Assembly (NCBI GenBank): GCA_041657665.1
Contig: JBBABN010000001.1
Location: forward strand, 2,355 to 66,354
Length of the DNA stretch: 64,000 bases
Direction: 5' to 3'
Source of the DNA: Minisyncoccota bacterium
Lineage (GTDB): Bacteria > Patescibacteriota > Minisyncoccia > Phycocordibacterales > Phycocordibacteraceae
The position numbers and the translations under genes are program-made. The notes under the pieces were generated by a model. That model ran no database searches. It was not told the DNA's origin and worked only from the letters and a program-made list of their open reading frames with translations. This document shows positions 1-64,000 of this stretch, in pieces (positions within the stretch are counted from its first letter, which is position 1; each line of letters begins with the position of its first letter).

Positions 1-224
1 ATTCTCTGACCGTTGTTCATGCAGCAACCCTTGTGTTTGAACACAAGAGATAGCGCCGAGAGACCAACGACGAAGTAAACAACATTCTCAATCACCGGCC
101 ACTGACGAAGGAGAAGATTTACCACGTTCCAATTGCTTCCCATCCAATAGCTAATTGCAATAAGACCCCAATTGAGTCCGCCGATAATAACCAGGATGAA
201 TGCGAGACCGTTTAGTGCTTTCAT
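1..224 (-). CDS. DUF378-family small membrane protein, 5'-partial in window (runs off the left edge)
   Basis: Reverse-strand ORF starting at ATG 222-224. Translation MKALNGLAFILVIIGGLNWGLIAISYW... resembles the DUF378 GGLNWGL motif. No stop codon before position 1. Confidence 0.5.
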   Translation of the reverse strand, partial: MKALNGLAFILVIIGGLNWGLIAISYWMGSNWNVVNLLLRQWPVIENVVYFVVGLSALSLVFKHKGCCMNNGQR

Positions 225-400
225 AGTGATGAATAATTAATAAAGCGGCAGTAATGTGAGTCCGCTGCGTACAGTATGACTCTTTATTAAACAATGGGGA
301 GACCTGCCTGTGCAAAACATCAGTCATTAAAAACGCTCATAAAAATATTTCTATCAGATTTGACTTTCATAGTGAATCTGATAGAATACTTGTCAATCAT

Positions 401-1861
401 ATGCAAAAGATATTTTCTTTACTTATTCCTCCTTTTCGGAGGATTATTAAATCAAAAGTCGCAATGAGCGTTATTGGTGTGGCGTTAATAGGTATTGGAA
501 GCTTTTTCTTTTTTCATAAGAGTTCATCCTACCAATTCGTGACCGTACAGCGCGGTTCTGTCGCCGAATCGGTCTCACTTACCGGTAATACGACCCCAGC
601 AAAGAGTGTCGATCTCTCATTCGGCAGCAGCGGCATTATTGCTCATACCTACACAACTCTTGGAGCATCGGTATACGCTGGCCAGATACTGGCAGAACTC
701 AATATAACCGACCTTGCTGCACAATTACGCAATGCTCAAGCGGGACTCACTATTATTGAACAACAAGCATCCGCTTCGAAAGACAATCTTTCGAATGTTA
801 CTGCCCAACAAGATTCTTTAGTCGCGGGCGCGTGGCAGAGCATGCATAGCAATTTCGCCGCGGTACCGACATATACTTTTACAACGAATCCTCCTCCTGT
901 TATTTCTGGATCGTATACCGGAACTGCTGATGGGTTATATAAAATAGAAGTGTATGCATCAAGCGCACTCGGTGGTGCCTCTTTTAATTATTCTGGTCTT
1001 GAATCAGGCACAGAATCAGTAACAACAAATGCTGATGTTCCATTGGGTACCCAAGGACTCTTTGTTCGCTTCCCCGATTCTGTTTCTGCCAGCAGCTATG
1101 TGGGGAGTGTTTGGGTTATTAATGTCCCCAACACTCGCTGGAGTGGCTATGCAAATGCACTGAAAAGCTATCAGACCGCACTCGAAACCCGTCAGAAATC
1201 TATCGCTGACGCTCAGGCAAATGTTGGTGATGGGATTGTTTCTTCAGTAACTGATGCAAAAATCACTCAAGCACGTGCAAATGTCGATAGTGCATTGGCT
1301 AAGATACAGAACGCTCGAATTATCGCGCCTATTAGCGGCATCGTGACACAGTTTGACGCGAAAGTGGGCCAACTTGCTTCCCCGAGTGCACCACTTGCTT
1401 CTCTTATTGGTAATGACGGATTCGAAGTCAACGCAGGAGTATCTGAAACCGACGTCGGGAAATTGACGGTCGGTAATATAGTAACGATGACCCTCGACGC
1501 TTTCCCGAATGAGACCTTCTCAGGAAAAGTATTTTATATTGCACCAGCGCAAACAAACACTCAAGGAGTCATTAGTTATCAGATAAAAATCTCATTCGAG
1601 AAACCTGACCCGCGATTGAAGAGCGGCCTTACTGCAAACATTACTATCCAGACGAAACAACATAATGATGTGTTGATTCTCCCTCAGTATGCCATCTTGC
1701 AGAACGATAATGGTACATTCGTTGAAACACTTTCAGGAAACACTGTAACTACTACTCCTGTTACTCTTGGTATCCAAGATCAAAAAGGAAATGTCGAGAT
1801 TCTCTCTGGAGTTACCGAAGGTGAACAAGTCATTAATATTGGGCTTAAAAAGACCCAGTAG
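401..1861 (+). CDS. Efflux transporter periplasmic adaptor (HlyD/MacA-like membrane fusion protein)
   Basis: 486-aa ORF with an N-terminal TM segment. Contains an MFP-type IIAPISGIV beta-barrel/lipoyl motif. It is immediately followed by an ABC ATPase and an FtsX-type permease. Confidence 0.75.
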   Translation: MQKIFSLLIPPFRRIIKSKVAMSVIGVALIGIGSFFFFHKSSSYQFVTVQRGSVAESVSLTGNTTPAKSVDLSFGSSGIIAHTYTTLGASVYAGQILAELNITDLAAQLRNAQAGLTIIEQQASASKDNLSNVTAQQDSLVAGAWQSMHSNFAAVPTYTFTTNPPPVISGSYTGTADGLYKIEVYASSALGGASFNYSGLESGTESVTTNADVPLGTQGLFVRFPDSVSASSYVGSVWVINVPNTRWSGYANALKSYQTALETRQKSIADAQANVGDGIVSSVTDAKITQARANVDSALAKIQNARIIAPISGIVTQFDAKVGQLASPSAPLASLIGNDGFEVNAGVSETDVGKLTVGNIVTMTLDAFPNETFSGKVFYIAPAQTNTQGVISYQIKISFEKPDPRLKSGLTANITIQTKQHNDVLILPQYAILQNDNGTFVETLSGNTVTTTPVTLGIQDQKGNVEILSGVTEGEQVINIGLKKTQ

Positions 1862-1893
1862 GCGAATCAGCAGATTCGCTCTTGGAGTAACTT

Positions 1894-2613
1894 ATGCTAA
1901 ATCAAATGATCGAGATTCACGATTTACAAAAAGAATATATAGAAGAAGAGACACCAACTCGCGCTCTGCGCGGAGTAACACTCTCGATAAATAAAGGCGA
2001 ATTTGTCTCCATTATGGGACCATCAGGGAGTGGTAAATCCACACTTCTACAAATACTCAGTTTCCTCGACCGACCAACCGGTGGATCCTATACCTTCCAA
2101 GGGAAGCGTATCGACGATATGAATGATCAAGAACTTGCACATGTCCGCAACACAGATATGGGTTTCATATTCCAATCATTTAACCTTCTTTCTCGGTTAA
2201 CCGTATATGACAATGTAGAGATTCCCCTCCTTTATTCTGATATCTTACCTGCGAAACGCCGCACACTTGTTGAAGAAGCAGTCCGATCTGTCGGACTCGC
2301 CGACAAACTACATACTGAAGCAGGAAAACTCTCGGGCGGCCAGAAACAGCGCGTCGCTATAGCACGAGCACTCGTAACCGAGCCGAATGTCATCTTCGCA
2401 GATGAACCGACCGGAAATCTCGACTCGGTGTCTGGCCTTCAGATTATGGAAATACTCGAATCGCTTCATGATCGTGGTCGTACGATCATATTAGTAACGC
2501 ATGAAACACAGACCGCCGAATTTGCTAATCGTATTATTAGAATGAAAGACGGTTCAATAGAGAGTGATACACCAATTACCGCCAATCGTGTCCGTCACGG
2601 ATCACTGAAATAA
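1894..2613 (+). CDS. ABC transporter ATP-binding protein (MacB/LolD-like)
   Basis: Walker [13 protein letters not shown] signature [15 protein letters not shown] and Walker B IFADEPT are all present. Confidence 0.9.
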
Positions 2614-2614
2614 T

Positions 2615-3865
2615 ATGTTGGTACGAGATGCTTTCAAGACCGCCACACGTTCTCTCACACATGGGAAAATGCGTTCAATTCTCACAATGCTCGGTATCGT
2701 TATTGGCATCGCCTCAGTCATCATTCTGATGTCAATTGGCCAATCAGCACAAAACTTAATCCTAGGACAAGTACAAAGTGTTGGATCTAATCTCATCATC
2801 ATTGCCCCCGGTGCACCAAGTGGGAGCGGATTCTCTCCTCCTGCGTCTTCACAGGGCATCGTTATTACCAGTTTGAAACAAGCTGACGCTGATTCTCTCT
2901 CACGCGAGCCGTCCATACACGCAGTGGCATCACTCGTGAGCGGACAAGCAGAAGTAGTGCAAGGAAATACCAACAAAACAGTGAGTTACCAAGGAGTATC
3001 GGCCGATATGTTTTCAGTGCGAAATCTTACTCTTAGTAAAGGATATCCTTTCACTAAGGGAGATGTTGATTCTGCAAATCATGTTGCAATTATAGGACCC
3101 GATCTCGCAACGAAACTCTTCGGGTCCTATGTTGATCCACTCAATAAAACAATACGATTAAAGAATATTTCTTTTCGTATCGTCGGAGTTCTTAGCAAGG
3201 GAGGAACAGGAATGGGTGGCGTTGATCAAGGAAATATTGTCATTGTTCCTATCACTGTTGCGCAGAAACAACTGCTTGGCGTTAATCATTTCAGTACAAT
3301 TCTCGTCGAGGCGGACGCCCAGTACGATATTAATTTCGTAAAATCACGTATCACATTCTCATTACGTCAGAATCACGGTATATCTGATCCGACAAAAGAT
3401 GACTTTAGTATTATGACGCAGGCCGATCTTCTTTCTATTGTAGGAAATATCACCTCAATCCTTACACTCTTCTTAGCAGCAATCGCTTCTATCTCACTCG
3501 TCGTTGGTGGCATTGGAATTATGAACATAATGTTGGTCTCAGTTACTGAACGCACACGAGAGATCGGACTACGCAAAGCGGTTGGTGCGACTGACACTGA
3601 TATCTTGCAACAATTTCTTATCGAGTCGGTTTTACTCACCTTTGCGGGCGGCCTGATAGGCATTATGTTCGGTGCGCTCGTCGTCGGAGCCGTCTATTTC
3701 GGTATCACCATTTTCAACCCAGAGCTCGGCTGGACCTTCGCCTTCCCTCTCTCGGCAGTTATCCTCGGACTCACAGTGTCTGGCATCGCCGGCATTGTCT
3801 TCGGTATTTATCCAGCACGCCAAGCAGGGCGAAAAAATCCTATCGACGCATTGCGTTACGAATAA
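2615..3865 (+). CDS. ABC transporter permease (FtsX/MacB-type)
   Basis: 416 aa with an N-terminal TM, a large periplasmic loop and a C-terminal 3-TM FtsX-like region. Its start abuts the upstream ATPase gene (2613/2615). Confidence 0.8.
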   Translation: MLVRDAFKTATRSLTHGKMRSILTMLGIVIGIASVIILMSIGQSAQNLILGQVQSVGSNLIIIAPGAPSGSGFSPPASSQGIVITSLKQADADSLSREPSIHAVASLVSGQAEVVQGNTNKTVSYQGVSADMFSVRNLTLSKGYPFTKGDVDSANHVAIIGPDLATKLFGSYVDPLNKTIRLKNISFRIVGVLSKGGTGMGGVDQGNIVIVPITVAQKQLLGVNHFSTILVEADAQYDINFVKSRITFSLRQNHGISDPTKDDFSIMTQADLLSIVGNITSILTLFLAAIASISLVVGGIGIMNIMLVSVTERTREIGLRKAVGATDTDILQQFLIESVLLTFAGGLIGIMFGALVVGAVYFGITIFNPELGWTFAFPLSAVILGLTVSGIAGIVFGIYPARQAGRKNPIDALRYE

Positions 3866-3885
3866 ATCCTATATACTGAGGGTAT

Positions 3886-4590
3886 ATGCTACCTTCACCT
3901 GTTTTAGTGTTAATCGCCACACTCAGTATTGTTACTGTCCTGCTTCTCATGAGGCCGCGACGATTCTATATCGTCCGTCACGGCGAAACACTTTCGAATA
4001 AACAACACATTCGCCAAGGTATAGAAGGTGCTCTTTCAGAGAAGGGCCGGCATCAAGCAGATCAAACAGGCCGAGCGCTCGAACACCTTTCTATTTCAAG
4101 CATTATTTCAAGCACATATCCGCGAGCAAAAGAGACAGCTGTAATTATAAATACTCACCTTAAGGTTCCTGTACGGTATTCCCCTCTTCTTGGCGAGAGA
4201 CGTAATCCTTCTGAAATTATCGGGAAGAATAGAGACGAGCCCGAGGTTTCTCACATCATCGATCAGATGGATCTCTCGTATCACGGCGATAATTATCGCT
4301 TCTCTGACGAAGAAAACTTTGCTGACCTGAAGAAGCGAGCACGGAAATGTCTCGCACTTCTCTCGCGTCAAGGAACGCGAAATACTTGTGTCGTAACACA
4401 TCACGTATTCCTTAAAATGTTACTCGCCTATATGCTTCATCGCGAACGATTACACGCCGCTGACTTTGCGAAGCTCTCGTTTTTTAATATCTCTGATAAC
4501 GCAGGTATCTCTATTTGTGAATTCCATCCGTGGAAGATGTTCTCGCCCACCCGCGGCTGGAAGGTCGTGAGTTTCAACGAAACACCCTAA
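3886..4590 (+). CDS. Histidine phosphatase family protein (phosphoglycerate mutase-like)
   Basis: Contains the RHGET catalytic motif (IVRHGETLSN) followed by GxxxxQG, typical of histidine phosphatase superfamily branch 1. Confidence 0.7.
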   Translation: MLPSPVLVLIATLSIVTVLLLMRPRRFYIVRHGETLSNKQHIRQGIEGALSEKGRHQADQTGRALEHLSISSIISSTYPRAKETAVIINTHLKVPVRYSPLLGERRNPSEIIGKNRDEPEVSHIIDQMDLSYHGDNYRFSDEENFADLKKRARKCLALLSRQGTRNTCVVTHHVFLKMLLAYMLHRERLHAADFAKLSFFNISDNAGISICEFHPWKMFSPTRGWKVVSFNETP

Positions 4591-4658
4591 GCATTCGCAT
4601 TCCGACATCCGATGTCCTCGTACATTTGAACATCGGATGTCCATACCTATTGCATTTA

Positions 4659-4698
4659 AAGGTTCGACCTTGAGAATTCGGATTTAAGGTCGAACCTT
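4659..4698. terminator. Bidirectional hairpin between convergent genes (AAGGTTCGACCTT...AAGGTCGAACCTT)
   Basis: 13-bp perfect inverted repeat with a 14-nt loop, lying between the ends of convergent ORFs 3886..4590 (+) and 4709..7741 (-). Confidence 0.6.
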
Positions 4699-4708
4699 GT
4701 TGAATACC

Positions 4709-7700
4709 TCAACGGGCTGAGTTAATCGCCGCTCTAGTAAGCGGCCCGAAATATCCCACAGCCGGTGTGATGTTGTTCGCCTTCTGGAATCTGATAAGAG
4801 CGGCCTTGGTCAATGCACCAAATTTGGTTGTTTCATTTCCTGGTGAACCTGGACCGCTCTCCGCAAGAATGAAGCCATGGGTGTTAAGGAACTGTTGGAG
4901 TTTTTGTACATCAGTACCGGTGGTGTTTAGTTTCAGATCGCGAGCAAACCCGGTTTGTGAGCTTGTCGAACCCGTCGAGGGGGTGAAAGATGAAGTGGAA
5001 ACTGTTGAAGTTGTAATCGTTTCTCCCAAGAGAGCGGCTTGTACCTTCGCTATAGTATTGGCATCAACGCCGAAGGAAGCGAGGACAGCGAGAATGGAAG
5101 ATACTTGTACAGAAGAAAGGGGGCTTGCCCCGCGAAGCTCTCCTTCCGAGGAGAGCGAAGTGGGGGTAGTAGTGGCAACAACAGGAGTGACGCGGGGATA
5201 GGTGTGAGAGAACCCACAACCTATAGTGAAGGTCTGGGTGTTGGAGTTGGTACTGTTGTCATTGTTGTCGAGGGCCTTGATGTACCACGAGTGTGTATTA
5301 GAGCAAGAGATAGAGGTTGGAACAGAGACCGAGGTGTCGGAAGTGCTCCCGATAAGGGTGTCATCGATATAGAGCTCATAGGGAGCAAGACCTGATTCAG
5401 TGTCAGAAGAAGCGGTCCAAGAGAGGGTGCCTCCTTTCGAGATGCCGTCATTGTTAGCTGGGGCGGTTAGAGAGAAAGATGCGGGAGCGGTCGTGTCTTT
5501 GGTGAGGGCGAAGGTGTGGGTTGAATACCCGCCGACATAGGTGAAGGTGAGGGAGCCGTCAGCGTCGGACTTGCAGATGCCGTTGGTACATTGGCTGTTG
5601 TTGGTGATGGCGGTGGTAGAGGCAGAGGAGTCGAGGTTGAATGTGTAGTATGTGGAGGGGGTGAGATCGCCGATGGTATAGACGGTGCTGGTGGCGTGGG
5701 TGTTAAAGGCGGCGATACTGGAGGTTGCGGTCCACTGTTTGTTCTTGGTGCCGGATGTGAGCCAAGAATCAATGGTGATGTCCATATATTGCGAAGTGGA
5801 GGCGGTATAGAAGCCGTCCACGGGAGTGACGGAGAAGTTGGCAGCTGGAATGGTGGTGGCAGTGGTGGTGGCGACGAGAGCGCGATACTTGTTGTCGGAA
5901 TAGATGCGGATGGAACCGCTCGTTGGTACTGGAGTTGTTCCCACTGTGTATGGCGGTTGATATTCGTATGCGCCGATGTCTGGGGTGCCGTATATTGAGT
6001 TGCCGGCATAGTCGGTGGTTAATGAGACGTCAGTACCAGCATCAATCGCCGGAGAAAGATACGAGAGTTGAAAATCGGTGACAGCAGTATAATTACCTGT
6101 AGCATTTACAAAAAGAGGATCGGAATTATTACTGTTTAGTTCGTTGGCAGAATGGTAGGTTGCCCATGATGTGTTATTGCTATTATCATCTGTGTTATAA
6201 AATTTACTATCATCAAAAGGTTTGTATAAATTATAGTCAAATGTTGTATAAGATGAATGTCTGTTTAATATCTCTCGCGGCTTACCGTTTCCACCTAAAA
6301 TACCATTCTGTACTGTTAAATTACCGCTAGGTTTGTTGTAATAATTATTACCTCTAATCGATGCAGTTATTACTGTACTTTCTTTAAAAAGATCTCCAAC
6401 AGCATATCCATTTGACCAACCAATAGAATTATAAAAATAATTCGTGCCGTCGGAAACATCTCCAAATCCCTCATTATAATTATGATGAGCTATACAATAA
6501 TAACATTTTATATTTGTCGTAGAATCATGAGGCAAAAAACCCCCGCCATCAGATGTTTCGTTAACTGTTCCATTATAAGAGGCTTCACTATTCAAATATA
6601 TTATATCACTGGCTGATGCCGAAGAAAGGAATCCAATATTATTATTATTATTAGCCATACAATTATTATAAGTTATATTATACGATGTGCCTCTCGCAAC
6701 AAACCCGTTCATAGAATTATGATTCGCCGAAACACTATTATATGTAATGTCGTGGGTCGCTCCCATTAATTCAAAAGCACCATAGGCAGTAGAGTTGCTC
6801 ATACTGCTATCGTCTACCACAATATTTGATGAATCGGTAAAACTAAATCCTGCGCCGGATGATCCTGTGATATTACTAATGGTACCAGTAGCAACATTAT
6901 TTAAAGCAATTCCTGTTAATGTCGAATTAGTTATTGTTAAATTTAAGCCGGTATTTATAGAAATTAATGTCGATGTCGAATTGGTTATTGTTAAATTTGC
7001 AGCATTACTTATAAGTAAGTCGCCAGTATTAATAACTGAATTTTGTAAAGTTATATTATCATTGCCCGTACCAGTAAAACTCATAGCTTTTTTTGTTGGT
7101 CCGCTATTTGTTAGCACCACATTATCAATAACTATATTATTCAAAATACTGTCGGACCATATATTATATCCATAGCCCCCCATATCGCTGGTAATATTAT
7201 TAAATTTAATATTAGAGCCTGCCCCTATGAGTATTCCTATAGTCGAAACTGTTGTCCCTGTATATTGGCAAGAAAATCCTTGAACTATAATATTAGATTT
7301 GCCGTTGGTACTTATTAGATAGCCAGAAGCAACAACAATCGCAGGAGTTTCGTTCGGCACATTCGCATAGGTAATTTCAGTGTCAACGCCGGAACCTCCC
7401 GACGGAAGGATTAAAATTTCTGTGTAATTTCCACCTTGTGAACTGAAAAGAATTTGATCACCATCTCCAAAAGTTGCGAGTTTTACTTGAGCCATGTTCA
7501 AAGAGGTACCGACTGCGTTAGGGCTTGTTGCATTCGCTTTATTAGCCGCGGTCACCGTCCCATCTGCCCGCACATAATACGTCGTTGCACTCGCCTGCCC
7601 TATTCCAATAAACAAAAAACTTCCTGAAAGAATTAGAAAGAATGCAATGAAGCGAACATTTTTGTTGAAAAAATTGGGGCTATTTACTCTCTCTCTCTCT

Positions 7701-7741
7701 CTCTCTCGTTTCGGCTGTGCTAATTTGAGTGTTTTTATCAT
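4709..7741 (-). CDS. Large secreted/surface protein with parallel beta-helix-like repeats and a C-terminal peptidoglycan-binding (PG_binding_1-like) domain
   Basis: 1010 aa with an N-terminal hydrophobic signal-like segment. Has long N/T/S-rich repeats (NITLQNSVINTGDLL...LTITNSTSTL) typical of a pectate-lyase-like beta-helix. The C-terminus LQQFLNTHGF...FGALTKAALIRFQKANNITPAVGYFGPLTRAAIN matches the PG-binding helical bundle motif. Confidence 0.65.
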   Translation of the reverse strand: MIKTLKLAQPKRERERERVNSPNFFNKNVRFIAFFLILSGSFLFIGIGQASATTYYVRADGTVTAANKANATSPNAVGTSLNMAQVKLATFGDGDQILFSSQGGNYTEILILPSGGSGVDTEITYANVPNETPAIVVASGYLISTNGKSNIIVQGFSCQYTGTTVSTIGILIGAGSNIKFNNITSDMGGYGYNIWSDSILNNIVIDNVVLTNSGPTKKAMSFTGTGNDNITLQNSVINTGDLLISNAANLTITNSTSTLISINTGLNLTITNSTLTGIALNNVATGTISNITGSSGAGFSFTDSSNIVVDDSSMSNSTAYGAFELMGATHDITYNSVSANHNSMNGFVARGTSYNITYNNCMANNNNNIGFLSSASASDIIYLNSEASYNGTVNETSDGGGFLPHDSTTNIKCYYCIAHHNYNEGFGDVSDGTNYFYNSIGWSNGYAVGDLFKESTVITASIRGNNYYNKPSGNLTVQNGILGGNGKPREILNRHSSYTTFDYNLYKPFDDSKFYNTDDNSNNTSWATYHSANELNSNNSDPLFVNATGNYTAVTDFQLSYLSPAIDAGTDVSLTTDYAGNSIYGTPDIGAYEYQPPYTVGTTPVPTSGSIRIYSDNKYRALVATTTATTIPAANFSVTPVDGFYTASTSQYMDITIDSWLTSGTKNKQWTATSSIAAFNTHATSTVYTIGDLTPSTYYTFNLDSSASTTAITNNSQCTNGICKSDADGSLTFTYVGGYSTHTFALTKDTTAPASFSLTAPANNDGISKGGTLSWTASSDTESGLAPYELYIDDTLIGSTSDTSVSVPTSISCSNTHSWYIKALDNNDNSTNSNTQTFTIGCGFSHTYPRVTPVVATTTPTSLSSEGELRGASPLSSVQVSSILAVLASFGVDANTIAKVQAALLGETITTSTVSTSSFTPSTGSTSSQTGFARDLKLNTTGTDVQKLQQFLNTHGFILAESGPGSPGNETTKFGALTKAALIRFQKANNITPAVGYFGPLTRAAINSAR
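7687..7707. repeat. (CT)10.5 dinucleotide microsatellite inside the 5' coding end of the surface-protein gene
   Basis: ctctctctctctctctctctc is visible at 7687..7707. On the coding (minus) strand it is (GA)n encoding RERERER at residues 12-18 of the ORF that begins at 7741. Confidence 0.9.
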
Positions 7742-7843
7742 ACATATTTGATGCTCCTATAGTACAGGATAGCACGTGTTACAAGAAGCTGGATGTGGAC
7801 AACCTTTCTGTTGTGCATACTGCATACTGGGTATGCACATGAT

Positions 7844-9775
7844 TTAAATAATTTCTTTATCCTGTGAAGCTTCAGCGAAGCAGGACGCGCTATTGGTCTC
7901 ATCAAATACCATGAGAGATGAATCGATATCAGCGAGGAATGACGATGGCTCAGCGAGAGAATCACTCCCGTAGATCTTTCGAATGCGCGCGAGGGTTAAG
8001 AAAAGGCGTGATTTTGCGCGCGTCATCGCCACATAAAAGAGTCGTCGCTCTTCTTCATCATCTCTCTTGGTATCATTCCCCATAGCACTGTGCGGAAAGA
8101 GCCCTTCTTCCATACCACTCACGAATACCGTGTCGAATTCAAGACCTTTTTATGCATGGACCGTCATCAGAGTCACGCCCTTCTTATCATTCTGATCGAG
8201 TTCGTCCTGATCACTCGCGAGAGCGGCATCCGCGAGAAATGCCGAAATGCCTTCTTTCCCAATAGCCGCATCATGCCGCGCAGCGACCGAAGCGAGTTCT
8301 TCTATATTTTCAAATCGTTCCCGATCTTCATCATTCCCCTCTTCGACTAATGCGCGACGTAACCCGCTTTTTTCTATAACAAGCTTCACGAATTCAGATG
8401 GTGCGAGCGTTTCTGCGCCCTGTGCAAGCTCTGCTATAACACCTTCAAAAGTTTCAACCTTCGCGATTTCGCCCGCACGAAGCTCGCTGCGCTTCCCTGC
8501 TGCGAGCTTACCAAGTGTTACCTTACCGATACCGCGCGACGGCGAAGCTGCTGCACGAAGTTTGTCGACTTCTCTCGAAGGATCGAGCGCGAGTCGCATC
8601 CACGCGAGCGCATCTTTCACTTCTTTTCTCGCGAAGAAATGTGTCCCGAGCAATTTATACGGCACACCAGCTTTCAATAATCCTTCTTCGAGCGCTCGCG
8701 ACTGGAAGTTAGTACGAAAAAGTAGTGCGATTTCTTCTGGCTTCGCGCCATTCTTCATTAATTCTCGGATCTTCAGCGCGATCCAACGTGCCTCATCTTC
8801 AGCATTAATCGCGAAGTGCACGACAATTGGCTCACCCGCAGGATGTTCGGTCGTCGAATATCGTTCTTTACGGTTTTTATTTTTCTCGATGACGGCGTTT
8901 GCCGCATCAACTAGATTTTTTGTCGAACGATAATTACGTTCGAGAATAATCGTCTGTGCTGCAGAATATTTTTTCTCAAAATTTAAAATGTTTTCCATCT
9001 TTGCGCCGCGCCATCCGTAAATCGCTTGATCACCATCACCAACAACAAAAAGATTGTTGTGTTTTTCAGAGAGAATGCGAGCGAGTCGCTCCTGTAATCC
9101 ATTTGTATCTTGATATTCATCGATACTAATAGAGCTCCAACGAGCTTGTGCAAGCGCACGGATATCAGCATGTTCTTCGAGTAGCTGTACCGGAAGCGAA
9201 ATAAGATCATCGAAGTCGAGCGACTTCTCTTCTTTCAGAGTTTTCTCATAGCGAAGCCATACTTCTGCGGTAATACGAGAACCGAAACTTCCACGACCCT
9301 GTTTTTCATAGAATTCACTCGCGCGCATTCCCTCACCTTTCGCACGCGAGATGCGGCCCATAATTGCACGTGGAGAAAATTCCTTCGATTCCACATCAAG
9401 CGCTTTCAATGCGGTAGCAATTACTCTTTCTGAATCGGCACGATCATAGATACTAAAGAATTTCGAGACGCCTATCTCACTTCCATAACTCTCCAGAATC
9501 TCGCGCCCAAGCCCGTGGAAAGTAGCAATAAAAGGAAGGGTCCCATCATCCTCGAGCATAGTGCGGACTCGTGCACGCATCTCGCGTGCCGCTTTATTAG
9601 TGAAGGTGACCGCGAGAATCTGATTCGCCGGCACCCCAGAGCGAATCAGATGATAAATTCGCGTCGTGAGCACGCGCGTTTTCCCGCTTCCAGCACCCGC
9701 AAGAACCAAGACCGGACCATCGATAGCGAGTACTGCTCGTTTCTGAGCTTCATTCAATCCTTCAAGGTATTTCAC
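7844..9775 (-). pseudogene. uvrD: UvrD/PcrA-family DNA helicase interrupted by an in-frame TAA (fragments 8150..9775 and 7844..8149)
   Basis: The N-terminal fragment has Walker A AGAGSGKTRVLT. The reading frame continues in the same frame across a TAA at 8150-8152 as ...[29 protein letters not shown]..., which is the conserved UvrD motif V/VI region (consensus ...TLHSAKGLEF...). Confidence 0.8.
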
Positions 9776-9884
9776 TTACGGACTATAGCGCAAAATCGTT
9801 CTCCACAGGTCTTTTTTGGGCTCATTGACTCCTCAACTGTCTCAGATATACTAGCCCTATCGGCAGTACGAAAGTATTCAAGAA

Positions 9885-11006
9885 ATGGCTTATATACGTG
9901 AGTATGTAAGCTATTTTTGTATTCGAAAGACCCACCGCATTCCTCGTTTTCCTATTAAATTCAACCCACATCTTTTCATAGTAGGTTCTGCGATAATCGC
10001 GTCCGCCCTTATGCTCGTACCGAGCCATGCGGATGCTTTTTGGCCTTTTTCTTCTAATGCAGATGCTGCAACGAATACTATTATTCCAAGAGCTTCGACT
10101 CCAGTACTTATTGCCGCTCTGAATAGCAATCCAAACATTACCGCCTCTGTAGAGCTGGCTACTTCTGGTGGATCAGCTCTTGTTTCTCACAGTGGTCCTT
10201 CTGGTACCTCAGCCAGTATCGCGAACATACCGCCGCCTGACCAAATATCAGTCTATGTAGTCCGCCCAGGAGATACCCTCTCAGATATTGCTGACATGTT
10301 TAATGTTTCGGTAAACACTATTATTTGGGCAAACAATCTTTCTAGCGTTCGAGACATACATCAGGGCGACACGCTCATCATTCTGCCAGTTTCAGGTACT
10401 GAACGCATCATAGTTAAAGGCGACACCCTAAAATCACTCGCAAAGAAATACAATGCTGACGCGAATGAAATCGCACAATACAACGGTCTCGATCCGCTCG
10501 AACCGCTTACTATAGGATCCACCATTATCATTCCTGGCGGTGAAATCGGCACACCAGCTCCAAGCGCGTCGCCTTCAAAACCTTCTCGCACAACATCTAC
10601 TTCTAGTAACGGTTCACTGCAGACAGGTTATTACAGAAATCCTGTACCGGGAGGAGTTATCTCTCAAGGCATTCACGGAAAGAATGCTGTGGATATAGCT
10701 GCAGCACGCGGCACACCAATCCACGCAGCCGCTGGCGGAACGGTTATCATCTCGCGTAACAATGGTGGGTGGAATGGCGGATACGGCAACTATGTCGTTA
10801 TAACTCACAGTAACGGCTCCCAGACACTCTATGCTCACATGACCAATGCGATTGTTTCAACAGGACAGTCGGTTTCCTCAGGACAAATCATCGGCTATGT
10901 CGGCTCGACCGGACAATCGACCGGCTCACATCTCCACTTCGAAGTTCGTAGTGCATCCAACCCTCTCCGTAATTGTTCAGTTGGCAGAGTGTGCTCTCCT
11001 AAATAA
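9885..11006 (+). CDS. LysM-domain M23 family metallopeptidase (peptidoglycan hydrolase)
   Basis: Two LysM repeats (YVVRPGDTLSDIADMF..., IIVKGDTLKSLAKKYN...) and a C-terminal M23 motif GSTGQSTGSHLHFEVR. N-terminal hydrophobic signal. The start codon is uncertain. Confidence 0.85.
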   Translation: MAYIREYVSYFCIRKTHRIPRFPIKFNPHLFIVGSAIIASALMLVPSHADAFWPFSSNADAATNTIIPRASTPVLIAALNSNPNITASVELATSGGSALVSHSGPSGTSASIANIPPPDQISVYVVRPGDTLSDIADMFNVSVNTIIWANNLSSVRDIHQGDTLIILPVSGTERIIVKGDTLKSLAKKYNADANEIAQYNGLDPLEPLTIGSTIIIPGGEIGTPAPSASPSKPSRTTSTSSNGSLQTGYYRNPVPGGVISQGIHGKNAVDIAAARGTPIHAAAGGTVIISRNNGGWNGGYGNYVVITHSNGSQTLYAHMTNAIVSTGQSVSSGQIIGYVGSTGQSTGSHLHFEVRSASNPLRNCSVGRVCSPK

Positions 11007-11009
11007 TTA

Positions 11010-11032
11010 AAAACGCCCATCGGGCGTTTTTA
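11010..11032. terminator. Bidirectional rho-independent terminator hairpin (AAAAACGCCCATCGGGCGTTTTT)
   Basis: Perfect GC-rich stem flanked by A-run and T-run, between convergent genes at 11006 and 11057. Confidence 0.8.
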
Positions 11033-11056
11033 ATTTAATATAAAAATGCAAATGTT

Positions 11057-11314
11057 CTATTTCTTTAGTGCTTGCTGTAGTTCTTGTTGAATTTTCCTGA
11101 TCTCCTCATCGTTCTGTCGTTTCCTTAACTCAAGTTCCTCAATCGATTTTCTTATGACTTCTGCCTCGCTCTCCAATTTCTGAAGTTCGCTTTTCTTTTT
11201 TGTTACTTCATCCTCTTTCCTCTTCAGATCTTGTTTTTTCGTTTGCAACTCTCGTTCTTCGTTTTGCATCTCGCGCTTCAAAGTTTCAAGAGCTTGTGTC
11301 GATGTATTTTCCAT
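11057..11314 (-). CDS. Small coiled-coil protein (highly charged, K/E-rich), function unknown
   Basis: 85-aa ORF with heptad-like E/K/L periodicity, ending at the bidirectional terminator. No recognisable catalytic motif. Confidence 0.4.
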   Translation of the reverse strand: MENTSTQALETLKREMQNEERELQTKKQDLKRKEDEVTKKKSELQKLESEAEVIRKSIEELELRKRQNDEEIRKIQQELQQALKK

Positions 11315-11350
11315 ATTCTGTCTGTAAACTAGTACTGCGAGAGTATAGCA

Positions 11351-12943
11351 TTATTCAAACCCAAACAATCCGCGGGGACGGTACTGAAGTGCTTCGTGCA
11401 CGAAAGCGGGAGTGACCGAGCTGGCACCAGCGAGGTCGGCGATAGTGCGTGCGACACGCATCGTGCGGTGGTAGCTCCGCGGCGAGAGATGCAGGCGCGC
11501 GGCAGAAAGGGTGAGTGTTTCTTTCGCGGCTTCGGTAAAGCCACTTTTTTCATCCAATTCTTTTCCACTAAGCGCGGCATTTGTAGCACCCTTCTTCCCT
11601 GTGCGTTTCTCGGCACTCGTACGTGCTGCGACCACACGCTTACGCACCAGTTCTGACGATTCTCCTGTTGAAAGTTTCGCGAGCGTATCATGCGGGACGA
11701 GCGGCACTTCTATCCAGAGATCAAGACGGTCGACGATAGGACGCGAAATACGGCGGGCCTGCTTCACCGCGGCGCGCTGTGCGACACGAGAATCATCAGA
11801 GAGCGTATCGGCCGGATTCATCGCAGCGACAATCATACAGTCAGCTGGGAAAGTAACGGTCGCGCGCGCTCGAGAAACAGTAACGATGCGATCTTCGAGC
11901 GGTTGTCGAAGAGCTTCGAGCGTTCGTGAATCAAATTCGGGAAATTCGTCTAAGAAAAGAACACCTTTATGCGCGAGAGTTACTTCACCCGCCTTCGGGA
12001 ACGTGCCGCCGCCGACAATCGCGACATGAGAGATCGAATGATGTGGCGCACGAAATGGTGGCCAGTAGACAGCATCGCCATCTGAAAGAAGCCCTGCGGT
12101 CGAATGTATCGCCGTCACTTCGAGCATATCGTCGTCAGAGAGCGATGGAAGAATTCCTGCGAGCGCTCTGGCGAGCATCGTCTTCCCCGTTCCAGGAGGT
12201 CCATAAAAAACGATATTATGTCGGCCAGCAGCAGCGATCTCAAGGGCGCGTTTCGCACTCTCCTGCCCTTTTACTTCAGCAAGATCGATAGCAGGTGGCG
12301 GAATTGGTATATGGCGATCACGCACAAGACGTGGAAGTATTTTCTCCCCATTCAAATGAAGGAGAAGTTCTGTGAGCGATGCGGGAGCATAGACCGCAAT
12401 ACCTTCGGCAAGAAGTGCCTCACGCGCATTCCCTGGTGGGACGAAAATCGTTTTAATACCATGCCGTTTCGCAACCAACACTTGTGGAAGAACCCCGCGC
12501 ACAGCCCGAACCGTCCCATCGAGAGCAAGTTCACCAATAAAAAGCATTTTCTCCTCGAGAGAAGGAAGATCCCCAGCAGCTATAAGATACGCAATCGCAA
12601 GCGAAAGATCATAGTGCGATCCTTCTTTCTTCAAATCTGCAGGCGAGAGCGAGAGAACGATACGTTTATTTTGTTGTTTCGGCGGCTTATAGCCAGAATG
12701 CCGTATCGCAGCACTTATCCTGTCGCGCGCTTCTTCGACCGCTTTATCAGCAAGACCAACAACTGAGAAATTATGTAGTCCGCGCGTCAGATCGGCCTCG
12801 ACCACCACTATCTCAGCACCAGATCCAACTGGTTGAGCCGCAAGAGTCTTCGCGTAGCCATGCTTAGGAAGCAGAGCTTTAGCGGCGTTTCCCTTGGGAA
12901 GAGAGGTTTTGGCTGTATTTCCCTTGGGCAATGCGCCTGGCAT
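11351..12943 (-). CDS. comM: YifB/ComM family Mg-chelatase-like AAA+ ATPase (competence protein ComM)
   Basis: N-terminal Lon-like domain ([32 protein letters not shown]), Walker [14 protein letters not shown] and a C-terminal Mg-chelatase region. I chose the ATG at 12943 as start, 4 nt after the dksA-like stop. The ORF-track extension to 13051 overlaps dksA and is rejected. Confidence 0.8.
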
Positions 12944-12947
12944 GGAA

Positions 12948-13295
12948 TTATAAATGCTTGGTACAGGTAGTCGCAGAAGGATCGGCCTCGAGACGTGTTT
13001 CTTGTATCTCTTCTCCGCATACTTCACATTTCCCGTACGTGTTTTTATCAATCCTTGAGAGTGCTGTTAGGATAGCGTCGTAACGTGCTTCGAGATCGGC
13101 GAGTACCGCCACATCATTTTCTCGATTCGTAATAACATCTGCTTGGTCAATAGGATTTGATTCCATACCAACATCAATAGGTGCTGGTTCCCAATCGCCA
13201 GGAACGGCCAAGTTCTTACGCCCAACACTCGCCATCTCTTCCTCTAATTTTAATTTGTCTTCTTCTAATTTTTCCTTGAAATGTTTGGTAGTCAT
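12948..13295 (-). CDS. DksA/TraR family C4-type zinc-finger protein
   Basis: C-terminal CEVCGEEI...TTCTKH four-cysteine zinc finger preceded by a coiled-coil, typical of DksA/TraR. Confidence 0.75.
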
Positions 13296-13322
13296 TCAGA
13301 GATGATATCAGATGGAAATCAC

Positions 13323-14648
13323 TTATTGTGCGCGAGAAGAAGCAAGTCGGAGCATAAGTTCAGAAAAGACTGACGGGTCGCGCGCGATAACAAGTGTTGA
13401 CTGATTCCAGTAGCCGTAGAGAAGAACGCTTTGATTCTTATCATCACGATAGACGCGAACATCGTGATTATTAATCACTTCATCACGAAAGCCAGGAATA
13501 AATATAGGAGTCGATGAAGTCGCTACTGCAGTAGTTGTCGTCGATGTCTTCATTACACTTTTTGATGTCGTCGTTGCTTGAGTCGATGTTGCTACTGTAG
13601 TCGTCGCAACAGCAGGTGTTGTTGATGCTATAGCAATGGCCGGAGCGACGACAAGCGGTTCGTTATAAGGAGAGAAAAGTGCTCCAAGATCGCGCCTCAT
13701 TAAAGGTTCCCAAGAAAGCATACCTGAAAAAGTGTCACTGTACGAAGCAACTGAGAGTATGAAAAATGGACTTTGATTCCCATTGTTATTCACGATACCA
13801 GCCATACTGTCCGAAGCATGTATGTTACGCAAGAGAATATTAGGAGCAGGGATCTGAAGTGCAGAAAAAACACTATTGTCTGTTGTAGTTGCATTCTCTG
13901 TATAGAGAAGTCGCACAGTATTAAGAGCGAGAGGACGATCAATCGACTGTTCGATCGCCGATAATAAAACAGCTCCTGTTCCAGAAATTTTTTCATCTTC
14001 TTCAACAAAGATCGGCGCAGGAATAGTTGGAGCAAGAATAATTGGAGCTATTACTGTTGAATAATTTGTGTAGACGAAATACACACCAAAACCACCAGCA
14101 ATAAGTAGTGCCACGCCAGCCAAAATATACAGAAGACCGCCACGCGAAGAGTTAGATTCTCTTTCGGGTTCGGTCTTTTGTGGTGCCGCATCTTGTTCTG
14201 CAGCGAGTACAGTTGCTGTTGAGGCATGTGACTCCTTCATGTGATCAGAAAAATCACTTTCGTATGTCTTGAGTGGTGCGGGTGTTGGTTCTGGTGCCGG
14301 CTCAGGTTCGGGAACTGGCTCAGGAGCAGGAGTTGGAATAGGGGGCGGTTCATTCTTCATTATTGGAATAGATAATGGAGAAAACGACACATGCCCAACA
14401 TTCGATGAAGGTATTGTAGAAGGAACAACCGATGATGTAGTTGGCGGTTCAACTGGTTTTGTCACAGGAGTTGCAGACGATTTTACTTCTTGAAGTGGCA
14501 CCAGATCTGGAGTACCTCCTTTTTTAATCGTCGCCATATCACCCTCAAAGGTGCGAATATATTTTTTTGGCATTTCACGATTCCCTTCTACTATTTTTGA
14601 AGAAGGATCGGGAATTGGTGTATTCGATGCAGCTAGTGGTGTGTCCAT
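13323..14648 (-). CDS. Hypothetical membrane-anchored protein with a proline-rich linker (PEPVPEPEPAPEPTPAP) and one TM helix
   Basis: 441-aa ORF with one clear TM segment (LLYILAGVALLIAGGFGVYFVY). No recognisable enzyme motif. Confidence 0.45.
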   Translation of the reverse strand: MDTPLAASNTPIPDPSSKIVEGNREMPKKYIRTFEGDMATIKKGGTPDLVPLQEVKSSATPVTKPVEPPTTSSVVPSTIPSSNVGHVSFSPLSIPIMKNEPPPIPTPAPEPVPEPEPAPEPTPAPLKTYESDFSDHMKESHASTATVLAAEQDAAPQKTEPERESNSSRGGLLYILAGVALLIAGGFGVYFVYTNYSTVIAPIILAPTIPAPIFVEEDEKISGTGAVLLSAIEQSIDRPLALNTVRLLYTENATTTDNSVFSALQIPAPNILLRNIHASDSMAGIVNNNGNQSPFFILSVASYSDTFSGMLSWEPLMRRDLGALFSPYNEPLVVAPAIAIASTTPAVATTTVATSTQATTTSKSVMKTSTTTTAVATSSTPIFIPGFRDEVINNHDVRVYRDDKNQSVLLYGYWNQSTLVIARDPSVFSELMLRLASSRAQ

Positions 14649-14688
14649 TCACTTCTATAGTAACGCATCCAAACGGAACGCAAGTAGG

Positions 14689-15204
14689 TTATCCTCGTGA
14701 AGTGATCGTAAACTTTTTTGGATCGTCACACATATCAGTAAATGCATGTGCTACTTCCTTCAATTTACTTGATGATGACTTACCGAATGAAATAACTTCA
14801 ACTTGGCATCCTTCATTCATATCCAGATACTGGATAAGTGGAATAAAATCACCGTCGCCGGTCGCGAGAATAACCGTATCGAGTTTCGGAGCAAGCTTCA
14901 CTGCATCGATAGCGAGCCCGACATCCCAGTCAGCTTTCTTGGCACCATCAGCGAATATCTGAAGATCTTTCACTTTTGTTTCGATACCCATCTTCGTAAG
15001 TGCCCCGAAGAAATTATTCTCTTCCCCACTGTCCGTGGAGATAACATAAGCGATAGCACGCACGAGAATGCGTCCGCCCACCGCTTCTTCAAGAACTTTC
15101 GCGAAGTTTACACGCGCCTTATAGAGATGTTTCGCACTATGATAAAGATTTTGTGTGTCGATAAATACGCCCACACGTTGAGCTGGATGTTTAATAACTG
15201 CCAT
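14689..15204 (-). CDS. NYN-domain (LabA/DUF88-like) predicted RNA nuclease
   Basis: VFIDTQNLYHSAKHL... and ...VILATGDGDFIPLI match the NYN/LabA PIN-like acidic-residue pattern. Confidence 0.7.
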   Translation of the reverse strand: MAVIKHPAQRVGVFIDTQNLYHSAKHLYKARVNFAKVLEEAVGGRILVRAIAYVISTDSGEENNFFGALTKMGIETKVKDLQIFADGAKKADWDVGLAIDAVKLAPKLDTVILATGDGDFIPLIQYLDMNEGCQVEVISFGKSSSSKLKEVAHAFTDMCDDPKKFTITSRG

Positions 15205-15334
15205 ATAAATAAATTACGTATGAAAACAAAATAATAAAATGTAGCTCCCGCATCGGGACTCCGACGGGAGTGCTACTTCTTCATACTACCACTTCCTTTC
15301 TTACACCTTATCCCTTGCACCTTAAACCTCCTTT

Positions 15335-15601
15335 CTACTTCTTGAGACCAAGTTTCTTAATCAAAGAGTTGTACTGACGCTTATTGTTCTTTTCGAGATA
15401 ACGCAAATGTGAACGACGGTCAGCAACCATCTGGAGAAGTCCGTGGCGAGAATGAACATCTTTCGGATTTTTCTTGAGGTGTTTCGCAAGCTCGTCGATT
15501 TGTTTCGAAAGGAGGGCAACCTGAACATCCGGAGATCCGGTGTCGGTGTCGTGTCGAGCGATATTTTTAATAACCGCTGCCTTTTTCTTCGTGGTAAGCA
15601 T
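15335..15601 (-). CDS. rpsO: 30S ribosomal protein S15
   Basis: 88 aa with ...GSPDVQVALLSKQIDELAKHLKKNPKDVHSRHGLLQMVADRRSHLRYL..., a canonical S15 sequence. Confidence 0.95.
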   Translation of the reverse strand: MLTTKKKAAVIKNIARHDTDTGSPDVQVALLSKQIDELAKHLKKNPKDVHSRHGLLQMVADRRSHLRYLEKNNKRQYNSLIKKLGLKK

Positions 15602-15702
15602 GTACGACTACACTACCACGCCTTGTGAAATTGTGCAAGTCCGGTGTAATCACCGCGACTTGCACAATTTCATCCCGAGGAGTTTACGACAAGGGACCAT
15701 GA

Positions 15703-16635
15703 ATGTTGTGCGACACGGGTGGTATGCTATCCACTATGGAAGCAGAGACCGCGAAACGACAATTTCTCGAATATATCGAGATAGAGCGCGGACGCGCAGT
15801 GAAGACCATCGAGAATTACGACCATTACCTGACTCGCTTCTTCATACAGATGAAAATAAAGGGCGTGAAGGACATCAGCGAGCAGAATGTTCGCGAGTTT
15901 CGCCTCTGGCTGAACCGTCAGGCCGGCACCAATAATGCCTCTATGAAGCGCCGAACCCAGAATTACTATATGATTGCGCTCCGCGCCTTCTTGAAGTTCC
16001 TGCGGAAGCGCGATATTCCCGCAATTTCTCCCGAGAAGATAGAGCTCGCGAAGCTCCCCGAGCGCGAGCTCGACCTTATATCCCCCACCGAGCTTGCTCG
16101 ACTTCTACAGGCTGCTGACGGACCTGAAGAAAAGGATTTACGCGATAAAGCGATATTAGAGCTCTTCTTCTCTACTGGCCTACGTGTTTCTGAGCTCTGT
16201 GCGCTTAATAATGACCTCGATTTGTCCCAAGATTCCTTCTCAGTACGCGGGAAAGGCGAGAAAGTGCGGGTCGTCTTCCTCTCAGAAGCTGCTAAAAAAT
16301 CTGTTGCTGCTTATCTGAAAGCGCGAAAGGATATGGCGGAAGCACTTTTCGTGAATGTTTCAGCTGGCAATTCAATTCCTTCTCGCCTCACGCCACGCTC
16401 GGTAGAACGAATCATTAAAAAATGCGCCGCTAAAGCTGGTATTACGAAGAAGATGACCCCACATGTCCTCCGTCATGTCTTCGCCACCGACCTACTCAAT
16501 AACGGCGCGGATATTCGCTCAGTCCAACAACTCCTCGGCCACGCTTCTATTAACACCACTCAAATTTATACCCACATCACCGACGCGCACCTGCGCGAAG
16601 TGCATAAGAAGTATCACAGCAAATCCAGTAACTGA
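15703..16635 (+). CDS. xerC: Tyrosine site-specific recombinase (XerC/XerD-like)
   Basis: C-terminal catalytic box HVLRHVFATDLLNNGADIRSVQQLLGHASINTTQIYTH (R..HxxR..Y). An N-terminal SAM-like core-binding domain is present. The exact start (15703 or a downstream ATG) is uncertain. Confidence 0.85.
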   Translation: MLCDTGGMLSTMEAETAKRQFLEYIEIERGRAVKTIENYDHYLTRFFIQMKIKGVKDISEQNVREFRLWLNRQAGTNNASMKRRTQNYYMIALRAFLKFLRKRDIPAISPEKIELAKLPERELDLISPTELARLLQAADGPEEKDLRDKAILELFFSTGLRVSELCALNNDLDLSQDSFSVRGKGEKVRVVFLSEAAKKSVAAYLKARKDMAEALFVNVSAGNSIPSRLTPRSVERIIKKCAAKAGITKKMTPHVLRHVFATDLLNNGADIRSVQQLLGHASINTTQIYTHITDAHLREVHKKYHSKSSN

Positions 16636-16660
16636 CCCGACAAGGATGTAGAATAGAGAC

Positions 16661-17425
16661 ATGAAAATCGTCTCATGGAATGTGAACGGGCTGCGCTCGC
16701 TCGCGAAGAACGACTACTGGGAATCATTTTTAAAAGAAGCGAAACCGGACATATTTTGTCTTCAAGAGACTAAAGCAAGTCCAGAACAAGTCCCAGAAGC
16801 ACTCCTCTCCCCTGCTGGATTCTCCTCATTTTTTTCATCTTCGCAAACGAAGAAGGGCTACAGTGGCGTCGCATTATATTCAAAAGTCGAGCCGTTATCA
16901 GTTATTTATGGCATGGGGATAAAAGAATTCGACCAGGAAGGACGAATTATCGGCGCAGAATATGAGGATTTCTGGCTACTGAACGTCTACTTCCCCAATG
17001 GAGGAATGGGCCCGGAGCGTCTTGACTATAAAATGCGCTTTTATGACGCTTTTCTCGCTTTCGTAGAGAAATTACGCAAGCAAAAGCCCGTTATTTTCTG
17101 TGGTGATGTGAATACCGCCCACGAGGAGACAGATCTTGCCCGACCGAAAGAAAATGAGGAAAATACTGGCTTTTTACCTCAAGAACGAGCCTGGATTGAT
17201 GAAGTTATACAGGCTGGCTATATCGATTCTTTCCGCCACTTCCATCCCCACACAGGAGACGCCTATACGTATTGGGATATGAAGACGCGAGCGCGCGATA
17301 GAAATGTTGGTTGGCGCCTTGATTATTTCTTCGTCGCACAAGAATTTATTAAGCACATCAAGAAATCAGAAATGTTATCTGACATTTACGGCTCCGACCA
17401 CTGCCCCATTTCCATAATGTTATAA
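16661..17425 (+). CDS. xth: Exodeoxyribonuclease III (AP endonuclease)
   Basis: MKIVSWNVNGLRS...FCLQETK...GDHCPI, an EEP-family Xth signature. Confidence 0.9.
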   Translation: MKIVSWNVNGLRSLAKNDYWESFLKEAKPDIFCLQETKASPEQVPEALLSPAGFSSFFSSSQTKKGYSGVALYSKVEPLSVIYGMGIKEFDQEGRIIGAEYEDFWLLNVYFPNGGMGPERLDYKMRFYDAFLAFVEKLRKQKPVIFCGDVNTAHEETDLARPKENEENTGFLPQERAWIDEVIQAGYIDSFRHFHPHTGDAYTYWDMKTRARDRNVGWRLDYFFVAQEFIKHIKKSEMLSDIYGSDHCPISIML

Positions 17426-17758
17426 AGGACACTTCGACTTACTCAGTGCAGGCATAGTTATCCACAGGGTGTCCTTTACATTGTCCTTTATTAAAACTAT
17501 TCTTCATTGCAGAGGCAGTGGCTATTACTTCGGTGAAAGCTTCTGCTGTCGCGGTAGTTCTTTCTTGCTCTTTCTGTCGGCGTTCCGCCTTCCCTTTCGA
17601 GGTGTCTGCCTGCGCTGCGGCGATCCGCAAATACAAGCCTTTCGGCACGATGTCCCTTGTCTCGGAATCCAGTACGCGATCGCATCATATAGAACAAAAG
17701 CCACCCCATTTCTCGGGCTGGAGCACCATTATTTTACGCCCTTGCTCCTTTTCGCTCT

Positions 17759-17783
17759 GGCCACCCTGGGTGGTTTTTTTGTT
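17759..17783 (+). terminator. Rho-independent terminator (CCACCCTGGGTGG followed by a T7 run)
   Basis: GC hairpin followed by a U-run on the + strand. It terminates whatever is transcribed from the 17426-17760 noncoding region. Confidence 0.6.
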
Positions 17784-17791
17784 TTAAATCA

Positions 17792-17842
17792 AAAACAAGG
17801 TTAAACCTTAAATCCTAATCCTCAAGGTTTAACCTTGTTTTT
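17792..17842. terminator. Long palindromic hairpin (AAAACAAGGTTAAACCTT ... AAGGTTTAACCTTGTTTT), bidirectional terminator-like
   Basis: 18-bp perfect inverted repeat with a 15-nt loop, flanked by A/T runs, upstream of the convergent cca gene end (17943). Confidence 0.6.
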
Positions 17843-17942
17843 ATACATTCCACGCGAAACACTTTTCACACATTACGCTTCATAACGCCGTCGGGCGTAA
17901 CTTATCCCTCGTATGACTCGGGATGAATTAGCTCGAAACGAG

Positions 17943-19427
17943 CTAATTCACATGATGTTTATCGAAAATATGCTTCATTTCCTCATCTTCTGCTGATTCA
18001 CGACGCTGTTTACCCGATTCACCTAGCTTTTGTAACTCTTCTTCAGACATAGCGAGGAGTTCTTCTGTCCTATTATCCATATATTCTTCAGTATTCAGCT
18101 CGGGATTATCGAGAACTTCCTCGAGAAGGGCATTTAACACAGATCCAATTCGAGGTCCCGGTTTCGCGTGGAACTTCTCCATAAGGCGATTCCCGTCTGT
18201 TTTAAGCATAGAAACAGAGATTGGGTCTCGAAGTGCCTGTTCCACCATCGCTTTATACTTACGGAAGCGAAACGGCTGTTCCTTCGGCCTGCCGGTACCT
18301 ATTCGATCGCAGATGCGCACATTAAGTAAATCCCAGATGTTCTCTTCGCCGACATTCTTTATCATCCGACGCACAGCCGAGAGGGTAATCTGCTCAGGAT
18401 CAGAGAAGAACATATGCCAACGGACCAATTTAACAACTTTTTCTATTGTTTCGCGTGGAAACCTCAGATTTTCTAGTATCTTTTTTGTTACACGTGAACC
18501 AACTACCTCATGCCCATGGAAGCTCCAATCGTTCTTTTCATCAGAATGACGACGGACTTCTGTCTTCGACACATCATGAAATAGGCAAGCGAGACGGACT
18601 TCCAGGCTAAAACCTTTATCGGCGGCATGCTGAACAGCGCGTAGGAGATGCTCAAAAACATCGTAACTATGTGCCTGATTCTGTTCGATACCGACAGCTC
18701 TCATAAGGTCGGAAGAGATGAATTCGAGAATACCCAGCTTTTGCGCCAAAATAATAGCATTCATTGGCTGATTCGAATTTACTATTCTCACAAACTCGTC
18801 CCGAATCCTTTCACATGAAACATGGCTTAAATGCTTGCTATTTTCGCTTATTGCCAGAGCAGTGTCGCCGTCTATACCAAAATCGAGCTCGGCGATAAAC
18901 CGCACAGCTCGAAGCATGCGCAGAGCGTCTTCATTAAAGCGCTCAGACGCGTTACCTACCGCCCGCACCATTCTGTCCTTTATGTCCTTTTGGCCCTCGT
19001 ACGGGTCAATAATTTGTCCTTGAGCATCATCGAGCGCGATAGCATTCATCGTGAAGTCGCGTCGTGCGACATCTTCGAGCAGGGAAGTGCCGAACTCGAC
19101 ACTGTCCGGTCGACGCTTGTCAGAATATTCTGATTCGATTCGATAAGGAGTTACTTCAATAATGGCGAGGCGTATATCCTCAGAACCAGTCTTCACTCCA
19201 ACTGTCCCATACTCATTTTCGTAGAAAGAGTCAGGAAATACGGCCTGTATCTGCTCGGGTGTCGCATTCGTGGTTATGTCCCAATCTTTTGGTTCTCGTC
19301 CTATAATAAGATCCCGAACGCACCCGCCGACAAGATATGCTTCGTATCCTGCTTCTCGAAGGCCTAGCGAAACTTTCGAAACCTCTTCTGGAATACGATA
19401 CGTCATTCCCAAATCGTAGCACAACAC
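17943..19427 (-). CDS. cca: CCA-adding tRNA nucleotidyltransferase with a C-terminal HD domain
   Basis: N-terminal polymerase-beta motif GGCVRDLIIGREPKDWDITT, followed by an HD-domain region. Confidence 0.85.
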   Translation of the reverse strand: MLCYDLGMTYRIPEEVSKVSLGLREAGYEAYLVGGCVRDLIIGREPKDWDITTNATPEQIQAVFPDSFYENEYGTVGVKTGSEDIRLAIIEVTPYRIESEYSDKRRPDSVEFGTSLLEDVARRDFTMNAIALDDAQGQIIDPYEGQKDIKDRMVRAVGNASERFNEDALRMLRAVRFIAELDFGIDGDTALAISENSKHLSHVSCERIRDEFVRIVNSNQPMNAIILAQKLGILEFISSDLMRAVGIEQNQAHSYDVFEHLLRAVQHAADKGFSLEVRLACLFHDVSKTEVRRHSDEKNDWSFHGHEVVGSRVTKKILENLRFPRETIEKVVKLVRWHMFFSDPEQITLSAVRRMIKNVGEENIWDLLNVRICDRIGTGRPKEQPFRFRKYKAMVEQALRDPISVSMLKTDGNRLMEKFHAKPGPRIGSVLNALLEEVLDNPELNTEEYMDNRTEELLAMSEEELQKLGESGKQRRESAEDEEMKHIFDKHHVN

Positions 19428-19466
19428 GACTGGTTTTTTAGCGTTTCTAACGTACTATGCTTATAG

Positions 19467-19540
19467 GCCCCGATGGTGAAATGGATATCACGGCTGACTT
19501 CGGATCAGCTATTCCGGGTTCGAATCCTGGTCAGGGCACC
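19467..19540 (+). tRNA. tRNA-Arg (anticodon TCG)
   Basis: Manual cloverleaf: acceptor GCCCCGA/TCAGGGC (one mismatch), D stem GTGA/TCAC, anticodon stem GCTGA/TCAGC with loop CTTCGGA (TCG), T arm CCGGG-TTCGAAT-CCTGG. Confidence 0.8.
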
Positions 19541-19599
19541 GCTAAGAAAAGTTGGTCACACTAGAAATGAATATGCACGGCATGCTACTATGCCGAGAG

Positions 19600-19670
19600 G
19601 CGGGCATGGTTTAGTGGTAGAACACGTCCTTGCCAAGGACGAGACGGGAGTCCGATTCTCCCTGCCCGCA
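19600..19670 (+). tRNA. tRNA-Gly (anticodon GCC)
   Basis: Acceptor GCGGGCA/TGCCCGC, anticodon stem CGTCC/GGACG with loop TTGCCAA (GCC), T arm GGGAG-TCCGATT-CTCCC. Confidence 0.85.
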
Positions 19671-19855
19671 CTACTTCGCTCTGTTCAGAAACAGAGCTTC
19701 GCAGTGCACAGCACTATAGGAATGTGACTAAAAAGACGACTTTTACTCCTGTGGATAAGTAGGTGCATACTGGGGATAAAGGACAGTTGTCTATAATGGA
19801 TAAACTAGTGCGGTCTTAGAGTATACTGAGGAAATAAGCCATATTTATAAAAGCC

Positions 19856-20272
19856 GTGGACATTTCATCTAAGACCACTAAAGAGATAGGAAATCTGGGG
19901 GAAAGCGTCGCCTGCGAGTATCTCCGGCGACACGGATTCTCTATTCGCGATCGCAATATTGCACGAAAGACAGGAGAACTCGATGTTATCGCAGAGAAGG
20001 AAGATACCCTGCATTTTGTTGAAGTTAAGACTGTGCTGGCTGACGAATTTCCCCACTCCGCTGAAGCTACTCGGGGCAAGCCAGGTGATTATGATGAATA
20101 CGATCCTTCCCTCAACTTACACGAAGCGAAGGTGCGGAAAGTCGCACGGACCGGCGAATGGTATGTCCTAGAGAAAGGATGGGAAGGGGACTGGCAAGTA
20201 GACGGGTGTCTCGTCTGGCTCCGCCGTCGAGACGGTATGGCACGAGTGAGCTACCTGCCACAAATTGTATAA
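19856..20272 (+). CDS. yraN: YraN/UPF0102 family predicted endonuclease
   Basis: GNLGESVACEYLRRHGFSIRDRN...GELDVIA...LHFVEVKT matches the YraN restriction-endonuclease-like core. Confidence 0.7.
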   Translation: MDISSKTTKEIGNLGESVACEYLRRHGFSIRDRNIARKTGELDVIAEKEDTLHFVEVKTVLADEFPHSAEATRGKPGDYDEYDPSLNLHEAKVRKVARTGEWYVLEKGWEGDWQVDGCLVWLRRRDGMARVSYLPQIV

Positions 20273-20292
20273 ATCTGCTAGGATGCGAGAAA

Positions 20293-20363
20293 CGGGCCGG
20301 AGTATGCCGGTAGTACACCTGCTTTGGGAGCAGGCAGACCGAGTTCAATTCTCGGCGGCCCGA
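20293..20363 (+). tRNA. tRNA-Pro (anticodon TGG)
   Basis: Acceptor CGGGCCG/CGGCCCG, anticodon stem CCTGC/GCAGG with loop TTTGGGA (TGG), T arm CCGAG-TTCAATT-CTCGG. Confidence 0.8.
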
Positions 20364-20366
20364 TGA

Positions 20367-21440
20367 TTACGGTAATTGAGTAGTTATAATCGACTCTAGA
20401 GCAGTCATTTTGGGTGCAAAACTAGCGATAGAAGAAATAGGCGATTGAACAAGAAGAATATCCAAAGGTTCTTTTGTTTCACTTGCATATTCAGAACGCA
20501 CGTAGGAGGCCGTTATGGCGCTCAAGGAGCGTGTATTAATCGCACCAGAGATTGTGCTCGTCGTAATAGTGCCGACGAGTTTTCCTTCTGCGTCTACAAT
20601 GCCTCCGCCAGAAGAACCCTCTTGTGCGATAGCCGAACCGCCAAAAGAGAGTACGTCGATCGTATTCTCTGCAAAAGTAAAAACATCTTTCACTGAGCCG
20701 AATACCATAGAAGGGAAGAGTGAGGACACTATCTGGCTTGGATCAAGAAACTGTGCCCCATACGAGGCAATAGCTACTGGCGTATCAGGAAGCGGCGGCT
20801 GTGTAGCGAGTGGGATATAAGGGAAAGAGAGGGGGAGAGGACTTGTCGTCGCGCTCGAAGAGACCGCGAGGAGCGCAAAATCGTATTCACCAGTTCCGTT
20901 TGGCGATGTCTCACTGAGGACTTTTGGATTCGCCTGAAGCCATTTCTCTGAGATATATATGAGTTTTGCGTTATAGCGGTCTGTTGCCGGAACTCCAGAG
21001 CGAATAGTGCAGGAGATACCCTTATCAGCGAGAAGAAAATATTGCCCGACATGCGCATTGGTGAGGATAATGCCTTTCGCATCGATAAGAACACCTGTTG
21101 CCGAGATTGAATGGAGAGGACTTCCTTGTGGGGCGTAACAAATAATATTTACCAGAGCATCGACAAGCGTCGAAGCTGCGACACGGAGCGCTGTATTTTT
21201 TTCAACTGAAGAGGGTGATAGTGCAGGATTACTAGCTGATGTTGGAATAGCAGAAGAAACAACTTTTGGAGCAGCGCTTTCATCAGAAGGAATTGCTGAT
21301 ACTGGTTTTGTAGAAAAATCGGCAGGAATGGTAGCAGTTATAGGAGAATTAACCGTAGGAGTACGCCCAAGAAAAGAAGCAATAAAAACTCCACACACAA
21401 ACCCAAGAGAGATGCCAATAAATGAAACGAATCGTCGCAT
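20367..21440 (-). CDS. Secreted trypsin-like serine protease (S1 family, HtrA-like without an obvious PDZ)
   Basis: Signal/TM at the N-terminus. Catalytic-triad context ILTNAHV (His) and ...GSSGGGIVDAEGKLVGTIT (the Ser motif, cf. GDSGGP). Confidence 0.7.
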   Translation of the reverse strand: MRRFVSFIGISLGFVCGVFIASFLGRTPTVNSPITATIPADFSTKPVSAIPSDESAAPKVVSSAIPTSASNPALSPSSVEKNTALRVAASTLVDALVNIICYAPQGSPLHSISATGVLIDAKGIILTNAHVGQYFLLADKGISCTIRSGVPATDRYNAKLIYISEKWLQANPKVLSETSPNGTGEYDFALLAVSSSATTSPLPLSFPYIPLATQPPLPDTPVAIASYGAQFLDPSQIVSSLFPSMVFGSVKDVFTFAENTIDVLSFGGSAIAQEGSSGGGIVDAEGKLVGTITTSTISGAINTRSLSAITASYVRSEYASETKEPLDILLVQSPISSIASFAPKMTALESIITTQLP

Positions 21441-21482
21441 GTTTATACGCTAGCGCAAAAATGGTATTCTCACCACAGGAAC

Positions 21483-21553
21483 GCGGGATTAGTTTAATGG
21501 TAGAACTACAGATTTCCAATCTGTTAGTGGGAGTTCGATTCTCCCATCCCGCA
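21483..21553 (+). tRNA. tRNA-Gly (anticodon TCC)
   Basis: Acceptor GCGGGAT/ATCCCGC, anticodon stem ACAGA/TCTGT with loop TTTCCAA (TCC), T arm GGGAG-TTCGATT-CTCCC. Confidence 0.85.
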
Positions 21554-21556
21554 CAC

Positions 21557-21585
21557 TTGACAGAATTAGAGTAATCTGCTATCAT
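21557..21585 (+). promoter_or_regulatory. Sigma70-like promoter (TTGACA, 17-nt spacer, TATCAT) upstream of ORF 21655
   Basis: TTGACA at 21557-21562 and TATCAT at 21580-21585 are visible. A strong RBS TAAGGAGG lies 7 nt upstream of the ATG at 21655. Confidence 0.55.
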
Positions 21586-21654
21586 AGATATAGAAGCTTG
21601 GGGAATGACCTCGAGCGAGTACAAAAACCCGCATGATGCCTAAGGAGGCGCGCG

Positions 21655-21969
21655 ATGGGTGAAAGAAAGCTGTCTCACGAGCTGATGGATTTTGGTTTCT
21701 TCTCAGCACTCGGAACATCAGAGCATTCTGGATGTTCGAAAGAAGAAACTCACGTGAAGCGCGGACGACCGTATACCCATGACTCAAACAATGGAGTCGT
21801 AGTGGTGTACGACGAAGAGGGACGCCCGTGGATTATCTGCAATCCTCTCGGATTCAATAATATTCTTCAGAGTTATCCTATGGAAAGACGCGGAGCTTAT
21901 GTTCCGCACTCCAACGATGGGGGATATTTTGTCCATGAGGTTATGGACAAAATGATGATCAAACCCTAA
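21655..21969 (+). CDS. Hypothetical 104-aa protein
   Basis: Good promoter and RBS upstream, and an intrinsic terminator (21987..22016) downstream. No recognisable motif. Confidence 0.5.
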   Translation: MGERKLSHELMDFGFFSALGTSEHSGCSKEETHVKRGRPYTHDSNNGVVVVYDEEGRPWIICNPLGFNNILQSYPMERRGAYVPHSNDGGYFVHEVMDKMMIKP

Positions 21970-22046
21970 CCATCCAATGTTTCGCCGACGCGACCCTGAA
22001 ATATGGGTCGCGTTTTATTTTATCTGAAAGAGAGTACGCTTACTCT

Positions 22047-23258
22047 ATGGAGCCGCTCGCTGCACAAATACGACCGAAGACGCTTCAAGAAGTTGTCGGA
22101 CAAGAACATTTGGTAGGCGAAGGGAAGCCCTTGCGCGTCGCAGTAGAAAAGAAACATAAGTTCTCTTTTGTTCTCTGGGGGCCGCCCGGGACAGGGAAGA
22201 CGACTATTGCGCGCATTTATGCGCGCGCGCTTGATGCAGAACTATTTGAACTCTCGGCGGTATCGGCAGGGAAGGACGATATTAGAAAGTTGTTAGGCGC
22301 AAGGGATAAGGTGCAAGGAAATTCGCTTAAACCTTACACCTTGAACCTTAAACCTAAAGTATTGTTTCTCGACGAGATTCATCGTTTTAATAAAAGCCAG
22401 CAGGATTTTCTCTTGCCCTATGTCGAGAGCGGAGAATTAACCCTCATCGGCGCAACGACGGAGAATCCTTCATTTGAAATTATCGCGCCCCTTCTCTCGC
22501 GCTGTCGCGTATTCGTCTTAGAGCCTCTTTCTGAAGAAGCCCTCCGCGCGATTGTTAAAAGAACAAAACTGAAAGTGAAGAAAGACGCTTTTGAATGGCT
22601 TTTGGGTTATGCGGGCGGGGACGCACGCAGGGCACTTGGGATGATGGAAGGTGCACAAAGTTTATATGGGGAGGTTACTATCGAATCCCTTACTAAAGCG
22701 CTCGAATCGCCCCATCTGCACTACGACAAGAAAGGCGAAGAACACTACGACACTATCAGTGCGTTTATTAAAAGCATGCGCGCTTCGCAGGCAGATGCGG
22801 CGATTTATTATTTGGCGCGAATGGTCGAAGCGGGAGAAGATCCGCTCTTTATCGCACGACGAATGGTTATCTTCGCCTCAGAAGATGTGGGACTCGCCCA
22901 GCCGACAGCGCTCGTAGTCGCGAATGCCGTCTTTCGTGCCTGCGAGACCATCGGCTATCCTGAATGTGCGATTAATCTCGCACACGGAGTCGCGTATCTC
23001 GCACAAGCGAAGAAAGATCGTTCTACTTATGATGCGCTTCGTGGCGCACAAGCTGACGTGCATGCCTACGGCAACTTGCCGGTACCGAAGAAAATACGAA
23101 ATGCTGTCACAAAACTTATGAAAGACCTCGACTATGGAAAGGGGTACGAGAAATACCCCTCGACTCCCTTCGACGATGCTCAAGGTAAACCGCTCGGGGC
23201 AAGTGAACCAGAATCATACTTGCCGGACAAATTGAAGAAAAAGAAGTACTTAAAATAA
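22047..23258 (+). CDS. rarA: Replication-associated recombination protein A (AAA+ ATPase RarA/MgsA)
   Basis: Walker [10 protein letters not shown], Walker B LFLDEIHRFNKSQQD, sensor and C-terminal MgsA helical domain (AIYYLARMVEAGEDPLFIARRM). Confidence 0.9.
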   Translation: MEPLAAQIRPKTLQEVVGQEHLVGEGKPLRVAVEKKHKFSFVLWGPPGTGKTTIARIYARALDAELFELSAVSAGKDDIRKLLGARDKVQGNSLKPYTLNLKPKVLFLDEIHRFNKSQQDFLLPYVESGELTLIGATTENPSFEIIAPLLSRCRVFVLEPLSEEALRAIVKRTKLKVKKDAFEWLLGYAGGDARRALGMMEGAQSLYGEVTIESLTKALESPHLHYDKKGEEHYDTISAFIKSMRASQADAAIYYLARMVEAGEDPLFIARRMVIFASEDVGLAQPTALVVANAVFRACETIGYPECAINLAHGVAYLAQAKKDRSTYDALRGAQADVHAYGNLPVPKKIRNAVTKLMKDLDYGKGYEKYPSTPFDDAQGKPLGASEPESYLPDKLKKKKYLK

Positions 23259-23300
23259 AAACAAAGAGCGCCCTCGTTGCGAGGGCGCTCTTTGTTTTTA
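23258..23300. terminator. Bidirectional terminator hairpin between rarA and hup (AAACAAAGAGCGCCCTCG..CGAGGGCGCTCTTTGTTTTT)
   Basis: 17-bp perfect inverted repeat flanked by A- and T-runs, between convergent genes. Confidence 0.85.
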
Positions 23301-23332
23301 CTTAAACCTTACACCTTACCGCTTACACCTAT

Positions 23333-23605
23333 CTACTTCACTGCGTCCTTGAGCGCCTTTGCGGCGCGGAACTTCGCAGTGCGAGATGCTGCGATGTGGA
23401 TGGTCTCGCCTGTGCGAGGATTGCGTCCTTCGCGCGCTGGGCGCGCCTTCGTCGCGAAGATACCGAGGCCTGCTACTGATACTTCATCGCCGGATTTAAG
23501 ACCGGAGACAATCGAATCAATAACCGTCTCAACAGCACGCTCGGCATCTGCCTTTGTTGATCCGAGAACGCCGTGCACTTTGTCGACAATATCTGCTTTA
23601 TTCAT
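23333..23605 (-). CDS. hup: HU family DNA-binding protein
   Basis: 90 aa: MNKADIVDKV...RNPRTGETIHIAASRTAKFRAAKALKDAV is a canonical HU/IHF fold sequence. Confidence 0.95.
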   Translation of the reverse strand: MNKADIVDKVHGVLGSTKADAERAVETVIDSIVSGLKSGDEVSVAGLGIFATKARPAREGRNPRTGETIHIAASRTAKFRAAKALKDAVK

Positions 23606-23717
23606 GAGTATCTGCTAATTGCTAATCCCGCAGCCAATAGGGGCGGGTATGGGGGAAGTATAGGAAATGAGCCCTATTGTGCAAGAGGGCTCTCCGCGAG
23701 ACGTGGATAGTGGAGAA

Positions 23718-25247
23718 TTAGCGGGCAAACTCCACGACACGGTTCTCGCGGATGATGTTCACCTTAATCTCGCCTGGATATTTGAGTTCTTCCTGAATGC
23801 GCTTGGCGATATCACGCGCGAGCTTATGCATCGCGAGGTCAGAAACCTTGCCGGGGTTCACGAAGATGCGTATCTCTCGCCCTGCGGCGATGGCATACAC
23901 CTTTTCAACTCCTTCGAATGTCGCTGCGAGGCGTTCTAGGTCGCCGAGACGTTCAAGATACCGGTCGACCGTGTCACGACGCGCACCCGGGCGACCGCTT
24001 GATATCGCATCTGCCACCTGCACAATAACCGCTTCTGGTGTTTCGTAGGGATATTCGTCATGGTGTGACTGCATAGCTTGGATAATGCGCGGATCAACAC
24101 TAAATTTTTCGAGAATTCTGCGGCCGATCTCGACATGAGTGCCCTGAACTTCATGATCAACTGCCTTGCCGATATCATGCAGAAGCGCTGCGGTACGTGC
24201 GACCGTAGAATCTACATCAAGCTCAGTCGCGAGCATCCCAGCGATATACGCTGTCTCGATAGAATGCTGAAGCATATTCTGTCCAAAGCTAGCACGGAAG
24301 TGGAGACGGCCCAGAAGTTCTGTCAATTTCGGGTCGAGCCCGACAATACCGACTTCATACGCAGCTGCTTCACCCTTCTGCTTCACAATATCAGCAACTT
24401 CAGCACGTGTTTTTTCTACGGTCTCTTCTATTTTGACTGGTTGAATGCGACCATCGGCAATAAGCTTCTCGAGAGAGGTCTTCGCGACATACCGACGGAG
24501 TGGATCAAAGGAAGAGAGTGTTATCTTGTCCGGCACATCGTCAATAAGCACATCTACGCCAGTTGCACGTTCAAAAGCTTTAATATTGCGCCCTTCTTTG
24601 CCAATAATTTTTCCTTTTATTTCTTCTGAAGGAAGTGTGACCGAGAGGGACATCACTTCAGCATTCACCGCATTCCCGAGGCGATGAATCGTATTGGTGA
24701 GAATAGAACGCGCTTTATCTTCAAGTCGTTCACGGCCATTCGCCGCAAGCTTCTGTAAACGCAGAAGAATTGATTCTTCGTATGAGTTTTCAATTTCAGA
24801 AAAGAGTTCTTTCCGCGCATCTTCTTCTGAGAGATGGGCGACCTTCGCCAGTTCTTTTGAGCGTTCTGCCGTAAGCTTTTCTGCTTCGCTCTTCGCGCGA
24901 AGAGCATCCTGTTCGCGAGAGCGTACCTCATCTTCCTTGTCATCAAGGTCTCGTTGACGAGAATCAAGAAATTCTTCACGCGAGATGATATGTGCTTCAC
25001 GTGCAGAGAGTTTTCCTTCGCGCTCTTCGATTGGTACGAGACGTTCGGTCTCGAAGACCTCTCCTCGGAATTCGGCTTCAGCGATAATCTTCGCCGCCTG
25101 CTCCTTCGCTTGGAGCAGTTTTTGTTTGATATCGAGCTCAATCGAACCCTTCTGAGCGAGACCAATAAGCACACGCAGCACATAGCCCAGCACAATACCG
25201 CCGGTTCCAGACAGTGCAAGTAGAATCAATATAATTTTGAGTGACAT
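23718..25247 (-). CDS. rny: Ribonuclease Y
   Basis: N-terminal TM helix, coiled-coil, KH domain (GKIIGKEGRNIKAFERATGV) and HD domain (LLHDIGK...), the RNase Y architecture. 509 aa. Confidence 0.9.
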   Translation of the reverse strand: MSLKIILILLALSGTGGIVLGYVLRVLIGLAQKGSIELDIKQKLLQAKEQAAKIIAEAEFRGEVFETERLVPIEEREGKLSAREAHIISREEFLDSRQRDLDDKEDEVRSREQDALRAKSEAEKLTAERSKELAKVAHLSEEDARKELFSEIENSYEESILLRLQKLAANGRERLEDKARSILTNTIHRLGNAVNAEVMSLSVTLPSEEIKGKIIGKEGRNIKAFERATGVDVLIDDVPDKITLSSFDPLRRYVAKTSLEKLIADGRIQPVKIEETVEKTRAEVADIVKQKGEAAAYEVGIVGLDPKLTELLGRLHFRASFGQNMLQHSIETAYIAGMLATELDVDSTVARTAALLHDIGKAVDHEVQGTHVEIGRRILEKFSVDPRIIQAMQSHHDEYPYETPEAVIVQVADAISSGRPGARRDTVDRYLERLGDLERLAATFEGVEKVYAIAAGREIRIFVNPGKVSDLAMHKLARDIAKRIQEELKYPGEIKVNIIRENRVVEFAR

Positions 25248-25381
25248 ACGCCCATTTTGCCCCGAAGGGGCCCCGTTGGGGTTATCCTCCTTTCTGGGGA
25301 TTATTTGAAGTTAAGTAAAGGGGGAGACGGTACGGCTTTCAGGTCAGTCAATCAGTGAGACAGTATAGAAGGACTTTACCA

Positions 25382-25415
25382 CAAAATCCCGCGCGGCACA
25401 CCGCGCGGGATTTTG
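25382..25415. terminator. Hairpin terminator after clpP (CCCGCGCGGCACACCGCGCGGG flanked by AAAAT/ATTTTG)
   Basis: GC-rich 9-bp stem with flanking A/T runs, 12 nt beyond the clpP stop. Confidence 0.75.
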
Positions 25416-25426
25416 TGTGCTCTTTG

Positions 25427-26026
25427 TTACGCGTACACTTTATCAACCAACCCGTACTTTTTCGCTTCTTCAGCCGTCATAAAGAAGTCGCGCTCGACAT
25501 CCTTCTCAATCTTCGCGAGTGGCTGGCCCGTATTCTTCGAGAGAATCTTATTCAACACCGCACGAAGCTTCAGAATCTGCTTCGCGGTAATCTCGATATC
25601 GGTCGCTTGACCCTCAGCACCGCCACTTGGCTGATGGATCATTATCTCAGCATTCGGGAGCGCGAAGCGTTTACCTTTTTCTCCTGCCGAGAGGAGAATC
25701 GCCGCGCCTGAAGCTGCCATACCAACGCACACCGTCGAAACATTCGGTTTTACATGATTCATCGTGTCTACCATCGCAAGTGTCGAAGTAACCGAGCCAC
25801 CTGGAGAGTTGATGTAGAGTGAAATATCTTTTTTAGGGTCTTCAGCTTCGAGGAAGAGAAGCTGGGCGATCACGAGATTTGCCGTATCGTCATCAATATG
25901 TCCGCCAAGAAAAATAACACGCTCCTTCAAGAGGCGCGAGTAGATGTCATAGGCGCGCTCGCCGAATTGGCTCTTCTCGATAACCATCGGGACGAGCATT
26001 GAGGCACGAGGTTGTGAATGTGTCAT
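25427..26026 (-). CDS. clpP: ATP-dependent Clp protease proteolytic subunit
   Basis: [46 protein letters not shown]...MAASGAA...MIHQP is a canonical ClpP sequence including the Ser-His catalytic motifs. Confidence 0.95.
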
Positions 26027-26035
26027 AGATAAAAA

Positions 26036-26221
26036 TTATTGAGCAGTTGATTCTACAGGAATTTGATTCTGAGAGAGTCTCTTACCCCACGAATAGAACG
26101 CGCCGACGACAATCATCATCACAATAACAACAATCGAAATAACCACGCCCCAGGACTGTTGTGCGCGCGAAGGCATTGGCGGCACTGGCTCACTAGGCGG
26201 GAGGAGGGGTTCGTTCTCCAT
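26036..26221 (-). CDS. Possible small membrane protein (MENEPLLPP...VVISIVVIVMMIVVGAFY...)
   Basis: 61-aa ORF with one TM, between clpP and ppa. The ORF-track N-terminal extension overlaps ppa and is rejected. Confidence 0.3.
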   Translation of the reverse strand: MENEPLLPPSEPVPPMPSRAQQSWGVVISIVVIVMMIVVGAFYSWGKRLSQNQIPVESTAQ

Positions 26222-26222
26222 A

Positions 26223-26738
26223 TTATTTGTCGAGATACATCTTCTTCGCGCGCTCAAATGCGGCAAAGGCCGCCTCGCGTCCTTCGAATTCGCCAACGAC
26301 CACTTCCTTCTTCTGAATTTGTTTATACGTCGCGAAGAAGTGGGCAATTTCTTTCAGTACATGTTGATTTGCATCAGTAATATCCTTCACATCCGCATAG
26401 CGCGGATCGCCTGAAGCAACCGCAATAACTTTTTCATCGGCCTCGCCTCCATCAACCATATGCAAGATACCAATCGGACGCGCCGGAGCGAGGATGCCTG
26501 ACACGAGCGGATGCGTCGTCAGAAGGACGACATCGAGCGCATCGTGGTCATCCCAGAGTGTCTGCGGCACGAATCCGTAGTCGAAAGGGTAGTCCTGCGC
26601 AGAATGCATCACGCGATCGAGCTTGATAATACCGGTCTTCTTATCAATCTCGTATTTATTGTGCGAACCTTTCGGAATCTCAATAATGACATTCATCTCT
26701 TCTTTGGTGCCCGGATCAATATCGTGTAGCAAATTCAT
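26223..26738 (-). CDS. ppa: Inorganic pyrophosphatase (family I)
   Basis: IIEIPKGSHNKYEIDKKTGIIKLDRV...DGDPLDVL-like motifs. The ATG at 26738 is chosen as start; the longer ORF-track start at 26801 overlaps nusA. Confidence 0.9.
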   Translation of the reverse strand: MNLLHDIDPGTKEEMNVIIEIPKGSHNKYEIDKKTGIIKLDRVMHSAQDYPFDYGFVPQTLWDDHDALDVVLLTTHPLVSGILAPARPIGILHMVDGGEADEKVIAVASGDPRYADVKDITDANQHVLKEIAHFFATYKQIQKKEVVVGEFEGREAAFAAFERAKKMYLDK

Positions 26739-26763
26739 ATGAATAAGTAATAGGGCTAATAAT

Positions 26764-28152
26764 TTATTCGTCTTTCGCTGTATCGCGGTCTTCTTCTGCA
26801 TCAGCGACCGTCTCGTCGCTTGCCGGCAGTTCTGTCGATTCTTCTTCGGCAGGAAGTTCGGTAAGCTCTACCACTTCTTCAGTAATGATTTCATCACTTT
26901 CAGTCGGCATAACACCCGCCAATTCAGCAGGATCGGTTTCATCCTCTTTTCTAGTAGGATCCTCATCAACAACCGCGACTGATTCGCCATCAGATCCAGC
27001 GACTTCAGTGCCGCCAGTAGAAATAATATCAATATTCCATCCGGTAAGCTTCGCAGCGAGACGCACATTCTGACCACCGCGACCAATCGCGAGTGATTGT
27101 TCATCTTCAGATACTGTAACAGTCGCGCGATGACCTTCTTCATCAAGCACTACTTCAACCGGTGTCGCAGGGGAGAGCGCCTCTCTCACAAATTCTTTTG
27201 CATCATCATTCCATTCGATAATATCAATACGTTCTCCTCCAAGCTCACTCATCACAGTAGAAACGCGCACACCACGCTGACCGACGAGAGAACCGACCGG
27301 GTCGACATGTGACTCTTTCGAAGCAAGCGCTATCTTAGTACGACTGCCTGGCTCGCGCGCCAGCGCCTTCACCTCTATCGCACCACTCGCAAGCTCGGGT
27401 GCCTCAAGCTCGAAAAGCTTCACGACAAACTTCGGATGCGCACGGGAAAGTCGCAGATATACACCGCGGAATCCCTCGTCTACCGCGTAGAGATACGCGC
27501 GAATACGCTCACCCATACGATACCGCTCTCCTGGAATCTGCTCTTCATAAGGGATAATGCCGGTCGTACGCCCAAGATCGACGAAAATCGCTCCGCGTTC
27601 CATCCGCTGGACGATACCCGACACAATCTGACCTTTTCGCTCACCGAATTCCTCCATCATCGAGGTTTTTTCTGCTTCGCGCACCTTCTGAATAACTACC
27701 TGCTTGGCGGTTTGTGCTGCTATACGACCAAAATCGTCTTGCGGTTCGAGAGGGAAGACGATCTGTTCGCCCACAACAGCGTCACGCTTCATAAGCTTCG
27801 CATTAGCGATAAGGATATGCTTTTCAGAGTCGAAACGTGGCAATTCACCCTCAGCAAGCTGTTCTTCCTCATTATGAAATGAGTGCATGTGGTGACTATG
27901 CTCTTCAGGAATTTCTTCTCCAGGAGCAGGAAAACGAACGGTTGTGTCGTCCACAATCGTTTTAATCTGTTCGAAGGAGATAGTACCAGTATTAAGGTCG
28001 AGTTTGGCGTGTACCACTTGCCCGCGCTTACCGTATTCGCGCTTATATGCGGTCGCCATCGCACTCTCGATAGCCTCAATCATCGTTTCGCGATTAATGC
28101 CCCTGTCTTCGAACTCTCCGAGCACTGCATTGATGGTTTTTAAGTCAATCAT
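26764..28152 (-). CDS. nusA: Transcription termination/antitermination factor NusA
   Basis: N-terminal NusA domain (MIDLKTINAVLGEFEDRGINRETMIEAIE), S1 domain, two KH domains, and an acidic C-terminal tail. Confidence 0.9.
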   Translation of the reverse strand: MIDLKTINAVLGEFEDRGINRETMIEAIESAMATAYKREYGKRGQVVHAKLDLNTGTISFEQIKTIVDDTTVRFPAPGEEIPEEHSHHMHSFHNEEEQLAEGELPRFDSEKHILIANAKLMKRDAVVGEQIVFPLEPQDDFGRIAAQTAKQVVIQKVREAEKTSMMEEFGERKGQIVSGIVQRMERGAIFVDLGRTTGIIPYEEQIPGERYRMGERIRAYLYAVDEGFRGVYLRLSRAHPKFVVKLFELEAPELASGAIEVKALAREPGSRTKIALASKESHVDPVGSLVGQRGVRVSTVMSELGGERIDIIEWNDDAKEFVREALSPATPVEVVLDEEGHRATVTVSEDEQSLAIGRGGQNVRLAAKLTGWNIDIISTGGTEVAGSDGESVAVVDEDPTRKEDETDPAELAGVMPTESDEIITEEVVELTELPAEEESTELPASDETVADAEEDRDTAKDE

Positions 28153-28322
28153 ATGGAATATGTATGTCGCACGTTTTTAATATGTCTAACACCTATTCTA
28201 ACATTTCTAATAAAAATGCCCGCATCGCGGACATTTCAGATGATGTAAAGATACCAGATTCTTTTTTATGCGTCAACACAAAAAGAAAAGAGCCACCTAA
28301 TTGGTGACTCTATGCCCTTACG

Positions 28323-28382
28323 GTCTCGCCTCGACTTATTTTATTCGTCCGAGATCCCCGCTTACGCCTTGGGTTAGGCGGC
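28323..28382 (-). repeat. R element copy 1 (partial, ~60 nt) at the 3' end of small ORF 28395..28673
   Basis: GTCTCGCCTCGACTTATTTTATTCGTCCGAGATCCCCGCTTACGCCTTGGGTTAGGCGG is near-identical to the 5' two-thirds of copy 2 (28730..28815). Confidence 0.8.
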
Positions 28383-28394
28383 TGTGTGAAGATG

Positions 28395-28673
28395 TTAATT
28401 GCTCTTCTTCCTTGAGAGAAAGAGAAAGACAATTAAACCAACCAAGAAGTATACCGCCATGGACAAGTGGAGCGAAAGAGCCTCCGACCATGGCCATACC
28501 ATCCCAAACATCAGGACGGTGCAGTTTGTTCCTTGAATGTGCACCTTCATGTACAACGCCCCCACGAGAAAAATGCAGAAAGAGTAGAGAGCTACGAAAA
28601 TACTGGAGACCAGCACTTTCACGAAGATCTCTAATCCTTTGACAAACTTCTCGGCAGCTTTTTCAGATGTCAT
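28395..28673 (-). CDS. Small hydrophobic membrane protein (92 aa), unknown function. First downstream member of the small-ORF array.
   Basis: ORF with an AAGGAG RBS ~8 nt before its ATG (reverse complement of 28674-28690). Two predicted TM helices. Confidence 0.45.
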   Translation of the reverse strand: MTSEKAAEKFVKGLEIFVKVLVSSIFVALYSFCIFLVGALYMKVHIQGTNCTVLMFGMVWPWSEALSLHLSMAVYFLVGLIVFLFLSRKKSN

Positions 28674-28729
28674 TTCACTTCTCCTTTTTTATTGTGAGAG
28701 AACATTTTTTCTGTTTTCATTTCCCTGAG

Positions 28730-28815
28730 GTCTCGCCTCGGCTTATTTTATTCGTCCGAGATCCCCGCTCACGCCTTGGGTTAGGCGGGTTTCGCTACCC
28801 CGGCTCGAGCGAGAC
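28730..28815 (-). repeat. R element copy 2 (86 nt), a structured repeat overlapping the stop of ORF 28795..29097
   Basis: Terminal 7-bp pairing GTCTCGC/GCGAGAC encloses two hairpins (CTCGG..CCGAG and CCCGC..GCGGG). The ORF C-terminus LEPG* is encoded by the conserved GGCTCGAGC segment. Confidence 0.8.
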
Positions 28816-29097
28816 GACCTTTGATCTGGAAATCAAAAGCCGATCGGCCCCACAGCCTATGCGGCGGCCGTCGATCCACTCCGAGTGAGAGTGCATCACC
28901 CAGAGCACATTTCCATGGCTCTGAATCTCTACCACTCTTGGATCATTTGGATCGAGCTGGAGGGTCTTCACCTCGTCCTCATAGACATCAATGTCCCCTC
29001 TCCAGTACTTCCAAGTGCTCGGCCAGCGAGTCCAATTAATCTTTCTTTCTGTCCCATCCGTAAAACGGATGAACATTGGTCTTCCTGGACAATCCAT
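28795..29097 (-). CDS. Hypothetical 100-aa protein, middle ORF of the array
   Basis: Perfect SD AAGGAG 8 nt upstream of the ATG at 29097. The C-terminus is encoded inside R copy 2. No recognisable domain. Confidence 0.55.
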   Translation of the reverse strand: MDCPGRPMFIRFTDGTERKINWTRWPSTWKYWRGDIDVYEDEVKTLQLDPNDPRVVEIQSHGNVLWVMHSHSEWIDGRRIGCGADRLLISRSKVVSLEPG

Positions 29098-29123
29098 TTT
29101 ATTACTCCTTCAAAAAAGAACAT

Positions 29124-29212
29124 TCTGTTTCGTCCTGTGCGATTTGGCATTTCCAAACTGCCGGACTTGGACTTTTCAGTCCTCATCAGTCCCGACCCAA
29201 TCGGGAGACAGA
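29124..29212 (-). ncRNA. Hammerhead-ribozyme-like element A (type III topology, atypical expanded stem II)
   Basis: Minus-strand sense: CUCUGUC^UCCCGA-UUGGG-UCGGGA CUGAUGA GGACUG...[~45-nt insert]...CACAGGAC GAAAC AGA. Present are the GUC cleavage triplet, a 6-bp stem I hairpin, the CUGAUGA and GAAA core, and a 5-bp stem III (UCUGU/ACAGA). Stem II would need tandem G-A pairs plus a large insertion. Confidence 0.55.
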
Positions 29213-29333
29213 GAGAGGTTTTGTCCGGACCTCTCAAACCGAGCGTGTTCCTTCAAAGAAGGATGTCCCAATCACCTCAGATTGCCTGGGTTATGACGAA
29301 CCCGACAAACCTATGATTGCGTGATTTTCAATA

Positions 29334-29474
29334 TCAAGTCGTCATCTTGATATTCCGGATTATCCCCACGATCGAGGGGACGCCTAAGGGTGTGCGCTTA
29401 CCCAACGGAACAGGCTTATCTATTTCCATCTCTCGAGAGATAGGAACACATAACCCTGTTCCGTTTTTGTCCAT
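29334..29474 (-). CDS. Possible 46-aa ORF (MDKNGTGLCVPISREMEIDKPVPLGKRTPLGVPSIVGIIRNIKMTT) downstream of hammerhead B
   Basis: Internal ATG of track ORF 29334..29519. The upstream 45 nt of that track ORF are the hammerhead core and so unlikely to be coding. Weak RBS. Confidence 0.3.
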   Translation of the reverse strand: MDKNGTGLCVPISREMEIDKPVPLGKRTPLGVPSIVGIIRNIKMTT

Positions 29475-29494
29475 ATTTAAAAGAACAATTCTTT

Positions 29495-29546
29495 GCTGTT
29501 TCGTCCTTTTTGGACTCATCAGGGGAGAGAAATATCTCCCGACAGC
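29495..29546 (-). ncRNA. Type III hammerhead ribozyme (minimal, all core positions canonical)
   Basis: Minus-strand sense: GCUGUC^GGGAGA-UAUUUC-UCUCCC CUGAUGA GUCC-AAAAA-GGAC GAAAC AGC. Stem III GCUGU/ACAGC with A15.1-U16.1 and C17 (GUC, cleavage between + coordinates 29541/29540). Stem I 6 bp, stem II 4 bp (G10.1-C11.1). Invariant C3 U4 G5 A6 U7 G8 A9 and G12 A13 A14 are all present. Confidence 0.85.
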
Positions 29547-29696
29547 AATCCGTATCGTGGATTAGTCGAATCCCGTATTCGTTGGATTAATCGGATGGTA
29601 GTCATTATCGGCGTTGACCTTACCGTGCCAATCATTACTGACTGGCAGGTTTGCAGTTATTTCCATCACCTTACCTGCAAACCGTTTTACCCTGCG

Positions 29697-29780
29697 GTCT
29701 CGCTCCAACTTATGGATTCATTGAAGTCCCCGCTTACGCATGGGTTGAAGGCGGCTTCCGCTAAGCCATGGGCTCGAGCT
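29697..29780 (-). repeat. R element copy 3 (diverged, ~70% identity) overlapping the stop of ORF 29761..30171
   Basis: GGTCTCGCTCC...CCCCGCTTACGCATGGGTT..GGCGG...GGGCTCGAGC aligns with copies 1/2. The ORF C-terminus LEPMA* is encoded in the conserved GGCTCGAGC block. The hairpin-1 stem has a different sequence but preserves pairing (ACTT/AAGT versus CTCGG/CCGAG). Confidence 0.7.
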
Positions 29781-30171
29781 TCTTCGTCTTGAAGACGATC
29801 TTCTCGAGCACCTCGTAGTGGGAGAATTTAAGCAGGTCGCGCCCGCTCTCATCCTTCCCGACCACAATGGCCCGACCGGACTCATCACGCTCAAATTCCG
29901 CGCGAATGAGAACGGCCCCGAGGTTGCACTGCCGGTCCACCAACCTTATTAAGGTCGGGAACGGCGCCTGCGCCTCGACAGCGACGACTTTGCCATCGGT
30001 CTCGGACTCAACCTTCTGGATGAGTTCCTTGACCGAAGTGACAGCGTCGTCGCCGTAGCGGATGTCATCGGTTACGACCTTAAGGTCGCTTCCGAAGACG
30101 CCCTTCAGGAACGCCTCACGGGCGGCGTCGAGCGGATGGCGGGTGATTCTGACAAGGACTTTCATTTGCAC
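29761..30171 (-). CDS. Hypothetical 136-aa protein, first ORF of the array
   Basis: ORF starting ~120 nt downstream of the divergent promoter region 30172..30330. No recognisable motif. The C-terminus lies inside R copy 3. Confidence 0.5.
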   Translation of the reverse strand: MQMKVLVRITRHPLDAAREAFLKGVFGSDLKVVTDDIRYGDDAVTSVKELIQKVESETDGKVVAVEAQAPFPTLIRLVDRQCNLGAVLIRAEFERDESGRAIVVGKDESGRDLLKFSHYEVLEKIVFKTKKLEPMA

Positions 30172-30262
30172 TCCTTCTGCGGCCTTTGTCGCGAATAAAA
30201 GAACATTGATAACTTTTTATCAGTAGTGCTATGATAGCGCATTGGTATCGTTTGTCAAGTTT

Positions 30263-30317
30263 TTTATCATACCTTTTTATGATAAAAGCTTGACAGAAAT
30301 ATCACATAGAATATACT
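30263..30317 (+). promoter_or_regulatory. Sigma70-like promoter (TTGACA 30290-30295, 16-nt spacer, TATACT 30312-30317) preceded by the palindrome TTTTATCATA-N6-TATGATAAAA (30263..30288)
   Basis: Consensus -35/-10 hexamers 13 nt upstream of the ATG at 30331. A perfect 10-bp inverted repeat overlaps the -35 region, a likely operator (possibly for the TrmB-like product itself). Confidence 0.55.
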
Positions 30318-30330
30318 CCTTTTATCACAT

Positions 30331-31104
30331 ATGAAACAAAATCATGATAAAAAGGGGAGTGAGCGACTTCTTAAAAATCTAGAGAAGATCGGTTTAACCG
30401 AGAAAGAAGCCAGAATATATGTCTATTTGGTGGGGAGAACCATAGAAGTTGGGAGCTCCAAGATTGTTGCTGCTACTGGTTTACACGGCCAGTATGTCTA
30501 TACCGCTCTTGGGTCCCTTGAAGGTAAGGGGTTGGTAAAGCATGTCATTAAAAATAACCGTAAAAAGTGGAGTGCTAACCCTCCTGCGCGCATAGAATCG
30601 CTTATTGACGAAAAAAGAATCGTGGCAAATGAAGCACGAGACATGCTTGAAAAGATGTTCAGCCACCAGTATGAGCAAGAGTTCGAAGTGTACCAAGGCG
30701 AAGACCAATTTGCCGCGAATGAACTTCAAATAATTGAAGAGGCGGGAAAAGATAGCTTCATAGATATAATTGGGGGCGGCGGAGACAAATTTAAAGAAAC
30801 TCTTGGGGAAAGTCATGAATTTTACGATAAAAAGAGTATCGAAAAAAATATTGCGGTCAGATATATAGGAACGGGCGAGCAGCAAGATTATTTTGAAAGA
30901 GTGAAAAAGTCACGCGTGAATTTCGATTTCAGAATTATGCCGGAGTTTAACAATAGTAGTGTAAACACACTAATTTATCCTGATCAGATACAGTTTCAAA
31001 TATATGGTGATCCTGTTTTGGTATTTAAAATAAGAAATGAACAGATTGCGCGCGATTATAGAACATTTTTTGATTCCCTTTGGAATCTTTGTGGAGAACA
31101 GTAA
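30331..31104 (+). CDS. TrmB-family HTH transcriptional regulator
   Basis: N-terminus LEKIGLTEKEARIYVYLVGRT...SKIVAATGLHGQYVYTALGSLEGKGLV matches the TrmB winged-helix. It sits immediately upstream of the type IV pilus operon. Confidence 0.65.
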   Translation: MKQNHDKKGSERLLKNLEKIGLTEKEARIYVYLVGRTIEVGSSKIVAATGLHGQYVYTALGSLEGKGLVKHVIKNNRKKWSANPPARIESLIDEKRIVANEARDMLEKMFSHQYEQEFEVYQGEDQFAANELQIIEEAGKDSFIDIIGGGGDKFKETLGESHEFYDKKSIEKNIAVRYIGTGEQQDYFERVKKSRVNFDFRIMPEFNNSSVNTLIYPDQIQFQIYGDPVLVFKIRNEQIARDYRTFFDSLWNLCGEQ

Positions 31105-31154
31105 GTGTGAAAAGCGTGCATCACCAAGGGCTCTTCACGCTATACTATTTTTAT

Positions 31155-32903
31155 ATGCATGTGTCTGATGGGGAATTAAAAGAATTTATTATCGATTCGG
31201 GACTCGTCGCAAAAAAAGAAATCGACGAGGCGCTCGAAGAAGCAAAGACGAAAGGGCAATCACTCGGCGATATACTCGTCTCGCGTGGCGCTCTTACTGA
31301 AGATGCTTTGCGACGTATTCATGCGTACGTTCTCGGCATTCCATTCGTTAATTTAAAAGAATTCCGCATTCCCGTTGATATTCTCTCAATTATTCCCGAA
31401 CCAATCGCGCGTACCCATAACATCATTGCGTATAAAAAGAGTGTTGATTCTCTCGAGGTAGCCATGCTCGATGTCGAAGACCTCGCTTCCATTGATTCAG
31501 TACGGAAGAAGACAGGACTTAAGATATTATCGCGATTGACCGACACAGAGAGCATTAAGTACGCGCTTCTGCAGTATCAGAAATCGCTGAAAGACGAGTT
31601 CGGCGGGATTATTTCAACTGAAGCAGAAAAAATTCGTGTTATTTCGGAAGATAATAAAGACCTCTCGGGCGATGATTTGAAAAAAATGGCGGAGGATTTG
31701 CCGATTGTGCGCATCGTCGACACACTTCTCCGACACGCCATTGTACAAGACGCTTCTGATATTCATATCGAACCAATGGAGGCGGAAGTGCTCGTCCGTT
31801 ATCGCATTGACGGTATTCTCCACGACGCAATGACGCTACCGAAGACCGCTGCAGCAAGTATTGTTGCGCGTATTAAGGTACTCTCAAATCTAAAATTGGA
31901 TGAGAAACGCTTGCCACAAGACGGCCGGTTCAAGATGGAGACAGAAGCTGATCGTGTCTCTTTTCGTGTATCTATTCTCCCGACCTTCTTCGGAGAAAAA
32001 ACCGTGATGCGCCTTCTACGCGAGACAGGGGAGGGCTTCACACTCGAAGTCTTAGGTCTCCATGGTGAGAATATGGAGCGCATCCATAGCGCACTGAAGC
32101 AGACGACCGGCATTATTCTTATTTCCGGCCCAACAGGCTCTGGTAAGACGACAACGCTCTACACAATGCTCGATATTTTGAATCAACCAGATGTAAATAT
32201 CTCGACGGTCGAAGACCCAATCGAATATCAAATGAAGCGTATTAACCAGACGCAGGTGAATCCACAAATTGGCTTTACCTTCGCGAACGGACTGCGCTCT
32301 CTGGTTCGACAAGATCCTGACATTATTATGGTCGGAGAGATTCGTGATGGCGAGACAGCCTCACTCGCTATTAATGCTGCACTCACTGGCCACCTTGTCC
32401 TTTCGACAATTCACACCAACAGCGCCGCAGGCGCTATCCCACGTCTTATTGATATGGGTGTCGAACCATTCCTTCTTGTATCGACCGTTCGTGTCATAGT
32501 TGGTCAGCGACTCGTAAGAAAACTTTGTGATAATAAAGAAGAATATACGGTCGATGCTGCTATGCGCGCCAAAATTGCGAGTGAAGAGGATTTTGCTGCT
32601 GCATTTAAAGCACTGAAGGATGAAAAACTATTGAAAGAAACCGCTACTATCGATGACATTCATTTCTATCGACCAGTACCGGGAGCGGGAAGTGAAGATG
32701 GTTATAAGAGTCGTATCGGTATCCACGAAGTTCTCGAGGTAACTCCTACGATTCGAGATTTAATGCTCCACTCCGGCACGAGCGACGCACTCGAAGCACA
32801 AGCGAAGAAGGAAGGAATGCTTACGATGCTCCAAGATGGAATCTATAAAGCCGCGCGTGGCATTACAAGTATTGAAGAAGTGCTTCGTACTATAAACGAA
32901 TAA
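31155..32903 (+). CDS. pilB: Type IV pilus assembly ATPase (GspE/PilB family)
   Basis: N-terminal T2SS-E N domain, Walker [15 protein letters not shown], Asp box, Walker [10 protein letters not shown], His box TGHLVLSTIHTN and a tetracysteine-like region. Start taken at ATG 31155. Confidence 0.9.
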   Translation: MHVSDGELKEFIIDSGLVAKKEIDEALEEAKTKGQSLGDILVSRGALTEDALRRIHAYVLGIPFVNLKEFRIPVDILSIIPEPIARTHNIIAYKKSVDSLEVAMLDVEDLASIDSVRKKTGLKILSRLTDTESIKYALLQYQKSLKDEFGGIISTEAEKIRVISEDNKDLSGDDLKKMAEDLPIVRIVDTLLRHAIVQDASDIHIEPMEAEVLVRYRIDGILHDAMTLPKTAAASIVARIKVLSNLKLDEKRLPQDGRFKMETEADRVSFRVSILPTFFGEKTVMRLLRETGEGFTLEVLGLHGENMERIHSALKQTTGIILISGPTGSGKTTTLYTMLDILNQPDVNISTVEDPIEYQMKRINQTQVNPQIGFTFANGLRSLVRQDPDIIMVGEIRDGETASLAINAALTGHLVLSTIHTNSAAGAIPRLIDMGVEPFLLVSTVRVIVGQRLVRKLCDNKEEYTVDAAMRAKIASEEDFAAAFKALKDEKLLKETATIDDIHFYRPVPGAGSEDGYKSRIGIHEVLEVTPTIRDLMLHSGTSDALEAQAKKEGMLTMLQDGIYKAARGITSIEEVLRTINE

Positions 32904-32904
32904 T

Positions 32905-34119
32905 ATGAAGTACAACGTCACCATACGAAAAGAAGGCATACCAGACCAGACACGCACTATTGACGCCGCTTCACACTTCGCAGTGTACGACCAAATACAG
33001 AAAGAGGGAGGTGTTGTGGTTAACCTTACAGACAAAACAGATGGTTTCTCTTTACCTTCATGGTTTTTTATTACTGTCGGCACCGGAATAAAGCACAGGG
33101 AGATCATTCGCATAACGAAAAATATATCCGCAATGCTTTCAGCAGGTCTCTCGCTTGCTCGTGCACTCCTGGTTATTGAACGACAATCAGGAAACAAGCG
33201 TTTGAAGAAAATTATAATGGGACTTTCCGATTCTATTAAGAAGGGACTGTCCTTCCATGAATCATTACAGAAGTATCCGAAGATATTCCCAGAAATATTT
33301 GTTGCTATGGCGCGAGCAGGAGAAGAGTCAGGCTCATTGGCTGATTCTCTCACTGTCGTTGGTCTTCAAATGGAACATTCTGAAGAATTAGTACGGAAGA
33401 TTAAAGGCGCAATGATTTATCCTGCCATTATTCTCTTTGTAGTCGCAGTTATCGGATTTCTTATGCTCATCTATGTCGTACCAACACTGACAAGTACCTT
33501 TAACGATCTTGGAGTACAGGTACCACTTGCCACTCGTGTCATCGTTGGTGTCTCAAATTTCATGATAGCGCATACGATATCTCTTCTCGTCGCACTTGTT
33601 GTATTTATATTAGGCAGTATTGTCTTTGCACGTTCTAAAATAGGAGGTTCTCTAATACTCAAAGTTTCCCTTTATATACCAATTATAGGAGAACTAGTAC
33701 GTGAGACCTATACCGCACGCGCTTCTCGTACACTTTCATCACTACTCTCTGCTGGTGTTCCGATACTTGATGCCCTCTCGATAACCAAAGAAGTCGTACA
33801 TGTGCGCGCATATGCTGATGTGATAGAAGAAGCCGAAATGCGTGTAAAGAAAGGGGAACTTCTTTCTGCATCGTTCACTCTTCATACACAACTATATCCA
33901 ATTCTAATGAGTGAGATGCTCTTGGTAGGAGAGGAGACCGGAAAGGTTGCTCAGATGTTAAAACAAATCGCTGAGTTTTATGAGGGGGATGTCTCCGAAA
34001 AAACAAAAAATCTTTCGACTGTTATCGAACCAGTTCTTATGCTTTTTATTGGTGTATTCGTCGGCATTTTTGCGATTGCAATGATTGCACCTATTTATCA
34101 GCTTTCCTCGGCATTCTAA
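32905..34119 (+). CDS. pilC: Type IV pilus inner-membrane platform protein (GspF/PilC family)
   Basis: 404 aa with duplicated T2SS-F domains, 3 TM helices and the typical GxxxxxAL...E motif region. Confidence 0.85.
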   Translation: MKYNVTIRKEGIPDQTRTIDAASHFAVYDQIQKEGGVVVNLTDKTDGFSLPSWFFITVGTGIKHREIIRITKNISAMLSAGLSLARALLVIERQSGNKRLKKIIMGLSDSIKKGLSFHESLQKYPKIFPEIFVAMARAGEESGSLADSLTVVGLQMEHSEELVRKIKGAMIYPAIILFVVAVIGFLMLIYVVPTLTSTFNDLGVQVPLATRVIVGVSNFMIAHTISLLVALVVFILGSIVFARSKIGGSLILKVSLYIPIIGELVRETYTARASRTLSSLLSAGVPILDALSITKEVVHVRAYADVIEEAEMRVKKGELLSASFTLHTQLYPILMSEMLLVGEETGKVAQMLKQIAEFYEGDVSEKTKNLSTVIEPVLMLFIGVFVGIFAIAMIAPIYQLSSAF

Positions 34120-34120
34120 T

Positions 34121-34507
34121 ATGAAATCTCCTAATGGATTCTCGCTCATCGAAATTATTATCTCGATATTTATTATTGGTTCTATGCTTATTCTGCTCCA
34201 GGCGATTATACATAGTGATATACTCGTAAAAAACTCAAAAAATCAAGGCGTTGCGCTTGCTATCGCCCGTAACGAACTTGAGAGCTTGCGGGCAGGTGGT
34301 TATACCATTCTTCCCCAAAGCGGTTCATTCTCTAACGACCTCTTGAACACACTCCCGGTGGGGGCAACTGCAACATTCACCATAAGCACCTATAACGAAA
34401 AGACAAAACAAGTTTCGGTAAACGTGATATGGATGGAACCAGGTTATACAGCGTCAAGTACTGTCTCACTCTCAACACTTATTACTGATTCTGGCGGGCT
34501 TCCATGA
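34121..34507 (+). CDS. Prepilin-type N-terminal cleavage/methylation domain protein (pilin)
   Basis: MKSPNG/FSLIEIIISIFIIG is a class III signal peptide (G|FxLIE) followed by a hydrophobic helix. Confidence 0.85.
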   Translation: MKSPNGFSLIEIIISIFIIGSMLILLQAIIHSDILVKNSKNQGVALAIARNELESLRAGGYTILPQSGSFSNDLLNTLPVGATATFTISTYNEKTKQVSVNVIWMEPGYTASSTVSLSTLITDSGGLP

Positions 34508-35076
34508 TATCCAAACAAAAAAAGAGTCATCGTACTGGATTTACACTTATTGAAACAGTAATTGTTGTTGCTCTGAGCGTAAGTATGCTGATCTCAATTA
34601 TTCTTTTAATCTCTAGCTTCACTACATCTGTGTCCTATCAGGAGACATTTGCACAATCATCCGGATCAGCAAGTGCAGTTATGCGCGAGATAGAGTCGTT
34701 TGCATTTCCTGCAAAAGCAGTACTTACCACTCACACATTCTCGAGCGCAACTTACACCTCTTCGTCAACAGTGCTTGTCCTTGAAATTCCTTCTATCGAT
34801 GATTCTGGGAATGTCATAGCAAACACCTATGACTACACAGCATTTTATGTTGTTGGTACGAATGCATACCGCCTTCTTGAAGCAAGCGCCTTAAGTAAAC
34901 GATTTTCAGGAACAAAACAGTTGAGCACCACCGTGAGTGCGCTGACATTCACTTACGACAATGTCGATCTCACAAAAGCCAGTATCGTTACTATCGACTT
35001 ACAAACACAAGCATACGTAAAACAAAACATCCTTTCTGACCATCGAAATGAGCAAATAAAATTGCGTAATTATTAA
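34504..35076 (+). CDS. Pilin-like protein (prepilin N-terminal domain)
   Basis: ...HRTG/FTLIETVIVVALSVSMLI is a prepilin peptidase site with E5. Confidence 0.8.
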   Translation: MISKQKKSHRTGFTLIETVIVVALSVSMLISIILLISSFTTSVSYQETFAQSSGSASAVMREIESFAFPAKAVLTTHTFSSATYTSSSTVLVLEIPSIDDSGNVIANTYDYTAFYVVGTNAYRLLEASALSKRFSGTKQLSTTVSALTFTYDNVDLTKASIVTIDLQTQAYVKQNILSDHRNEQIKLRNY

Positions 35077-35086
35077 TTCTTTCTGT

Positions 35087-36418
35087 ATGAACTATACATC
35101 TCACACTTCTGTGCTTCACCGAGGATATGTACTCGTTCTCGCTCTGGTATTCCTTGGTATTTTCTTCACGGTTTCAGGCGCATATCTAAGTTCAGTAACG
35201 AGCTCAGCAAGAATTGCTCGCTATGATATAGCGAGTGCACAAGCACTCGCACTCGCTGAAGCTGGTATCGACAAAGCCGTTTATCAACTGAACCAAAACC
35301 CTTCCTATACTGGGGAAACAAATACTACACTGGCACCAGGAATGTTTACCGTGACCGTTTCAGCAATCGACGGAACAACAAAACAAATCATCTCCACTGG
35401 TTTTATACCGAACAGCACCAACCCAGTAGCAACAAAAACTATTAAGGCAAATATTGGCATTAATAATTCCATCATTTCATTTCATTACGGAATTCAATCG
35501 GGAAATGGGGGATTCGAGATGGAAAATAATTCAACCGTAACTGGCAATGTATTCTCAGGAGGATCTGTTATTGGCGGTAGTGAAAATGATATTCTTGGCG
35601 ACGTTGTTTCTTCAGGAGATGATGGGCTAGTATATGGCATCCACGCAACAGGTTCGGTCTACTCTCACACCATCGGAAATTCGTCGAAAAGTACTACTAT
35701 TGACAAAGACGCGTACTATCATTCCTCTAAGACAAATACGACTGTGGGAGGAACTTCGCATCCAAATAGTGTCGACCAGTCAACAGCACCTCTTCCTATT
35801 TCAGATGATCAGATAAGCCGATGGGAAACCATAGCAGCCGCAGGAGGAACTGCAACGTGTCATGATGGTTCGTACAATATTTCTTCCGGGAACGTGACCC
35901 TCGGACCAATAAAGATTCCTTGTGATTTGAACATTACGAATGGCCCAACCGTAACAATAAACGGCCATATTTGGGTCACGGGCAATATCAATGTCCAAAA
36001 CACTGCAACGATAAAAATGGCAGCATCTCTTGGAGCTCAAAATATCGCTCTTATCGCTGATGATCCGACCGACCTGATGAATGGCAGTAGAATAAGTGTC
36101 GGTAATCAAACAGCATTCCAAAACTCCGGTACACCCGGCTCATTCATCTTCCTCATTTCCCAAAACAAAAGCGCTGAAAATGGTGGGGAAGTTGCAGCAT
36201 TTGACTTAAGTAACAGCGCATCTGCTCTCGTTGCCTATGCGGCACACGGACTTATCCCGCTCGCCAACAGCGTTTCATTAAAAGAAGTCACTGCATATAA
36301 AATAACATTGAAGAATTCAGCGAATGTTACGTATGACACTGGCCTTCCGAGTGTCGCATTCGAGTCAGGACCAGGAGGGAGTTGGAATTTCATTCCGGGA
36401 ACTTACACTATTCAGTGA
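35087..36418 (+). CDS. Large pilus-associated/minor-pilin-like secreted protein
   Basis: 443 aa with an N-terminal hydrophobic helix (VLVLALVFLGIFFTVSGAY). G/T/S/N-rich and probably beta-rich. Located last in the pilin gene block. Confidence 0.5.
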   Translation: MNYTSHTSVLHRGYVLVLALVFLGIFFTVSGAYLSSVTSSARIARYDIASAQALALAEAGIDKAVYQLNQNPSYTGETNTTLAPGMFTVTVSAIDGTTKQIISTGFIPNSTNPVATKTIKANIGINNSIISFHYGIQSGNGGFEMENNSTVTGNVFSGGSVIGGSENDILGDVVSSGDDGLVYGIHATGSVYSHTIGNSSKSTTIDKDAYYHSSKTNTTVGGTSHPNSVDQSTAPLPISDDQISRWETIAAAGGTATCHDGSYNISSGNVTLGPIKIPCDLNITNGPTVTINGHIWVTGNINVQNTATIKMAASLGAQNIALIADDPTDLMNGSRISVGNQTAFQNSGTPGSFIFLISQNKSAENGGEVAAFDLSNSASALVAYAAHGLIPLANSVSLKEVTAYKITLKNSANVTYDTGLPSVAFESGPGGSWNFIPGTYTIQ

Positions 36419-36454
36419 TACACGCAGACATCTTCGACCTGCTATCATTGTTTT

Positions 36455-37198
36455 ATGATCATAATCGCAAATTGGAAAGCTTATATTGAAGATTTGGGGA
36501 AAGCAAAAAAGCTCTTTACCACCAGCAAGCGACTTGCAAAAAAAATTGGTTGTGACCTTGTACTCGCGCCACCAGCGCCATTACTCGGTGCACTCTCATA
36601 TAAGAATAAATCTGTAGTCGCTTTTGCCGCACAAGATGTGTCAGCCACGACTGGTGGCGCAGAAACAGGAGAGATAACAGCACAAACCTTTGCATCTGTT
36701 GGTGCTACTTATGCAATTGTCGGACATTCTGAGCGACGCGCGGCGGGCGACACCAATACGATAGTGTCTCAGAAACTTGCTCATACGCTGGCACAAGATC
36801 TTATTCCTATTCTTTGTATCGGCGAGAATGAGCGCGATATTGAGGGCCACTATCTTTCAGTCATACGCGAAGAATTAACCCATGCGACCGAATTCCTCGC
36901 GCCAAAAGAACGGGCAAAAATTATCGTCGCGTACGAACCCCTCTGGGCAATAGGGAAGACCGCTGATGCGGCAATCGAGCCGAATGACCTTGCTGAAATG
37001 GTGCTCTATATTCGTAAAGTGCTCGCGGAACTTCTTCCAGGGAAAAGTTCTGCCCATTCTCTAGTACTGTATGGCGGTTCGGTTGAATCAGGAAATATCC
37101 GCGGACTCGCCGCTTCATCGGGTGTCGATGGCTTTCTTGTCGGACACGAATCAGTTGATCCATACACCTTCACTCAGTTGGTAAAGCAGCTCGCCTAA
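36455..37198 (+). CDS. tpiA: Triosephosphate isomerase
   Basis: IIIANWKAY..., ...VGHSERR..., AYEPLWAIGKT and GGSV motifs are present. Confidence 0.9.
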   Translation: MIIIANWKAYIEDLGKAKKLFTTSKRLAKKIGCDLVLAPPAPLLGALSYKNKSVVAFAAQDVSATTGGAETGEITAQTFASVGATYAIVGHSERRAAGDTNTIVSQKLAHTLAQDLIPILCIGENERDIEGHYLSVIREELTHATEFLAPKERAKIIVAYEPLWAIGKTADAAIEPNDLAEMVLYIRKVLAELLPGKSSAHSLVLYGGSVESGNIRGLAASSGVDGFLVGHESVDPYTFTQLVKQLA

Positions 37199-37199
37199 T

Positions 37200-38282
37200 A
37201 TGCGAAGTGTTCGCGATATACAGATTTTTGAAAACGTTCCAATAGTAGTGCGCGCGGCTTTGAATGTACCTATCAAGAATGGCGAGGTGGCAAATGATTA
37301 TCGTCTCCGGCGCGCATTACCGACAATAAAATTCCTTTCTGAACGGGGTGCGAAAGTTATTCTCATCAGCCACATCGGGGAGAAGGGGACTGAGACACTC
37401 GCGCCAGTCGCACAAGCTCTTGGGAAACTCATCTCTGGCGTCTCGTTTTCTCCGGAAACCATCGGCACTGATGCGCGAGCTGCAATCCGCTCTCTCGCAC
37501 CGGGACAAATTATCGTTCTTGAAAATCTTCGTCGTCATGCGGGTGAAAGGGAGAATAGTCGTGCGTTCGCACGAGAGCTCGCCGCGCTCGGTGACATCTT
37601 TGTCGAAGATAGTTTTGATACCTGCCACCGCATGCACGCTTCTACTGTGGGAGTTCCCGAAATTCTCCCGAGTTATGCCGGATTACTTCTCGAAGACGAG
37701 ATGCGAGAATTGTCACAAGCACTTACACCCAAGTGTCCGTCGCTCGCCGTCATCGGCGGGATGAAGTTCTCGACGAAAGAAACGGTGCTGACACGACTAC
37801 TGACACTTTATGATCATGTTTTTGTTGGAGGTGCGCTCGCAAACACTTTTCTCAAGGTATCAGGCAAAAATGTAGGGAAGTCACTCGTTTCAGATTCTGA
37901 CGAAGCTACAATTAAAAAACTCATTGCCAACTCTAAACTTGTTTTACCCATTGATTCTGTTATCAAAGACGAGGCGATTCTCGACATTGGACCTGGCTCT
38001 ATAGCACTTCTCGCTGACCTAGCGAAGAAATCAAAGACTATTCTCTGGAATGGCCCCTTAGGGAATTATGAAAATGGATTCAGTGGTGCAACAAATGCAT
38101 TCGCCGAAGCAGTTACGAATTCATCTGCTTATTCTATTCTTGGCGGGGGAGACACGATCGCTGCTATAGAAGGTCTCGGACTCCTGCCGAAATTCTCATT
38201 CGTCTCTACGGGCGGGGGCGCGATGCTCGATTTCCTCGCTGCCGGAACTCTCCCAGGTATTGAAGCACTGAACAATTACTGA
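37200..38282 (+). CDS. pgk: Phosphoglycerate kinase
   Basis: N-terminus VVRAALNVPIKNGEVANDYRLRRALPTIKFL...GAKVILISHIG is canonical. At 360 aa it is shorter than typical PGKs (~390-400 aa). Confidence 0.8.
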   Translation: MRSVRDIQIFENVPIVVRAALNVPIKNGEVANDYRLRRALPTIKFLSERGAKVILISHIGEKGTETLAPVAQALGKLISGVSFSPETIGTDARAAIRSLAPGQIIVLENLRRHAGERENSRAFARELAALGDIFVEDSFDTCHRMHASTVGVPEILPSYAGLLLEDEMRELSQALTPKCPSLAVIGGMKFSTKETVLTRLLTLYDHVFVGGALANTFLKVSGKNVGKSLVSDSDEATIKKLIANSKLVLPIDSVIKDEAILDIGPGSIALLADLAKKSKTILWNGPLGNYENGFSGATNAFAEAVTNSSAYSILGGGDTIAAIEGLGLLPKFSFVSTGGGAMLDFLAAGTLPGIEALNNY

Positions 38283-38686
38283 ATCGCTCGACGAATCTTC
38301 TCGGCGATTTCAGCAGCGGCACCGGATGGATAATCCTTTTGTGGCCAGAAGGAGAATTCGCCGCGGGAAATGCGCGGAATGATGTGGATATGGAGATGTG
38401 GAACAATCTGCCCGGCGGCTTCTCCGTGATTTGAATTAATGTGCACACCGTGCGCTCCGACGGCGTCGCGTACCGCAGGCGCAATCTTCCGCACCGTGCG
38501 CATCACTGCATCAAGGGTCTCCTCTTCTACATCGAAGATGTTCTCTGCCAATTTCTTCGGCACCACCAGCGTGTGGCCGGGTGTAGTCGGTTTCACATCC
38601 AAGAAAGCGATCGTATCAGCGTCTTCATACACAATCTCAGCAGGAATCTCACGCCGAACGATTTTCATAAAAATAGTGTCCTCCAT
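38276..38686 (-). CDS. HIT family (histidine triad) hydrolase
   Basis: HTLVVPK and the C-terminal HLHIHIIP triad motif are present. Confidence 0.9.
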   Translation of the reverse strand: MEDTIFMKIVRREIPAEIVYEDADTIAFLDVKPTTPGHTLVVPKKLAENIFDVEEETLDAVMRTVRKIAPAVRDAVGAHGVHINSNHGEAAGQIVPHLHIHIIPRISRGEFSFWPQKDYPSGAAAEIAEKIRRAIQ

Positions 38687-38731
38687 TGCATTTAATCTTA
38701 CAACTTATACCTTATACCTTACAACTGCTTT

Positions 38732-40480
38732 ATGTTTCCGCTCCACGAACCCCTCGACGATATTCTTCGCGAAGAACTTCTCTCGTATGACGACCTCACT
38801 GCCGCACTCCTCGCGCGCCGCGGCATACGGACAAAGGAAGACGCCGAGAAATTCCTAAATCCTTCGTATGACGAACATCTGCATGATCCGCTCCTGATGA
38901 CGGATATGCAGAAAGCCGCAGAGCGGCTCAGCACCTCAATTCTCTCTAACGAGAGAATTGCCATATGGAGCGACTACGACTGTGACGGTATTCCGGGAGC
39001 TGTTGTTCTGCACGATTTCTTAAAGAAAGTCGGCGCGAATTTCGAGAATTATATTCCGCACCGGCACGATGAGGGCTACGGGATGAATGTGAGCGGTATC
39101 GAAGGACTCGCAAAAAGCGGTGTGAAACTTATAGTCACCGTAGATTCTGGCATTACTGATCTCGAGCCAATCGCTCGCACGAAAGAATTAGGTATGGATG
39201 TCATCGTCACTGATCATCACCTGCCGCGCACCTCCGAAACCTCTGGCGAAGGGGGGCCTGATGCATTCGCCATCGTAAATCCGAATGCACGAAGTGATGA
39301 GAAGTATCCGTTCCACGACCTCTGTGGCGCGGGAGTCGCATGGAAGCTCGTGTGTGCCACTCTTGCGCTCTCGCCAAAATTACGCGAGAAAGTACCACTC
39401 GGTTGGGAGAAGTGGCTACTCGATATGGTGGGACTCGCGACGATCGCCGATATGGTCCCGCTCGTCGACGAGAATCGCATCCTCGCAAAATTCGGCCTAC
39501 TCGTACTTCGTAAGTCGCCGCGCATCGGCCTCCAGAAATTACTTCGCGGTATGCGCGTCGAACAACGTGCACTCACTGAAGATGATGTCGGATTTATGAT
39601 TGCGCCAAGAGTGAACGCAGCGAGCCGGATGGGCGATGCGCGCGAAGCATTCGATCTCTTCACGACTACTGACGAGAACGAGGCGGATGCACTCGCGAAG
39701 AAATTGGAAAGTGCAAACCGGCATAGAAAAGCAGAAGCCGGCGCGCTCACGCGCGCCGTGCATTCGCGATTAAAAGAGCGAAATGAAATGCGTTCTGTTA
39801 TCGCGCTCGGCAACCCGGAATGGCGACCCGCGCTCTTGGGTCTTGTCGCGGGCGGTATCGCCGACGAATATGAACGCCCCGTATTTCTCTGTGGAAGGGA
39901 AGGCAACGGAAGTATTAAGGGTTCGGTGCGAAGCGGTGGCGGCATTCATGCGCTCGAACTCATGCGCGCGGCAGAAAATACTTTTGTGGAATGTGGCGGA
40001 CACGCAGCAGCGGGAGGATTCACGGTCAGAGATGATGCGATATTTTTTCTTGAAGATAAATTAGTCGAAGCATACGCGCGCATCAGTGAAAAAAATGAAC
40101 TCACTGATTCGCTCGAGACACATGCTGATGCTGAAGTGCTACCCGAAGAATTGCACAAAGCATTTCTCACGAAGATAGAAAAGCTCGCACCCTTTGGTCA
40201 ACAAAATCAGAAGCCTGTTTTTTTATTACGAAACATTCTCATTCAAAATATTTCGCACTTCGGAAAAAGTGAAGAACATCTGAAATTAAAAATAAGTTCT
40301 GAAGAAAAACAAAATCAATCGATTGATGCTGTCACTTTTTTTGCAAAAGGACCGCTCGCGCGCTCGGCAAATAAATGTACACAAGGATGTCGCGCAGACA
40401 TTCTCGCACATCTCGAACGCGACACCTTCTCTCGCGGCAATCCCGTGCGCCTGCGACTTCTCGACATACGCTTGGTATAG
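38732..40480 (+). CDS. recJ: Single-stranded-DNA-specific exonuclease RecJ
   Basis: DHH motifs (DYDCDGIPGAVVLHDFL, VTVDSGITD, VTDHH) and a DHHA1 region. Confidence 0.9.
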   Translation: MFPLHEPLDDILREELLSYDDLTAALLARRGIRTKEDAEKFLNPSYDEHLHDPLLMTDMQKAAERLSTSILSNERIAIWSDYDCDGIPGAVVLHDFLKKVGANFENYIPHRHDEGYGMNVSGIEGLAKSGVKLIVTVDSGITDLEPIARTKELGMDVIVTDHHLPRTSETSGEGGPDAFAIVNPNARSDEKYPFHDLCGAGVAWKLVCATLALSPKLREKVPLGWEKWLLDMVGLATIADMVPLVDENRILAKFGLLVLRKSPRIGLQKLLRGMRVEQRALTEDDVGFMIAPRVNAASRMGDAREAFDLFTTTDENEADALAKKLESANRHRKAEAGALTRAVHSRLKERNEMRSVIALGNPEWRPALLGLVAGGIADEYERPVFLCGREGNGSIKGSVRSGGGIHALELMRAAENTFVECGGHAAAGGFTVRDDAIFFLEDKLVEAYARISEKNELTDSLETHADAEVLPEELHKAFLTKIEKLAPFGQQNQKPVFLLRNILIQNISHFGKSEEHLKLKISSEEKQNQSIDAVTFFAKGPLARSANKCTQGCRADILAHLERDTFSRGNPVRLRLLDIRLV

Positions 40481-40487
40481 TAGAGAC

Positions 40488-40907
40488 ATGCATTTCACTA
40501 TTCATGCCGATGGCGGGTCGAGAGGGAATCCGGGGCCGAGCGGGGCAGGCGCGATGATTCGCGACGCGCTTGGTAATTCAGTCGCGAGCGTTTCGCAATT
40601 TCTCGGAACGCACACCAACAATTTTGCAGAATACGAAGCAGTGATTCTCGCATTCGAAACATTAGCGAAACTCGTCGGAGCAGGGAAGACGAGCGCGACA
40701 GAAGTGGTGGTAAAAATGGACAGCGAACTCGTGGTGAAACAAATGCGCGGGGAATATAAAGTGAAGCATCCGACACTGAAAGTACAGCATGCGCGACTAA
40801 AAAAAGTCATTACCACATTCGGCGATGTCGCATTCACCCATGTTCCACGCGAAGAAAACTCTGACGCCGATGCTCTCGCCAACGCCGCGATGGATCGTGG
40901 TGCATAA
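40488..40907 (+). CDS. rnhA: Ribonuclease HI
   Basis: MHFTIHADGGSRGNPGPSGAG...NNFAEYEAVILAFE...DSELVVKQM...NSDADALAN, an RNase H DEDD pattern. The ORF-track start at 40323 overlaps recJ and is rejected. Confidence 0.85.
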   Translation: MHFTIHADGGSRGNPGPSGAGAMIRDALGNSVASVSQFLGTHTNNFAEYEAVILAFETLAKLVGAGKTSATEVVVKMDSELVVKQMRGEYKVKHPTLKVQHARLKKVITTFGDVAFTHVPREENSDADALANAAMDRGA

Positions 40908-40931
40908 TCCTAGAGAAGGTATAATCGTTCC

Positions 40932-41525
40932 ATGAAAACAGAAGTGGAAGCAACATTCATACCAGCAGATCACATCGCCTTGCGTAAGAAATTAGGCGAT
41001 ATTGGAGCTAAATTAATTCGTCCAGAACGTTTGATTCGCCGTACCATCTTTGACTACGAGGATCTGCGACTTGACGCAAAGGCCGCATGGGTACGTCTAC
41101 GAGATGAAGGCGACTCCATCACACTGACATTCAAACAACGCACCAACGAAACCATCAATGGAATGAAAGAGATAGAAATTGTCGTGGATGACTACATCCG
41201 AACAAAAGAGCTCTTACTCGCAATTGGTCTTATCGTTAAGGCAGAGCAAGAAACGAAGAGGGAGTTATGGGAGATCGATGGCACTCAAGTGATGCTTGAT
41301 ACATGGCCATGGCTTGAACCTATCGCCGAAATCGAGGGTGAGAGCGAAGAGACAGTAAAAGAACTCTCACAACGTTTAGGATTCGATTGGACCAAAGCCA
41401 TCTTTGATAGTGCCGATGAATTATATCGACTTGTTTTTGATGTGACGCGCACCGAGATTTCGACTTGTCCTCTCACTTTCGGTCCTGTGCCTGCATGGCT
41501 CGAAAAGCGCCGACGCGCTCACTAA
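40932..41525 (+). CDS. CYTH-domain protein (triphosphate tunnel metalloenzyme family)
   Basis: N-terminal EVEATF (the ExExK-type start of CYTH), ...RLR.EG....TFK..., a C-terminal acidic cluster EIEGESEE. Confidence 0.6.
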   Translation: MKTEVEATFIPADHIALRKKLGDIGAKLIRPERLIRRTIFDYEDLRLDAKAAWVRLRDEGDSITLTFKQRTNETINGMKEIEIVVDDYIRTKELLLAIGLIVKAEQETKRELWEIDGTQVMLDTWPWLEPIAEIEGESEETVKELSQRLGFDWTKAIFDSADELYRLVFDVTRTEISTCPLTFGPVPAWLEKRRRAH

Positions 41526-41559
41526 CACCGCGATGGACAGGGAGCATATAATTTAAATC

Positions 41560-42021
41560 ATGGATATACAAATTATCATAGCAATACTTTTGGCCTACAT
41601 CGCTTGGCAGAATTATCGAATAAACGAGGCTGGTTTTTATATAAACAAAGATAAATTGCGCTTAGATTTATTCGACCGGCGTTATAAGGTATTCGAAGGA
41701 TTCAGATCGTTTTTCACCAGCTTTTCACTATTGGCTGATATCAAGAGTGATGAACTCTCTAAGCTCATATGGGATACAGCGGATGCTGAATTTTTATTTG
41801 GTAAAGAAGTTTCCGAATATAGGCAGAAAGTTATCGATAAGTGTGTTCGGCTAAAGCAACTTAATGGTAAGTTCCAAAGAGGAGTGATGGACGAGAAAAT
41901 ACGAGCGGAACTCGCACAAGAGGCTGCGGATCTCGAGGAATGGATAGCGAATCAAAATGAAGAACTTCGAAAGCTTTTCAGGAAGTATCTCCACTTTTCG
42001 ATTGATGCTACGCCCAAATAA
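41560..42021 (+). CDS. Hypothetical protein (153 aa, one N-terminal TM, coiled-coil C-terminus)
   Basis: ORF only. No recognisable motif. Confidence 0.4.
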   Translation: MDIQIIIAILLAYIAWQNYRINEAGFYINKDKLRLDLFDRRYKVFEGFRSFFTSFSLLADIKSDELSKLIWDTADAEFLFGKEVSEYRQKVIDKCVRLKQLNGKFQRGVMDEKIRAELAQEAADLEEWIANQNEELRKLFRKYLHFSIDATPK

Positions 42022-42038
42022 TTAAGATTCCGACAGCG

Positions 42039-43550
42039 ATGCACTTTCTAATCGCCGTTGTTTCTGGATTCGCGAGTGGGGTGTTTTTAAAATCTGTTTT
42101 TAATTTTGGTTCGACTTCGCTCACCACAGGTAGTTGGCCAGTGATTCTTTTTATTTTTATTCTCGCGGCGCTTCTGAGCGCCGCGGCATTTTTAAAACCG
42201 CGAGTTGTGTATACAGCAGGCGCGGTGTTTTTTATTTTTGTTGTGTTCGGAATGTTGCGCACGACATTTATTGATTCGTCATTACCTGATGCATTTGTGC
42301 GCGATGTGAAGCATCGCGTTTCATACAACGGCATTGTAGTGAGTGACCCTGATGTGCGCGATGCGAACCAAAGAATCCAGGTTCAAGTTGTAAGTGGTAA
42401 GGAGCAAGTGAAGATGCTCGTGGTAGCGCCGAGGTATCCGAGCGTCGCGGTCGGCGACCACGTGCGCGTATCGGGGACACTCGCGCTACCTGAACCATTT
42501 GCCGACAACAACGGCCGCGTCTTTAAGTATGACAAATATCTTGAACGCGACGGCGTACGATTCTTACTTAACTTCGCGTATCTGCGCGTTACCGAAGAAG
42601 CGTCGTGGTATTCGATTCCTGCCACACTCGCGCGCGTGAAGCATTCATTTCTGAATGGACTGCAGGCAACGATGCCCGAGCCCTACGCGTCACTCGCGGG
42701 CGGCGTGGTGATAGGAGGGAAGTCCGGTCTCGGAAATGATTTGAAAGATGCATTCGTCCGCTCTGGTCTCGTGCAAATTATTGTGCTCTCTGGCTACAAT
42801 GTGATGATAGTCGCCGAATGGATTATGGCGGCACTCGCGCATACCAAGCTCCCGAAGCGATGGGGAGCAGTAGCAGGCGCTTGCGCCGTTCTTATCTTCG
42901 TCGGCATCGCAGGCGCCTCGGCGACCGCGTTGCGCGCGATGTTGATGGCTTTCATCGCGCTCTTCGCCCGCGCGACTGGCCGTTCTTACGCCGCCAGTCG
43001 CGCGCTTCTCGTTGTCGTCTTTCTTATGATCCTTTGGAATCCGCTCTATCTCGTCTTCGACCCCGGTTTCGGTCTCTCGGTCGCCGCGACTGCAGGGCTT
43101 ATCTGGCTCGCGCCGATTATCGAAACATTTCTCACATTATTTAAAAATCCTTTTTGGAAGAACACGGTCGCGACAACGCTCGCCGCACAAATCGCTGTTC
43201 TTCCACTCCTACTCTATGACACCGGCAATCTCTCCCTTGTCGCGATACCAGCGAATATCATCACGGCGCCTATGGTGCCGCTCGCGATGGGATTCTCGGC
43301 GCTCGCCGGATTCGCCGGAATACTCTTCAATTCTTTCGCTCCTTTCGTCGGCATCGTATTCGCATTTCCGGCGTATCTCGCGAATGCCTATCTCATATTT
43401 ATTGCGAATGAATCAGCGTCACTGCCGTTCGCAGCATTCACCCTTCCACTCTTTCCGTTTTGGCTCGTGCTCGTTGCGTATACGATGCTTATTTATATTG
43501 TTTCTAGAAATAAAACGCCGGCGCAAAATATTGCTACTGTCTCGTTATGA
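42039..43550 (+). CDS. comEC: ComEC/Rec2 competence channel protein (competence domain, polytopic membrane)
   Basis: ...AGGVVIGGKSGLGNDLKDAFVRSGLVQIIVLSGYNVMIVAEW... is the ComEC competence-domain signature. It has many TM helices. Confidence 0.8.
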   Translation: MHFLIAVVSGFASGVFLKSVFNFGSTSLTTGSWPVILFIFILAALLSAAAFLKPRVVYTAGAVFFIFVVFGMLRTTFIDSSLPDAFVRDVKHRVSYNGIVVSDPDVRDANQRIQVQVVSGKEQVKMLVVAPRYPSVAVGDHVRVSGTLALPEPFADNNGRVFKYDKYLERDGVRFLLNFAYLRVTEEASWYSIPATLARVKHSFLNGLQATMPEPYASLAGGVVIGGKSGLGNDLKDAFVRSGLVQIIVLSGYNVMIVAEWIMAALAHTKLPKRWGAVAGACAVLIFVGIAGASATALRAMLMAFIALFARATGRSYAASRALLVVVFLMILWNPLYLVFDPGFGLSVAATAGLIWLAPIIETFLTLFKNPFWKNTVATTLAAQIAVLPLLLYDTGNLSLVAIPANIITAPMVPLAMGFSALAGFAGILFNSFAPFVGIVFAFPAYLANAYLIFIANESASLPFAAFTLPLFPFWLVLVAYTMLIYIVSRNKTPAQNIATVSL

Positions 43551-44047
43551 AAAATTTCTATCTCATTTTATTTTTTATACTTATTGCAATTAATTTCACT
43601 ATTTATCGCACCATCTTCGCACCGCGCGTATTAGAAATATCGGTACTCGAAGCGGGGAAGGGTAATGCAACACTTGTGCGAACACCGAATGGCAAAACGC
43701 TCCTCATTGATACAGGTCCCGACGCGAGCATCTTACGCGCGCTCGGCACTGCACTCCCTCCTTGGCAGCGCCGTATTGATACGATCATACTCACGAGTGA
43801 TAAAGCGAGTTCATCTAAAGGACTTCTGGACGTAACGAGTCGCTACAAGATTCCAACTCCTCTACATTTCGGTACAGCTACTACTCCCTACGGAACACCT
43901 CTCACAATCGATTCAGTACAGATTACTGTCATATACGCCGATCTACTTTCTATTTCTTACGGCTCCACTGCACTCTTAATTTCCTCGAGCACACCCAAAG
44001 GCGTCTATATCTCGGACGGAATAGAGCTAGCAAAGATTACACAGTAG
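43547..44047 (+). CDS. ComEC C-terminal metallo-beta-lactamase-like domain fragment, encoded as a separate overlapping ORF
   Basis: ISVLEAGKGNATLVRTPNGKTLLIDTGPD is the opening of the ComEC MBL domain. Only 166 aa, so the HxHxDH region appears absent or degenerate. The ATGA overlap with the upstream ORF is in a different frame. Confidence 0.55.
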   Translation: MKNFYLILFFILIAINFTIYRTIFAPRVLEISVLEAGKGNATLVRTPNGKTLLIDTGPDASILRALGTALPPWQRRIDTIILTSDKASSSKGLLDVTSRYKIPTPLHFGTATTPYGTPLTIDSVQITVIYADLLSISYGSTALLISSSTPKGVYISDGIELAKITQ

Positions 44048-44061
44048 GTGATTGTACTCAA

Positions 44062-44304
44062 TCAAATAGCCCCGGCTTTCGTGAGTGCAGCGAATGCGCC
44101 GTTCTTCTTAATAGTCTTAAGCCCTTTTACAGAGACATCCACCATAACGGTCTTCTTGAGTTCAGGGACATAAATGCGTCTCTTCTGGAGATTTGCCTTT
44201 CTGCGAACCTTTCCCGTCGGGTTAAACTGGGTCGCGCGGACACGGTTCGAGTACCGCCCGCCGATTTGCGTGCTCTTTCCAGTGATTTCGCAGGTTCGTG
44301 CCAT
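44062..44304 (-). CDS. rpmB: 50S ribosomal protein L28
   Basis: MARTCEITGKSTQIGGRYSNRVRATQFNPTGKVRRKANLQKRRIYVPELKKTVMV... is canonical L28. Confidence 0.9.
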   Translation of the reverse strand: MARTCEITGKSTQIGGRYSNRVRATQFNPTGKVRRKANLQKRRIYVPELKKTVMVDVSVKGLKTIKKNGAFAALTKAGAI

Positions 44305-44351
44305 AGTCAGCGCATGGTAGCATAGGATACGACACACGCAAAGTTTATTTC

Positions 44352-44981
44352 ATGACTATCGCCCTTACCCTCATTATTCTTATCCTTTCCGTCATCGCAC
44401 ACGAGGTTGCGCACGGCTATGCTGCCAACTCGCTTGGCGACCCGACCGCCCGTCTCGCTGGCCGTTTGACGCTTAATCCGATCCCGCACATCGACCTTAT
44501 GGGCTCGATTGTTCTCCCGGCACTACTCGTCTTCACTCAGTCGCCGATCCTCTTCGGCTGGGCGAAGCCCGTGCCGTACAATCCCTACAATTTAAGTAAT
44601 CCTCGATGGGGTGAGACGCTCGTAGCCATAGCCGGAAGCGCCACGAACATTCTTCTCGCTATTATTTTCGGACTTATTGTGCGTTTTGGTGCGGCGCTCG
44701 GGCTCGACCCAGCTATGTTGTCGCTCGCGGCCACTATTGCCTTTATTAATCTCTTCCTTGGTCTCTTTAATCTTATTCCGTTCCCTCCACTCGATGGTTT
44801 TACCGCTCTACGCTCTGCACTCCCATGGAGTTCTTCTGCCACTATGATACGTATAGAACAGCAAATCCGTGGAGCAGGAATGCTCTCTCTTATCCTCTTC
44901 CTTCTTATCTTTTCGTATATCTTCGCAGGACCATTCTTCAATCTTGTTCTCTGGCTTCTTGAACGTATCACCGGGAGTTAA
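44352..44981 (+). CDS. Site-2 protease family (M50) membrane metalloprotease
   Basis: HEVAHGY (HExxH within the first TM) and a polytopic membrane protein with ...LIPFPPLDG (the LDG motif). Confidence 0.8.
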   Translation: MTIALTLIILILSVIAHEVAHGYAANSLGDPTARLAGRLTLNPIPHIDLMGSIVLPALLVFTQSPILFGWAKPVPYNPYNLSNPRWGETLVAIAGSATNILLAIIFGLIVRFGAALGLDPAMLSLAATIAFINLFLGLFNLIPFPPLDGFTALRSALPWSSSATMIRIEQQIRGAGMLSLILFLLIFSYIFAGPFFNLVLWLLERITGS

Positions 44982-45040
44982 ATGGACATCTACACATAAG
45001 TGGCGTACTGTCTCTTTAGAGGTCACAGAAAGGAGAGAAG

Positions 45041-45238
45041 ATGGCAAGATATTGTAGTATTTGTCGTACTAGGAAGATACGGGTCAGAAATGAGACCCAT
45101 AAGAAAAATAAAACGGGTCAAAAAAGATGGACGGCGCCTCCAGACAAAAGTCATGACCTCTGCGACAAATGTTGGAGATCGGTTTGGGTATCCATAATAA
45201 ACTCAACTCGTTTTCAGCAAGAAACATCACACCCTTGA
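45041..45238 (+). CDS. Possible small zinc-ribbon protein (CSIC...CDKC)
   Basis: 65-aa ORF with two CxxC pairs, followed by an intrinsic terminator at 45229..45268. Confidence 0.3.
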   Translation: MARYCSICRTRKIRVRNETHKKNKTGQKRWTAPPDKSHDLCDKCWRSVWVSIINSTRFQQETSHP

Positions 45239-45268
45239 GAAGCCCCGCTTCTCAAGGGCTTCTTATTT
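45229..45268 (+). terminator. Rho-independent terminator (CCCTTGAGAAGC-CCCG-CTTCTCAAGGG followed by a T-rich tail)
   Basis: 11-bp stem with a following CTTCTTATTTT run. Confidence 0.7.
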
Positions 45269-45552
45269 TCATAATTTGCTATACTTCACTTATGGACTTC
45301 AACAAAATACCGAAACAATTCTGTGAGAACGTCGTCGCAGGTCATTCACAAGAAAATTTCGTGCTGATTATGAGTGTAGGGGAGACCGCGAACGCGTATG
45401 CGCTCACCCCACCACATATGAAGCGTCTCGTGCAGAGCTTGGCACACCAAGTCGGAGAATACGAAAAGAAATTCGGTTCTATTAACGCAAAATGGTCTCC
45501 CGGCATCGAGAGCCCCATCCAATCAAAAGATATAAAAGGGAGTGGAATATAA

Positions 45553-45610
45553 AATCCTATTGTGTGCATTCGACAATGCGATGATGCATGTGCACTCGAC
45601 AGTGCGATGA
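45553..45610. repeat. Tandem ~26-bp direct repeat (TGCATTCGACAATGCGATGATGCATG / TGCACTCGACAGTGCGATGATGCATC), each unit internally palindromic
   Basis: Two adjacent near-identical units immediately upstream of the ATG of ORF 45636, which is the first gene of the VirB4 cluster. Confidence 0.7.
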
Positions 45611-45635
45611 TGCATCGCCTGCTATACTAGAGTAG

Positions 45636-46076
45636 ATGGAATACCAAGTCCCACAATTTATCGAAGTTGAGAGTAAGATTGTTGGGCCGTTAACCTTGAA
45701 ACAGTTTATTTATGTCGCTGGAGCTGGAGGATTGTGTGTGGTTTTCTTTGTGTATCTTAATACGTTGTTTGCGCTCTTATTCTCAGGACTCGTGGTCGCG
45801 TTCGCGGCAGCGCTCGCATTCTATAAAATAAATAATAAGCCGTTCATTACTATGCTCGAAGCAGGATTTAACTATTACACTGGCTCGAAGTTCTTCCTCT
45901 GGAAACATGAGGAGCCAAGCAAAGGGGAGAGAAGTGCCACAGCGGCCGCTGCAGCAGCGGCCGAGGCGAATTTGAACATTCCACAAGGCACTCCGAAACT
46001 TACCCGAGGGAAGCTCTCTGAACTCGCTTGGTCACTCGATATCCAGAACAAAGAATCTGCGAAAAATCCAGAATAA
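45636..46076 (+). CDS. Small membrane protein (2 TM hairpin, Ala-rich tail), possibly VirB2/VirB3-like
   Basis: 146 aa with two adjacent TM helices, then AAAAAAAEANLNIPQG. Its position directly upstream of the VirB4 N-terminal ORF is analogous to PrgI/VirB3. Confidence 0.4.
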   Translation: MEYQVPQFIEVESKIVGPLTLKQFIYVAGAGGLCVVFFVYLNTLFALLFSGLVVAFAAALAFYKINNKPFITMLEAGFNYYTGSKFFLWKHEEPSKGERSATAAAAAAAEANLNIPQGTPKLTRGKLSELAWSLDIQNKESAKNPE

Positions 46077-46077
46077 T

Positions 46078-46716
46078 ATGACAAACACACGCACACCAGG
46101 AGCAACCCAGCAGTTCGTCCCCGTGAAGGAGATTCGGAATGGCACTATCATTTTGAAAGATGGTGGGTATCGCGGCATACTGATCTGTTCCTCGATTAAC
46201 TTCGGACTGAAGTCGGCTGACGAACAGCATGCTATTACGCTTGGTTTCCAAAATTTCCTCAACACCCTTGATTTCTCTATTCAGATAGTTATAAATTCGC
46301 GGAAAATGGATCTACGTCCCTATCTCACCCTTCTTGCAGAGAAAGCATCAGAACAAAAGACCGAACTTATGCGAGTCCAATTGCGAGAATATGTTGAGTT
46401 TGTGCGTTCTTTCGCTGATCAGGCAAACATTATGACCAAATCGTTCTATATTGTTGTCCCGTATGCACCACATGCTTCTGCAGCTGGTGCGATAAGTTTC
46501 TTGCGACACGAAAATACTACAGAGAAGAACGCTTCTGAGAAAACTTCTTTTAATGAAGATCGGGCACAGCTCGAACAACGGCTCTCACTCGTTGCTGGTG
46601 GCCTTGCTGGTACTGGAGTGCGCGCAGTGCCACTCGGCACCGAAGAAGTTATCGAACTTCTGTATCGTTCATTTAATCCGGGAGAGCTCGAGAACCCGAT
46701 TCGTCTCGATAATTAA
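46078..46716 (+). CDS. Probable VirB4/TraE N-terminal domain, encoded as a separate ORF
   Basis: FVPVKEIRNGTIILKDGGYRGILICSSINFGLKSADEQ... resembles the N-terminal CagE_TrbE_VirB-type region of Gram-positive VirB4 homologues (inference from motif pattern). It is in the same frame as the downstream VirB4 ATPase ORF and separated only by TAA plus 2 codons. Confidence 0.45.
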   Translation: MTNTRTPGATQQFVPVKEIRNGTIILKDGGYRGILICSSINFGLKSADEQHAITLGFQNFLNTLDFSIQIVINSRKMDLRPYLTLLAEKASEQKTELMRVQLREYVEFVRSFADQANIMTKSFYIVVPYAPHASAAGAISFLRHENTTEKNASEKTSFNEDRAQLEQRLSLVAGGLAGTGVRAVPLGTEEVIELLYRSFNPGELENPIRLDN

Positions 46717-46722
46717 ATTACT

Positions 46723-48549
46723 ATGGCACTTCTTGACTTCCTTAGCAGAAAAAACAAACAAGATTCTGAGAATTCGGCCGTCGTTCCTGTTCTCCCGAAA
46801 GATATTTATCGAGAAGGTTCGCTTAATCTGGCTGATACCATCGCCCCGACCGCGTTGAAGATTAGTTCGCGCGAAATCGAACTTGGAGAAAAGTTTGTTC
46901 GTTCTTTTTATACCATCTCCTATCCACGCTTCCTCTCTGACAGCTGGTTCTCTCCCGTCGTCAATCTCGACAAGATACTCGATGCTTCGATATTTATTCA
47001 TCCTGTCGATACTGAGCAGGCCCTCCGAGGTTTCCAAAAGAAAGTTGCTGAGGTTCAGAGTCAGATTAATGAACGAGAATCGAAAGGTCTTGTGCGCGAC
47101 CCTCTCCTCGATACGGCATATCAAGATCTCGAGAGTTTGCGTAATGATCTCCAACAAGCACAAGAAAAACTTTTTGATGTCGGCCTCTATCTCGCACTCT
47201 ATGGTGATTCAAAAGAAGATATCGATAAAACCGAAGGTGATATTCGCGGTATTCTCGACGCGAAGCTGGTCTATACGAAGCCAGCGCTCTTTCAGCAAGA
47301 GCAGGGATTCCGTTCTTGTCTTCCGCTTGGAACCGACGAACTTCTCGTCAATTCGAAATTAAATTCTTCACCCCTTTCTTCATTCTTCCCATTTGTTTCA
47401 TTCGATCTCACCAGCGACCGAGGAATCTTATATGGAATAAACAGACATAATTCATCTCTCATTCTCTTCGATCGTTTCTCGCTCGAGAACTACAACTCAG
47501 TCGTATTCGCGAAGTCTGGTTCAGGGAAAAGCTATGCGACGAAGCTCGAAATCCTACGTTCGCTGATGTTCGGTACTGACGTTATTGTTATCGATCCTGA
47601 GCGCGAATATGACCAACTCGCCGAAGCGACTGGCGGACGCGTCTTCCATATCTCACTTTCTTCTGAACATCACATCAATCCATTTGATCTGCCACCAGTA
47701 AAAGAAGGGGAGGACCCGAAAGATATTCTCCGCTCCAACATCATCGCACTCGTCGGACTCTTCCGTATTATGTTGAGTGGTCTTTCTCCTGAAGAGGACG
47801 CTATTGTCGACCGTGCTATTGGCGAGACATATGCACTGAAAGATATTACTGGTGACGCTAATTTCACCGGAGCAGAACCGCCTCTCCTCTCTGATTTTGA
47901 ACAGGTGCTTTCTGGTATGGAAGGGAGCGAATCCTTGGTTGAACGCCTTTCTAAATATACGCGTGGTTCCTGGGCCGGATTCCTCGACCAGCCAACCAAT
48001 ATCGACCTCACCCAACAATTCGAGGTCTTCTCAGTGCGTGATATGGAGGATGAGCTGAAGCCGGTAGCGATGTATATCATCACTCATTACATCTGGAATG
48101 CAGTGCGCCACGAGATGAAGAAACGTCTGCTTATTATCGACGAGGCGTGGTGGATGATGAAGAGCGAAGACACAGCTTCCTTCCTCTATTCGGTCGCGAA
48201 ACGTGGACGTAAGTATTATCTGGGCGTCTGCACGATTACTCAAGATGTGGAGGACTTCCTTAAGAGCCCATACGGACGACCTATTCTCGCGAACTCTTCA
48301 CTCCAATTACTTCTGAAACAATCGCCAACCACTATTGAGGTCCTGCAGCAAACATTTAATCTCACGGACGAAGAAAAATATCTTCTTCTTGAAGCTGGAG
48401 TGGGGGAGGGACTCTTCTTCGCCGGACTGAAACATGTCGCCATTAAGATAGTCGCGAGTTATACCGAAGACCAGATTATTACCTCCGATCCTTCGCAGCT
48501 TCTCGCAATAAAAGAAGAGAAGGCACGGTATGCCACCGAAAAGAAATAA
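46723..48549 (+). CDS. virB4: Type IV secretion system ATPase VirB4/TrbE/CagE family (ATPase core)
   Basis: Walker A VFAKSGSGKSYAT, ...VIVIDPEREY..., Walker B LLIIDEAWWMM, and a C-terminal conserved region. Confidence 0.8.
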   Translation: MALLDFLSRKNKQDSENSAVVPVLPKDIYREGSLNLADTIAPTALKISSREIELGEKFVRSFYTISYPRFLSDSWFSPVVNLDKILDASIFIHPVDTEQALRGFQKKVAEVQSQINERESKGLVRDPLLDTAYQDLESLRNDLQQAQEKLFDVGLYLALYGDSKEDIDKTEGDIRGILDAKLVYTKPALFQQEQGFRSCLPLGTDELLVNSKLNSSPLSSFFPFVSFDLTSDRGILYGINRHNSSLILFDRFSLENYNSVVFAKSGSGKSYATKLEILRSLMFGTDVIVIDPEREYDQLAEATGGRVFHISLSSEHHINPFDLPPVKEGEDPKDILRSNIIALVGLFRIMLSGLSPEEDAIVDRAIGETYALKDITGDANFTGAEPPLLSDFEQVLSGMEGSESLVERLSKYTRGSWAGFLDQPTNIDLTQQFEVFSVRDMEDELKPVAMYIITHYIWNAVRHEMKKRLLIIDEAWWMMKSEDTASFLYSVAKRGRKYYLGVCTITQDVEDFLKSPYGRPILANSSLQLLLKQSPTTIEVLQQTFNLTDEEKYLLLEAGVGEGLFFAGLKHVAIKIVASYTEDQIITSDPSQLLAIKEEKARYATEKK

Positions 48550-49222
48550 TCTGCCGCGGCCAGCCCGCCGCGGAGTGACAAATTCGGAGCCGCCTCCAGT
48601 GATGACCTGGCCAAAGGCGTCACCCGTTCTTATTATTGCCGGAATTTTTGATTTGCTCCGCATCATGTTTGAACAGTTTTGGTTCTTCGGGCCAGCAATC
48701 GCCGCCACATATTGCACTGCAAAAGTAAGTGGGATGGTAGGCACAACGATAGGATCAACTATATGTGGCGCTGGTGCTAGCGTGATTGGTACTGTCGGCT
48801 CTCCTGCGATTATAGCGTTTGGTGTTGTTATGGCGATGGCGGTCGGACTCTTCGGCTGGATGACGATCGGACTCGTACTTATTATGACTAATAGCCGAAT
48901 ATTTAAAGAGAATGAGGGTCAGATACTTTGGTTTGTCGGAAGTTTGCTTCTAAGTGAGACACCTATTATCGGCACCATCCCCGGACTCACTGGCGCAACA
49001 ATAAAGATGTACCATACCCAAATAAAAAAAGATAACGAGAATGTGGCGAAATATAATAAAGAGCAAGCTGCACAGCAGGTGCAAGAGCAGAACCAAAGAA
49101 ATGCAGAACTTATGCAGGAGCAGTACTCAGCTCAATTAGAACAAGCCGAACAAGAAGAGGAGAATGAAAATGAAGAAACAAATGAGGGAGAAATCCCCGA
49201 GAATGTGCGTAGTGCGGCATAA
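48530..49222 (+). CDS. Polytopic membrane protein with a Q/E-rich coiled-coil tail (T4SS-cluster component, possibly VirB6-like)
   Basis: 230 aa with ~4 TM helices. Overlaps the VirB4 stop. Assignment by position only. Confidence 0.4.
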   Translation: MPPKRNNLPRPARRGVTNSEPPPVMTWPKASPVLIIAGIFDLLRIMFEQFWFFGPAIAATYCTAKVSGMVGTTIGSTICGAGASVIGTVGSPAIIAFGVVMAMAVGLFGWMTIGLVLIMTNSRIFKENEGQILWFVGSLLLSETPIIGTIPGLTGATIKMYHTQIKKDNENVAKYNKEQAAQQVQEQNQRNAELMQEQYSAQLEQAEQEEENENEETNEGEIPENVRSAA

Positions 49223-49251
49223 TTGTCTCGTGTAGGCGCTATACTACTGGT

Positions 49252-50238
49252 ATGCGTTTTGGATTTTTAATCACCCTTTCATTAATCTTTCTTCTTCCTC
49301 TCGCAGTTTCTGCGCAGGCTATCAGTAATGAAGAGGCATTTACTATGTCGGTAAACCCTCAATATCCTGCACCGTATAGCCAAGCAGTACTTTCACTCCT
49401 TTCTTCTTCACTTGATCTTAATAATGCAATTATGACTGTTTCTGTTGCTGGAAAAGAAGTCTATAAAGGAAGTGTTCGCCCAACTGCTATTCCGGTAGGA
49501 GGGGCAGGAAGCGTTGTGAGTGCAAAAGTAACAGTAACTTCAGGAGGAGCTTCCTACAACCAAACAATCTCTATTCAACCTCAAGATGTCGTTCTTGTCG
49601 CGGAACCAATATCATCATCACCTCCTCTCTACCTAGGGAAATCGCTTGTCCCGCTTGAAGGAGATGTGCGCGTCGTCGCTATGGCGAACCTACGAGGAAC
49701 AAAAGGAGAGATAATTGACACAACAACTCTCTCATACTCTTGGACTGTGGATGACACACAAATCGCCAACGCTTCAGGTATTGGCAAACAGTCAATTACC
49801 GTTGCTTCACCATTCCAGTATCGAACACGGAAGGTCTCAGTCGCAGTAATGAGCCAAGATGGAAATCTTGTTGGAGGGGCTTCGCTCTCGCTCTCTGCTC
49901 TCGATCCGTCAGTACGCCTTTATAAAAATGACCCATTGCTCGGCATTCTCTATGATCACGCACTTTCTAGCAGTTATGCCATCAGCAATGCAGAAGAAAC
50001 ACTCTATGCAGCCCCATTTTCTCTCCCGACGACCAATGGCGCTCCGCTTATTCAATGGTTCTTAAGCGGCACGATAGCACAAACAGGTAATTCAATAACT
50101 CTACGACCAACAGGAAAAGGGCAGGGCAATGCTTCTCTGTCACTGACGGCTTCTTCTGGAGGATCAACAAAGGCGACAGAGAACCTCTCACTCTCTTTTG
50201 GAACCGCATCAAGTGGTTTTAGCTTATTTGGCCTATGA
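49252..50238 (+). CDS. Secreted protein (signal peptide MRFGFLITLSLIFLLPLAVSAQA), T4SS-cluster component
   Basis: Clear Sec signal peptide with an AxA site. 328 aa, S/T-rich, beta-type. Confidence 0.45.
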   Translation: MRFGFLITLSLIFLLPLAVSAQAISNEEAFTMSVNPQYPAPYSQAVLSLLSSSLDLNNAIMTVSVAGKEVYKGSVRPTAIPVGGAGSVVSAKVTVTSGGASYNQTISIQPQDVVLVAEPISSSPPLYLGKSLVPLEGDVRVVAMANLRGTKGEIIDTTTLSYSWTVDDTQIANASGIGKQSITVASPFQYRTRKVSVAVMSQDGNLVGGASLSLSALDPSVRLYKNDPLLGILYDHALSSSYAISNAEETLYAAPFSLPTTNGAPLIQWFLSGTIAQTGNSITLRPTGKGQGNASLSLTASSGGSTKATENLSLSFGTASSGFSLFGL

Positions 50239-51458
50239 AAAAAATATTCTTTATATCAGTTTTCTTTCTCTTCTTTGGTTTAGCGCCGCATGTCTTTGCC
50301 GCATGTTCTGACTATTCCAATTTCACTCCAATACAGAGGACAACGGGTCAAGGATGTGTAGAAATACTTGGTCCTGGATGGGTAATTGTTGATACCACCT
50401 GCTTGGGGACTGCTCTGCCAAGCGACAAAAATACTGTTTGTGGTTCAACAGCTCAAGCAGCACCAGCAAACCCAACACCGAATAGTCCTACCGGGCAAAC
50501 TCAACCATCAGCAACTCCGACAGGCAATAATAATGCTTCGCAAGGATTTACAGCACTCGCGCCTATTCCTGGACTTACTGACACAAACGGCGCAGTCGTG
50601 AATTCAAAATCGCTCTCAGATTTTTTTAATAATCTCTATAAATATCTTATCGGCATCGCCGCAATACTTGCAGTTATCCAGATTATTCGTGCAGGTTTTG
50701 ATATTGCGACAAACAAAGATAATGTCAGTGTCCTTATGAGTAGTAAAAGTAAAATTTCACAAGCAATTTATGGTCTCGTACTCGTCCTCTCGCCCGTGCT
50801 TGTTTTCTCCATCATCAATCCGAGCATTTTGAATCTTTCACTTAATCTTCCCCCACTTAATACAGCGCCAGAGACACAGGTTGGGAACGGAGGTAATAGC
50901 ACAGGAGTCACTGCAACTGATACTACAACTGGATGCACAACAAGTGGCACAAACGGTATTCTCCAAATTGCAACATGTCCTTCTAATGATGCTGTTGAGA
51001 AGGAAATTGACCGTTGCGGTAGTAATTCTGGAAAGATTTCTATAATTTCTAAAAATAGCCTAACGAATGGAACAATTGTTTCTGCAATGCTTATGTGCAA
51101 ATGGTCAAATAAGTATGTATTTATAGATACAAGAGATCAGGGAATCATCGGGTGGCTCACCTCACAATTTAATACAATCAATGATATTCAGCCGTTAGCT
51201 ATTACGACTGATAATCCTAACAATGGCAATTCTGCAATTCAATTTATGGAAACCTGTTCAAATTCTGGATTATCAACATGTATTAGTGCTACTGCTTTCA
51301 CTAATCCTGTAGATTGTACACCGACACCCAAAACACCTTTGCCTGGCAAAGCTAGAAAATGTGGTAATTTAACCTTGACTTGCCGAGATTATGGGACGAT
51401 ACATACTTTTGTAGGTAGTTTGTGTTCTAAAAGTCCTAGTTGGACGCCATTTCAATAA
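50235..51458 (+). CDS. Secreted/membrane protein with signal peptide and central TM hairpin (pilin/VirB2-like segment), Cys-rich C-terminal domain
   Basis: Signal peptide MKKIFFISVFFLFFGLAPHVFA. The two adjacent hydrophobic helices LIGIAAILAVIQII... and ...GLVLVLSPVLVFSII recall the VirB2/TrbC hairpin. Confidence 0.4.
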   Translation: MKKIFFISVFFLFFGLAPHVFAACSDYSNFTPIQRTTGQGCVEILGPGWVIVDTTCLGTALPSDKNTVCGSTAQAAPANPTPNSPTGQTQPSATPTGNNNASQGFTALAPIPGLTDTNGAVVNSKSLSDFFNNLYKYLIGIAAILAVIQIIRAGFDIATNKDNVSVLMSSKSKISQAIYGLVLVLSPVLVFSIINPSILNLSLNLPPLNTAPETQVGNGGNSTGVTATDTTTGCTTSGTNGILQIATCPSNDAVEKEIDRCGSNSGKISIISKNSLTNGTIVSAMLMCKWSNKYVFIDTRDQGIIGWLTSQFNTINDIQPLAITTDNPNNGNSAIQFMETCSNSGLSTCISATAFTNPVDCTPTPKTPLPGKARKCGNLTLTCRDYGTIHTFVGSLCSKSPSWTPFQ

Positions 51459-52654
51459 TTATGCGCCGACTACTTATTACCTTCATAACGCTCCTCGCCC
51501 TCATTGGAATCGGGGTAGCTGTCTATTTCTATTTCTTCGCCAATCAGGCCAGTGTTGTCGTTGCGCCAACGAATACATCATTACCCACAGCCGGACAAAC
51601 TGTTTTCCCTTTAGAACCAGCAAATCTAGCGACCACAACCGATAAGACGACTCTCGTCGCTGCACGACTCATACAAATAAGCACAGGACCTGTTGTACCT
51701 GGGGAAGCAGTAGTTGCTATACCAGCTGCAAATGCTAGTTCATCATTAGAAATTGCGGTGAATTATATCGAGCGTCAGAGTGGAAATGTTTTTTCCTATC
51801 AGACACGTACTGGAACGCTTATACGAACGAACAATAAGACCGTCCCAGGCATTCAGTCAGCCGAATGGCTTCCCGATGCTTCATTCGCCTTTGTTCAGTA
51901 TCTATCTGGTACTGATTTTTCTACTATTAACACTTACGCGCTCCCAGCAAGCTCGAACAACACAGGAGGATTCTTTTTACCTCAAAACCTTACTGATGTA
52001 GCTGTTTCTTCAACAAGCGTGCTCATGCTTGCTTCTGGTGTAAATGGTTCGGCAGCTTCAGTTGCGCACACAGACGGCACACATGTATCTGAAGCATTCA
52101 CGACACCTCTTTCTTCACTTCGTGTTTCTTTTGCGGGAAAAAATTATCTCGCATTTACGAAGCCGTCAGCGACACTCGCGGGTAATGCATTCATAGTTAC
52201 CAAAGGACACTTCTCTCGTATTGCAGGGCCATTATATGGCCTTATGGCCCTTTCTAGCCCGTCAGGGAAGTGGGTAGTAGTGAGTTACACGCAAGACACA
52301 GCAATCCAGATGGAGCTTGTGAACACAGAGACAAACGAAGCTATTCAACTTCCGGTTGCTACCATTGCTGATAAATGTGTGTGGGCAGCTGATGATTCAG
52401 CTTTCTATTGCGGTATTCCTGTCAGCCCAGCGAGTGGTTATGCATACCCAGATGATTGGTACCAAGGGGCGGTACATTTCTCTGATCGTATATGGAAAAT
52501 AGATGTGGTGGACCGCCAAGCACAGCTGGTGCTCGATTTCCCGAAAGAAACAAAAGGTTCACTTGATGCAATCGCACTCGCTATTGACCCTCTTGCTACC
52601 ACACTGGCATTTATTAATAAAAACGATGGTTCACTCTGGAGCTACTCACTCTAA
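51440..52654 (+). CDS. Membrane-anchored extracytoplasmic protein (N-terminal TM, 404 aa)
   Basis: N-terminal TM LLITFITLLALIGIGVAVYFYFF. The remainder is beta-rich, so a possible beta-propeller. Unknown function. Confidence 0.4.
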   Translation: MDAISIIMRRLLITFITLLALIGIGVAVYFYFFANQASVVVAPTNTSLPTAGQTVFPLEPANLATTTDKTTLVAARLIQISTGPVVPGEAVVAIPAANASSSLEIAVNYIERQSGNVFSYQTRTGTLIRTNNKTVPGIQSAEWLPDASFAFVQYLSGTDFSTINTYALPASSNNTGGFFLPQNLTDVAVSSTSVLMLASGVNGSAASVAHTDGTHVSEAFTTPLSSLRVSFAGKNYLAFTKPSATLAGNAFIVTKGHFSRIAGPLYGLMALSSPSGKWVVVSYTQDTAIQMELVNTETNEAIQLPVATIADKCVWAADDSAFYCGIPVSPASGYAYPDDWYQGAVHFSDRIWKIDVVDRQAQLVLDFPKETKGSLDAIALAIDPLATTLAFINKNDGSLWSYSL

Positions 52655-52664
52655 GCTGACCAAA

Positions 52665-53402
52665 TTAACTACTTGGTGCTGTTTCTTTATTAATAGTGCG
52701 GCGCACATGCCATTCTTGTACTGCTCCTGCGAGGTTGGTAGTGATGAAATAAAGTGCGATAGCGCCAGAAGTTGTGTAGGAGATAGTCGCAATAATAAAA
52801 GGAAAGACATACTTTAATTGCATTCCCATCACTCTTTGGAAGTCGTTCTGCATTCCTTTGGAATCTGATGGCTTCATAGTTCCTGAAAGCGCTAAGTGTG
52901 CCTGAAGAAATTGCGAGAGGCCAGCGAGCACTGCGAGCACCGAGCTCTTCCCAGCAACTGAGATAATGCCGAGGAACTGAAGCGAAATAGCATGGGGAAT
53001 TGGGGTAAATGCGTACAATCGTGCGGTATTAATAGCAGAGAACGGCTCATAGAAGAAAACCCAGTAGAGCGCAAGAAGAACCGGAATTTGAATAAAAACA
53101 GTGAGAATACTCGAAAATGGATTTACTTTTTCTTCTCGATACAAAGCAAGAGTTTCAAGTGCTTCTTTCTCTTTATCACCTTTATGTTTTTCTTTTAATT
53201 CTTTAATCTTTGGCTCAAGAAGCTTCATCGCACGTTGAGTACGAGCAGCCGAGAGAGAGAAGGGGAGAAGTATCAATCGAATAATGATAGTGACGAGAAT
53301 AACAGCAATACCTACATCTGATCCAGGAACAACCGCTACCAATGCAACGAGAGCATTATAAATTGGATTATAGAAGACGGTGTGAAAAAAAGCAGAGATC
53401 AC
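52665..53402 (-). CDS. yidC: Membrane protein insertase YidC (short Gram-positive/CPR type)
   Basis: 245 aa with 5 TM helices. ...LILLPFSLSAARTQRAMKLLEPKIKELKEKHKGDKEK...EEKVNP is the YidC/Oxa1 conserved region. Confidence 0.85.
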   Translation of the reverse strand: MISAFFHTVFYNPIYNALVALVAVVPGSDVGIAVILVTIIIRLILLPFSLSAARTQRAMKLLEPKIKELKEKHKGDKEKEALETLALYREEKVNPFSSILTVFIQIPVLLALYWVFFYEPFSAINTARLYAFTPIPHAISLQFLGIISVAGKSSVLAVLAGLSQFLQAHLALSGTMKPSDSKGMQNDFQRVMGMQLKYVFPFIIATISYTTSGAIALYFITTNLAGAVQEWHVRRTINKETAPSS

Positions 53403-53416
53403 AAATGTATTGTAGG

Positions 53417-53734
53417 TTATGAATAAATTTTTGAAAGAAGATCTATAATTTCTGTCTTTATATCTTGATAGCTTACACTACTTACTGAAGATTTTGGAAA
53501 AACAATAAGAGCAGGGGGTAGAGAGACTAAATCTCCACGAAGTGCTGAAAAAATTCTGCGTTTTATTTTATGTCTTTCCACCGCAAGATTGGCAACTTTC
53601 TTCGGTACTACGACAGCATATCCTTCTCCATCCCTCGGAATAATAACTGAGAGGTGTGGGGATAAAAACCTCTTTCCTGTCTTAAGAGCAGCAGGGAAAA
53701 GGGCTCGTGGAAACCGTTTTTTACTCGGAAACAC
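53417..53734 (-). CDS. rnpA: Ribonuclease P protein component
   Basis: 105 aa and basic, with the RNR-like motif ...KKVANLAVERHKIKRRI.... Immediately downstream of rpmH in the conserved rpmH-rnpA-yidC order. Confidence 0.85.
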   Translation of the reverse strand: MFPSKKRFPRALFPAALKTGKRFLSPHLSVIIPRDGEGYAVVVPKKVANLAVERHKIKRRIFSALRGDLVSLPPALIVFPKSSVSSVSYQDIKTEIIDLLSKIYS

Positions 53735-53741
53735 GGATAAA

Positions 53742-53879
53742 TTAGACCGTGAGACGCGCGCGCCCGCTTCGGCGGCGTTTTTGCACTATTTTTCTACCTG
53801 CGGAGGTACTGGTTCGTGCAAGAAATCCGTGTGTTTTTGCGCGTTTACCCTTCTTTGGCTGATAGGTCTGTTTTGGCAT
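53742..53879 (-). CDS. rpmH: 50S ribosomal protein L34
   Basis: Translated by hand (below the ORF-track size cutoff): MPKQTYQPKKGKRAKTHGFLARTSTSAGRKIVQKRRRSGRARLTV, canonical L34. Confidence 0.9.
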   Translation of the reverse strand: MPKQTYQPKKGKRAKTHGFLARTSTSAGRKIVQKRRRSGRARLTV

Positions 53880-53980
53880 ACAATGAGGTGAAAATTAGGC
53901 TATAAGAGCATAGTAACAGGTTCTCCACAAAAAACTACTCTATCCTCCTTTTTTTATCGAGAGTATACTCCTTTTATACT

Positions 53981-55333
53981 ATGGACAAAGGAAACCTGAA
54001 AGAACTCTGGGAATACGTACTAACACAGGTTGAGCTTTCTATCTCTTCAGCAAATTTCAAAACATGGTTCTGTAGTAGTTTTATTGTAAAGATAGGGGAG
54101 GATGGAGTGGTATATATTGGTGTACCAAGCCAATTCTTTAAAGATTGGTATCTAAAGAAATTTCACACATTACTTTTGAAGATTATTCGTGATGTTTCGT
54201 ACGAATTTCGTAATATTGAATACATTATTGTGAAAGATGAACGACGCAAACCAACTAAAGAAACTAAAAATGTGAGTGGTGCTCTTGAGCTTCCTCTTGA
54301 TGAATTTTATATCAACAAAAGTGATAATTTAAATCCACGATACACCTTTGATACTTTTGTAATTGGTTCTTTTAATACCCTTGCGTATACAGCCGCACAA
54401 GCAGCATTAAGTCGCCCTGGTATCACGTATAACCCACTCTTTATTTATGGTGATACTGGGCGTGGAAAAACACACTTAATTCAAGCTATTGGTAATCAAT
54501 TTAAGAAACAATATCAAGGACGAAAAGTGTTTTATCTTACTTCAGAAAAATTTGCTATTGAGTATGTTGATTCGGTACAAGCAGGCTCTGCAAATCGTTT
54601 TAAAGATAAATATCGTCAATATGACCTTCTTATCATGGATGATGTGCAGTTCCTTTCTAAAAAAGATAAGACTCAAGAGGAACTTTTCCACCTTTTTAAT
54701 GCTCTACACGACACTAATAAACAAATTATTTTCTCTTCTGATCGGTCACCTGCCTCTATTCCTGATATTGCCGAACGTCTAAAAGGACGTTTATCGAGCG
54801 GTATGGCAGTTGATATTGGAGAGCCCGATCCAGAATCACGTATGGCTATTGTTCGTAAAAAAGCTGCTCTACATGGTTTTATCCTCTCAGATGAAGTTAT
54901 TGAGTATGTTGCCACTTCTTTAACTGGTTCAATACGCGAACTTGAGGGAATGATAAACAGTATTATTTGTAATGCTCAAGCAAAAGGATGTGCTCCTGAT
55001 ATTGCTGAAGTTCGCCAATCACTTCGTTCATTCACTCGGCCTCAGAAAAATATATCTGTTAAGAATGTGGTTGATAAAGTTGCTGAATTTTATGGTATTG
55101 ATGAAGATAGTATTTATGAAAAAACACGGAGAAGGGAAGTGGTTCGTCCACGCCAAGTAATTATGTATCTTCTCCGAGAAGATTTTAATATTTCTTACCC
55201 AACTATTGGTACAAAACTTGGAGGAAGAGACCATACAACAGTTATTCATTCTTGTGAAAAGATAAAACGTGAAATAGCTGTGGATAACGATCTTATAAAG
55301 GAGATACAAACTATACGCACCCTTCTTACATGA
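53981..55333 (+). CDS. dnaA: Chromosomal replication initiator protein DnaA
   Basis: Domain III Walker A GDTGRGKTHL, Walker B LLIMDDVQF, sensor/arginine finger, and domain IV DNA-binding helix (...VIMYLLRE...YPTIGTKLGGRDHTTV). Confidence 0.95.
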   Translation: MDKGNLKELWEYVLTQVELSISSANFKTWFCSSFIVKIGEDGVVYIGVPSQFFKDWYLKKFHTLLLKIIRDVSYEFRNIEYIIVKDERRKPTKETKNVSGALELPLDEFYINKSDNLNPRYTFDTFVIGSFNTLAYTAAQAALSRPGITYNPLFIYGDTGRGKTHLIQAIGNQFKKQYQGRKVFYLTSEKFAIEYVDSVQAGSANRFKDKYRQYDLLIMDDVQFLSKKDKTQEELFHLFNALHDTNKQIIFSSDRSPASIPDIAERLKGRLSSGMAVDIGEPDPESRMAIVRKKAALHGFILSDEVIEYVATSLTGSIRELEGMINSIICNAQAKGCAPDIAEVRQSLRSFTRPQKNISVKNVVDKVAEFYGIDEDSIYEKTRRREVVRPRQVIMYLLREDFNISYPTIGTKLGGRDHTTVIHSCEKIKREIAVDNDLIKEIQTIRTLLT

Positions 55334-55445
55334 TGATTATGGATACTTTATCAACAAGTTATGTATATACTATTACAAATAATAATCAGGTATTACCTGA
55401 CTTAATTCATCTTCTCCACTTATCAACACCACTAATAAGAATCAT
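55334..55445. promoter_or_regulatory. Candidate oriC segment: AT-rich dnaA-dnaN intergenic region with DnaA-box-like 9-mers
   Basis: TTATCAACA at 55348..55356 and 55420..55428, and TTCTCCAC at 55412..55419. Each is one mismatch from TTATCCACA. The region is AT-rich. Confidence 0.5.
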
Positions 55446-56546
55446 ATGAATATTTCAATAGAAAAAAAATTATTCTCTGAAGCTGTGCATATCGTTTCAA
55501 AATTCGCTGAAAAGAAAAATACAACCCTTCCAGCACTCTCTTCAATTCTTATTATTGCAGGAGATGAGGGTATTAAAATGCGTGCAACCAACCTTGAGAC
55601 AGGTATAGATCTAAAAATAAAAGGAGAAGTAAAAAACGAAGGAGTGGTTGCAATACCAGCTATCCTCTTACAGCAAATAGCAGGATCACTTACGTATGGG
55701 GGAGATATAACTCTTGAGCATACTGGAGATATTATTACTCTATCGAGTGGCACAGGAAAAAGTTCTATTAAAACAGTCTCATATGATGATTTTCCTTCAA
55801 TTCCATTTCCTGAAAATCCCAAAAATAGAATTGTGATTTCAGGAGTTCTTCTTCGTACTCTTTTCACTTCTATCGCTTCTTGTGCCTCTTCTTCAACTAT
55901 TCGTCCAGAACTCGCAAGTATTTACTTGTCTATAGAAGGAGGAATATTAACTGCGGTTGCGACTGATTCATTCCGTCTCGCAGAGAAAAAAGTTCCACTT
56001 ATTAATAAGGGTATACAAGGAAAATTCCTTATACCTGCAAAAAACGCATTAGATATAGCACAAGCACTCCCTGATGAAGATATTATTATGTCGTTCGACG
56101 AGCATCAATGTGCGTTTGTAAGTACGTTTGGTATGTTGGTCTCACGATTAACAAATGCGGTCTATCCTGATTATCGCCAAATTATACCAAAAGAATCTAT
56201 TGTTGAAGCGGTGGTATTAAGAAAGGATTTTGAAACAGCAATAAAACAAACAACAATTTTCTCTGATTCTTTTCAGAAAGTGAATATAAGTTTCGATCCA
56301 AAGAAAAATACTATTGCGCTGTTTGCACGAAACACTGAAGTAGGGGAGTCGGTAGAAACACTTTCAGCTCAAGTTTCAGGAAATCCTCTCGATCTCTCAT
56401 TTAATTATCGATATCTTTCTGCTGTGCTCTCCTTAACAGGAGCTGAAAGTTTATCACTTCTTGCGGCTGGTATTGGTCGCCCACTTATTATAAAAGGCGT
56501 TGGTGATACTTCACTTCTCTATCTGGTCTCCCCAATGAATCAATAA
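55446..56546 (+). CDS. dnaN: DNA polymerase III beta sliding clamp
   Basis: 366 aa with a three-domain clamp pattern (MNISIEKKLFSEAVHIVSKFA...). Immediately downstream of dnaA. Confidence 0.9.
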   Translation: MNISIEKKLFSEAVHIVSKFAEKKNTTLPALSSILIIAGDEGIKMRATNLETGIDLKIKGEVKNEGVVAIPAILLQQIAGSLTYGGDITLEHTGDIITLSSGTGKSSIKTVSYDDFPSIPFPENPKNRIVISGVLLRTLFTSIASCASSSTIRPELASIYLSIEGGILTAVATDSFRLAEKKVPLINKGIQGKFLIPAKNALDIAQALPDEDIIMSFDEHQCAFVSTFGMLVSRLTNAVYPDYRQIIPKESIVEAVVLRKDFETAIKQTTIFSDSFQKVNISFDPKKNTIALFARNTEVGESVETLSAQVSGNPLDLSFNYRYLSAVLSLTGAESLSLLAAGIGRPLIIKGVGDTSLLYLVSPMNQ

Positions 56547-56560
56547 TTAGTTACTTTTAA

Positions 56561-58723
56561 CTATAATTGTTGTACTGGTGTGTTTTGGTAAAAGATAGGA
56601 ACAAAAATGGGAGGATTACTAAAAAGATTTGGATAAGAGTTATACCAAGCAGAAATACCATATTCCCAATAAGCAAATTGAGGATCTTGAGAAGGATTTA
56701 CTGATGGAGGCCCTTTAGGATTACTTTTATTAGTCCAGTAGAGCAAGCTGTGCGGAACGATAGTTCCTTGTGCGTCTGGTACAATCCAATTCCCTTGTAA
56801 CATTGGCGGTACAGAAGACAGGATTGGACTTGGTTCGCCAAAATAGGTCTTTGGATACTTTGAGAGGGCATATGCCATAACATCGTGCCACATCGGCGCA
56901 GCGATAAATCCAGCGACAGATTTTACCATTGGAGTGTTGTCGTTATTGCCAGCCCATACTCCAATTGCGATAGATGGAGAATAGCCAACCACCCAAGCGT
57001 CTCGTGTGTCGTTGGTTGTACCAGTCTTAACTGCAACATCGTACCCTTTGAAGGATAGTGGAGAATCAAGTGCATATTCTGGGAGGCGTGCAGGAGCATC
57101 TGAAAGCATTCCTGATATATCATGGGCTATATTTGCAGGTAGTACTGTTGAAGATTGTGGGGTGAATTTTTCAAGTACATTTCCTTGGGCGTCATCTACT
57201 TCAAGAATACCTGTTGGTGTATTTTTAACGCCATCATTTCCAAAAGCAGCGTAGGCTCCCACCAGATCAAGAAGACGAACTTCACCACCTCCGAGCACAA
57301 GTGTGAGTCCATATTGACCCGCATCACCAAGGGTGGTGAGTCCAAATGATTTGGCTAAATTGACTGCATTTTGTATACCAACTAAATAAAGAGCTTTAAT
57401 AGCAGGAATGTTTATTGATTGTGCAAGTGCAGTTTCAAAGGTCATCGGGCCACGGAATTTTCCATCATAATCAGAAGGAGAATAACAAGGAGGAGTATTG
57501 TTTGTCGTATCAGAAGGTCTACATGCAGTAGAGAATTGTGTAGGAACATCAAAGACGACAGTATTGCGCGTATAACCATTTAAAAGTGCGAGAGAATAAA
57601 TAAATGGCTTCATGGCAGAACCTGGTTGTCGGAGAGCGAGGGTGGCATTATATTGGCCGTCGATAGTCGTATCAAAGAAGTCGCGTGAACCAACCATAGC
57701 GAGGATTTGGCCAGTAGGAGGATCAATAGCGATAAGTGCAGAATTTGATGCTTTAAAATTCTTTTGATTTTGTGGTGCGTAGGTATTTAAAATTGATTCC
57801 GCTTTTGCTTCGAGATCAGCGTCAAGGGTTGTGGTTACTTTAAGTCCAGATACAAGAGCTTTCGATCCGTACGTATTTTCAAGTTGATTTAATATGTAAA
57901 AGACAAAATGTGGTGCCAAAATAGAATTCTGGCCTGAAGAAGAGAAAGATACTTTTTCAGCTTTAGATGAAGTAAAAGTATTCTCATCTATAAAGCCGAG
58001 TGAGTACATTCGTTCAAGCACAACATTTTTACGCGTATCCAGTTCAGCACGATGAGCTCCATAAGGAGAATAGAAACTTGGTGCCTGAATCATTGCTGCG
58101 AGATAAGCTGATTCTGCAGGCGAGAGATCTTTTGCTGGAATACCGAAATAGGTTTCTGAAGCTGCTTCAATACCATAGAGAGTTCCTCCGTAGGGAATGT
58201 TGTTGAGATAGGTCTCGAGAATTTGATCTTTTGAATAGGACTCCTCAAGTTTCAAAGAAAGTGCCCACTCATTTATTTTTCGCACAACACTTTTCTGATT
58301 GGTAAGTAATGTGTTTTTTACTACCTGTTGAGTGATAGTAGAACCTCCTTGAGAAAAGGAACCACCAAATACATCAATAAGTACTGCACGAAGAATTGAA
58401 GTAAAACGAATACCACCATGTTCGTAAAAACTAGAATCCTCGATCGCTATCGTTGCTTGTATTGCATTGGGTGATATGGCAGTAAGCGGAATAATTTCTC
58501 GTTTTGCATCGCGGTTGTAATCATACAGAAGAACTTGGCCAGTCCGGTCGTAAATCTTCGTTGATTGATTTATTTGTCGAGCAGCAAATGACCCAATATC
58601 AGGCACAGGAGTTATCGTAACAGCAGCCAAAATACCGCCAGCAACAAAAAACCCTAAACCAAGGATGATCAGGATTACTATAAGAACCGTATGTTTCCAC
58701 GGAGCACTCTTTCGAGCATTCAT
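56561..58723 (-). CDS. Penicillin-binding protein 1A (bifunctional glycosyltransferase/transpeptidase)
   Basis: N-terminal TM, GT51 motifs (IAIEDSSFYEHGGI, ...GGSTITQQ...), transpeptidase SxxK (GSAMKPF), SxN and KTGT (VKTGTT). Confidence 0.9.
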   Translation of the reverse strand: MNARKSAPWKHTVLIVILIILGLGFFVAGGILAAVTITPVPDIGSFAARQINQSTKIYDRTGQVLLYDYNRDAKREIIPLTAISPNAIQATIAIEDSSFYEHGGIRFTSILRAVLIDVFGGSFSQGGSTITQQVVKNTLLTNQKSVVRKINEWALSLKLEESYSKDQILETYLNNIPYGGTLYGIEAASETYFGIPAKDLSPAESAYLAAMIQAPSFYSPYGAHRAELDTRKNVVLERMYSLGFIDENTFTSSKAEKVSFSSSGQNSILAPHFVFYILNQLENTYGSKALVSGLKVTTTLDADLEAKAESILNTYAPQNQKNFKASNSALIAIDPPTGQILAMVGSRDFFDTTIDGQYNATLALRQPGSAMKPFIYSLALLNGYTRNTVVFDVPTQFSTACRPSDTTNNTPPCYSPSDYDGKFRGPMTFETALAQSINIPAIKALYLVGIQNAVNLAKSFGLTTLGDAGQYGLTLVLGGGEVRLLDLVGAYAAFGNDGVKNTPTGILEVDDAQGNVLEKFTPQSSTVLPANIAHDISGMLSDAPARLPEYALDSPLSFKGYDVAVKTGTTNDTRDAWVVGYSPSIAIGVWAGNNDNTPMVKSVAGFIAAPMWHDVMAYALSKYPKTYFGEPSPILSSVPPMLQGNWIVPDAQGTIVPHSLLYWTNKSNPKGPPSVNPSQDPQFAYWEYGISAWYNSYPNLFSNPPIFVPIFYQNTPVQQL

Positions 58724-58913
58724 AGCTCGTATGCTACCACACGAATTTAGTGTGTGTAGGAATTAAAATTCTTCAACCTCCTCCTCTTCTTCAGTATTTT
58801 CATCCTCTAGAATCTCTACCTCTCCGTCTTCATCATCATTATTATCGTAATTCATATGGATATATGTAACAAATTTTTTTATCTATGCAAGTACTCCTAA
58901 AATAAGGTGTGGA

Positions 58914-59390
58914 TTAGTGGTGGTGGAACCCAATCGCGAGAGCTGTGATGCCAACTGCAATAGCATCTAATTCATCATCTAATCGTTTCTTTTCTGGAAG
59001 TGTAAGGAGTTGTGGAATCATATTCGCGATAGCTGATTTCTGTGCGCCACCGTATCCAGTAACAGCAATTTTTACCTGCTGAGGAGAGCATTCTATAACT
59101 GGTAGGGAAGCATTACCAGCCACTGCAAGAATAGCTCCTCTCGCTTCGGCGACACCAAGTGCTGTTTTTTTATTCACACTAAAAAATAGTGTTTCGATAG
59201 CGAGCATATCAGGTATATATTCTTTCACTGCTTTTGTGACTGCATTAGCAATATAAGCAAGACGTTGTTCTGTAGGCCCTTTTTCAGGAAGAATACAATC
59301 ACTCCAAAGTAGTGTTGGTCGTGAAGAATCGCCTTCAATAATAGCGATACCCATTCGGTCATATCCGGGGTCAATCGCTAGAATTCTCAT
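58914..59390 (-). CDS. ruvC: Holliday junction resolvase RuvC
   Basis: MRILAIDPGYDRMGIAI... is the RuvC N-terminal catalytic Asp motif. Start taken at ATG 59390; the longer ORF-track start overlaps yebC. Confidence 0.85.
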   Translation of the reverse strand: MRILAIDPGYDRMGIAIIEGDSSRPTLLWSDCILPEKGPTEQRLAYIANAVTKAVKEYIPDMLAIETLFFSVNKKTALGVAEARGAILAVAGNASLPVIECSPQQVKIAVTGYGGAQKSAIANMIPQLLTLPEKKRLDDELDAIAVGITALAIGFHHH

Positions 59391-59931
59391 AGCCACGTGC
59401 GTTCGTAAATATTTCTTGTACATCCTCATGTTCATCAAGTGCTTCAAGGATGACAGTAAGACGTTCTTCGTCATTCTCAGAAAGTTCGACTAAAGGTTCA
59501 TGTGGTGTGCAGGACCCTCCTGTCTTAGAAAATGCCCAACTCGCGGCGCCAGGAGCTGAGAGTTCCATTCCTTGGAGGGAGAAGAGGTGTTTTATTTCTT
59601 GTGTAGTACGGTTTTTATTATCAGTGAGTGCGTCGACAAGAATAGCAACACCGCCTGGACCGTATGCTTCGTACACTATTTGTTCTAGAGAACTAGAATC
59701 CTTCGAGGTACCTTTCGCGATTGCTCGTTCAATATTGTCCTTAGGCATATTCGCAGCTTTGGCGCGCGTAATAGCGACTGAAAGTCCAGGTGCCGAAAGA
59801 ACTCCGTTCGCTTTCTTCGATTCAAGAGTGATAAGGCGTGCGTAACGAGAAAATACACGACTTTTTGCTGTGTCGGTCACTGATTTTTGCCGTTTAATCT
59901 GAGACCATTTGCTGTGTCCGGACATGGTCAA
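59371..59931 (-). CDS. YebC/PmpR family DNA-binding regulatory protein
   Basis: MSGHSKWSQIKRQK... is the canonical YebC N-terminus. At 186 aa it is shorter than typical (~240 aa). Sits in the conserved yebC-ruvC-ruvAB neighbourhood. Confidence 0.8.
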   Translation of the reverse strand: MTMSGHSKWSQIKRQKSVTDTAKSRVFSRYARLITLESKKANGVLSAPGLSVAITRAKAANMPKDNIERAIAKGTSKDSSSLEQIVYEAYGPGGVAILVDALTDNKNRTTQEIKHLFSLQGMELSAPGAASWAFSKTGGSCTPHEPLVELSENDEERLTVILEALDEHEDVQEIFTNARGYENSSD

Positions 59932-60926
59932 AAAATAGCACTGAGTTTCTCGTCATTCAAATAAGCGCGGCCTTTGGGTGTAAGGATGCGGCCGCGCGCC
60001 GAGCGCTCGATGAAGCCGAGACGGAGTAGAAACGGCTCATAGACATTCTCAATAGTGTCTGATTCTTCATGAATAGCCGCTGCGAGCGCGCGGACTCCCG
60101 CCGGCCCGCCACGGAAACTTTCAAGAAGTGTTTCGAGATAGCGACGATCATCTTTGGTGAGGCCGAATGCATCAATGCCAAAAAGTTCACAGGCCTCATC
60201 ACAGAGTTTTCCAGAGAGAGATCGTTCGTGTACCTCGGAAAAATCACGAACACGCTTTAAAAGAGCATTCGCAACACGAGGTGTCGCTCGACTGCGGGCT
60301 GCTATCTGTTCAATAACATCTCCCGGTACTGAAAGTTCGAGCAAGTGAGCTGAACGTCGGATGATTTCGCGTAAATCATCATCATTATAAAAATCAAGCT
60401 GGTATACACCGCCGCCGAAGCGTGAACGCAATGGTCCCGAGAGGTCGGCGACGCGTGTGGTCGCTCCGACCAAAGTGAACGGAGGAAGAGCAAGCTCGAC
60501 CGTACGCGCCGAAGGACCTTTCCCGAGCACTATGTCGAGATGTCCCGACTCGAGAGCGGGGTAGAGGAGTTCTTCAATTTTCCGTGCGAGACGATGGATC
60601 TCGTCAATAAAGAGGACAGTGTTTGGTTCAAGGTTAGTCAGTATTGCCGCGAGGTCGCCCGCGCGTTCGATGGCAACGCCCGAAGTGCTTTTCAGAGGCG
60701 ATTCGAGCGTCGTAGCGACAAGATGAGCGAGGGTCGTCTTCCCGACGCCTGGCGGGCCATAGAAGAGGAAATGCTCAGGCATACCACCACGCTTTTTTGC
60801 CGCATCGATAGAAATTCGCACACTTGCTTTGACCTGTTTCTGGCCTACATACTCATCCCAGTGGCTGGGGCGGAGGACTGCGTCGAGCGAGGCAGTTGGC
60901 GGTGGCATTTTAACAGGACTTGACAT
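59928..60926 (-). CDS. ruvB: Holliday junction branch-migration ATPase RuvB
   Basis: Walker A GPPGVGKTTLA, Walker B LFIDEIHRL, sensor 2 and a C-terminal winged helix. Confidence 0.95.
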   Translation of the reverse strand: MSSPVKMPPPTASLDAVLRPSHWDEYVGQKQVKASVRISIDAAKKRGGMPEHFLFYGPPGVGKTTLAHLVATTLESPLKSTSGVAIERAGDLAAILTNLEPNTVLFIDEIHRLARKIEELLYPALESGHLDIVLGKGPSARTVELALPPFTLVGATTRVADLSGPLRSRFGGGVYQLDFYNDDDLREIIRRSAHLLELSVPGDVIEQIAARSRATPRVANALLKRVRDFSEVHERSLSGKLCDEACELFGIDAFGLTKDDRRYLETLLESFRGGPAGVRALAAAIHEESDTIENVYEPFLLRLGFIERSARGRILTPKGRAYLNDEKLSAIF

Positions 60927-60970
60927 AAAAATTATGCGATGCTAGCATTCTATCACAGTTTCTTTGATCC

Positions 60971-61113
60971 TATTCATAATCCTCTGGGCAAGGCTTGACG
61001 GCTTTTGGCGATTCCCCAAGGACTTTCTGGTTCGATACTTCGGTATTGACGCTGGGGAGCCCCTCAGGTGTCTCGTCTTCCCCGCCTTTTGGCGGGTTTT
61101 GCCCTGAGGATTA
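60971..61113 (+). ncRNA. Candidate structured RNA (or MITE-like element) bounded by a 15-bp inverted repeat, with internal hairpins including a UUCG tetraloop and a terminator-like 3' hairpin
   Basis: CATAATCCTCTGGGC (60973..60987) pairs 14/15 with GCCCTGAGGATTATG (61097..61111). Inside are GATAC-TTCG-GTATT, CCCCA..TGGGG and CCCCGCC-TTTT-GGCGGG followed by TTTTG. No ORF. Strand assignment is tentative. Confidence 0.45.
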
Positions 61114-61155
61114 TGGATGGGATGTAGATGTTCTTTTCACAATCAGGAGGTTCAA

Positions 61156-61332
61156 ATGAAAACGAGAATTAAATCTTTTTCCGGGGAAGGAAGATTTTTC
61201 GAGGAAACTGTAAATGAGTGGCTTGCAGAAGTCGGCGAGATTGAAATTATACATGTTGTTCAATCTTCTATTCCATACGAGAATGTCAGAGCGACAACAA
61301 TTCTGACATTCGTTTACCAGAAAGAAGAATAG
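61156..61332 (+). CDS. Hypothetical 58-aa protein
   Basis: Strong RBS CAGGAGG 6 nt before the ATG at 61156. Followed by the intrinsic terminator at 61352..61387. Confidence 0.45.
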   Translation: MKTRIKSFSGEGRFFEETVNEWLAEVGEIEIIHVVQSSIPYENVRATTILTFVYQKEE

Positions 61333-61351
61333 TCAGAACTCTCGCTCGACA

Positions 61352-61387
61352 GAAATCGCCCGATTCTGTCGGGCGATTTCTTTTTAT
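61352..61387 (+). terminator. Rho-independent terminator (GAAATCGCCCGA-TTCTG-TCGGGCGATTTC followed by a T-run)
   Basis: 12-bp stem followed by TTTTTATT. Confidence 0.8.
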
Positions 61388-61420
61388 TACTGACAAAGAA
61401 TCGCGTGATAATATGAGTTC

Positions 61421-61918
61421 ATGAAGGCTGATCAAAAGAATGTTGCGTATATAGACGGTGCGAATCTTCACAATGGAGTAAAAAATCTCTCGTGGCATTT
61501 TGATTACAAACGATTTCGTGTGTGGCTTCGTGAGAAATATGCGGTGGAGCAGGCGTATTTATTTATCGGAATGATGCCGAAATACAGTCAATTATATACA
61601 AAATTACAAGAACAGGGTTACACGCTCGTGTTTAAAGATATCATTTATGATGATAATGGAAAAGCAAAAGGGAATTGCGATGCAGATCTTGTGGTCGCTG
61701 CTATGCAAGATGCGTATGAGAATAAATTTGATACTGCTGTGCTCGTTTCGAGCGATGGTGATTATGCTCCGCTTGTAAAATTTCTTCTTGCGAAAGAAAA
61801 GATGCTGGCGGTTGTCTCGCCATACGAAACGTGTAAATGTTCGGTTTTATTGAAGCGAACAGGCGTAAAGATTTCTTATATCGCCGACCAAAGAACTATT
61901 TTGGAAGTCAGAAAATGA
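61421..61918 (+). CDS. NYN-domain (LabA/DUF88-like) predicted nuclease, second copy in the window
   Basis: VAYIDGANLHNGVKNL...DADLVVAAMQDAYENKFDTAVLVSSDGDYAPLV is the NYN acidic-residue pattern. It is a paralogue of 14689..15204. Confidence 0.7.
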   Translation: MKADQKNVAYIDGANLHNGVKNLSWHFDYKRFRVWLREKYAVEQAYLFIGMMPKYSQLYTKLQEQGYTLVFKDIIYDDNGKAKGNCDADLVVAAMQDAYENKFDTAVLVSSDGDYAPLVKFLLAKEKMLAVVSPYETCKCSVLLKRTGVKISYIADQRTILEVRK

Positions 61919-62021
61919 AAAGCCCCCAATGAGGACGAGCCTCATCAGGGTCTTTCCGTGAGAATAAGTTTACTATACGCGAGCGGTAAAACAAAGTCAA
62001 TCGATATCCACAGCAGCTTTA

Positions 62022-63692
62022 CTATCTCGGGAGATCAACGGTGTCGGCAACTTCGGAGAGGGAGGTGATACCAGAGAGTGCTTTTAGAATGCCGTCTTGC
62101 ACCATCGTGAGATAACCCTGTTTCGCGGTTAGTTTTGCAATTTCATTTTCGGGCGGATTATCGCGGAGGAATGTCGCGAGTTCATCATCCATAAAGATGG
62201 CTTCGTAGAGGCCGATACGACCTCGGTAACCAGTTTCTTTATCATTTTCAGGTGCCGGTTCCCAAACAGTCTCTATTTTTTCAGGAATGAGCGATTTATC
62301 AGAAAGCGGTTCGAACACTTTTGCGATCATCGCTTTTTCTTCGTCAGTGAGTGGTCGTTCTTTTTTCTTATCCGGATCGAGTTTGCGCAGGAGTCGTTGT
62401 GCCATCGAGACAGTTACGGCTGAACCAAACGACTTCGGGTCCGCGCCGAGGTCTGCGAGGCGCGGGAATGTTCCTGCGGCATTGTTGGTGTGGAGAGTAG
62501 AGAAGACGAAGTGGCCCGTGAGCGCTGCTTGTATAGCGATATTTGCGGTTTCACCATCACGTATTTCGCCGACCATAATGATGTCGGGGTCTTGGCGGAC
62601 GATTGATTTCAATCCTTCAGCGAATGTGTATTTCGTGCCCTCAACTTGCGTCTGCACAATGCCATCGAGATGGTACTCTACTGGATCTTCAATCGTAATA
62701 ATCTTTATTTCTGGTGTATGAATCTCGCGCAAGAATGAATAGAGAGTGGTTGTTTTACCACTACCAGTTGGACCAGTGGTGAGTAACATACCGTTCGGAC
62801 GCCGAATTTCGGTCTCGAGACGCGCGAGAAGTTTCGAGTGGATACCAAGCTCTTTATACGAGACCATCGTCGCTTCAGGATTAAGAATACGCATCACGAT
62901 GGATTCGCCATAGTTCCCAGGGATGAAGGAGACACGCATTTCTACCTCACTATCTTCGTGCGAGACGGTAAAACGCCCGTCTTGTGCCCGGTTTGTCACA
63001 TTCAGCTTTACTCCCGAGAGTAGTTTGATGCGGGAATTAACTTGATGATACGTTGTTGGATCGAAGAAATACGAATCAACGAGAATGCCATCAATACGAA
63101 GACGCATACGCGTTTTTTCTTCTCCTGGTTCGAAGTGAATATCGGAAGAACGAAGAGTGAATGCTCCAGCAAGGACGGTCTCGAGAATACGAGAAACACG
63201 ATCGAGCGATTTAATTGTGGTGGCAGCATTTAACGCTTCAGTAAGTGTGTTTTGTGTGCCACTCTCTTTCGAGAATGTGGCGAGTACTTCTGGTTCAATA
63301 ATAAATCCACCAGTCTTTGCTTCGGTAGAAAAGGAAAGGTCAGCGTAATGAGAAAATGCTTTTTCCAAACTTTTTTCTGAAACGAGAAATTCTTGTAGTG
63401 AGAATCCGCGTTCTGTAAGCTCGGCATGGAGTTTTATAAATGCAGGATTGTTTGGATTATGAATTGCAAGAGAAAGTTTCTTTGCAGTGCGTGCGAAAGC
63501 GGCTACTTCAGCAGCCCGCGCTTCTTCTTCTGGAATAGTGCGTAGCGCATCGTTATCTATCTCATTTAATGAGAGGTCAACATACGTCATTTGGTACTTG
63601 TCAGAGAGGATGTGTGCGACATCCTCTTCTTCTCGTTCACGTACCTCTGCTAACTTCTTTGTTTCTTGGTCAGTATCAAATGGTAGGTCCAT
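62022..63692 (-). CDS. Second GspE/PilB-family secretion/pilus ATPase
   Basis: Walker [15 protein letters not shown], Asp box, Walker [10 protein letters not shown], His box [12 protein letters not shown]. Start chosen at [10 protein letters not shown] (63692); the longer track ORF would overlap the divergent tsaE. Confidence 0.8.
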
Positions 63693-63719
63693 AAGCGTAT
63701 AATACACCGAATGGAGGCA

Positions 63720-64000
63720 ATGGTTAAAACACTTGAAGAACTTGACGCGGAGGTGGAGCGATTTATTGGCGTACTTTCCTCGAAAGAGGGTGGTGCGACG
63801 CTTGTAACCCTCTCGGGAGACTTGGGAGCGGGCAAGACTGCCTTTACGAAGGCAGTTGCGAGAATTCTCGGGGTGGAAGAAACGGTAACCAGCCCCACCT
63901 TCGTCCTTGAGAAGATTTATCAACTTGGGGGTCCGGCCCCCAAGTTCAAACGGTTGGTACATATTGACGCATATCGGCTTGAGTCAGGGGATGATCTCGC
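63720..64000 (+). CDS. tsaE: tRNA threonylcarbamoyladenosine biosynthesis protein TsaE (YjeE), 3'-partial at the window edge
   Basis: ...[17 protein letters not shown]...[12 protein letters not shown]...HIDAYRL has the P-loop and the SPTF and H-D-YR motifs of TsaE. No stop before 64000. Confidence 0.8.

What the first reader, a model, noticed from the sequence alone, without database searches (positions are those of the whole stretch)
45553..52654. VirB4-centred type IV secretion-like cluster with a possible split VirB4 and an upstream tandem-repeat operator
Seven co-directional genes make up this cluster. They are a 2-TM small protein, a 212-aa ORF resembling the N-terminal domain of Gram-positive VirB4/TraE proteins, the VirB4 ATPase core (608 aa), a polytopic membrane protein, and three signal-peptide or TM proteins. 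One of those has a VirB2-like hydrophobic hairpin. The 212-aa ORF and the ATPase core are in the same reading frame, separated only by TAA-ATT-ACT. Together they total ~820 aa, a typical full-length VirB4. Either this is a genuinely split VirB4 or a second in-frame TAA interruption (cf. uvrD). Two ~26-bp tandem direct repeats with internal dyad symmetry (45553..45610) sit just upstream of the first gene. Their position and form fit a repressor operator. T4SS-like loci in ultra-small episymbiotic bacteria are thought to mediate host interaction and DNA uptake, and are poorly characterised.
Basis: partly seen in the sequence, partly recalled or inferred. Interest (0 to 1): 0.55.

Follow-up and report, generated by a model that had tools for sequence, protein, structure and literature searches.

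The report
Known Patescibacteria type IV secretion locus
This is the chromosomal, origin-proximal type IV secretion gene cluster that was already described for ultra-small Patescibacteria in 2025. Its "split VirB4" is an ordinary, anciently separate gene (the TrsD family), not an interrupted or recoded one.

Summary
The seven co-directional genes exist as described.

**What the genes are**
- A PrgI/VirB3-like 2-TM protein.
- A 212-aa TrsD-like protein, equivalent to the VirB4 N-terminal domain.
- The VirB4 ATPase core.
- A small polytopic membrane protein.
- A secreted beta-rich protein.
- A VirB2-like pilin with a variable Cys-rich tail.
- A membrane-anchored beta-propeller.

**The split is genuine**
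- I compared 82 related loci from Paceibacteria/Kaiserbacteria-type genomes.
- The 212-aa gene and virB4 are always separate. Their frame offset is 0/1/2 in 27/33/23 junctions (window included).
- The stop codon is TAA, TGA or TAG.
- Six loci carry a 0.55-0.98 kb cassette between the two genes.
- The shared reading frame here is therefore a coincidence. The recoding or pseudogene reading is refuted.

**Already published**
- Quinonero-Coronel et al. 2025 (PMC12102498) describe this architecture: TrsD next to VirB4, PrgI, VirB2-like pilins, no relaxase, and a position beside dnaA.

**The tandem repeat**
- It is real: 2 x 26 nt at 45563-45614, unique in the window.
- It abuts a strictly conserved extended -10 box (TGCTATACT) that ends 7 nt before the prgI ATG, which implies a leaderless mRNA.
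- The repeat is lineage-specific, and its role as an operator is untested.

**Small additions from this work**
- Two conserved leaderless promoters.
- The propeller fold.

Interest is low.

The parts
45563..45614 (+). Two tandem 26-nt direct repeats (TGTGCAYTCGACARTGCGATGATGCA), lying 22-73 nt upstream of the prgI ATG. A candidate cis-element, lineage-specific.
   Evidence: Related one- or two-copy elements sit at the same place in about 10 relatives.
45604..45618 (.). Perfect palindrome GCGATG-ATG-CATCGC, one base upstream of the TG of the extended -10 box.
   Evidence: Relatives have co-varying versions at this position: CGACG-AGG-CGTCG in L068, read by eye in L064/L065; TGCCG-ATG-CGGCA in L031, read by eye from the sequence printed; TGCCGC-G-GCGGCA in L035.
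45620..45628 (+). Extended -10 promoter box TGCTATACT, ending 7 nt before the prgI ATG. Inferred leaderless promoter of the first transcription unit (prgI, trsD, virB4, p230).
   Evidence: 67 of 75 loci have TGnTAnnnT and the other 8 have TATACT or TATAAT. The distance to the ATG is 7 nt in 50 loci and 8 nt in 15. SD-like motifs occur in 6 of 77.
45636..46076 (+). PrgI-family (VirB3-like) small membrane protein with 2 TM segments.
   Evidence: Pfam PF12666, E 3.6e-9, 37.5 bits against a cut-off of 27. Hydropathy.
46078..46716 (+). TrsD-like protein, equivalent to the VirB4 N-terminal domain encoded as a separate gene. 212 aa, soluble.
46723..48549 (+). VirB4 ATPase core, 608 aa.
   Evidence: NCBIfam conju_CD1110, E 1.6e-111, above its cut-off. 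Pfam P-loop_TraG. PDB 4ag5 VirB4 C-terminal domain, E 4.5e-42. Median 90% identity across 80 loci.
48530..49222 (+). Small polytopic membrane protein with a charged, coiled C-terminal tail. Sits in the VirB6 position, but VirB6 homology is not shown. Overlaps the end of virB4 by 20 nt.
49240..49245 (+). TATACT -10 box, 6 nt before the p328 ATG. Inferred leaderless promoter of the second transcription unit (p328, pilin, propeller).
   Evidence: Present in 57 of 58 related loci.
49252..50238 (+). Conserved secreted beta-rich protein of 328 aa with a signal peptide. Function unknown.
   Evidence: Weak Ig-like BiPBP_C hints only.
50235..51458 (+). VirB2-like T4SS pilin. It has a signal peptide, a low-complexity insert, a conserved hairpin at about residues 105-205, and a variable Cys-rich C-terminal extension.
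51461..52654 (+). N-terminally membrane-anchored beta-propeller protein, 397 aa.

Best explanation
**What it is.** This is the core chromosomal type IV secretion system of a Paceibacteria/Kaiserbacteria-type Patescibacterium. It belongs to the Patescibacteria clade of the monoderm MPF_FATA class. It lies 1.3 kb from dnaA, next to the replication origin.

**Gene content.**
- A VirB3-like PrgI anchor.
- A VirB4 motor made of two polypeptides: a 212-aa TrsD-like N-domain and a 608-aa ATPase core.
- A small polytopic membrane protein.
- A secreted beta-rich protein.
- A VirB2-like pilin.
- A membrane-anchored beta-propeller.

**The split.** The separation of trsD from virB4 is an old, conserved gene organisation. 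The shared reading frame in this genome is a coincidence.

**Expression (inferred from sequence).**
- Two leaderless transcripts start at conserved TATACT boxes, 7 nt before the prgI ATG and 6 nt before the p328 ATG.
- Downstream genes are translated by coupling across 1-6 nt gaps or short overlaps.

**Function (inferred from published work on relatives).**
- The machine builds a VirB2-type pilus or channel used in the epibiotic interaction with a host cell.
- It does not carry out conjugation.

**The repeat.** The 2 x 26-nt repeat is a lineage-specific element of the first promoter. It is possibly a regulator binding site.
For: **Family assignments:**

**The split is collinear with a full-length VirB4**
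- NCBIfam conju_CD1110 maps the 212-aa ORF to positions 1-165 and the core to 184-733.
- The fused 797-aa relative P0241 aligns to the 212-aa ORF at 8-213 (39% identity, E 3e-46) and to the core at 226-795 (56% identity).

**Fold**
- The AF2 model has pLDDT 88.

**TrsD link**
- hhalign against pSK41 TrsD gives E 1e-4 end to end.
- pSK41 has the order trsC-trsD-trsE(VirB4).
- A Bacillus plasmid has PrgI, then a protein with an N212-like region, then a DUF87 ATPase.

**The split is ancestral**
- 5049 homologues were found, and the best 120 are all 211-225 aa.
- Of the best 150 representatives at 50% identity, one is fused.
- Across the 82 related loci plus the window, the frame offset is 0/1/2 in 27/33/23. 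The stop codon is TAA/TGA/TAG in 46/27/10. Six loci have cassettes between the genes.

**Synteny:** all eight genes, including inverted yidC, are collinear in 51 of 51 loci long enough to show them.

**Origin:** the cumulative GC-skew minimum lies at about 53-54 kb, beside rpmH-dnaA.

**No conjugation partners:** no T4CP or relaxase was found among the window ORFs scanned.

**Promoters:**

**Literature**
- PMC12102498 describes the same architecture.
- PMC10633639 shows that the T4SS is essential for epibiotic growth of a Saccharibacterium.
Against: **Function is not shown here**
- It is extrapolated from Saccharimonadia genetics to a different class.
- Nothing here shows what the machine transports.

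**Three of the seven proteins match no T4SS family**
- These are p230, p328 and p404. They are assigned to the system only by conserved synteny and gene overlap.
- No VirB6, VirB8 or VirB1 homologue was identified in the cluster.

**TrsD membership is weak by sequence**
- NCBIfam TrsD scores 16.7 bits against a cut-off of 200.
- hhalign probability is 56%.
- The local Pfam scan found no family on the 212-aa ORF.

**Leaderless transcription is inferred from motif position only.** There are no transcript data.

**The p404 model is of moderate confidence** (pLDDT 67.5).
Confidence: 0.88

Rival explanations
1. The VirB4 gene is interrupted. The TAA at 46714-46716 would be a nonsense mutation, a sequencing error, or a recoded or read-through codon, and the real product would be one ~820-aa protein.
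For: - The two ORFs share a frame, with only TAA-ATT-ACT between them.
- Together they equal a full-length VirB4.
- uvrD in the same window does carry an in-frame TAA inside helicase motif VI.
Against: - Among the 82 related loci plus the window, the two genes are in the same frame at only 27 junctions, and offset by 1 or 2 in 33 and 23.
- The stop codon at the same position is TAA, TGA or TAG in 46, 27 and 10. So TAA is a stop in this lineage.
- The downstream gene always begins with its own ATG, usually 1-6 nt after the stop.
- Six loci have 0.55-0.98 kb inserted between the genes.
- Stand-alone 211-225-aa homologues number in the thousands.
Confidence: 0.02
2. The cluster is the mating-pair-formation module of an integrated conjugative element or plasmid, and it transfers DNA by conjugation.
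For: - The VirB4 core passes the cut-off of NCBIfam's conjugal-transfer ATPase family CD1110.
- The closest non-CPR architectures are on conjugative plasmids of Bacillota.
- A tyrosine recombinase gene lies at 15703-16635, though it is 30 kb away and looks like XerC/D.
Against: - No relaxase or coupling protein was found among the window ORFs scanned.
- The neighbours are housekeeping genes: yidC, rnpA, rpmH, dnaA, dnaN.
- The same position and gene order hold in 51 of 51 sufficiently long loci from different species.
- VirB4 has a median 90% identity across those loci, as expected for a vertically inherited core gene.
- The literature reports that relaxases are absent from most such loci (PMC12102498).
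Confidence: 0.04
3. The 2 x 26-nt tandem repeat is an operator. A dimeric regulator would bind the palindrome between positions -32 and -18 and control the first T4SS promoter, as a repressor or as a spacer-binding activator.
For: - The repeat is unique in the window and far beyond chance.
- It ends 5 nt before the TG of a conserved extended -10 box.
- A perfect 15-bp palindrome lies at 45604-45618.
- About 10 relatives carry a related element at the same position. Three to four of them have two copies with a period of about 26 nt.
- The half-sites change together in relatives, for example CGATG/CATCG to CGACG/CGTCG.
- Palindromes with arms of 6 bp or more occur in 9.7% of loci against 3% in shuffles.
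- The region has no significant RNA fold (z -0.87), which argues against a structured-RNA reading.
Against: - Only the -10 box is conserved across the family. The information content upstream of it is about zero.
- Most relatives lack both the repeat and the palindrome.
- Copy 1 has only a degenerate palindrome.
- No DNA-binding regulator was found in the window.
- The motif does not recur at the second promoter or anywhere else in the window.
- A neutral local duplication of promoter-upstream DNA explains the repeat equally well.
Confidence: 0.3
4. The machine imports nucleic acid, in the manner of the archaeal Ced system or the ComB system, and works with the nearby ComEC and type IV pilus genes.
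For: - comEC (42039-43550) and a type IV pilus cluster (31080-36418) lie within 15 kb.
- There are weak NCBIfam matches of the ATPase to CedB and CedD (E 5e-8 and 2e-5).
- There is no relaxase.
- A 2026 preprint (10.64898/2026.06.21.733656) reports putative T4SS pili at the parasite-host interface of a cultured relative that feeds on host RNA.
Against: - The Ced matches cover only the P-loop region and fall far below the family cut-offs.
- In S. epibionticum, comEC is needed for transformation but is dispensable for growth, whereas the T4SS is essential. So the two are not functionally coupled there (PMC12857230).
- Linkage to comEC was not examined across relatives.
Confidence: 0.15

Closest known systems
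Patescibacteria-clade T4SS (Quinonero-Coronel et al. 2025, Microb Genom, PMC12102498; Wang et al. 2023, Cell, PMC10633639)
   Same: - VirB4 with an adjacent stand-alone TrsD homologue.
- A PrgI/VirB3-like gene and a VirB2-like pilin gene nearby.
- No relaxase or T4CP next to it.
- A chromosomal position beside dnaA, dnaN, rnpA and rpmH, as reported for Paceibacteria.
   Different: **No difference in kind.**

**Details seen here that the paper does not discuss**
- Its text contains neither 'promoter' nor 'operon'. Seen here are two conserved leaderless-type promoters.
- A single pilin with a variable Cys-rich tail, rather than a pilin array.
- A conserved TM-anchored beta-propeller.
- A 328-aa secreted protein.
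- A lineage-specific tandem repeat at the first promoter.
pGO1/pSK41 trs conjugation system of Staphylococcus (MPF_FATA subclass with TrsC-TrsD-TrsE)
   Same: - The gene order: a small membrane protein, then TrsD, then a VirB4-like ATPase, then a membrane protein.
- TrsD aligns end to end with the 212-aa family profile (hhalign E 1e-4).
   Different: - pSK41 is a conjugative plasmid with a relaxase, a VirD4-like TrsK, a CHAP hydrolase TrsG and a TrbL-like TrsL.
- None of these is in the window.
- Identity to TrsD is only about 15%.
Full-length VirB4 (TrwK of R388, PDB 7o42; CD1110-family VirB4 of Bacillota)
   Same: - The 212-aa protein plus the 608-aa core are collinear with one full-length VirB4.
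- The core matches the VirB4 C-terminal domain structure 4ag5.
   Different: - It is made of two polypeptides rather than one.
- The break falls at about position 165-184 of a 752-position profile. So only the first part of the VirB4 N-terminal half is detached.

Membership tests
Type IV secretion system (VirB4-defined) | A VirB4-family ATPase with a P-loop domain | tested here: met
   - NCBIfam NF045971 scores 373.9 bits against a cut-off of 325.
- Pfam PF19044 scores 84.7 bits against 25.8.
- PDB 4ag5, E 4.5e-42.
Type IV secretion system (VirB4-defined) | A VirB3-like small membrane partner encoded next to virB4 | tested here: met
   - Pfam PrgI PF12666 scores 37.5 bits against a cut-off of 27.
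- Two TM segments.
Type IV secretion system (VirB4-defined) | A VirB6-like polytopic channel protein | tested here: inconclusive
   - p230 is polytopic and sits in the expected position.
- No member of its family matches any VirB6, TrbL or PrgH model.
- It does not match pSK41 TrsF.
Type IV secretion system (VirB4-defined) | A VirB8-like bitopic NTF2-fold protein | tested here: not met
   - The one bitopic protein, p404, is predicted to be a beta-propeller, not an NTF2 fold.
- p328 has no VirB8 match.
- The literature also finds VirB8 rarely in this phylum.
Patescibacteria-clade T4SS (MPF_FATA-derived, non-conjugative) | A stand-alone TrsD homologue adjacent to virB4 | tested here: met
   -.
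- The precomputed family on the protein and its homologues is PF26593 TraC-like.
Patescibacteria-clade T4SS (MPF_FATA-derived, non-conjugative) | A VirB2-like pilin gene in the cluster | tested here: met
   - The window protein is below the Pfam cut-offs: TrbC 25.0 bits against 27.9, and T4SS_pilin 19.3 bits against 26.6.
- All 20 family members match PF18895, with a best E of 1.5e-9.
Patescibacteria-clade T4SS (MPF_FATA-derived, non-conjugative) | No relaxase or coupling protein with the cluster; chromosomal, near dnaA | tested here: met
   - none among the ORFs scanned. Not every small ORF was scanned.
- dnaA is at 53981.
- GC-skew minimum at about 53-54 kb.
Patescibacteria-clade T4SS (MPF_FATA-derived, non-conjugative) | VirB4 falls inside the monophyletic Patescibacteria VirB4 clade | not tested
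   - No phylogeny was built.
- The closest homologues of the neighbouring proteins are all from Paceibacteria, Kaiserbacteria or Minisyncoccia MAGs.
TrsD/TraD family (NCBIfam NF041427) | Score above the family cut-off | tested here: not met
   - 16.7 bits against a cut-off of 200, E 0.005.
- The relationship to pSK41 TrsD is remote: hhalign E 1e-4, probability 56%, 15% identity.
- It works like TrsD and shares its position, but it is not a member of NCBI's narrow family.
Conjugative T4SS | A relaxase, a T4CP and an oriT associated with the mating-pair-formation genes | tested here: not met
   - Neither protein was found in the window.
- oriT was not searched for.

The most novel reading that the evidence does not exclude
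**The claim.** The lineage-specific 26-nt tandem element, with its co-varying palindrome, is a real operator. It sits in the spacer region of a leaderless, -35-less promoter. An unidentified regulator would bind it and switch the T4SS motor operon of some Paceibacteria, perhaps in response to host contact. In a related class this machine is essential for epibiotic growth.

**A weaker companion reading.** The variable Cys-rich C-terminal domain fused to the single VirB2-like pilin is displayed on the pilus surface and sets host specificity.
Probability: 0.2. Interest if true: 0.4.

Novelty: already known. Interest (0 to 1): 0.2.

Why it matters
**Why the system matters.** Patescibacterial T4SSs are of real interest. 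They are the first T4SSs shown to be essential for the growth of their owner, and they are unusual among monoderm systems in carrying VirB2-type pilins.

**Why this locus adds little.** Its composition, the separate TrsD gene and its position by the origin were all published in 2025.

**Practical value of this check**
- It removes a false lead. There is no stop-codon recoding or broken VirB4 here.
- It gives annotators a rule: in this clade a ~211-aa gene in front of virB4 is normal, whatever its frame.

**Modest additions**
- Two strictly conserved promoter boxes placed for leaderless mRNAs.
- A conserved propeller protein and a conserved secreted protein that always travel with the system.
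- Both could guide experiments in the few cultured Paceibacteria.

Tried and rejected
**1. Pfam on the 212-aa ORF**
- The expected PF03135 hit did not appear. There were no hits at all in the local Pfam copy, even at E up to 10 and with two homologues added.
- The precomputed family PF26593 does not match in the local Pfam copy.

**2. PDB sequence searches**
- Profile searches with the 212-aa, p328 and p404 families found nothing meaningful.

**3. VirB6 assignment of p230**
- No Pfam support in any of 14 family members.
- No similarity to pSK41 TrsF.

**4. VirB8 assignment of p404**
- Rejected. The model is a beta-propeller with only generic matches.

**5. Structured-RNA or terminator reading of the repeat**
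- The fold is no better than shuffles (z -0.87).
- The scan found no terminator between the DUF3467 gene and prgI.

**6. A family-wide conserved operator**
- Rejected. Only the -10 box carries information across 75 loci.

**7. A regulator gene in the window**
- None found among the ORFs scanned.

**8. Literature on leaderless mRNAs in Patescibacteria**
- Nothing relevant in the searchable library.

**9. Look-ups that failed**
- Retrieval of the source contig via P0271 returned no record.
It was re-run with A7.

Full report
**1. Observation**

The seven co-directional ORFs are present as described:
- 45636-46076: 146 aa.
- 46078-46716: 212 aa.
- 46723-48549: 608 aa.
- 48530-49222: 230 aa.
- 49252-50238: 328 aa.
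- 50235-51458: 407 aa.
- 51440-52654: homologues and an identical database protein support a start at the ATG at 51461, giving 397 aa.

The 212-aa and 608-aa ORFs share a reading frame and are separated by TAA-ATT-ACT.

The tandem repeat is real, but it lies at 45563-45588 and 45589-45614. It has a 26-nt period and 92% identity. It is unique in the window, with no match in 100 shuffles.

Its dyad symmetry is limited to one perfect 6-3-6 palindrome at 45604-45618, GCGATG-ATG-CATCGC. This straddles the end of copy 2. The repeat finder reported no inverted repeat.

**2. Identity of the genes**

- The first gene is a PrgI-family (VirB3-like) protein, above the Pfam cut-off, with two hydrophobic segments.
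- The 608-aa protein is a VirB4 ATPase:
  - NCBIfam CD1110 family, E 1.6e-111, above its cut-off.
  - Pfam P-loop_TraG.
  - The VirB4 C-terminal domain structure 4ag5, E 4.5e-42.
- The 407-aa protein carries a VirB2-type hairpin.
  - The window copy is just below the Pfam cut-offs.
  - All 20 family members tested match PF18895 T4SS_pilin, and 13 match TrbC/VirB2.
  - The alignment shows a signal peptide, a strongly conserved hairpin and a C-terminal Cys-rich region. That region varies in sequence and length, and the proteins range from 164 to 423 aa.
- The 230-aa protein is a small polytopic membrane protein with a charged tail. It matches no VirB6-type model.
- The 328-aa protein has a signal peptide and matches no family. 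A few relatives carry a weak Ig-like BiPBP_C match.
- The 397-aa protein has one N-terminal TM helix and an all-beta ectodomain.
  - The AF2 model (pLDDT 67.5, pTM 0.66) is a beta-propeller.

**3. The 212-aa ORF is the detached N-terminal part of VirB4**

Four lines of evidence agree:
- The NCBIfam full-length VirB4 profile CD1110 has 752 positions. It aligns the 212-aa protein to 1-165 and the core to 184-733. The mycoplasma VirB4 profile shows the same collinearity.
- A fused 797-aa relative (P0241, from the exhaustive representative search) aligns to the 212-aa protein at residues 8-213 (39% identity, E 3e-46). It aligns to the core at 226-795 (56% identity).
- The precomputed Pfam family on this protein and its homologues is PF26593 TraC-like.

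**4. The split is genuine and old**

- The word-indexed search found 5049 homologues. The best 120 are all 211-225 aa and 82-90% identical. They come from Kaiserbacteria, Paceibacterota and Minisyncoccia MAGs.
- Among the best 150 representatives at 50% identity, 149 are stand-alone proteins and one is fused.
  - The eight I read included seven long stand-alone forms. Those seven have low-complexity C-terminal tails and are not truncated fusions.
- I fetched 80 loci from different GTDB species, plus three loci by exact protein look-up: one identical to the window and two holding the same 88%-identical homologue.
- At 83 trsD-virB4 junctions (82 related loci plus the window), the pattern is as follows:
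  - The frame offset is 0, 1 or 2 in 27, 33 and 23 cases.
  - The stop codon is TAA, TGA or TAG in 46, 27 and 10.
  - virB4 always has its own ATG, usually 1-6 nt after the stop.
- In the closest distinct relative (88% identity, L002) the gap is one base, so the frames differ.
- Six loci have a 0.55-0.98 kb cassette between the two genes.

An in-frame interruption, a read-through or a recoded TAA is therefore excluded. The shared frame here is one of three equally common spacings.

There the TAA sits inside helicase motif VI, HA*KGLEF.

**5. Conservation and context**

- The order prgI, trsD, virB4, p230, p328, pilin, propeller, then inverted yidC is collinear in all 51 loci long enough to show the eight genes.
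- Median identity to the window proteins:

| Protein | Median identity |
|---|---|
| VirB4 | 90% |
| TrsD-like | 81% |
| PrgI | 67% |
| p404 | 62% |
| p328 | 61% |
| pilin (over its conserved part) | 54% |
| p230 | 45% |

- Downstream of the cluster lie yidC, rnpA, rpmH, dnaA and dnaN.
- The cumulative GC-skew minimum is at about 53-54 kb, so the cluster ends about 1.3 kb from the origin.
- The other window ORFs scanned are housekeeping, type IV pilus or competence genes. No coupling protein, relaxase or obvious DNA-binding regulator was found.

**6. Expression signals (inferred)**

- The nine bases TGCTATACT at 45620-45628 end 7 nt before the prgI ATG.
- Across 75 non-duplicate loci, 67 have TGnTAnnnT there. 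The other 8 have TATACT or TATAAT. The distance to the ATG is 7 nt in 50 loci and 8 nt in 15.
- Shine-Dalgarno-like motifs are rare, at 6 of 77.
- A second TATACT box lies 6 nt before the p328 ATG in 57 of 58 loci.
- In the window as a whole, TAnnnT boxes peak sharply at 6 nt before start codons, in 13 of 51 genes. SD-like motifs occur in 4 of 51.

The simplest reading is two leaderless transcripts:
- prgI-trsD-virB4-p230.
- p328-pilin-propeller.

The internal genes would be translated by coupling across 1-6 nt gaps or short overlaps. This rests on motif position alone.

**7. The tandem repeat**

- It lies 22-73 nt upstream of the prgI ATG, directly upstream of the extended -10 box.
- About ten relatives carry a related element (consensus ACTCGACAGTRCGATGAGGCRTCG) at the same place.
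- Three to four of them have two copies with a period of about 26 nt.
- Their palindromes change on both arms together.
- Palindromes with arms of 6 bp or more occur in 9.7% of loci, against 3% in shuffles.
- Family-wide, nothing upstream of the -10 box is conserved.
- The motif does not recur elsewhere in the window.
- The region does not fold better than shuffles as RNA.
- No regulator is at hand in the window.

A regulator binding site is possible (about 0.3). A neutral duplication of promoter-upstream DNA is as good an explanation.

**8. Comparison with what is known**

Quinonero-Coronel et al. 2025 (PMC12102498) surveyed 3,035 Patescibacteria genomes. They describe:
- A monophyletic Patescibacteria VirB4 clade nested in MPF_FATA.
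- TrsD, a remote homologue of the VirB4 N-terminus, as the most abundant accessory component. It was found next to virB4 in 1,664 cases.
- PrgI/VirB3 homologues and VirB2-like pilins near virB4.
- Scarce VirB6 and VirB8 homologues.
- Almost no relaxases.
- In Paceibacteria, proximity to dnaA, dnaN, rnpA and rpmH.

Wang et al. 2023 (PMC10633639) showed by Tn-seq that the T4SS genes, including the pilins, are essential for epibiotic growth of a Saccharibacterium. The system lacks recognisable coupling and relaxase proteins.

The split itself has precedents in Bacillota:
- pSK41 has trsC-trsD-trsE. TrsD aligns end to end with the 212-aa family profile (hhalign E 1e-4).
- Large Bacillus and Clostridium plasmids match the 212-aa protein. 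The one inspected has PrgI, then a protein with an N212-like region, then a DUF87 ATPase.

The locus is therefore a typical member of a described system.

**9. Mechanism**

Shown or strongly supported:
- A two-chain VirB4 motor with a VirB3-like partner.
- A VirB2-type pilin.
- Three conserved envelope proteins of unknown role.

Inferred from established knowledge of T4SSs and from the papers above:
- The N-domain protein docks the ATPase core to PrgI and the membrane complex.
- The motor drives assembly of a pilus or channel.
- The machine serves the interaction with a host cell rather than conjugation.

What it transports is unknown. Import of nucleic acid cannot be excluded. However, the T4SS is not functionally tied to ComEC in the one system tested.

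**10. Verdict**

- Novelty: already known.
- Interest: low.

Noticed in passing
window 29493-29548 (-): Rfam gathering-level match to a type III hammerhead ribozyme: 52.3 bits against a threshold of 48.5. It lies in a stretch (about 28650-30330) with few long ORFs.
   Followed up: no
window 8150-8152 within uvrD (7739-9775, -): uvrD carries an in-frame TAA inside helicase motif VI (…LMTVHA*KGLEFDTVFV…). The reading frame continues for about 120 more residues. Unlike the trsD/virB4 junction, this interrupts a conserved motif, so it looks like a point mutation, a pseudogene or a sequencing error.
   Followed up: partly
whole window; e.g. 3886, 16661, 40932, 41560, 45292, 45636, 49252: Start codons are rarely preceded by Shine-Dalgarno-like motifs (4 of 51). 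TAnnnT boxes peak sharply 6 nt before start codons (13 of 51). This suggests that leaderless mRNAs are the usual form for first genes of operons in this genome. No paper on this for Patescibacteria was found in the searchable library.
   Followed up: partly
L022:8634-9356, L025:3475-4363, L037:610-1165, L056:8607-9415, L057:8619-9501, L080:1896-2877: Six related species have a 0.55-0.98 kb cassette inserted exactly between trsD and virB4. It is flanked by inverted repeats of tandem TAGGC-type motifs (…TTAGGCTTTAGGCACTAGGCTCTAGC … GCTAGCGCCTAGAGCCTAGCGCCT). In five of the six it carries an intact ~117-aa ORF that, by my reading of its motifs, resembles four-helix-bundle / 23S-rRNA-IVS proteins; L037 keeps only its C-terminal part. 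Most of the six also carry a variable second ORF. It looks like a small mobile element with a preferred target site.
   Followed up: partly
L039, L040, L045-L048, L068, L069, L072, L073, L077, L083 (trsD-virB4 spacer): A subgroup of relatives has a 30-50-nt AT-rich spacer between trsD and virB4, with the motif TTTAAATATTTAAATATTT ending about 7 nt before the virB4 ATG. It is possibly an internal promoter acquired in that lineage.
   Followed up: no
window 45277-45552: A small DUF3467 gene (true start at the ATG at 45292, 86 aa) has its own identical TGCTATACT box 6 nt before its ATG. A strong bidirectional terminator-like hairpin lies at 45232-45258. Homologues (median 86% identity) lie directly upstream of prgI in about 19 related loci, and within a few kb in about 14 more. 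Whether it belongs to the T4SS is open.
   Followed up: partly
window 31080-36418, 42039-44047, 62022-63962: A type IV pilus cluster (PilB, PilC, a PilX-like protein), comEC with a separate metallo-beta-lactamase ORF, and a second PilB-like ATPase all lie in the same 64 kb as the T4SS.
   Followed up: no
window 52-54 kb: The cumulative GC-skew minimum coincides with rpmH-dnaA, so the origin is here. The seven T4SS genes are on the + strand to the left of it. They are therefore on the lagging strand, transcribed head-on to replication. yidC, rnpA and rpmH are co-directional with the fork.
   Followed up: no
window 15300-15329, 22326-22355, 23301-23330, 38704-38721: Four separate short tandem arrays of a similar 7-nt unit (CTTACAC, CTTAAAC, CTTATAC; 2.6-4.3 copies). 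One lies just upstream of recJ. Meaning unknown.
   Followed up: no
window 6891-7013: A 54-nt tandem repeat (2.3 copies, 73% matches) inside the 1010-aa ORF that ends in a peptidoglycan-binding domain.
   Followed up: no

What the first reader, a model, noticed from the sequence alone, without database searches (positions are those of the whole stretch)
60971..61918. Structured RNA candidate bounded by a 15-bp inverted repeat, followed by a 58-aa protein gene and an NYN nuclease gene
No ORF is predicted in 60971..61113. A 14/15-bp terminal helix (CAUAAUCCUCUGGGC / GCCCUGAGGAUUAUG) encloses ~110 nt containing a UUCG-tetraloop hairpin, a CCCCA/UGGGG helix and a terminator-like CCCCGCC-UUUU-GGCGGG-UUUU. 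Immediately downstream are a strongly initiated 58-aa ORF with its own terminator and a 165-aa NYN-domain nuclease. This is the second NYN gene in the window; the other, at 14689..15204, sits beside rpsO. Three explanations are possible: a small regulatory or antitoxin-like RNA acting with the NYN nuclease, a riboswitch or leader for the small ORF, or a MITE insertion with terminal inverted repeats.
Basis: seen in the sequence. Interest (0 to 1): 0.55.

Follow-up and report, generated by a model that had tools for sequence, protein, structure and literature searches.

The report
Conserved small RNA gene beside ruvB
The inverted repeat closes a real, strongly conserved small RNA of about 155 bases that sits next to the ruvB gene in a whole clade of ultra-small (CPR) bacteria, belongs to no catalogued RNA family, looks most like the polymerase-regulating 6S RNA, and is neither a mobile element nor a partner of the neighbouring small protein or NYN nuclease genes.

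Summary
The arms extend to 25 nt (22/25 complementary). The + strand folds far better than shuffles (z = -6.2).

Comparative data change its meaning. The element (60968-61122, + strand) is a single-copy small-RNA gene. It lies immediately upstream of, and divergent from, ruvB in about 80 related Paceibacterota metagenome contigs.

- It is more conserved than ruvB DNA (82% vs 73%).
- 22 of 56 base pairs show compensatory changes.
- G.U cells outnumber A.C cells 609 to 15, which fixes the strand as +.
- The promoter TTGACA-17-TGnTAnCAT is conserved.
- No Rfam family matches.

It is not a MITE, and it is not tied to the 58-aa ORF or to NYN. In most relatives convergent pilB follows the RNA directly. 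In about 15-20 lineages, unrelated promoterless ORFs sit between the RNA and a shared terminator.

The architecture fits 6S RNA best: a long mismatched closing stem, a 14-16-nt 5' central strand, an apical arm with regular internal loops, and a hairpin on the 3' central strand. However, the Rfam 6S model and the pRNA 'GG' hallmark are not met, so the function is inferred.

Separately, the NYN gene carries its own conserved convergent sRNA candidate of about 55 nt (about 61912-61965, - strand).

The parts
60920..60948 (+). Promoter of the RNA gene: -35 TTGACA (60920-60925, overlapping the ruvB start codon), 17-nt spacer, extended -10 TGCTAGCAT (60940-60948). Inferred TSS about 60955.
   Evidence: Promoter scan gives 10/12 with TG. 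TTGACA is present in 61/69 and TGnTAnnAT in 59/69 orthologous loci, while the spacer varies.
60947..60955 (-). Candidate extended -10 (TGATAGAAT) of the divergent ruvB promoter, overlapping the -10 of the RNA promoter. The inferred ruvB leader is only about 14 nt.
   Evidence: The block ATTCTAnCAnAG is conserved in the alignment of upstream regions. The reading as a promoter is inference.
60968..60991 (+). 5' arm of closing stem P1.
   Evidence: It pairs with 61099-61122: 21 pairs, 98% of cells paired, 6 pairs with compensatory changes, and conserved U.U and C.C/A-U mismatch positions.
60992..61005 (+). 5' central strand GGCUUGACGGCUU(U/C), nearly invariant. It could form a weak 4-bp hairpin, which has no covariation support. 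In a 6S reading it corresponds to the 5' central bubble.
   Evidence: helix 2: no pair with a change on both sides.
61006..61078 (+). Apical arm P2. The base has invariant internal loops (CCC-CA-AGG / CCU-CA-GG.G). The outer helix and the UUCG-capped tip (loop 61039-61042) are variable.
   Evidence: Helices 3-5 have 25 pairs, 12 of them with compensatory changes. The tip is truncated in L076.
61081..61096 (+). Hairpin P3 on the 3' central strand (CCCGCC-UUUU-GGCGGG).
   Evidence: 4 of 6 pairs have compensatory changes. Loop length varies, and there is an 83-nt insertion in L077/L081.
61099..61122 (+). 3' arm of closing stem P1. In 50/69 relatives a T-run follows directly; in the window the junction motif follows instead.
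61130..61139 (+). Junction motif GTTCTTTTCA, shared by all lineages that carry an ORF after the RNA.
61156..61332 (+). 58-aa ORF with a strong SD (61144-61149). It is one of many unrelated 'cargo' ORFs found at this position, and it is not part of the RNA's conserved unit.
61351..61386 (+). Terminator module (AGAAATCGCCCGA-TTCTG-TCGGGCGATTTCT + T-run) shared by the cargo-bearing lineages. In L091 it follows the RNA directly ('empty site').
   Evidence: Single copy in the window.
61406..61918 (+). NYN gene with its own extended -10 (TGATAATAT, 61406-61414) 6 nt before the ATG at 61421. It is an independent module, not linked to the RNA.
61912..62012 (-). Candidate convergent sRNA of the NYN module: DnaA-box-like ATATCCACA (62004-62012 on +), -35 TTGACT (62000..61995), -10 TATAGT (61977..61972), conserved 5' segment AUYCYYACGRAAAGACCC, an 11-bp hairpin (61950..61924) and a U-run that overlaps the NYN stop codon.

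Best explanation
60968-61122 (+ strand) is the structured core of a stand-alone, single-copy, vertically inherited small-RNA gene of a Paceibacterota (CPR) clade.

Transcription unit (inferred from conserved signals). It is transcribed from its own conserved sigma-70-type promoter (60920-60948), back-to-back with the ruvB promoter. In most relatives it ends at a U-run right after the closing stem. In the window's lineage it ends further on, at the terminator 61351-61386, after an inserted cargo ORF.

Shown: the conservation, the synteny, the strand and the secondary structure.

Most likely function (inferred). The RNA is a 6S-type RNA, a mimic of an open promoter that binds the housekeeping RNA-polymerase holoenzyme. 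On that reading:
- the 21-pair closing stem with spaced mismatches plays the downstream duplex;
- the invariant 14-16-nt 5' central strand plays the template strand;
- the P3 hairpin occupies the opposite strand of the bubble;
- the apical arm, interrupted every 3-6 bp by small conserved loops, plays the upstream (-35-side) duplex.

The 58-aa ORF and the NYN gene are later, unrelated insertions between this RNA and convergent pilB.
For: Real RNA gene:
- It is present in essentially all 80 loci recovered through RuvB, always about 35-40 bp upstream of ruvB on the opposite strand, at 74-94% identity over nearly the full length in most.
- Its nucleotide identity exceeds that of ruvB in 67/68 loci, with means of 82% and 73%.
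- The consensus structure has 56 pairs; 97.1% of cells are paired against 39-52% for slid controls. 22 pairs carry compensatory changes against 11.9 +/- 1.5 in shuffles (0/500).
- G.U cells number 609 and A.C cells 15. The covariance model scores 185 bits on the + strand and 34 bits on the - strand.
- No reading frame is conserved.
- There is a conserved -35 / extended -10 with a variable spacer, and a T-rich tail in 50/69 loci.
- It is single copy in the window.

Stand-alone:
- pilB stops within 30 nt or less of the RNA in about 27 loci. Elsewhere the downstream content differs from lineage to lineage.

6S-like:
- The published definition is 160-200 nt, rod-shaped, with a closing stem carrying small bulges, a large 5' central bulge, an apical stem with small internal loops, and a hairpin opposite the 5' bulge as in B. 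subtilis 6S-1 (PMC8414754, PMC8876501). It matches the consensus element by element.
- The peripheral parts (apical tip, P3) vary in length while the regions flanking the central strands are invariant.
- Co-transcription of a 6S gene with a downstream ORF has a precedent in E. coli ssrS-ygfA (own knowledge).
Against: - No Rfam 6S model (nor any other family) matches, even at E <= 10 on 186 nt, in the window or in 15 homologous loci.
- The pRNA hallmark reported across distant 6S RNAs, GG at pRNA position 4/5 or 5/6 (PMC8414754), would need CC in the 5' central strand. GGCUUGACGGCUUC has none.
- The 5' central strand is G+C-rich and could form a small hairpin.
- No 'bubble-collapse' alternative helix longer than 3-5 bp was apparent by inspection.
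- At about 155-170 nt the RNA is at the short end for 6S.
- Its distribution beyond this clade is unknown, and I could not check whether these genomes carry another 6S gene.
- There are no expression data.
Confidence: 0.4

Rival explanations
1. The RNA belongs to a new class of structured housekeeping RNA that is unrelated in function to 6S. It could be, for example, the scaffold or sponge of a CPR-specific protein, or a component of an RNP. Its invariant internal loops (CCC-CA-AGG / CCU-CA-GG) and the invariant GGCUUGACGGCUUC segment would then be protein-binding or tertiary-contact sites.
For: The RNA matches no Rfam family. Several nominally unpaired segments are extremely conserved, which is more than 6S RNAs usually show. 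The 6S pRNA hallmark is absent. A multi-branch junction reading (P1, small hairpin, P2, P3) is equally compatible with the data.
Against: No partner protein is consistently encoded nearby; ruvB and pilB are simply the ancestral neighbours. The overall dimensions fit 6S well.
Confidence: 0.33
2. The RNA acts as a cis-acting expression platform. It would be a highly expressed, nuclease-resistant 5' structure whose promoter drives, and whose fold stabilises or insulates, promoterless cargo ORFs captured between it and its terminator. The 58-aa ORF would be one such cargo.
For: At least 13 unrelated ORFs follow the RNA within 20-55 nt. Each has a strong SD, no recognisable promoter, a shared left junction GTTCTTTY and a shared terminator on the right. 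L091 shows the empty site. In these lineages the U-run after P1 is missing.
Against: In roughly 40% of the loci with enough downstream sequence (27 of about 69) pilB follows within 30 nt, so there is no same-strand ORF at all, yet the RNA is equally conserved there. The elaborate invariant internal loops are not needed for a mere stabiliser. The cargo may simply exploit a strong promoter.
Confidence: 0.12
3. The gene acts as a regulator of ruvB (and of yebC and ruvC downstream). The two -10 elements overlap back-to-back, so transcription of the RNA gene would exclude RNA polymerase from the ruvB promoter. The RNA product itself would matter less than the act of transcription.
For: The -10 boxes overlap at 60943-60952, and the RNA's -35 overlaps the ruvB start codon. 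This layout is conserved in most loci.
Against: Promoter interference needs no 155-nt structure with 22 covarying pairs. In L049, L057/L083 and L072 the RNA is kept although its upstream region differs.
Confidence: 0.06
4. The element is a MITE or other mobile element with terminal inverted repeats.
For: It has 25-nt inverted arms. Two Logan contigs start at the same internal base. In L088 a 41-nt repeat of the RNA's 3' end flanks an inserted toxin-antitoxin cassette.
Against: There is one copy in 64 kb and one per orthologous locus, always at the same site in about 80 relatives. It diverges in step with the genome, has no target-site duplication, and shows G.U-type covariation in the arms. 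It is absent from viral contigs.
Confidence: 0.01
5. The RNA is an antitoxin-like or guide RNA acting with the downstream NYN nuclease, or a riboswitch of the 58-aa ORF.
For: The evidence is adjacency in the window and in L106.
Against: The RNA is missing from all NYN loci outside the ruvB-pilB site. NYN and the 58-aa ORF are missing from most RNA loci. In L002 and L025 the RNA is followed by ParE-type cassettes instead. No expression platform overlaps the fold.
Confidence: 0.02

Closest known systems
6S RNA (ssrS; Rfam RF00013 and lineage-specific relatives such as 6S-Flavo)
   Same: It is about 160 nt. It has a long closing stem formed by the two ends, with small mismatches, and a central region with a free 5' strand and a hairpin on the 3' strand. 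The apical arm is broken by small internal loops. It is a single-copy gene with a strong housekeeping-type promoter and strong local synteny, and in some lineages it is co-transcribed with a downstream ORF.
   Different: It does not match the Rfam models. The pRNA 'GG' hallmark is absent. The 5' central strand is G+C-rich and invariant. RNA-polymerase binding is untested.
Ms1 RNA of Actinobacteria (a 6S-like RNA that binds core RNA polymerase)
   Same: It is a lineage-restricted RNA that resembles 6S in shape but escapes 6S models, and it was found through synteny (PMC9130861, listed).
   Different: Ms1 is about 300 nt and has a different arrangement of arms. No sequence relation was tested or is expected.
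Integron gene cassettes / insertion hotspots at the 3' end of RNA genes (tRNA, tmRNA)
   Same: Unrelated promoterless ORFs, each followed by a conserved palindromic element, are lined up behind one strong promoter. In one locus (L088) the insert is flanked by a repeat of the RNA's 3' end.
   Different: No integrase is nearby. The junction GTTCTTTY does not fit the integron core site GTTRRRY. There is usually a single cargo. The mechanism is unknown.
MITEs
   Same: It has terminal inverted repeats and a size of about 150 bp.
   Different: It is single copy and fixed at one orthologous site, has no target-site duplication, and evolves as an RNA helix.
Cis-antisense sRNAs convergent with a toxin or enzyme gene (e.g. 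the 3'-overlapping antitoxins of type I systems such as RatA/txpA); this comparison is for the NYN-linked sRNA candidate only
   Same: It is a short RNA with its own promoter, convergent with the protein gene and overlapping its 3' end. It is conserved together with that gene across lineages.
   Different: NYN is a 165-aa nuclease-fold protein, not a small membrane toxin. Neither toxicity nor regulation has been shown.

Membership tests
6S RNA | About 160-200 nt, rod-like: a closing stem formed by the 5' and 3' ends and an apical stem, both interrupted by small loops and bulges (PMC8414754, PMC8876501) | tested here: met
   The structured core is about 155 nt (about 170 nt from the inferred TSS). 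P1 has 21 pairs with 3 mismatch positions. The apical arm has 25 pairs in 3 helices separated by 2x2 and 3x3 loops. Both are supported by covariation.
6S RNA | Large central bubble with an open 5' strand | tested here: inconclusive
   A 14-16-nt strand (60992-61005) lies between P1 and P2. It could form a 4-bp G.U-rich hairpin, which neither varies nor covaries (helix 2).
6S RNA | Hairpin on the 3' central strand opposite the 5' bulge (B. subtilis 6S-1 / LAB type) | tested here: met
   P3 (61081-61096) has 4 of 6 pairs with compensatory changes.
6S RNA | Match to the Rfam 6S covariance models | tested here: not met
   No 6S hit at the gathering threshold or at E <= 10 on 186 nt, on 601 nt, or on 15 homologous loci.
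6S RNA | pRNA template with GG at pRNA position 4/5 or 5/6 (PMC8414754) | tested here: not met
   The 5' central strand GGCUUGACGGCUUC contains no CC. The nearest CC is in CUCCUC of P1, more than 13 nt away (read from the sequence; for the hallmark).
6S RNA | Binds sigma-70/sigma-A holoenzyme and templates pRNA synthesis | not testable with these tools
   This needs biochemistry or small-RNA sequencing.
6S RNA | Own housekeeping promoter; abundant transcript | tested here: inconclusive
   The promoter TTGACA-17-TGnTAnCAT is conserved. Abundance cannot be tested.
MITE | Many dispersed copies in a genome | tested here: not met
   One copy in the 64-kb window and one per locus in about 80 loci. 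A whole genome was not available.
MITE | Target-site duplication and presence/absence polymorphism at orthologous sites | tested here: not met
   The flanks differ (TTTCTTTG / GTAGATG). The element is present at the same site in essentially all relatives.
Riboswitch / cis-regulatory leader | Conserved association with one downstream gene family on the same strand | tested here: not met
   Downstream there is either convergent pilB or one of at least 13 unrelated ORFs.
Riboswitch / cis-regulatory leader | Expression platform (terminator or SD-sequestering helix) that competes with the conserved fold | tested here: not met
   P3 lies inside P1, has a free-varying loop and tolerates an 83-nt insertion. 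The SD lies 21 nt beyond P1 and is unpaired.
RNA antitoxin / partner RNA of the NYN nuclease | Co-occurrence with the protein partner | tested here: not met
   The RNA was not found in 20 NYN loci from other genomes, nor in the later NYN loci other than L106, which is the same ruvB-pilB site. Most RNA loci lack NYN.
SRP (4.5S) RNA | Conserved helix-8 loops next to a GNAR tetraloop; match to the Rfam SRP models | tested here: not met
   The apical tip is the most variable part and is capped by UUCG. There is no SRP hit.
Intrinsic terminator (for hairpin 61081-61096) | G+C-rich hairpin followed by a U-run that ends the transcript | tested here: inconclusive
   The hairpin plus UUUU is present. 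However, the U-run is part of P1 (UUGCC pairs with GGCAA), and conservation and covariation continue 25 nt beyond it.

The most novel reading that the evidence does not exclude
The locus may be a previously undescribed cargo-capture site. In this reading a highly expressed structured RNA gene serves as a fixed docking and expression platform. Unrelated promoterless genes are repeatedly inserted between the RNA and its terminator, at the junction GTTCTTTY, by an unknown recombination mechanism. That would be an integron-like arrangement without a linked integrase in genome-reduced CPR bacteria. Alternatively, or in addition, the RNA could be the first 6S-type polymerase regulator of CPR bacteria, using a non-canonical template strand.
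Probability: 0.12. Interest if true: 0.8.

Novelty: new variant of a known kind. Interest (0 to 1): 0.55.

Why it matters
CPR/Patescibacteria have tiny genomes with very little non-coding DNA, and almost nothing is known about their regulatory RNAs. In the full-text library searched I found no report of a 6S RNA or of any lineage-specific structured sRNA for them.

This RNA has 22 covarying pairs, is conserved more strongly than the neighbouring ruvB gene, and has its own near-consensus promoter. It is therefore almost certainly functional and is a good seed for a new RNA family.

If it is a 6S analogue, it extends global control of RNA polymerase to episymbiotic ultra-small bacteria. It also gives a divergent test case for what a 6S RNA minimally needs.

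The variable cargo ORFs behind it and the separate NYN-plus-antisense-sRNA module are concrete, testable examples of how small genes move and are expressed in these genomes.

Tried and rejected
- Rfam at the gathering threshold on the whole window, and at E <= 10 on 601 nt, on 186 nt and on 15 homologous loci, gave no family. The only matches were trivial hairpin hits on the wrong strand.
- The search for extra copies in the window with the pattern, blastn and the covariance model found none.
- The small-ORF route gave only two protein clusters, so it was no use for finding RNA homologues.
- The NYN route produced 21 genome loci without the RNA.
- Viral contigs had no match to two RNA patterns or to NYN.
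- SRP RNA, 5S rRNA, Y RNA, retron msr/msd and hammerhead readings were considered and dropped. Their defining motifs, an RT gene or a Ro protein context are missing. The CUGAUGAG in the NYN-linked hairpin is not conserved.
- The coding reading was rejected because the open frame shifts between homologues.
- Self-search for repeats of the RNA's 3' end flanking inserts found a clear case only in L088.
- The integron core-site reading of GTTCTTTY was rejected because it does not fit GTTRRRY.
- Literature searches for 6S or structured RNAs in CPR found nothing, and Wehner et al. 2014 is not held.
Full report
1. THE OBSERVATION

The window comes from a Candidatus Paceibacterota (CPR/Patescibacteria) MAG, according to the source names attached to the proteins.

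The reported 14/15 helix is at 60975-60989 / 61101-61115. It extends to 25-nt arms, 60967-60991 / 61099-61123, that are 88% complementary.

The + strand of 60971-61120 folds at -72.9 kcal/mol, against -48.4 +/- 4.0 for dinucleotide shuffles (z = -6.2). The - strand folds less well (z = -4.9).

The neighbouring features were also checked:
- The 58-aa ORF is 61156-61332. It has AGGAGG upstream and a strong terminator at 61351-61386.
- ORF 61421-61918 is an NYN protein.
- The second NYN gene, beside rpsO at 14689-15204 on the - strand, is only 27% identical to it.

So the description is accurate, with three corrections:
- The proposed CCCCA/UGGGG helix does not survive comparison with relatives.
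- The internal 'terminator' lies inside the closing helix.
- Mechanical ORFs do overlap the region, but they are not conserved (see section 3).

2. RELATIVES

The routes through the small ORF and through NYN led nowhere for the RNA:
- The 58-aa protein has only one relative among 5.8 billion clusters. That relative sits on short Logan contigs, where the RNA's 3' part and the ORF are followed by a ParE-type cassette instead of NYN.
- The NYN protein is 70-90% identical across many CPR lineages. The 21 genome loci that encode it do not contain the RNA.

The decisive step was to fetch the 80 closest RuvB loci from metagenomes (RuvB 82-94% identical). blastn and nhmmer find the element in essentially all of them. 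It always lies about 35-40 bp upstream of ruvB on the opposite strand, and in most it is 74-94% identical over nearly its full length. Contigs that end inside the element show the corresponding part.

The element is therefore a fixed, single-copy, vertically inherited feature of this clade. It is also single copy in the window. Its nucleotide identity to the window copy exceeds that of the ruvB coding sequence in 67 of 68 loci, with means of 82% and 73%.

3. STRUCTURE AND STRAND

Sixty-one distinct sequences were aligned (A1).

RNAalifold gives 56 pairs. On these pairs:
- 97.1% of cells form standard pairs, against 39-52% when the partners are slid by 1-3 columns.
- 22 pairs carry changes on both sides, against 11.9 +/- 1.5 in column shuffles (0 of 500 shuffles reach the observed value).

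Every helix except the small GGCU/GGCU hairpin has compensatory changes.

G.U cells number 609 and A.C cells 15. The covariance model scores 185 bits on the + strand and 34 bits on the - strand. The RNA is therefore on the + strand.

No reading frame is maintained. The open frame differs between homologues, and lengths differ by non-multiples of three.

In window coordinates the parts are:
- P1 closing stem: 60968-60991 with 61099-61122.
- 5' central strand: 60992-61005, nearly invariant (GGCUUGACGGCUUY).
- Apical arm P2: 61006-61078. Its basal internal loops are invariant (CCC-CA-AGG / CCU-CA-GG.G). Its outer helix covaries, and its tip is variable and capped by UUCG.
- Hairpin P3: 61081-61096.

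The periphery is plastic. The P2 tip is deleted in L076, P3 carries an 83-nt insertion in L077/L081, and five loci have an insertion of about 50 nt between the promoter and P1.

4. TRANSCRIPTION SIGNALS

The region upstream of P1 is strikingly conserved: TTGACA, then 17 variable nt, then TGCTA(G/A)CAT. TTGACA is found in 61/69 loci and the extended -10 in 59/69.

The -35 overlaps the ruvB start codon. On the other strand, the conserved block ATTCTAnCAnAG reads TGnTAGAAT, a plausible extended -10 for ruvB. The two promoters would then be back-to-back with overlapping -10 elements. This reading is inference.

A T-rich tail follows P1 directly in 50/69 loci.

5. WHAT LIES DOWNSTREAM

In about 27 loci the convergent pilB gene (type IV pilus ATPase, 62022-63962 in the window) stops within 30 nt of the RNA. 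This is the likely ancestral arrangement, and it shows that the RNA is not a leader.

In about 15-20 lineages, including the window, the T-run is replaced by a shared junction, GTTCTTTY. A strong SD and an ORF follow, and the ORF differs from lineage to lineage. Examples are the 58-aa protein here, an XRE-type HTH protein, a SemiSWEET-like membrane protein, a zinc-ribbon-like protein and several ORFans. Each is followed by the same terminator module that the window has at 61351-61386.

L091 shows the empty site, with the RNA, then GTTCTTT, then the terminator. In L025, the closest relative, the flanks are kept but the ORF is replaced.

The 58-aa ORF is thus one of many interchangeable cargo genes, probably expressed by read-through from the RNA promoter. 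Toxin-antitoxin cassettes and the NYN module are further insertions between this unit and pilB.

6. WHAT THE RNA IS

It matches no Rfam 15 family. This was tested at the gathering threshold, at E <= 10 on 601 nt and on 186 nt, and on 15 homologous loci.

The readings that were excluded:
- MITE, riboswitch or leader, and NYN partner are excluded by copy number, by synteny and by the lack of co-occurrence with NYN or the 58-aa ORF.
- SRP RNA is excluded. The apical tip, which is the conserved Ffh-binding site in SRP RNA, is the most variable part here.

Of the known kinds, the architecture fits 6S RNA. 6S is described as 160-200 nt and rod-shaped, with:
- an outer closing stem with small bulges;
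- a large 5' central bulge;
- an apical stem with small internal loops;
- in B. subtilis 6S-1 and lactic acid bacteria, a hairpin opposite the 5' bulge (PMC8414754, PMC8876501).

All of these elements are present with the right proportions. The conservation pattern is also what a polymerase-docking RNA would show: invariant around the central region and free at the tips.

Against membership:
- The Rfam 6S models do not match.
- The GG hallmark of pRNAs cannot be encoded by the C-poor 5' central strand.
- That strand is unusually G+C-rich and invariant.
- I saw no convincing bubble-collapse helix.

I therefore do not file it as a 6S RNA. I rate '6S-type function' at about 0.4 and 'new class with another function' at about 0.33. 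That it is a functional stand-alone RNA gene I consider near certain.

7. A SECOND RNA CANDIDATE, LINKED TO NYN

DNA similarity between the window and NYN loci of other CPR lineages runs up to about 95 nt past the NYN stop codon.

Read on the - strand, the conserved block has these parts in order:
- a DnaA-box-like TGTGGATAA in about 10 of 18 loci;
- a -35 TTGAC(T/A), a 17-nt variable spacer and a -10 TAnAnT, often with TG;
- a conserved segment AUYCYYACGRAAAGACCC;
- an 11-bp hairpin and a U-run that overlaps the NYN stop codon.

In the hairpin, 94% of cells are paired, 3 pairs carry compensatory changes, and a U.G pair valid only on the - strand occurs in 16/18 sequences. It matches no Rfam family.

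Upstream, NYN has a conserved extended -10 only about 6-10 nt before the ATG, which suggests a leaderless mRNA.

So the NYN gene travels as a compact module with its own convergent sRNA candidate of about 55 nt. Whether the sRNA is made, and what it does, is untested.

8. VERDICT

The flagged feature is real and functional, but it is misattributed. It is a conserved small-RNA gene of a Paceibacterota clade, with a shape like 6S RNA and no catalogued family. The genes after it are unrelated insertions.

It is a solid new RNA family and a reasonable candidate for the missing 6S RNA of CPR bacteria. It also has an unusual cargo hotspot behind it. The interest is moderate rather than exceptional, because lineage-specific structured sRNAs are found regularly and the function remains inferred.

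Noticed in passing
window 61123-61386; loci L025, L034, L037, L042, L045, L062, L073/L078, L074/L080, L085, L089, L090, L093, L094, L100, L106, L091 (empty site): Unrelated promoterless ORFs with strong SD sequences sit between the conserved RNA and a shared terminator module. All share the left junction GTTCTTTY. They include an HTH_3 regulator, a SemiSWEET-like protein, zinc-ribbon-like proteins and ORFans. This looks like a cargo hotspot, and its insertion mechanism is unknown.
   Followed up: partly
window about 61912-62012 (- strand); equivalents in L004-L016, L018, L105, L106, L109, L111: There is a conserved convergent sRNA candidate at the 3' end of the NYN gene. It has its own -35/-10, a conserved 5' segment, a covarying 11-bp hairpin and a U-run that overlaps the NYN stop codon. 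It matches no Rfam family. A DnaA-box-like TGTGGATAA (ATATCCACA on the + strand at 62004-62012) lies just upstream of its -35 in about 10 of 18 loci.
   Followed up: partly
window 61406-61421; alignment A3: The NYN gene has a conserved extended -10 (GCGTGnTAnnAT) only about 6-10 nt before its ATG, which suggests a leaderless mRNA. The NYN protein is 70-90% identical across several Paceibacteria-type lineages and sits in different gene contexts (pilB, ychF, rpmG/clpB).
   Followed up: partly
L088:1615-2300 (- strand): A ParE-type toxin-antitoxin cassette lies directly after the RNA. It is flanked by a 41-nt direct repeat (95% identical) of the RNA's 3' end plus T-run, as after site-specific integration into the 3' end of an RNA gene. 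Self-search of the other loci found no second clear case.
   Followed up: yes
window 60920-60955: The RNA promoter and the putative ruvB promoter are back-to-back with overlapping -10 elements, within a 10-bp palindrome ATGCTAGCAT. The RNA's -35 overlaps the ruvB start codon, and ruvB would have a leader of about 14 nt with no SD.
   Followed up: partly
window 60985-60997 with 61099-61106: The 5' strand reads AGGCAAGGC, so the 3' strand UUGCCUUG can pair in two registers (AGGCAA/UUGCCU or CAAGGC/GCCUUG). In addition, CAAGG in the apical arm is complementary to CCUUG. All of these segments are invariant, so they may allow a conformational switch.
   Followed up: no
L077/L081 (83-nt insertion in P3), L076 (apical tip of P2 deleted), L042/L046/L084/L099/L102 (about 50-nt hairpin inserted between promoter and P1), L073 (divergent copy, 35 bits): These are length variants of the RNA that leave the core intact. 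They show which parts are dispensable.
   Followed up: partly
window 29493-29548 (- strand): Rfam finds a type III hammerhead ribozyme above the gathering score (52.3 bits, against a threshold of 48.5).
   Followed up: no
L002 and L003 (Logan contigs from two different runs): Both contigs begin at exactly the same base inside the RNA (the equivalent of window 61002). This may reflect a graph branch caused by strain variation in the 5' half. It is unexplained.
   Followed up: no
L106/L107 (one 133.8-kb contig): The block of RNA, small ORF, NYN and partial pilB appears twice in inverted orientation around a split pilB. This is probably an assembly palindrome or a real inverted duplication.
   Followed up: no
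window 61342-61381: The shared terminator module contains two mutually exclusive hairpins (61342-61354/61364-61376 and 61351-61363/61369-61381). Only the second is followed by the T-run.
   Followed up: no
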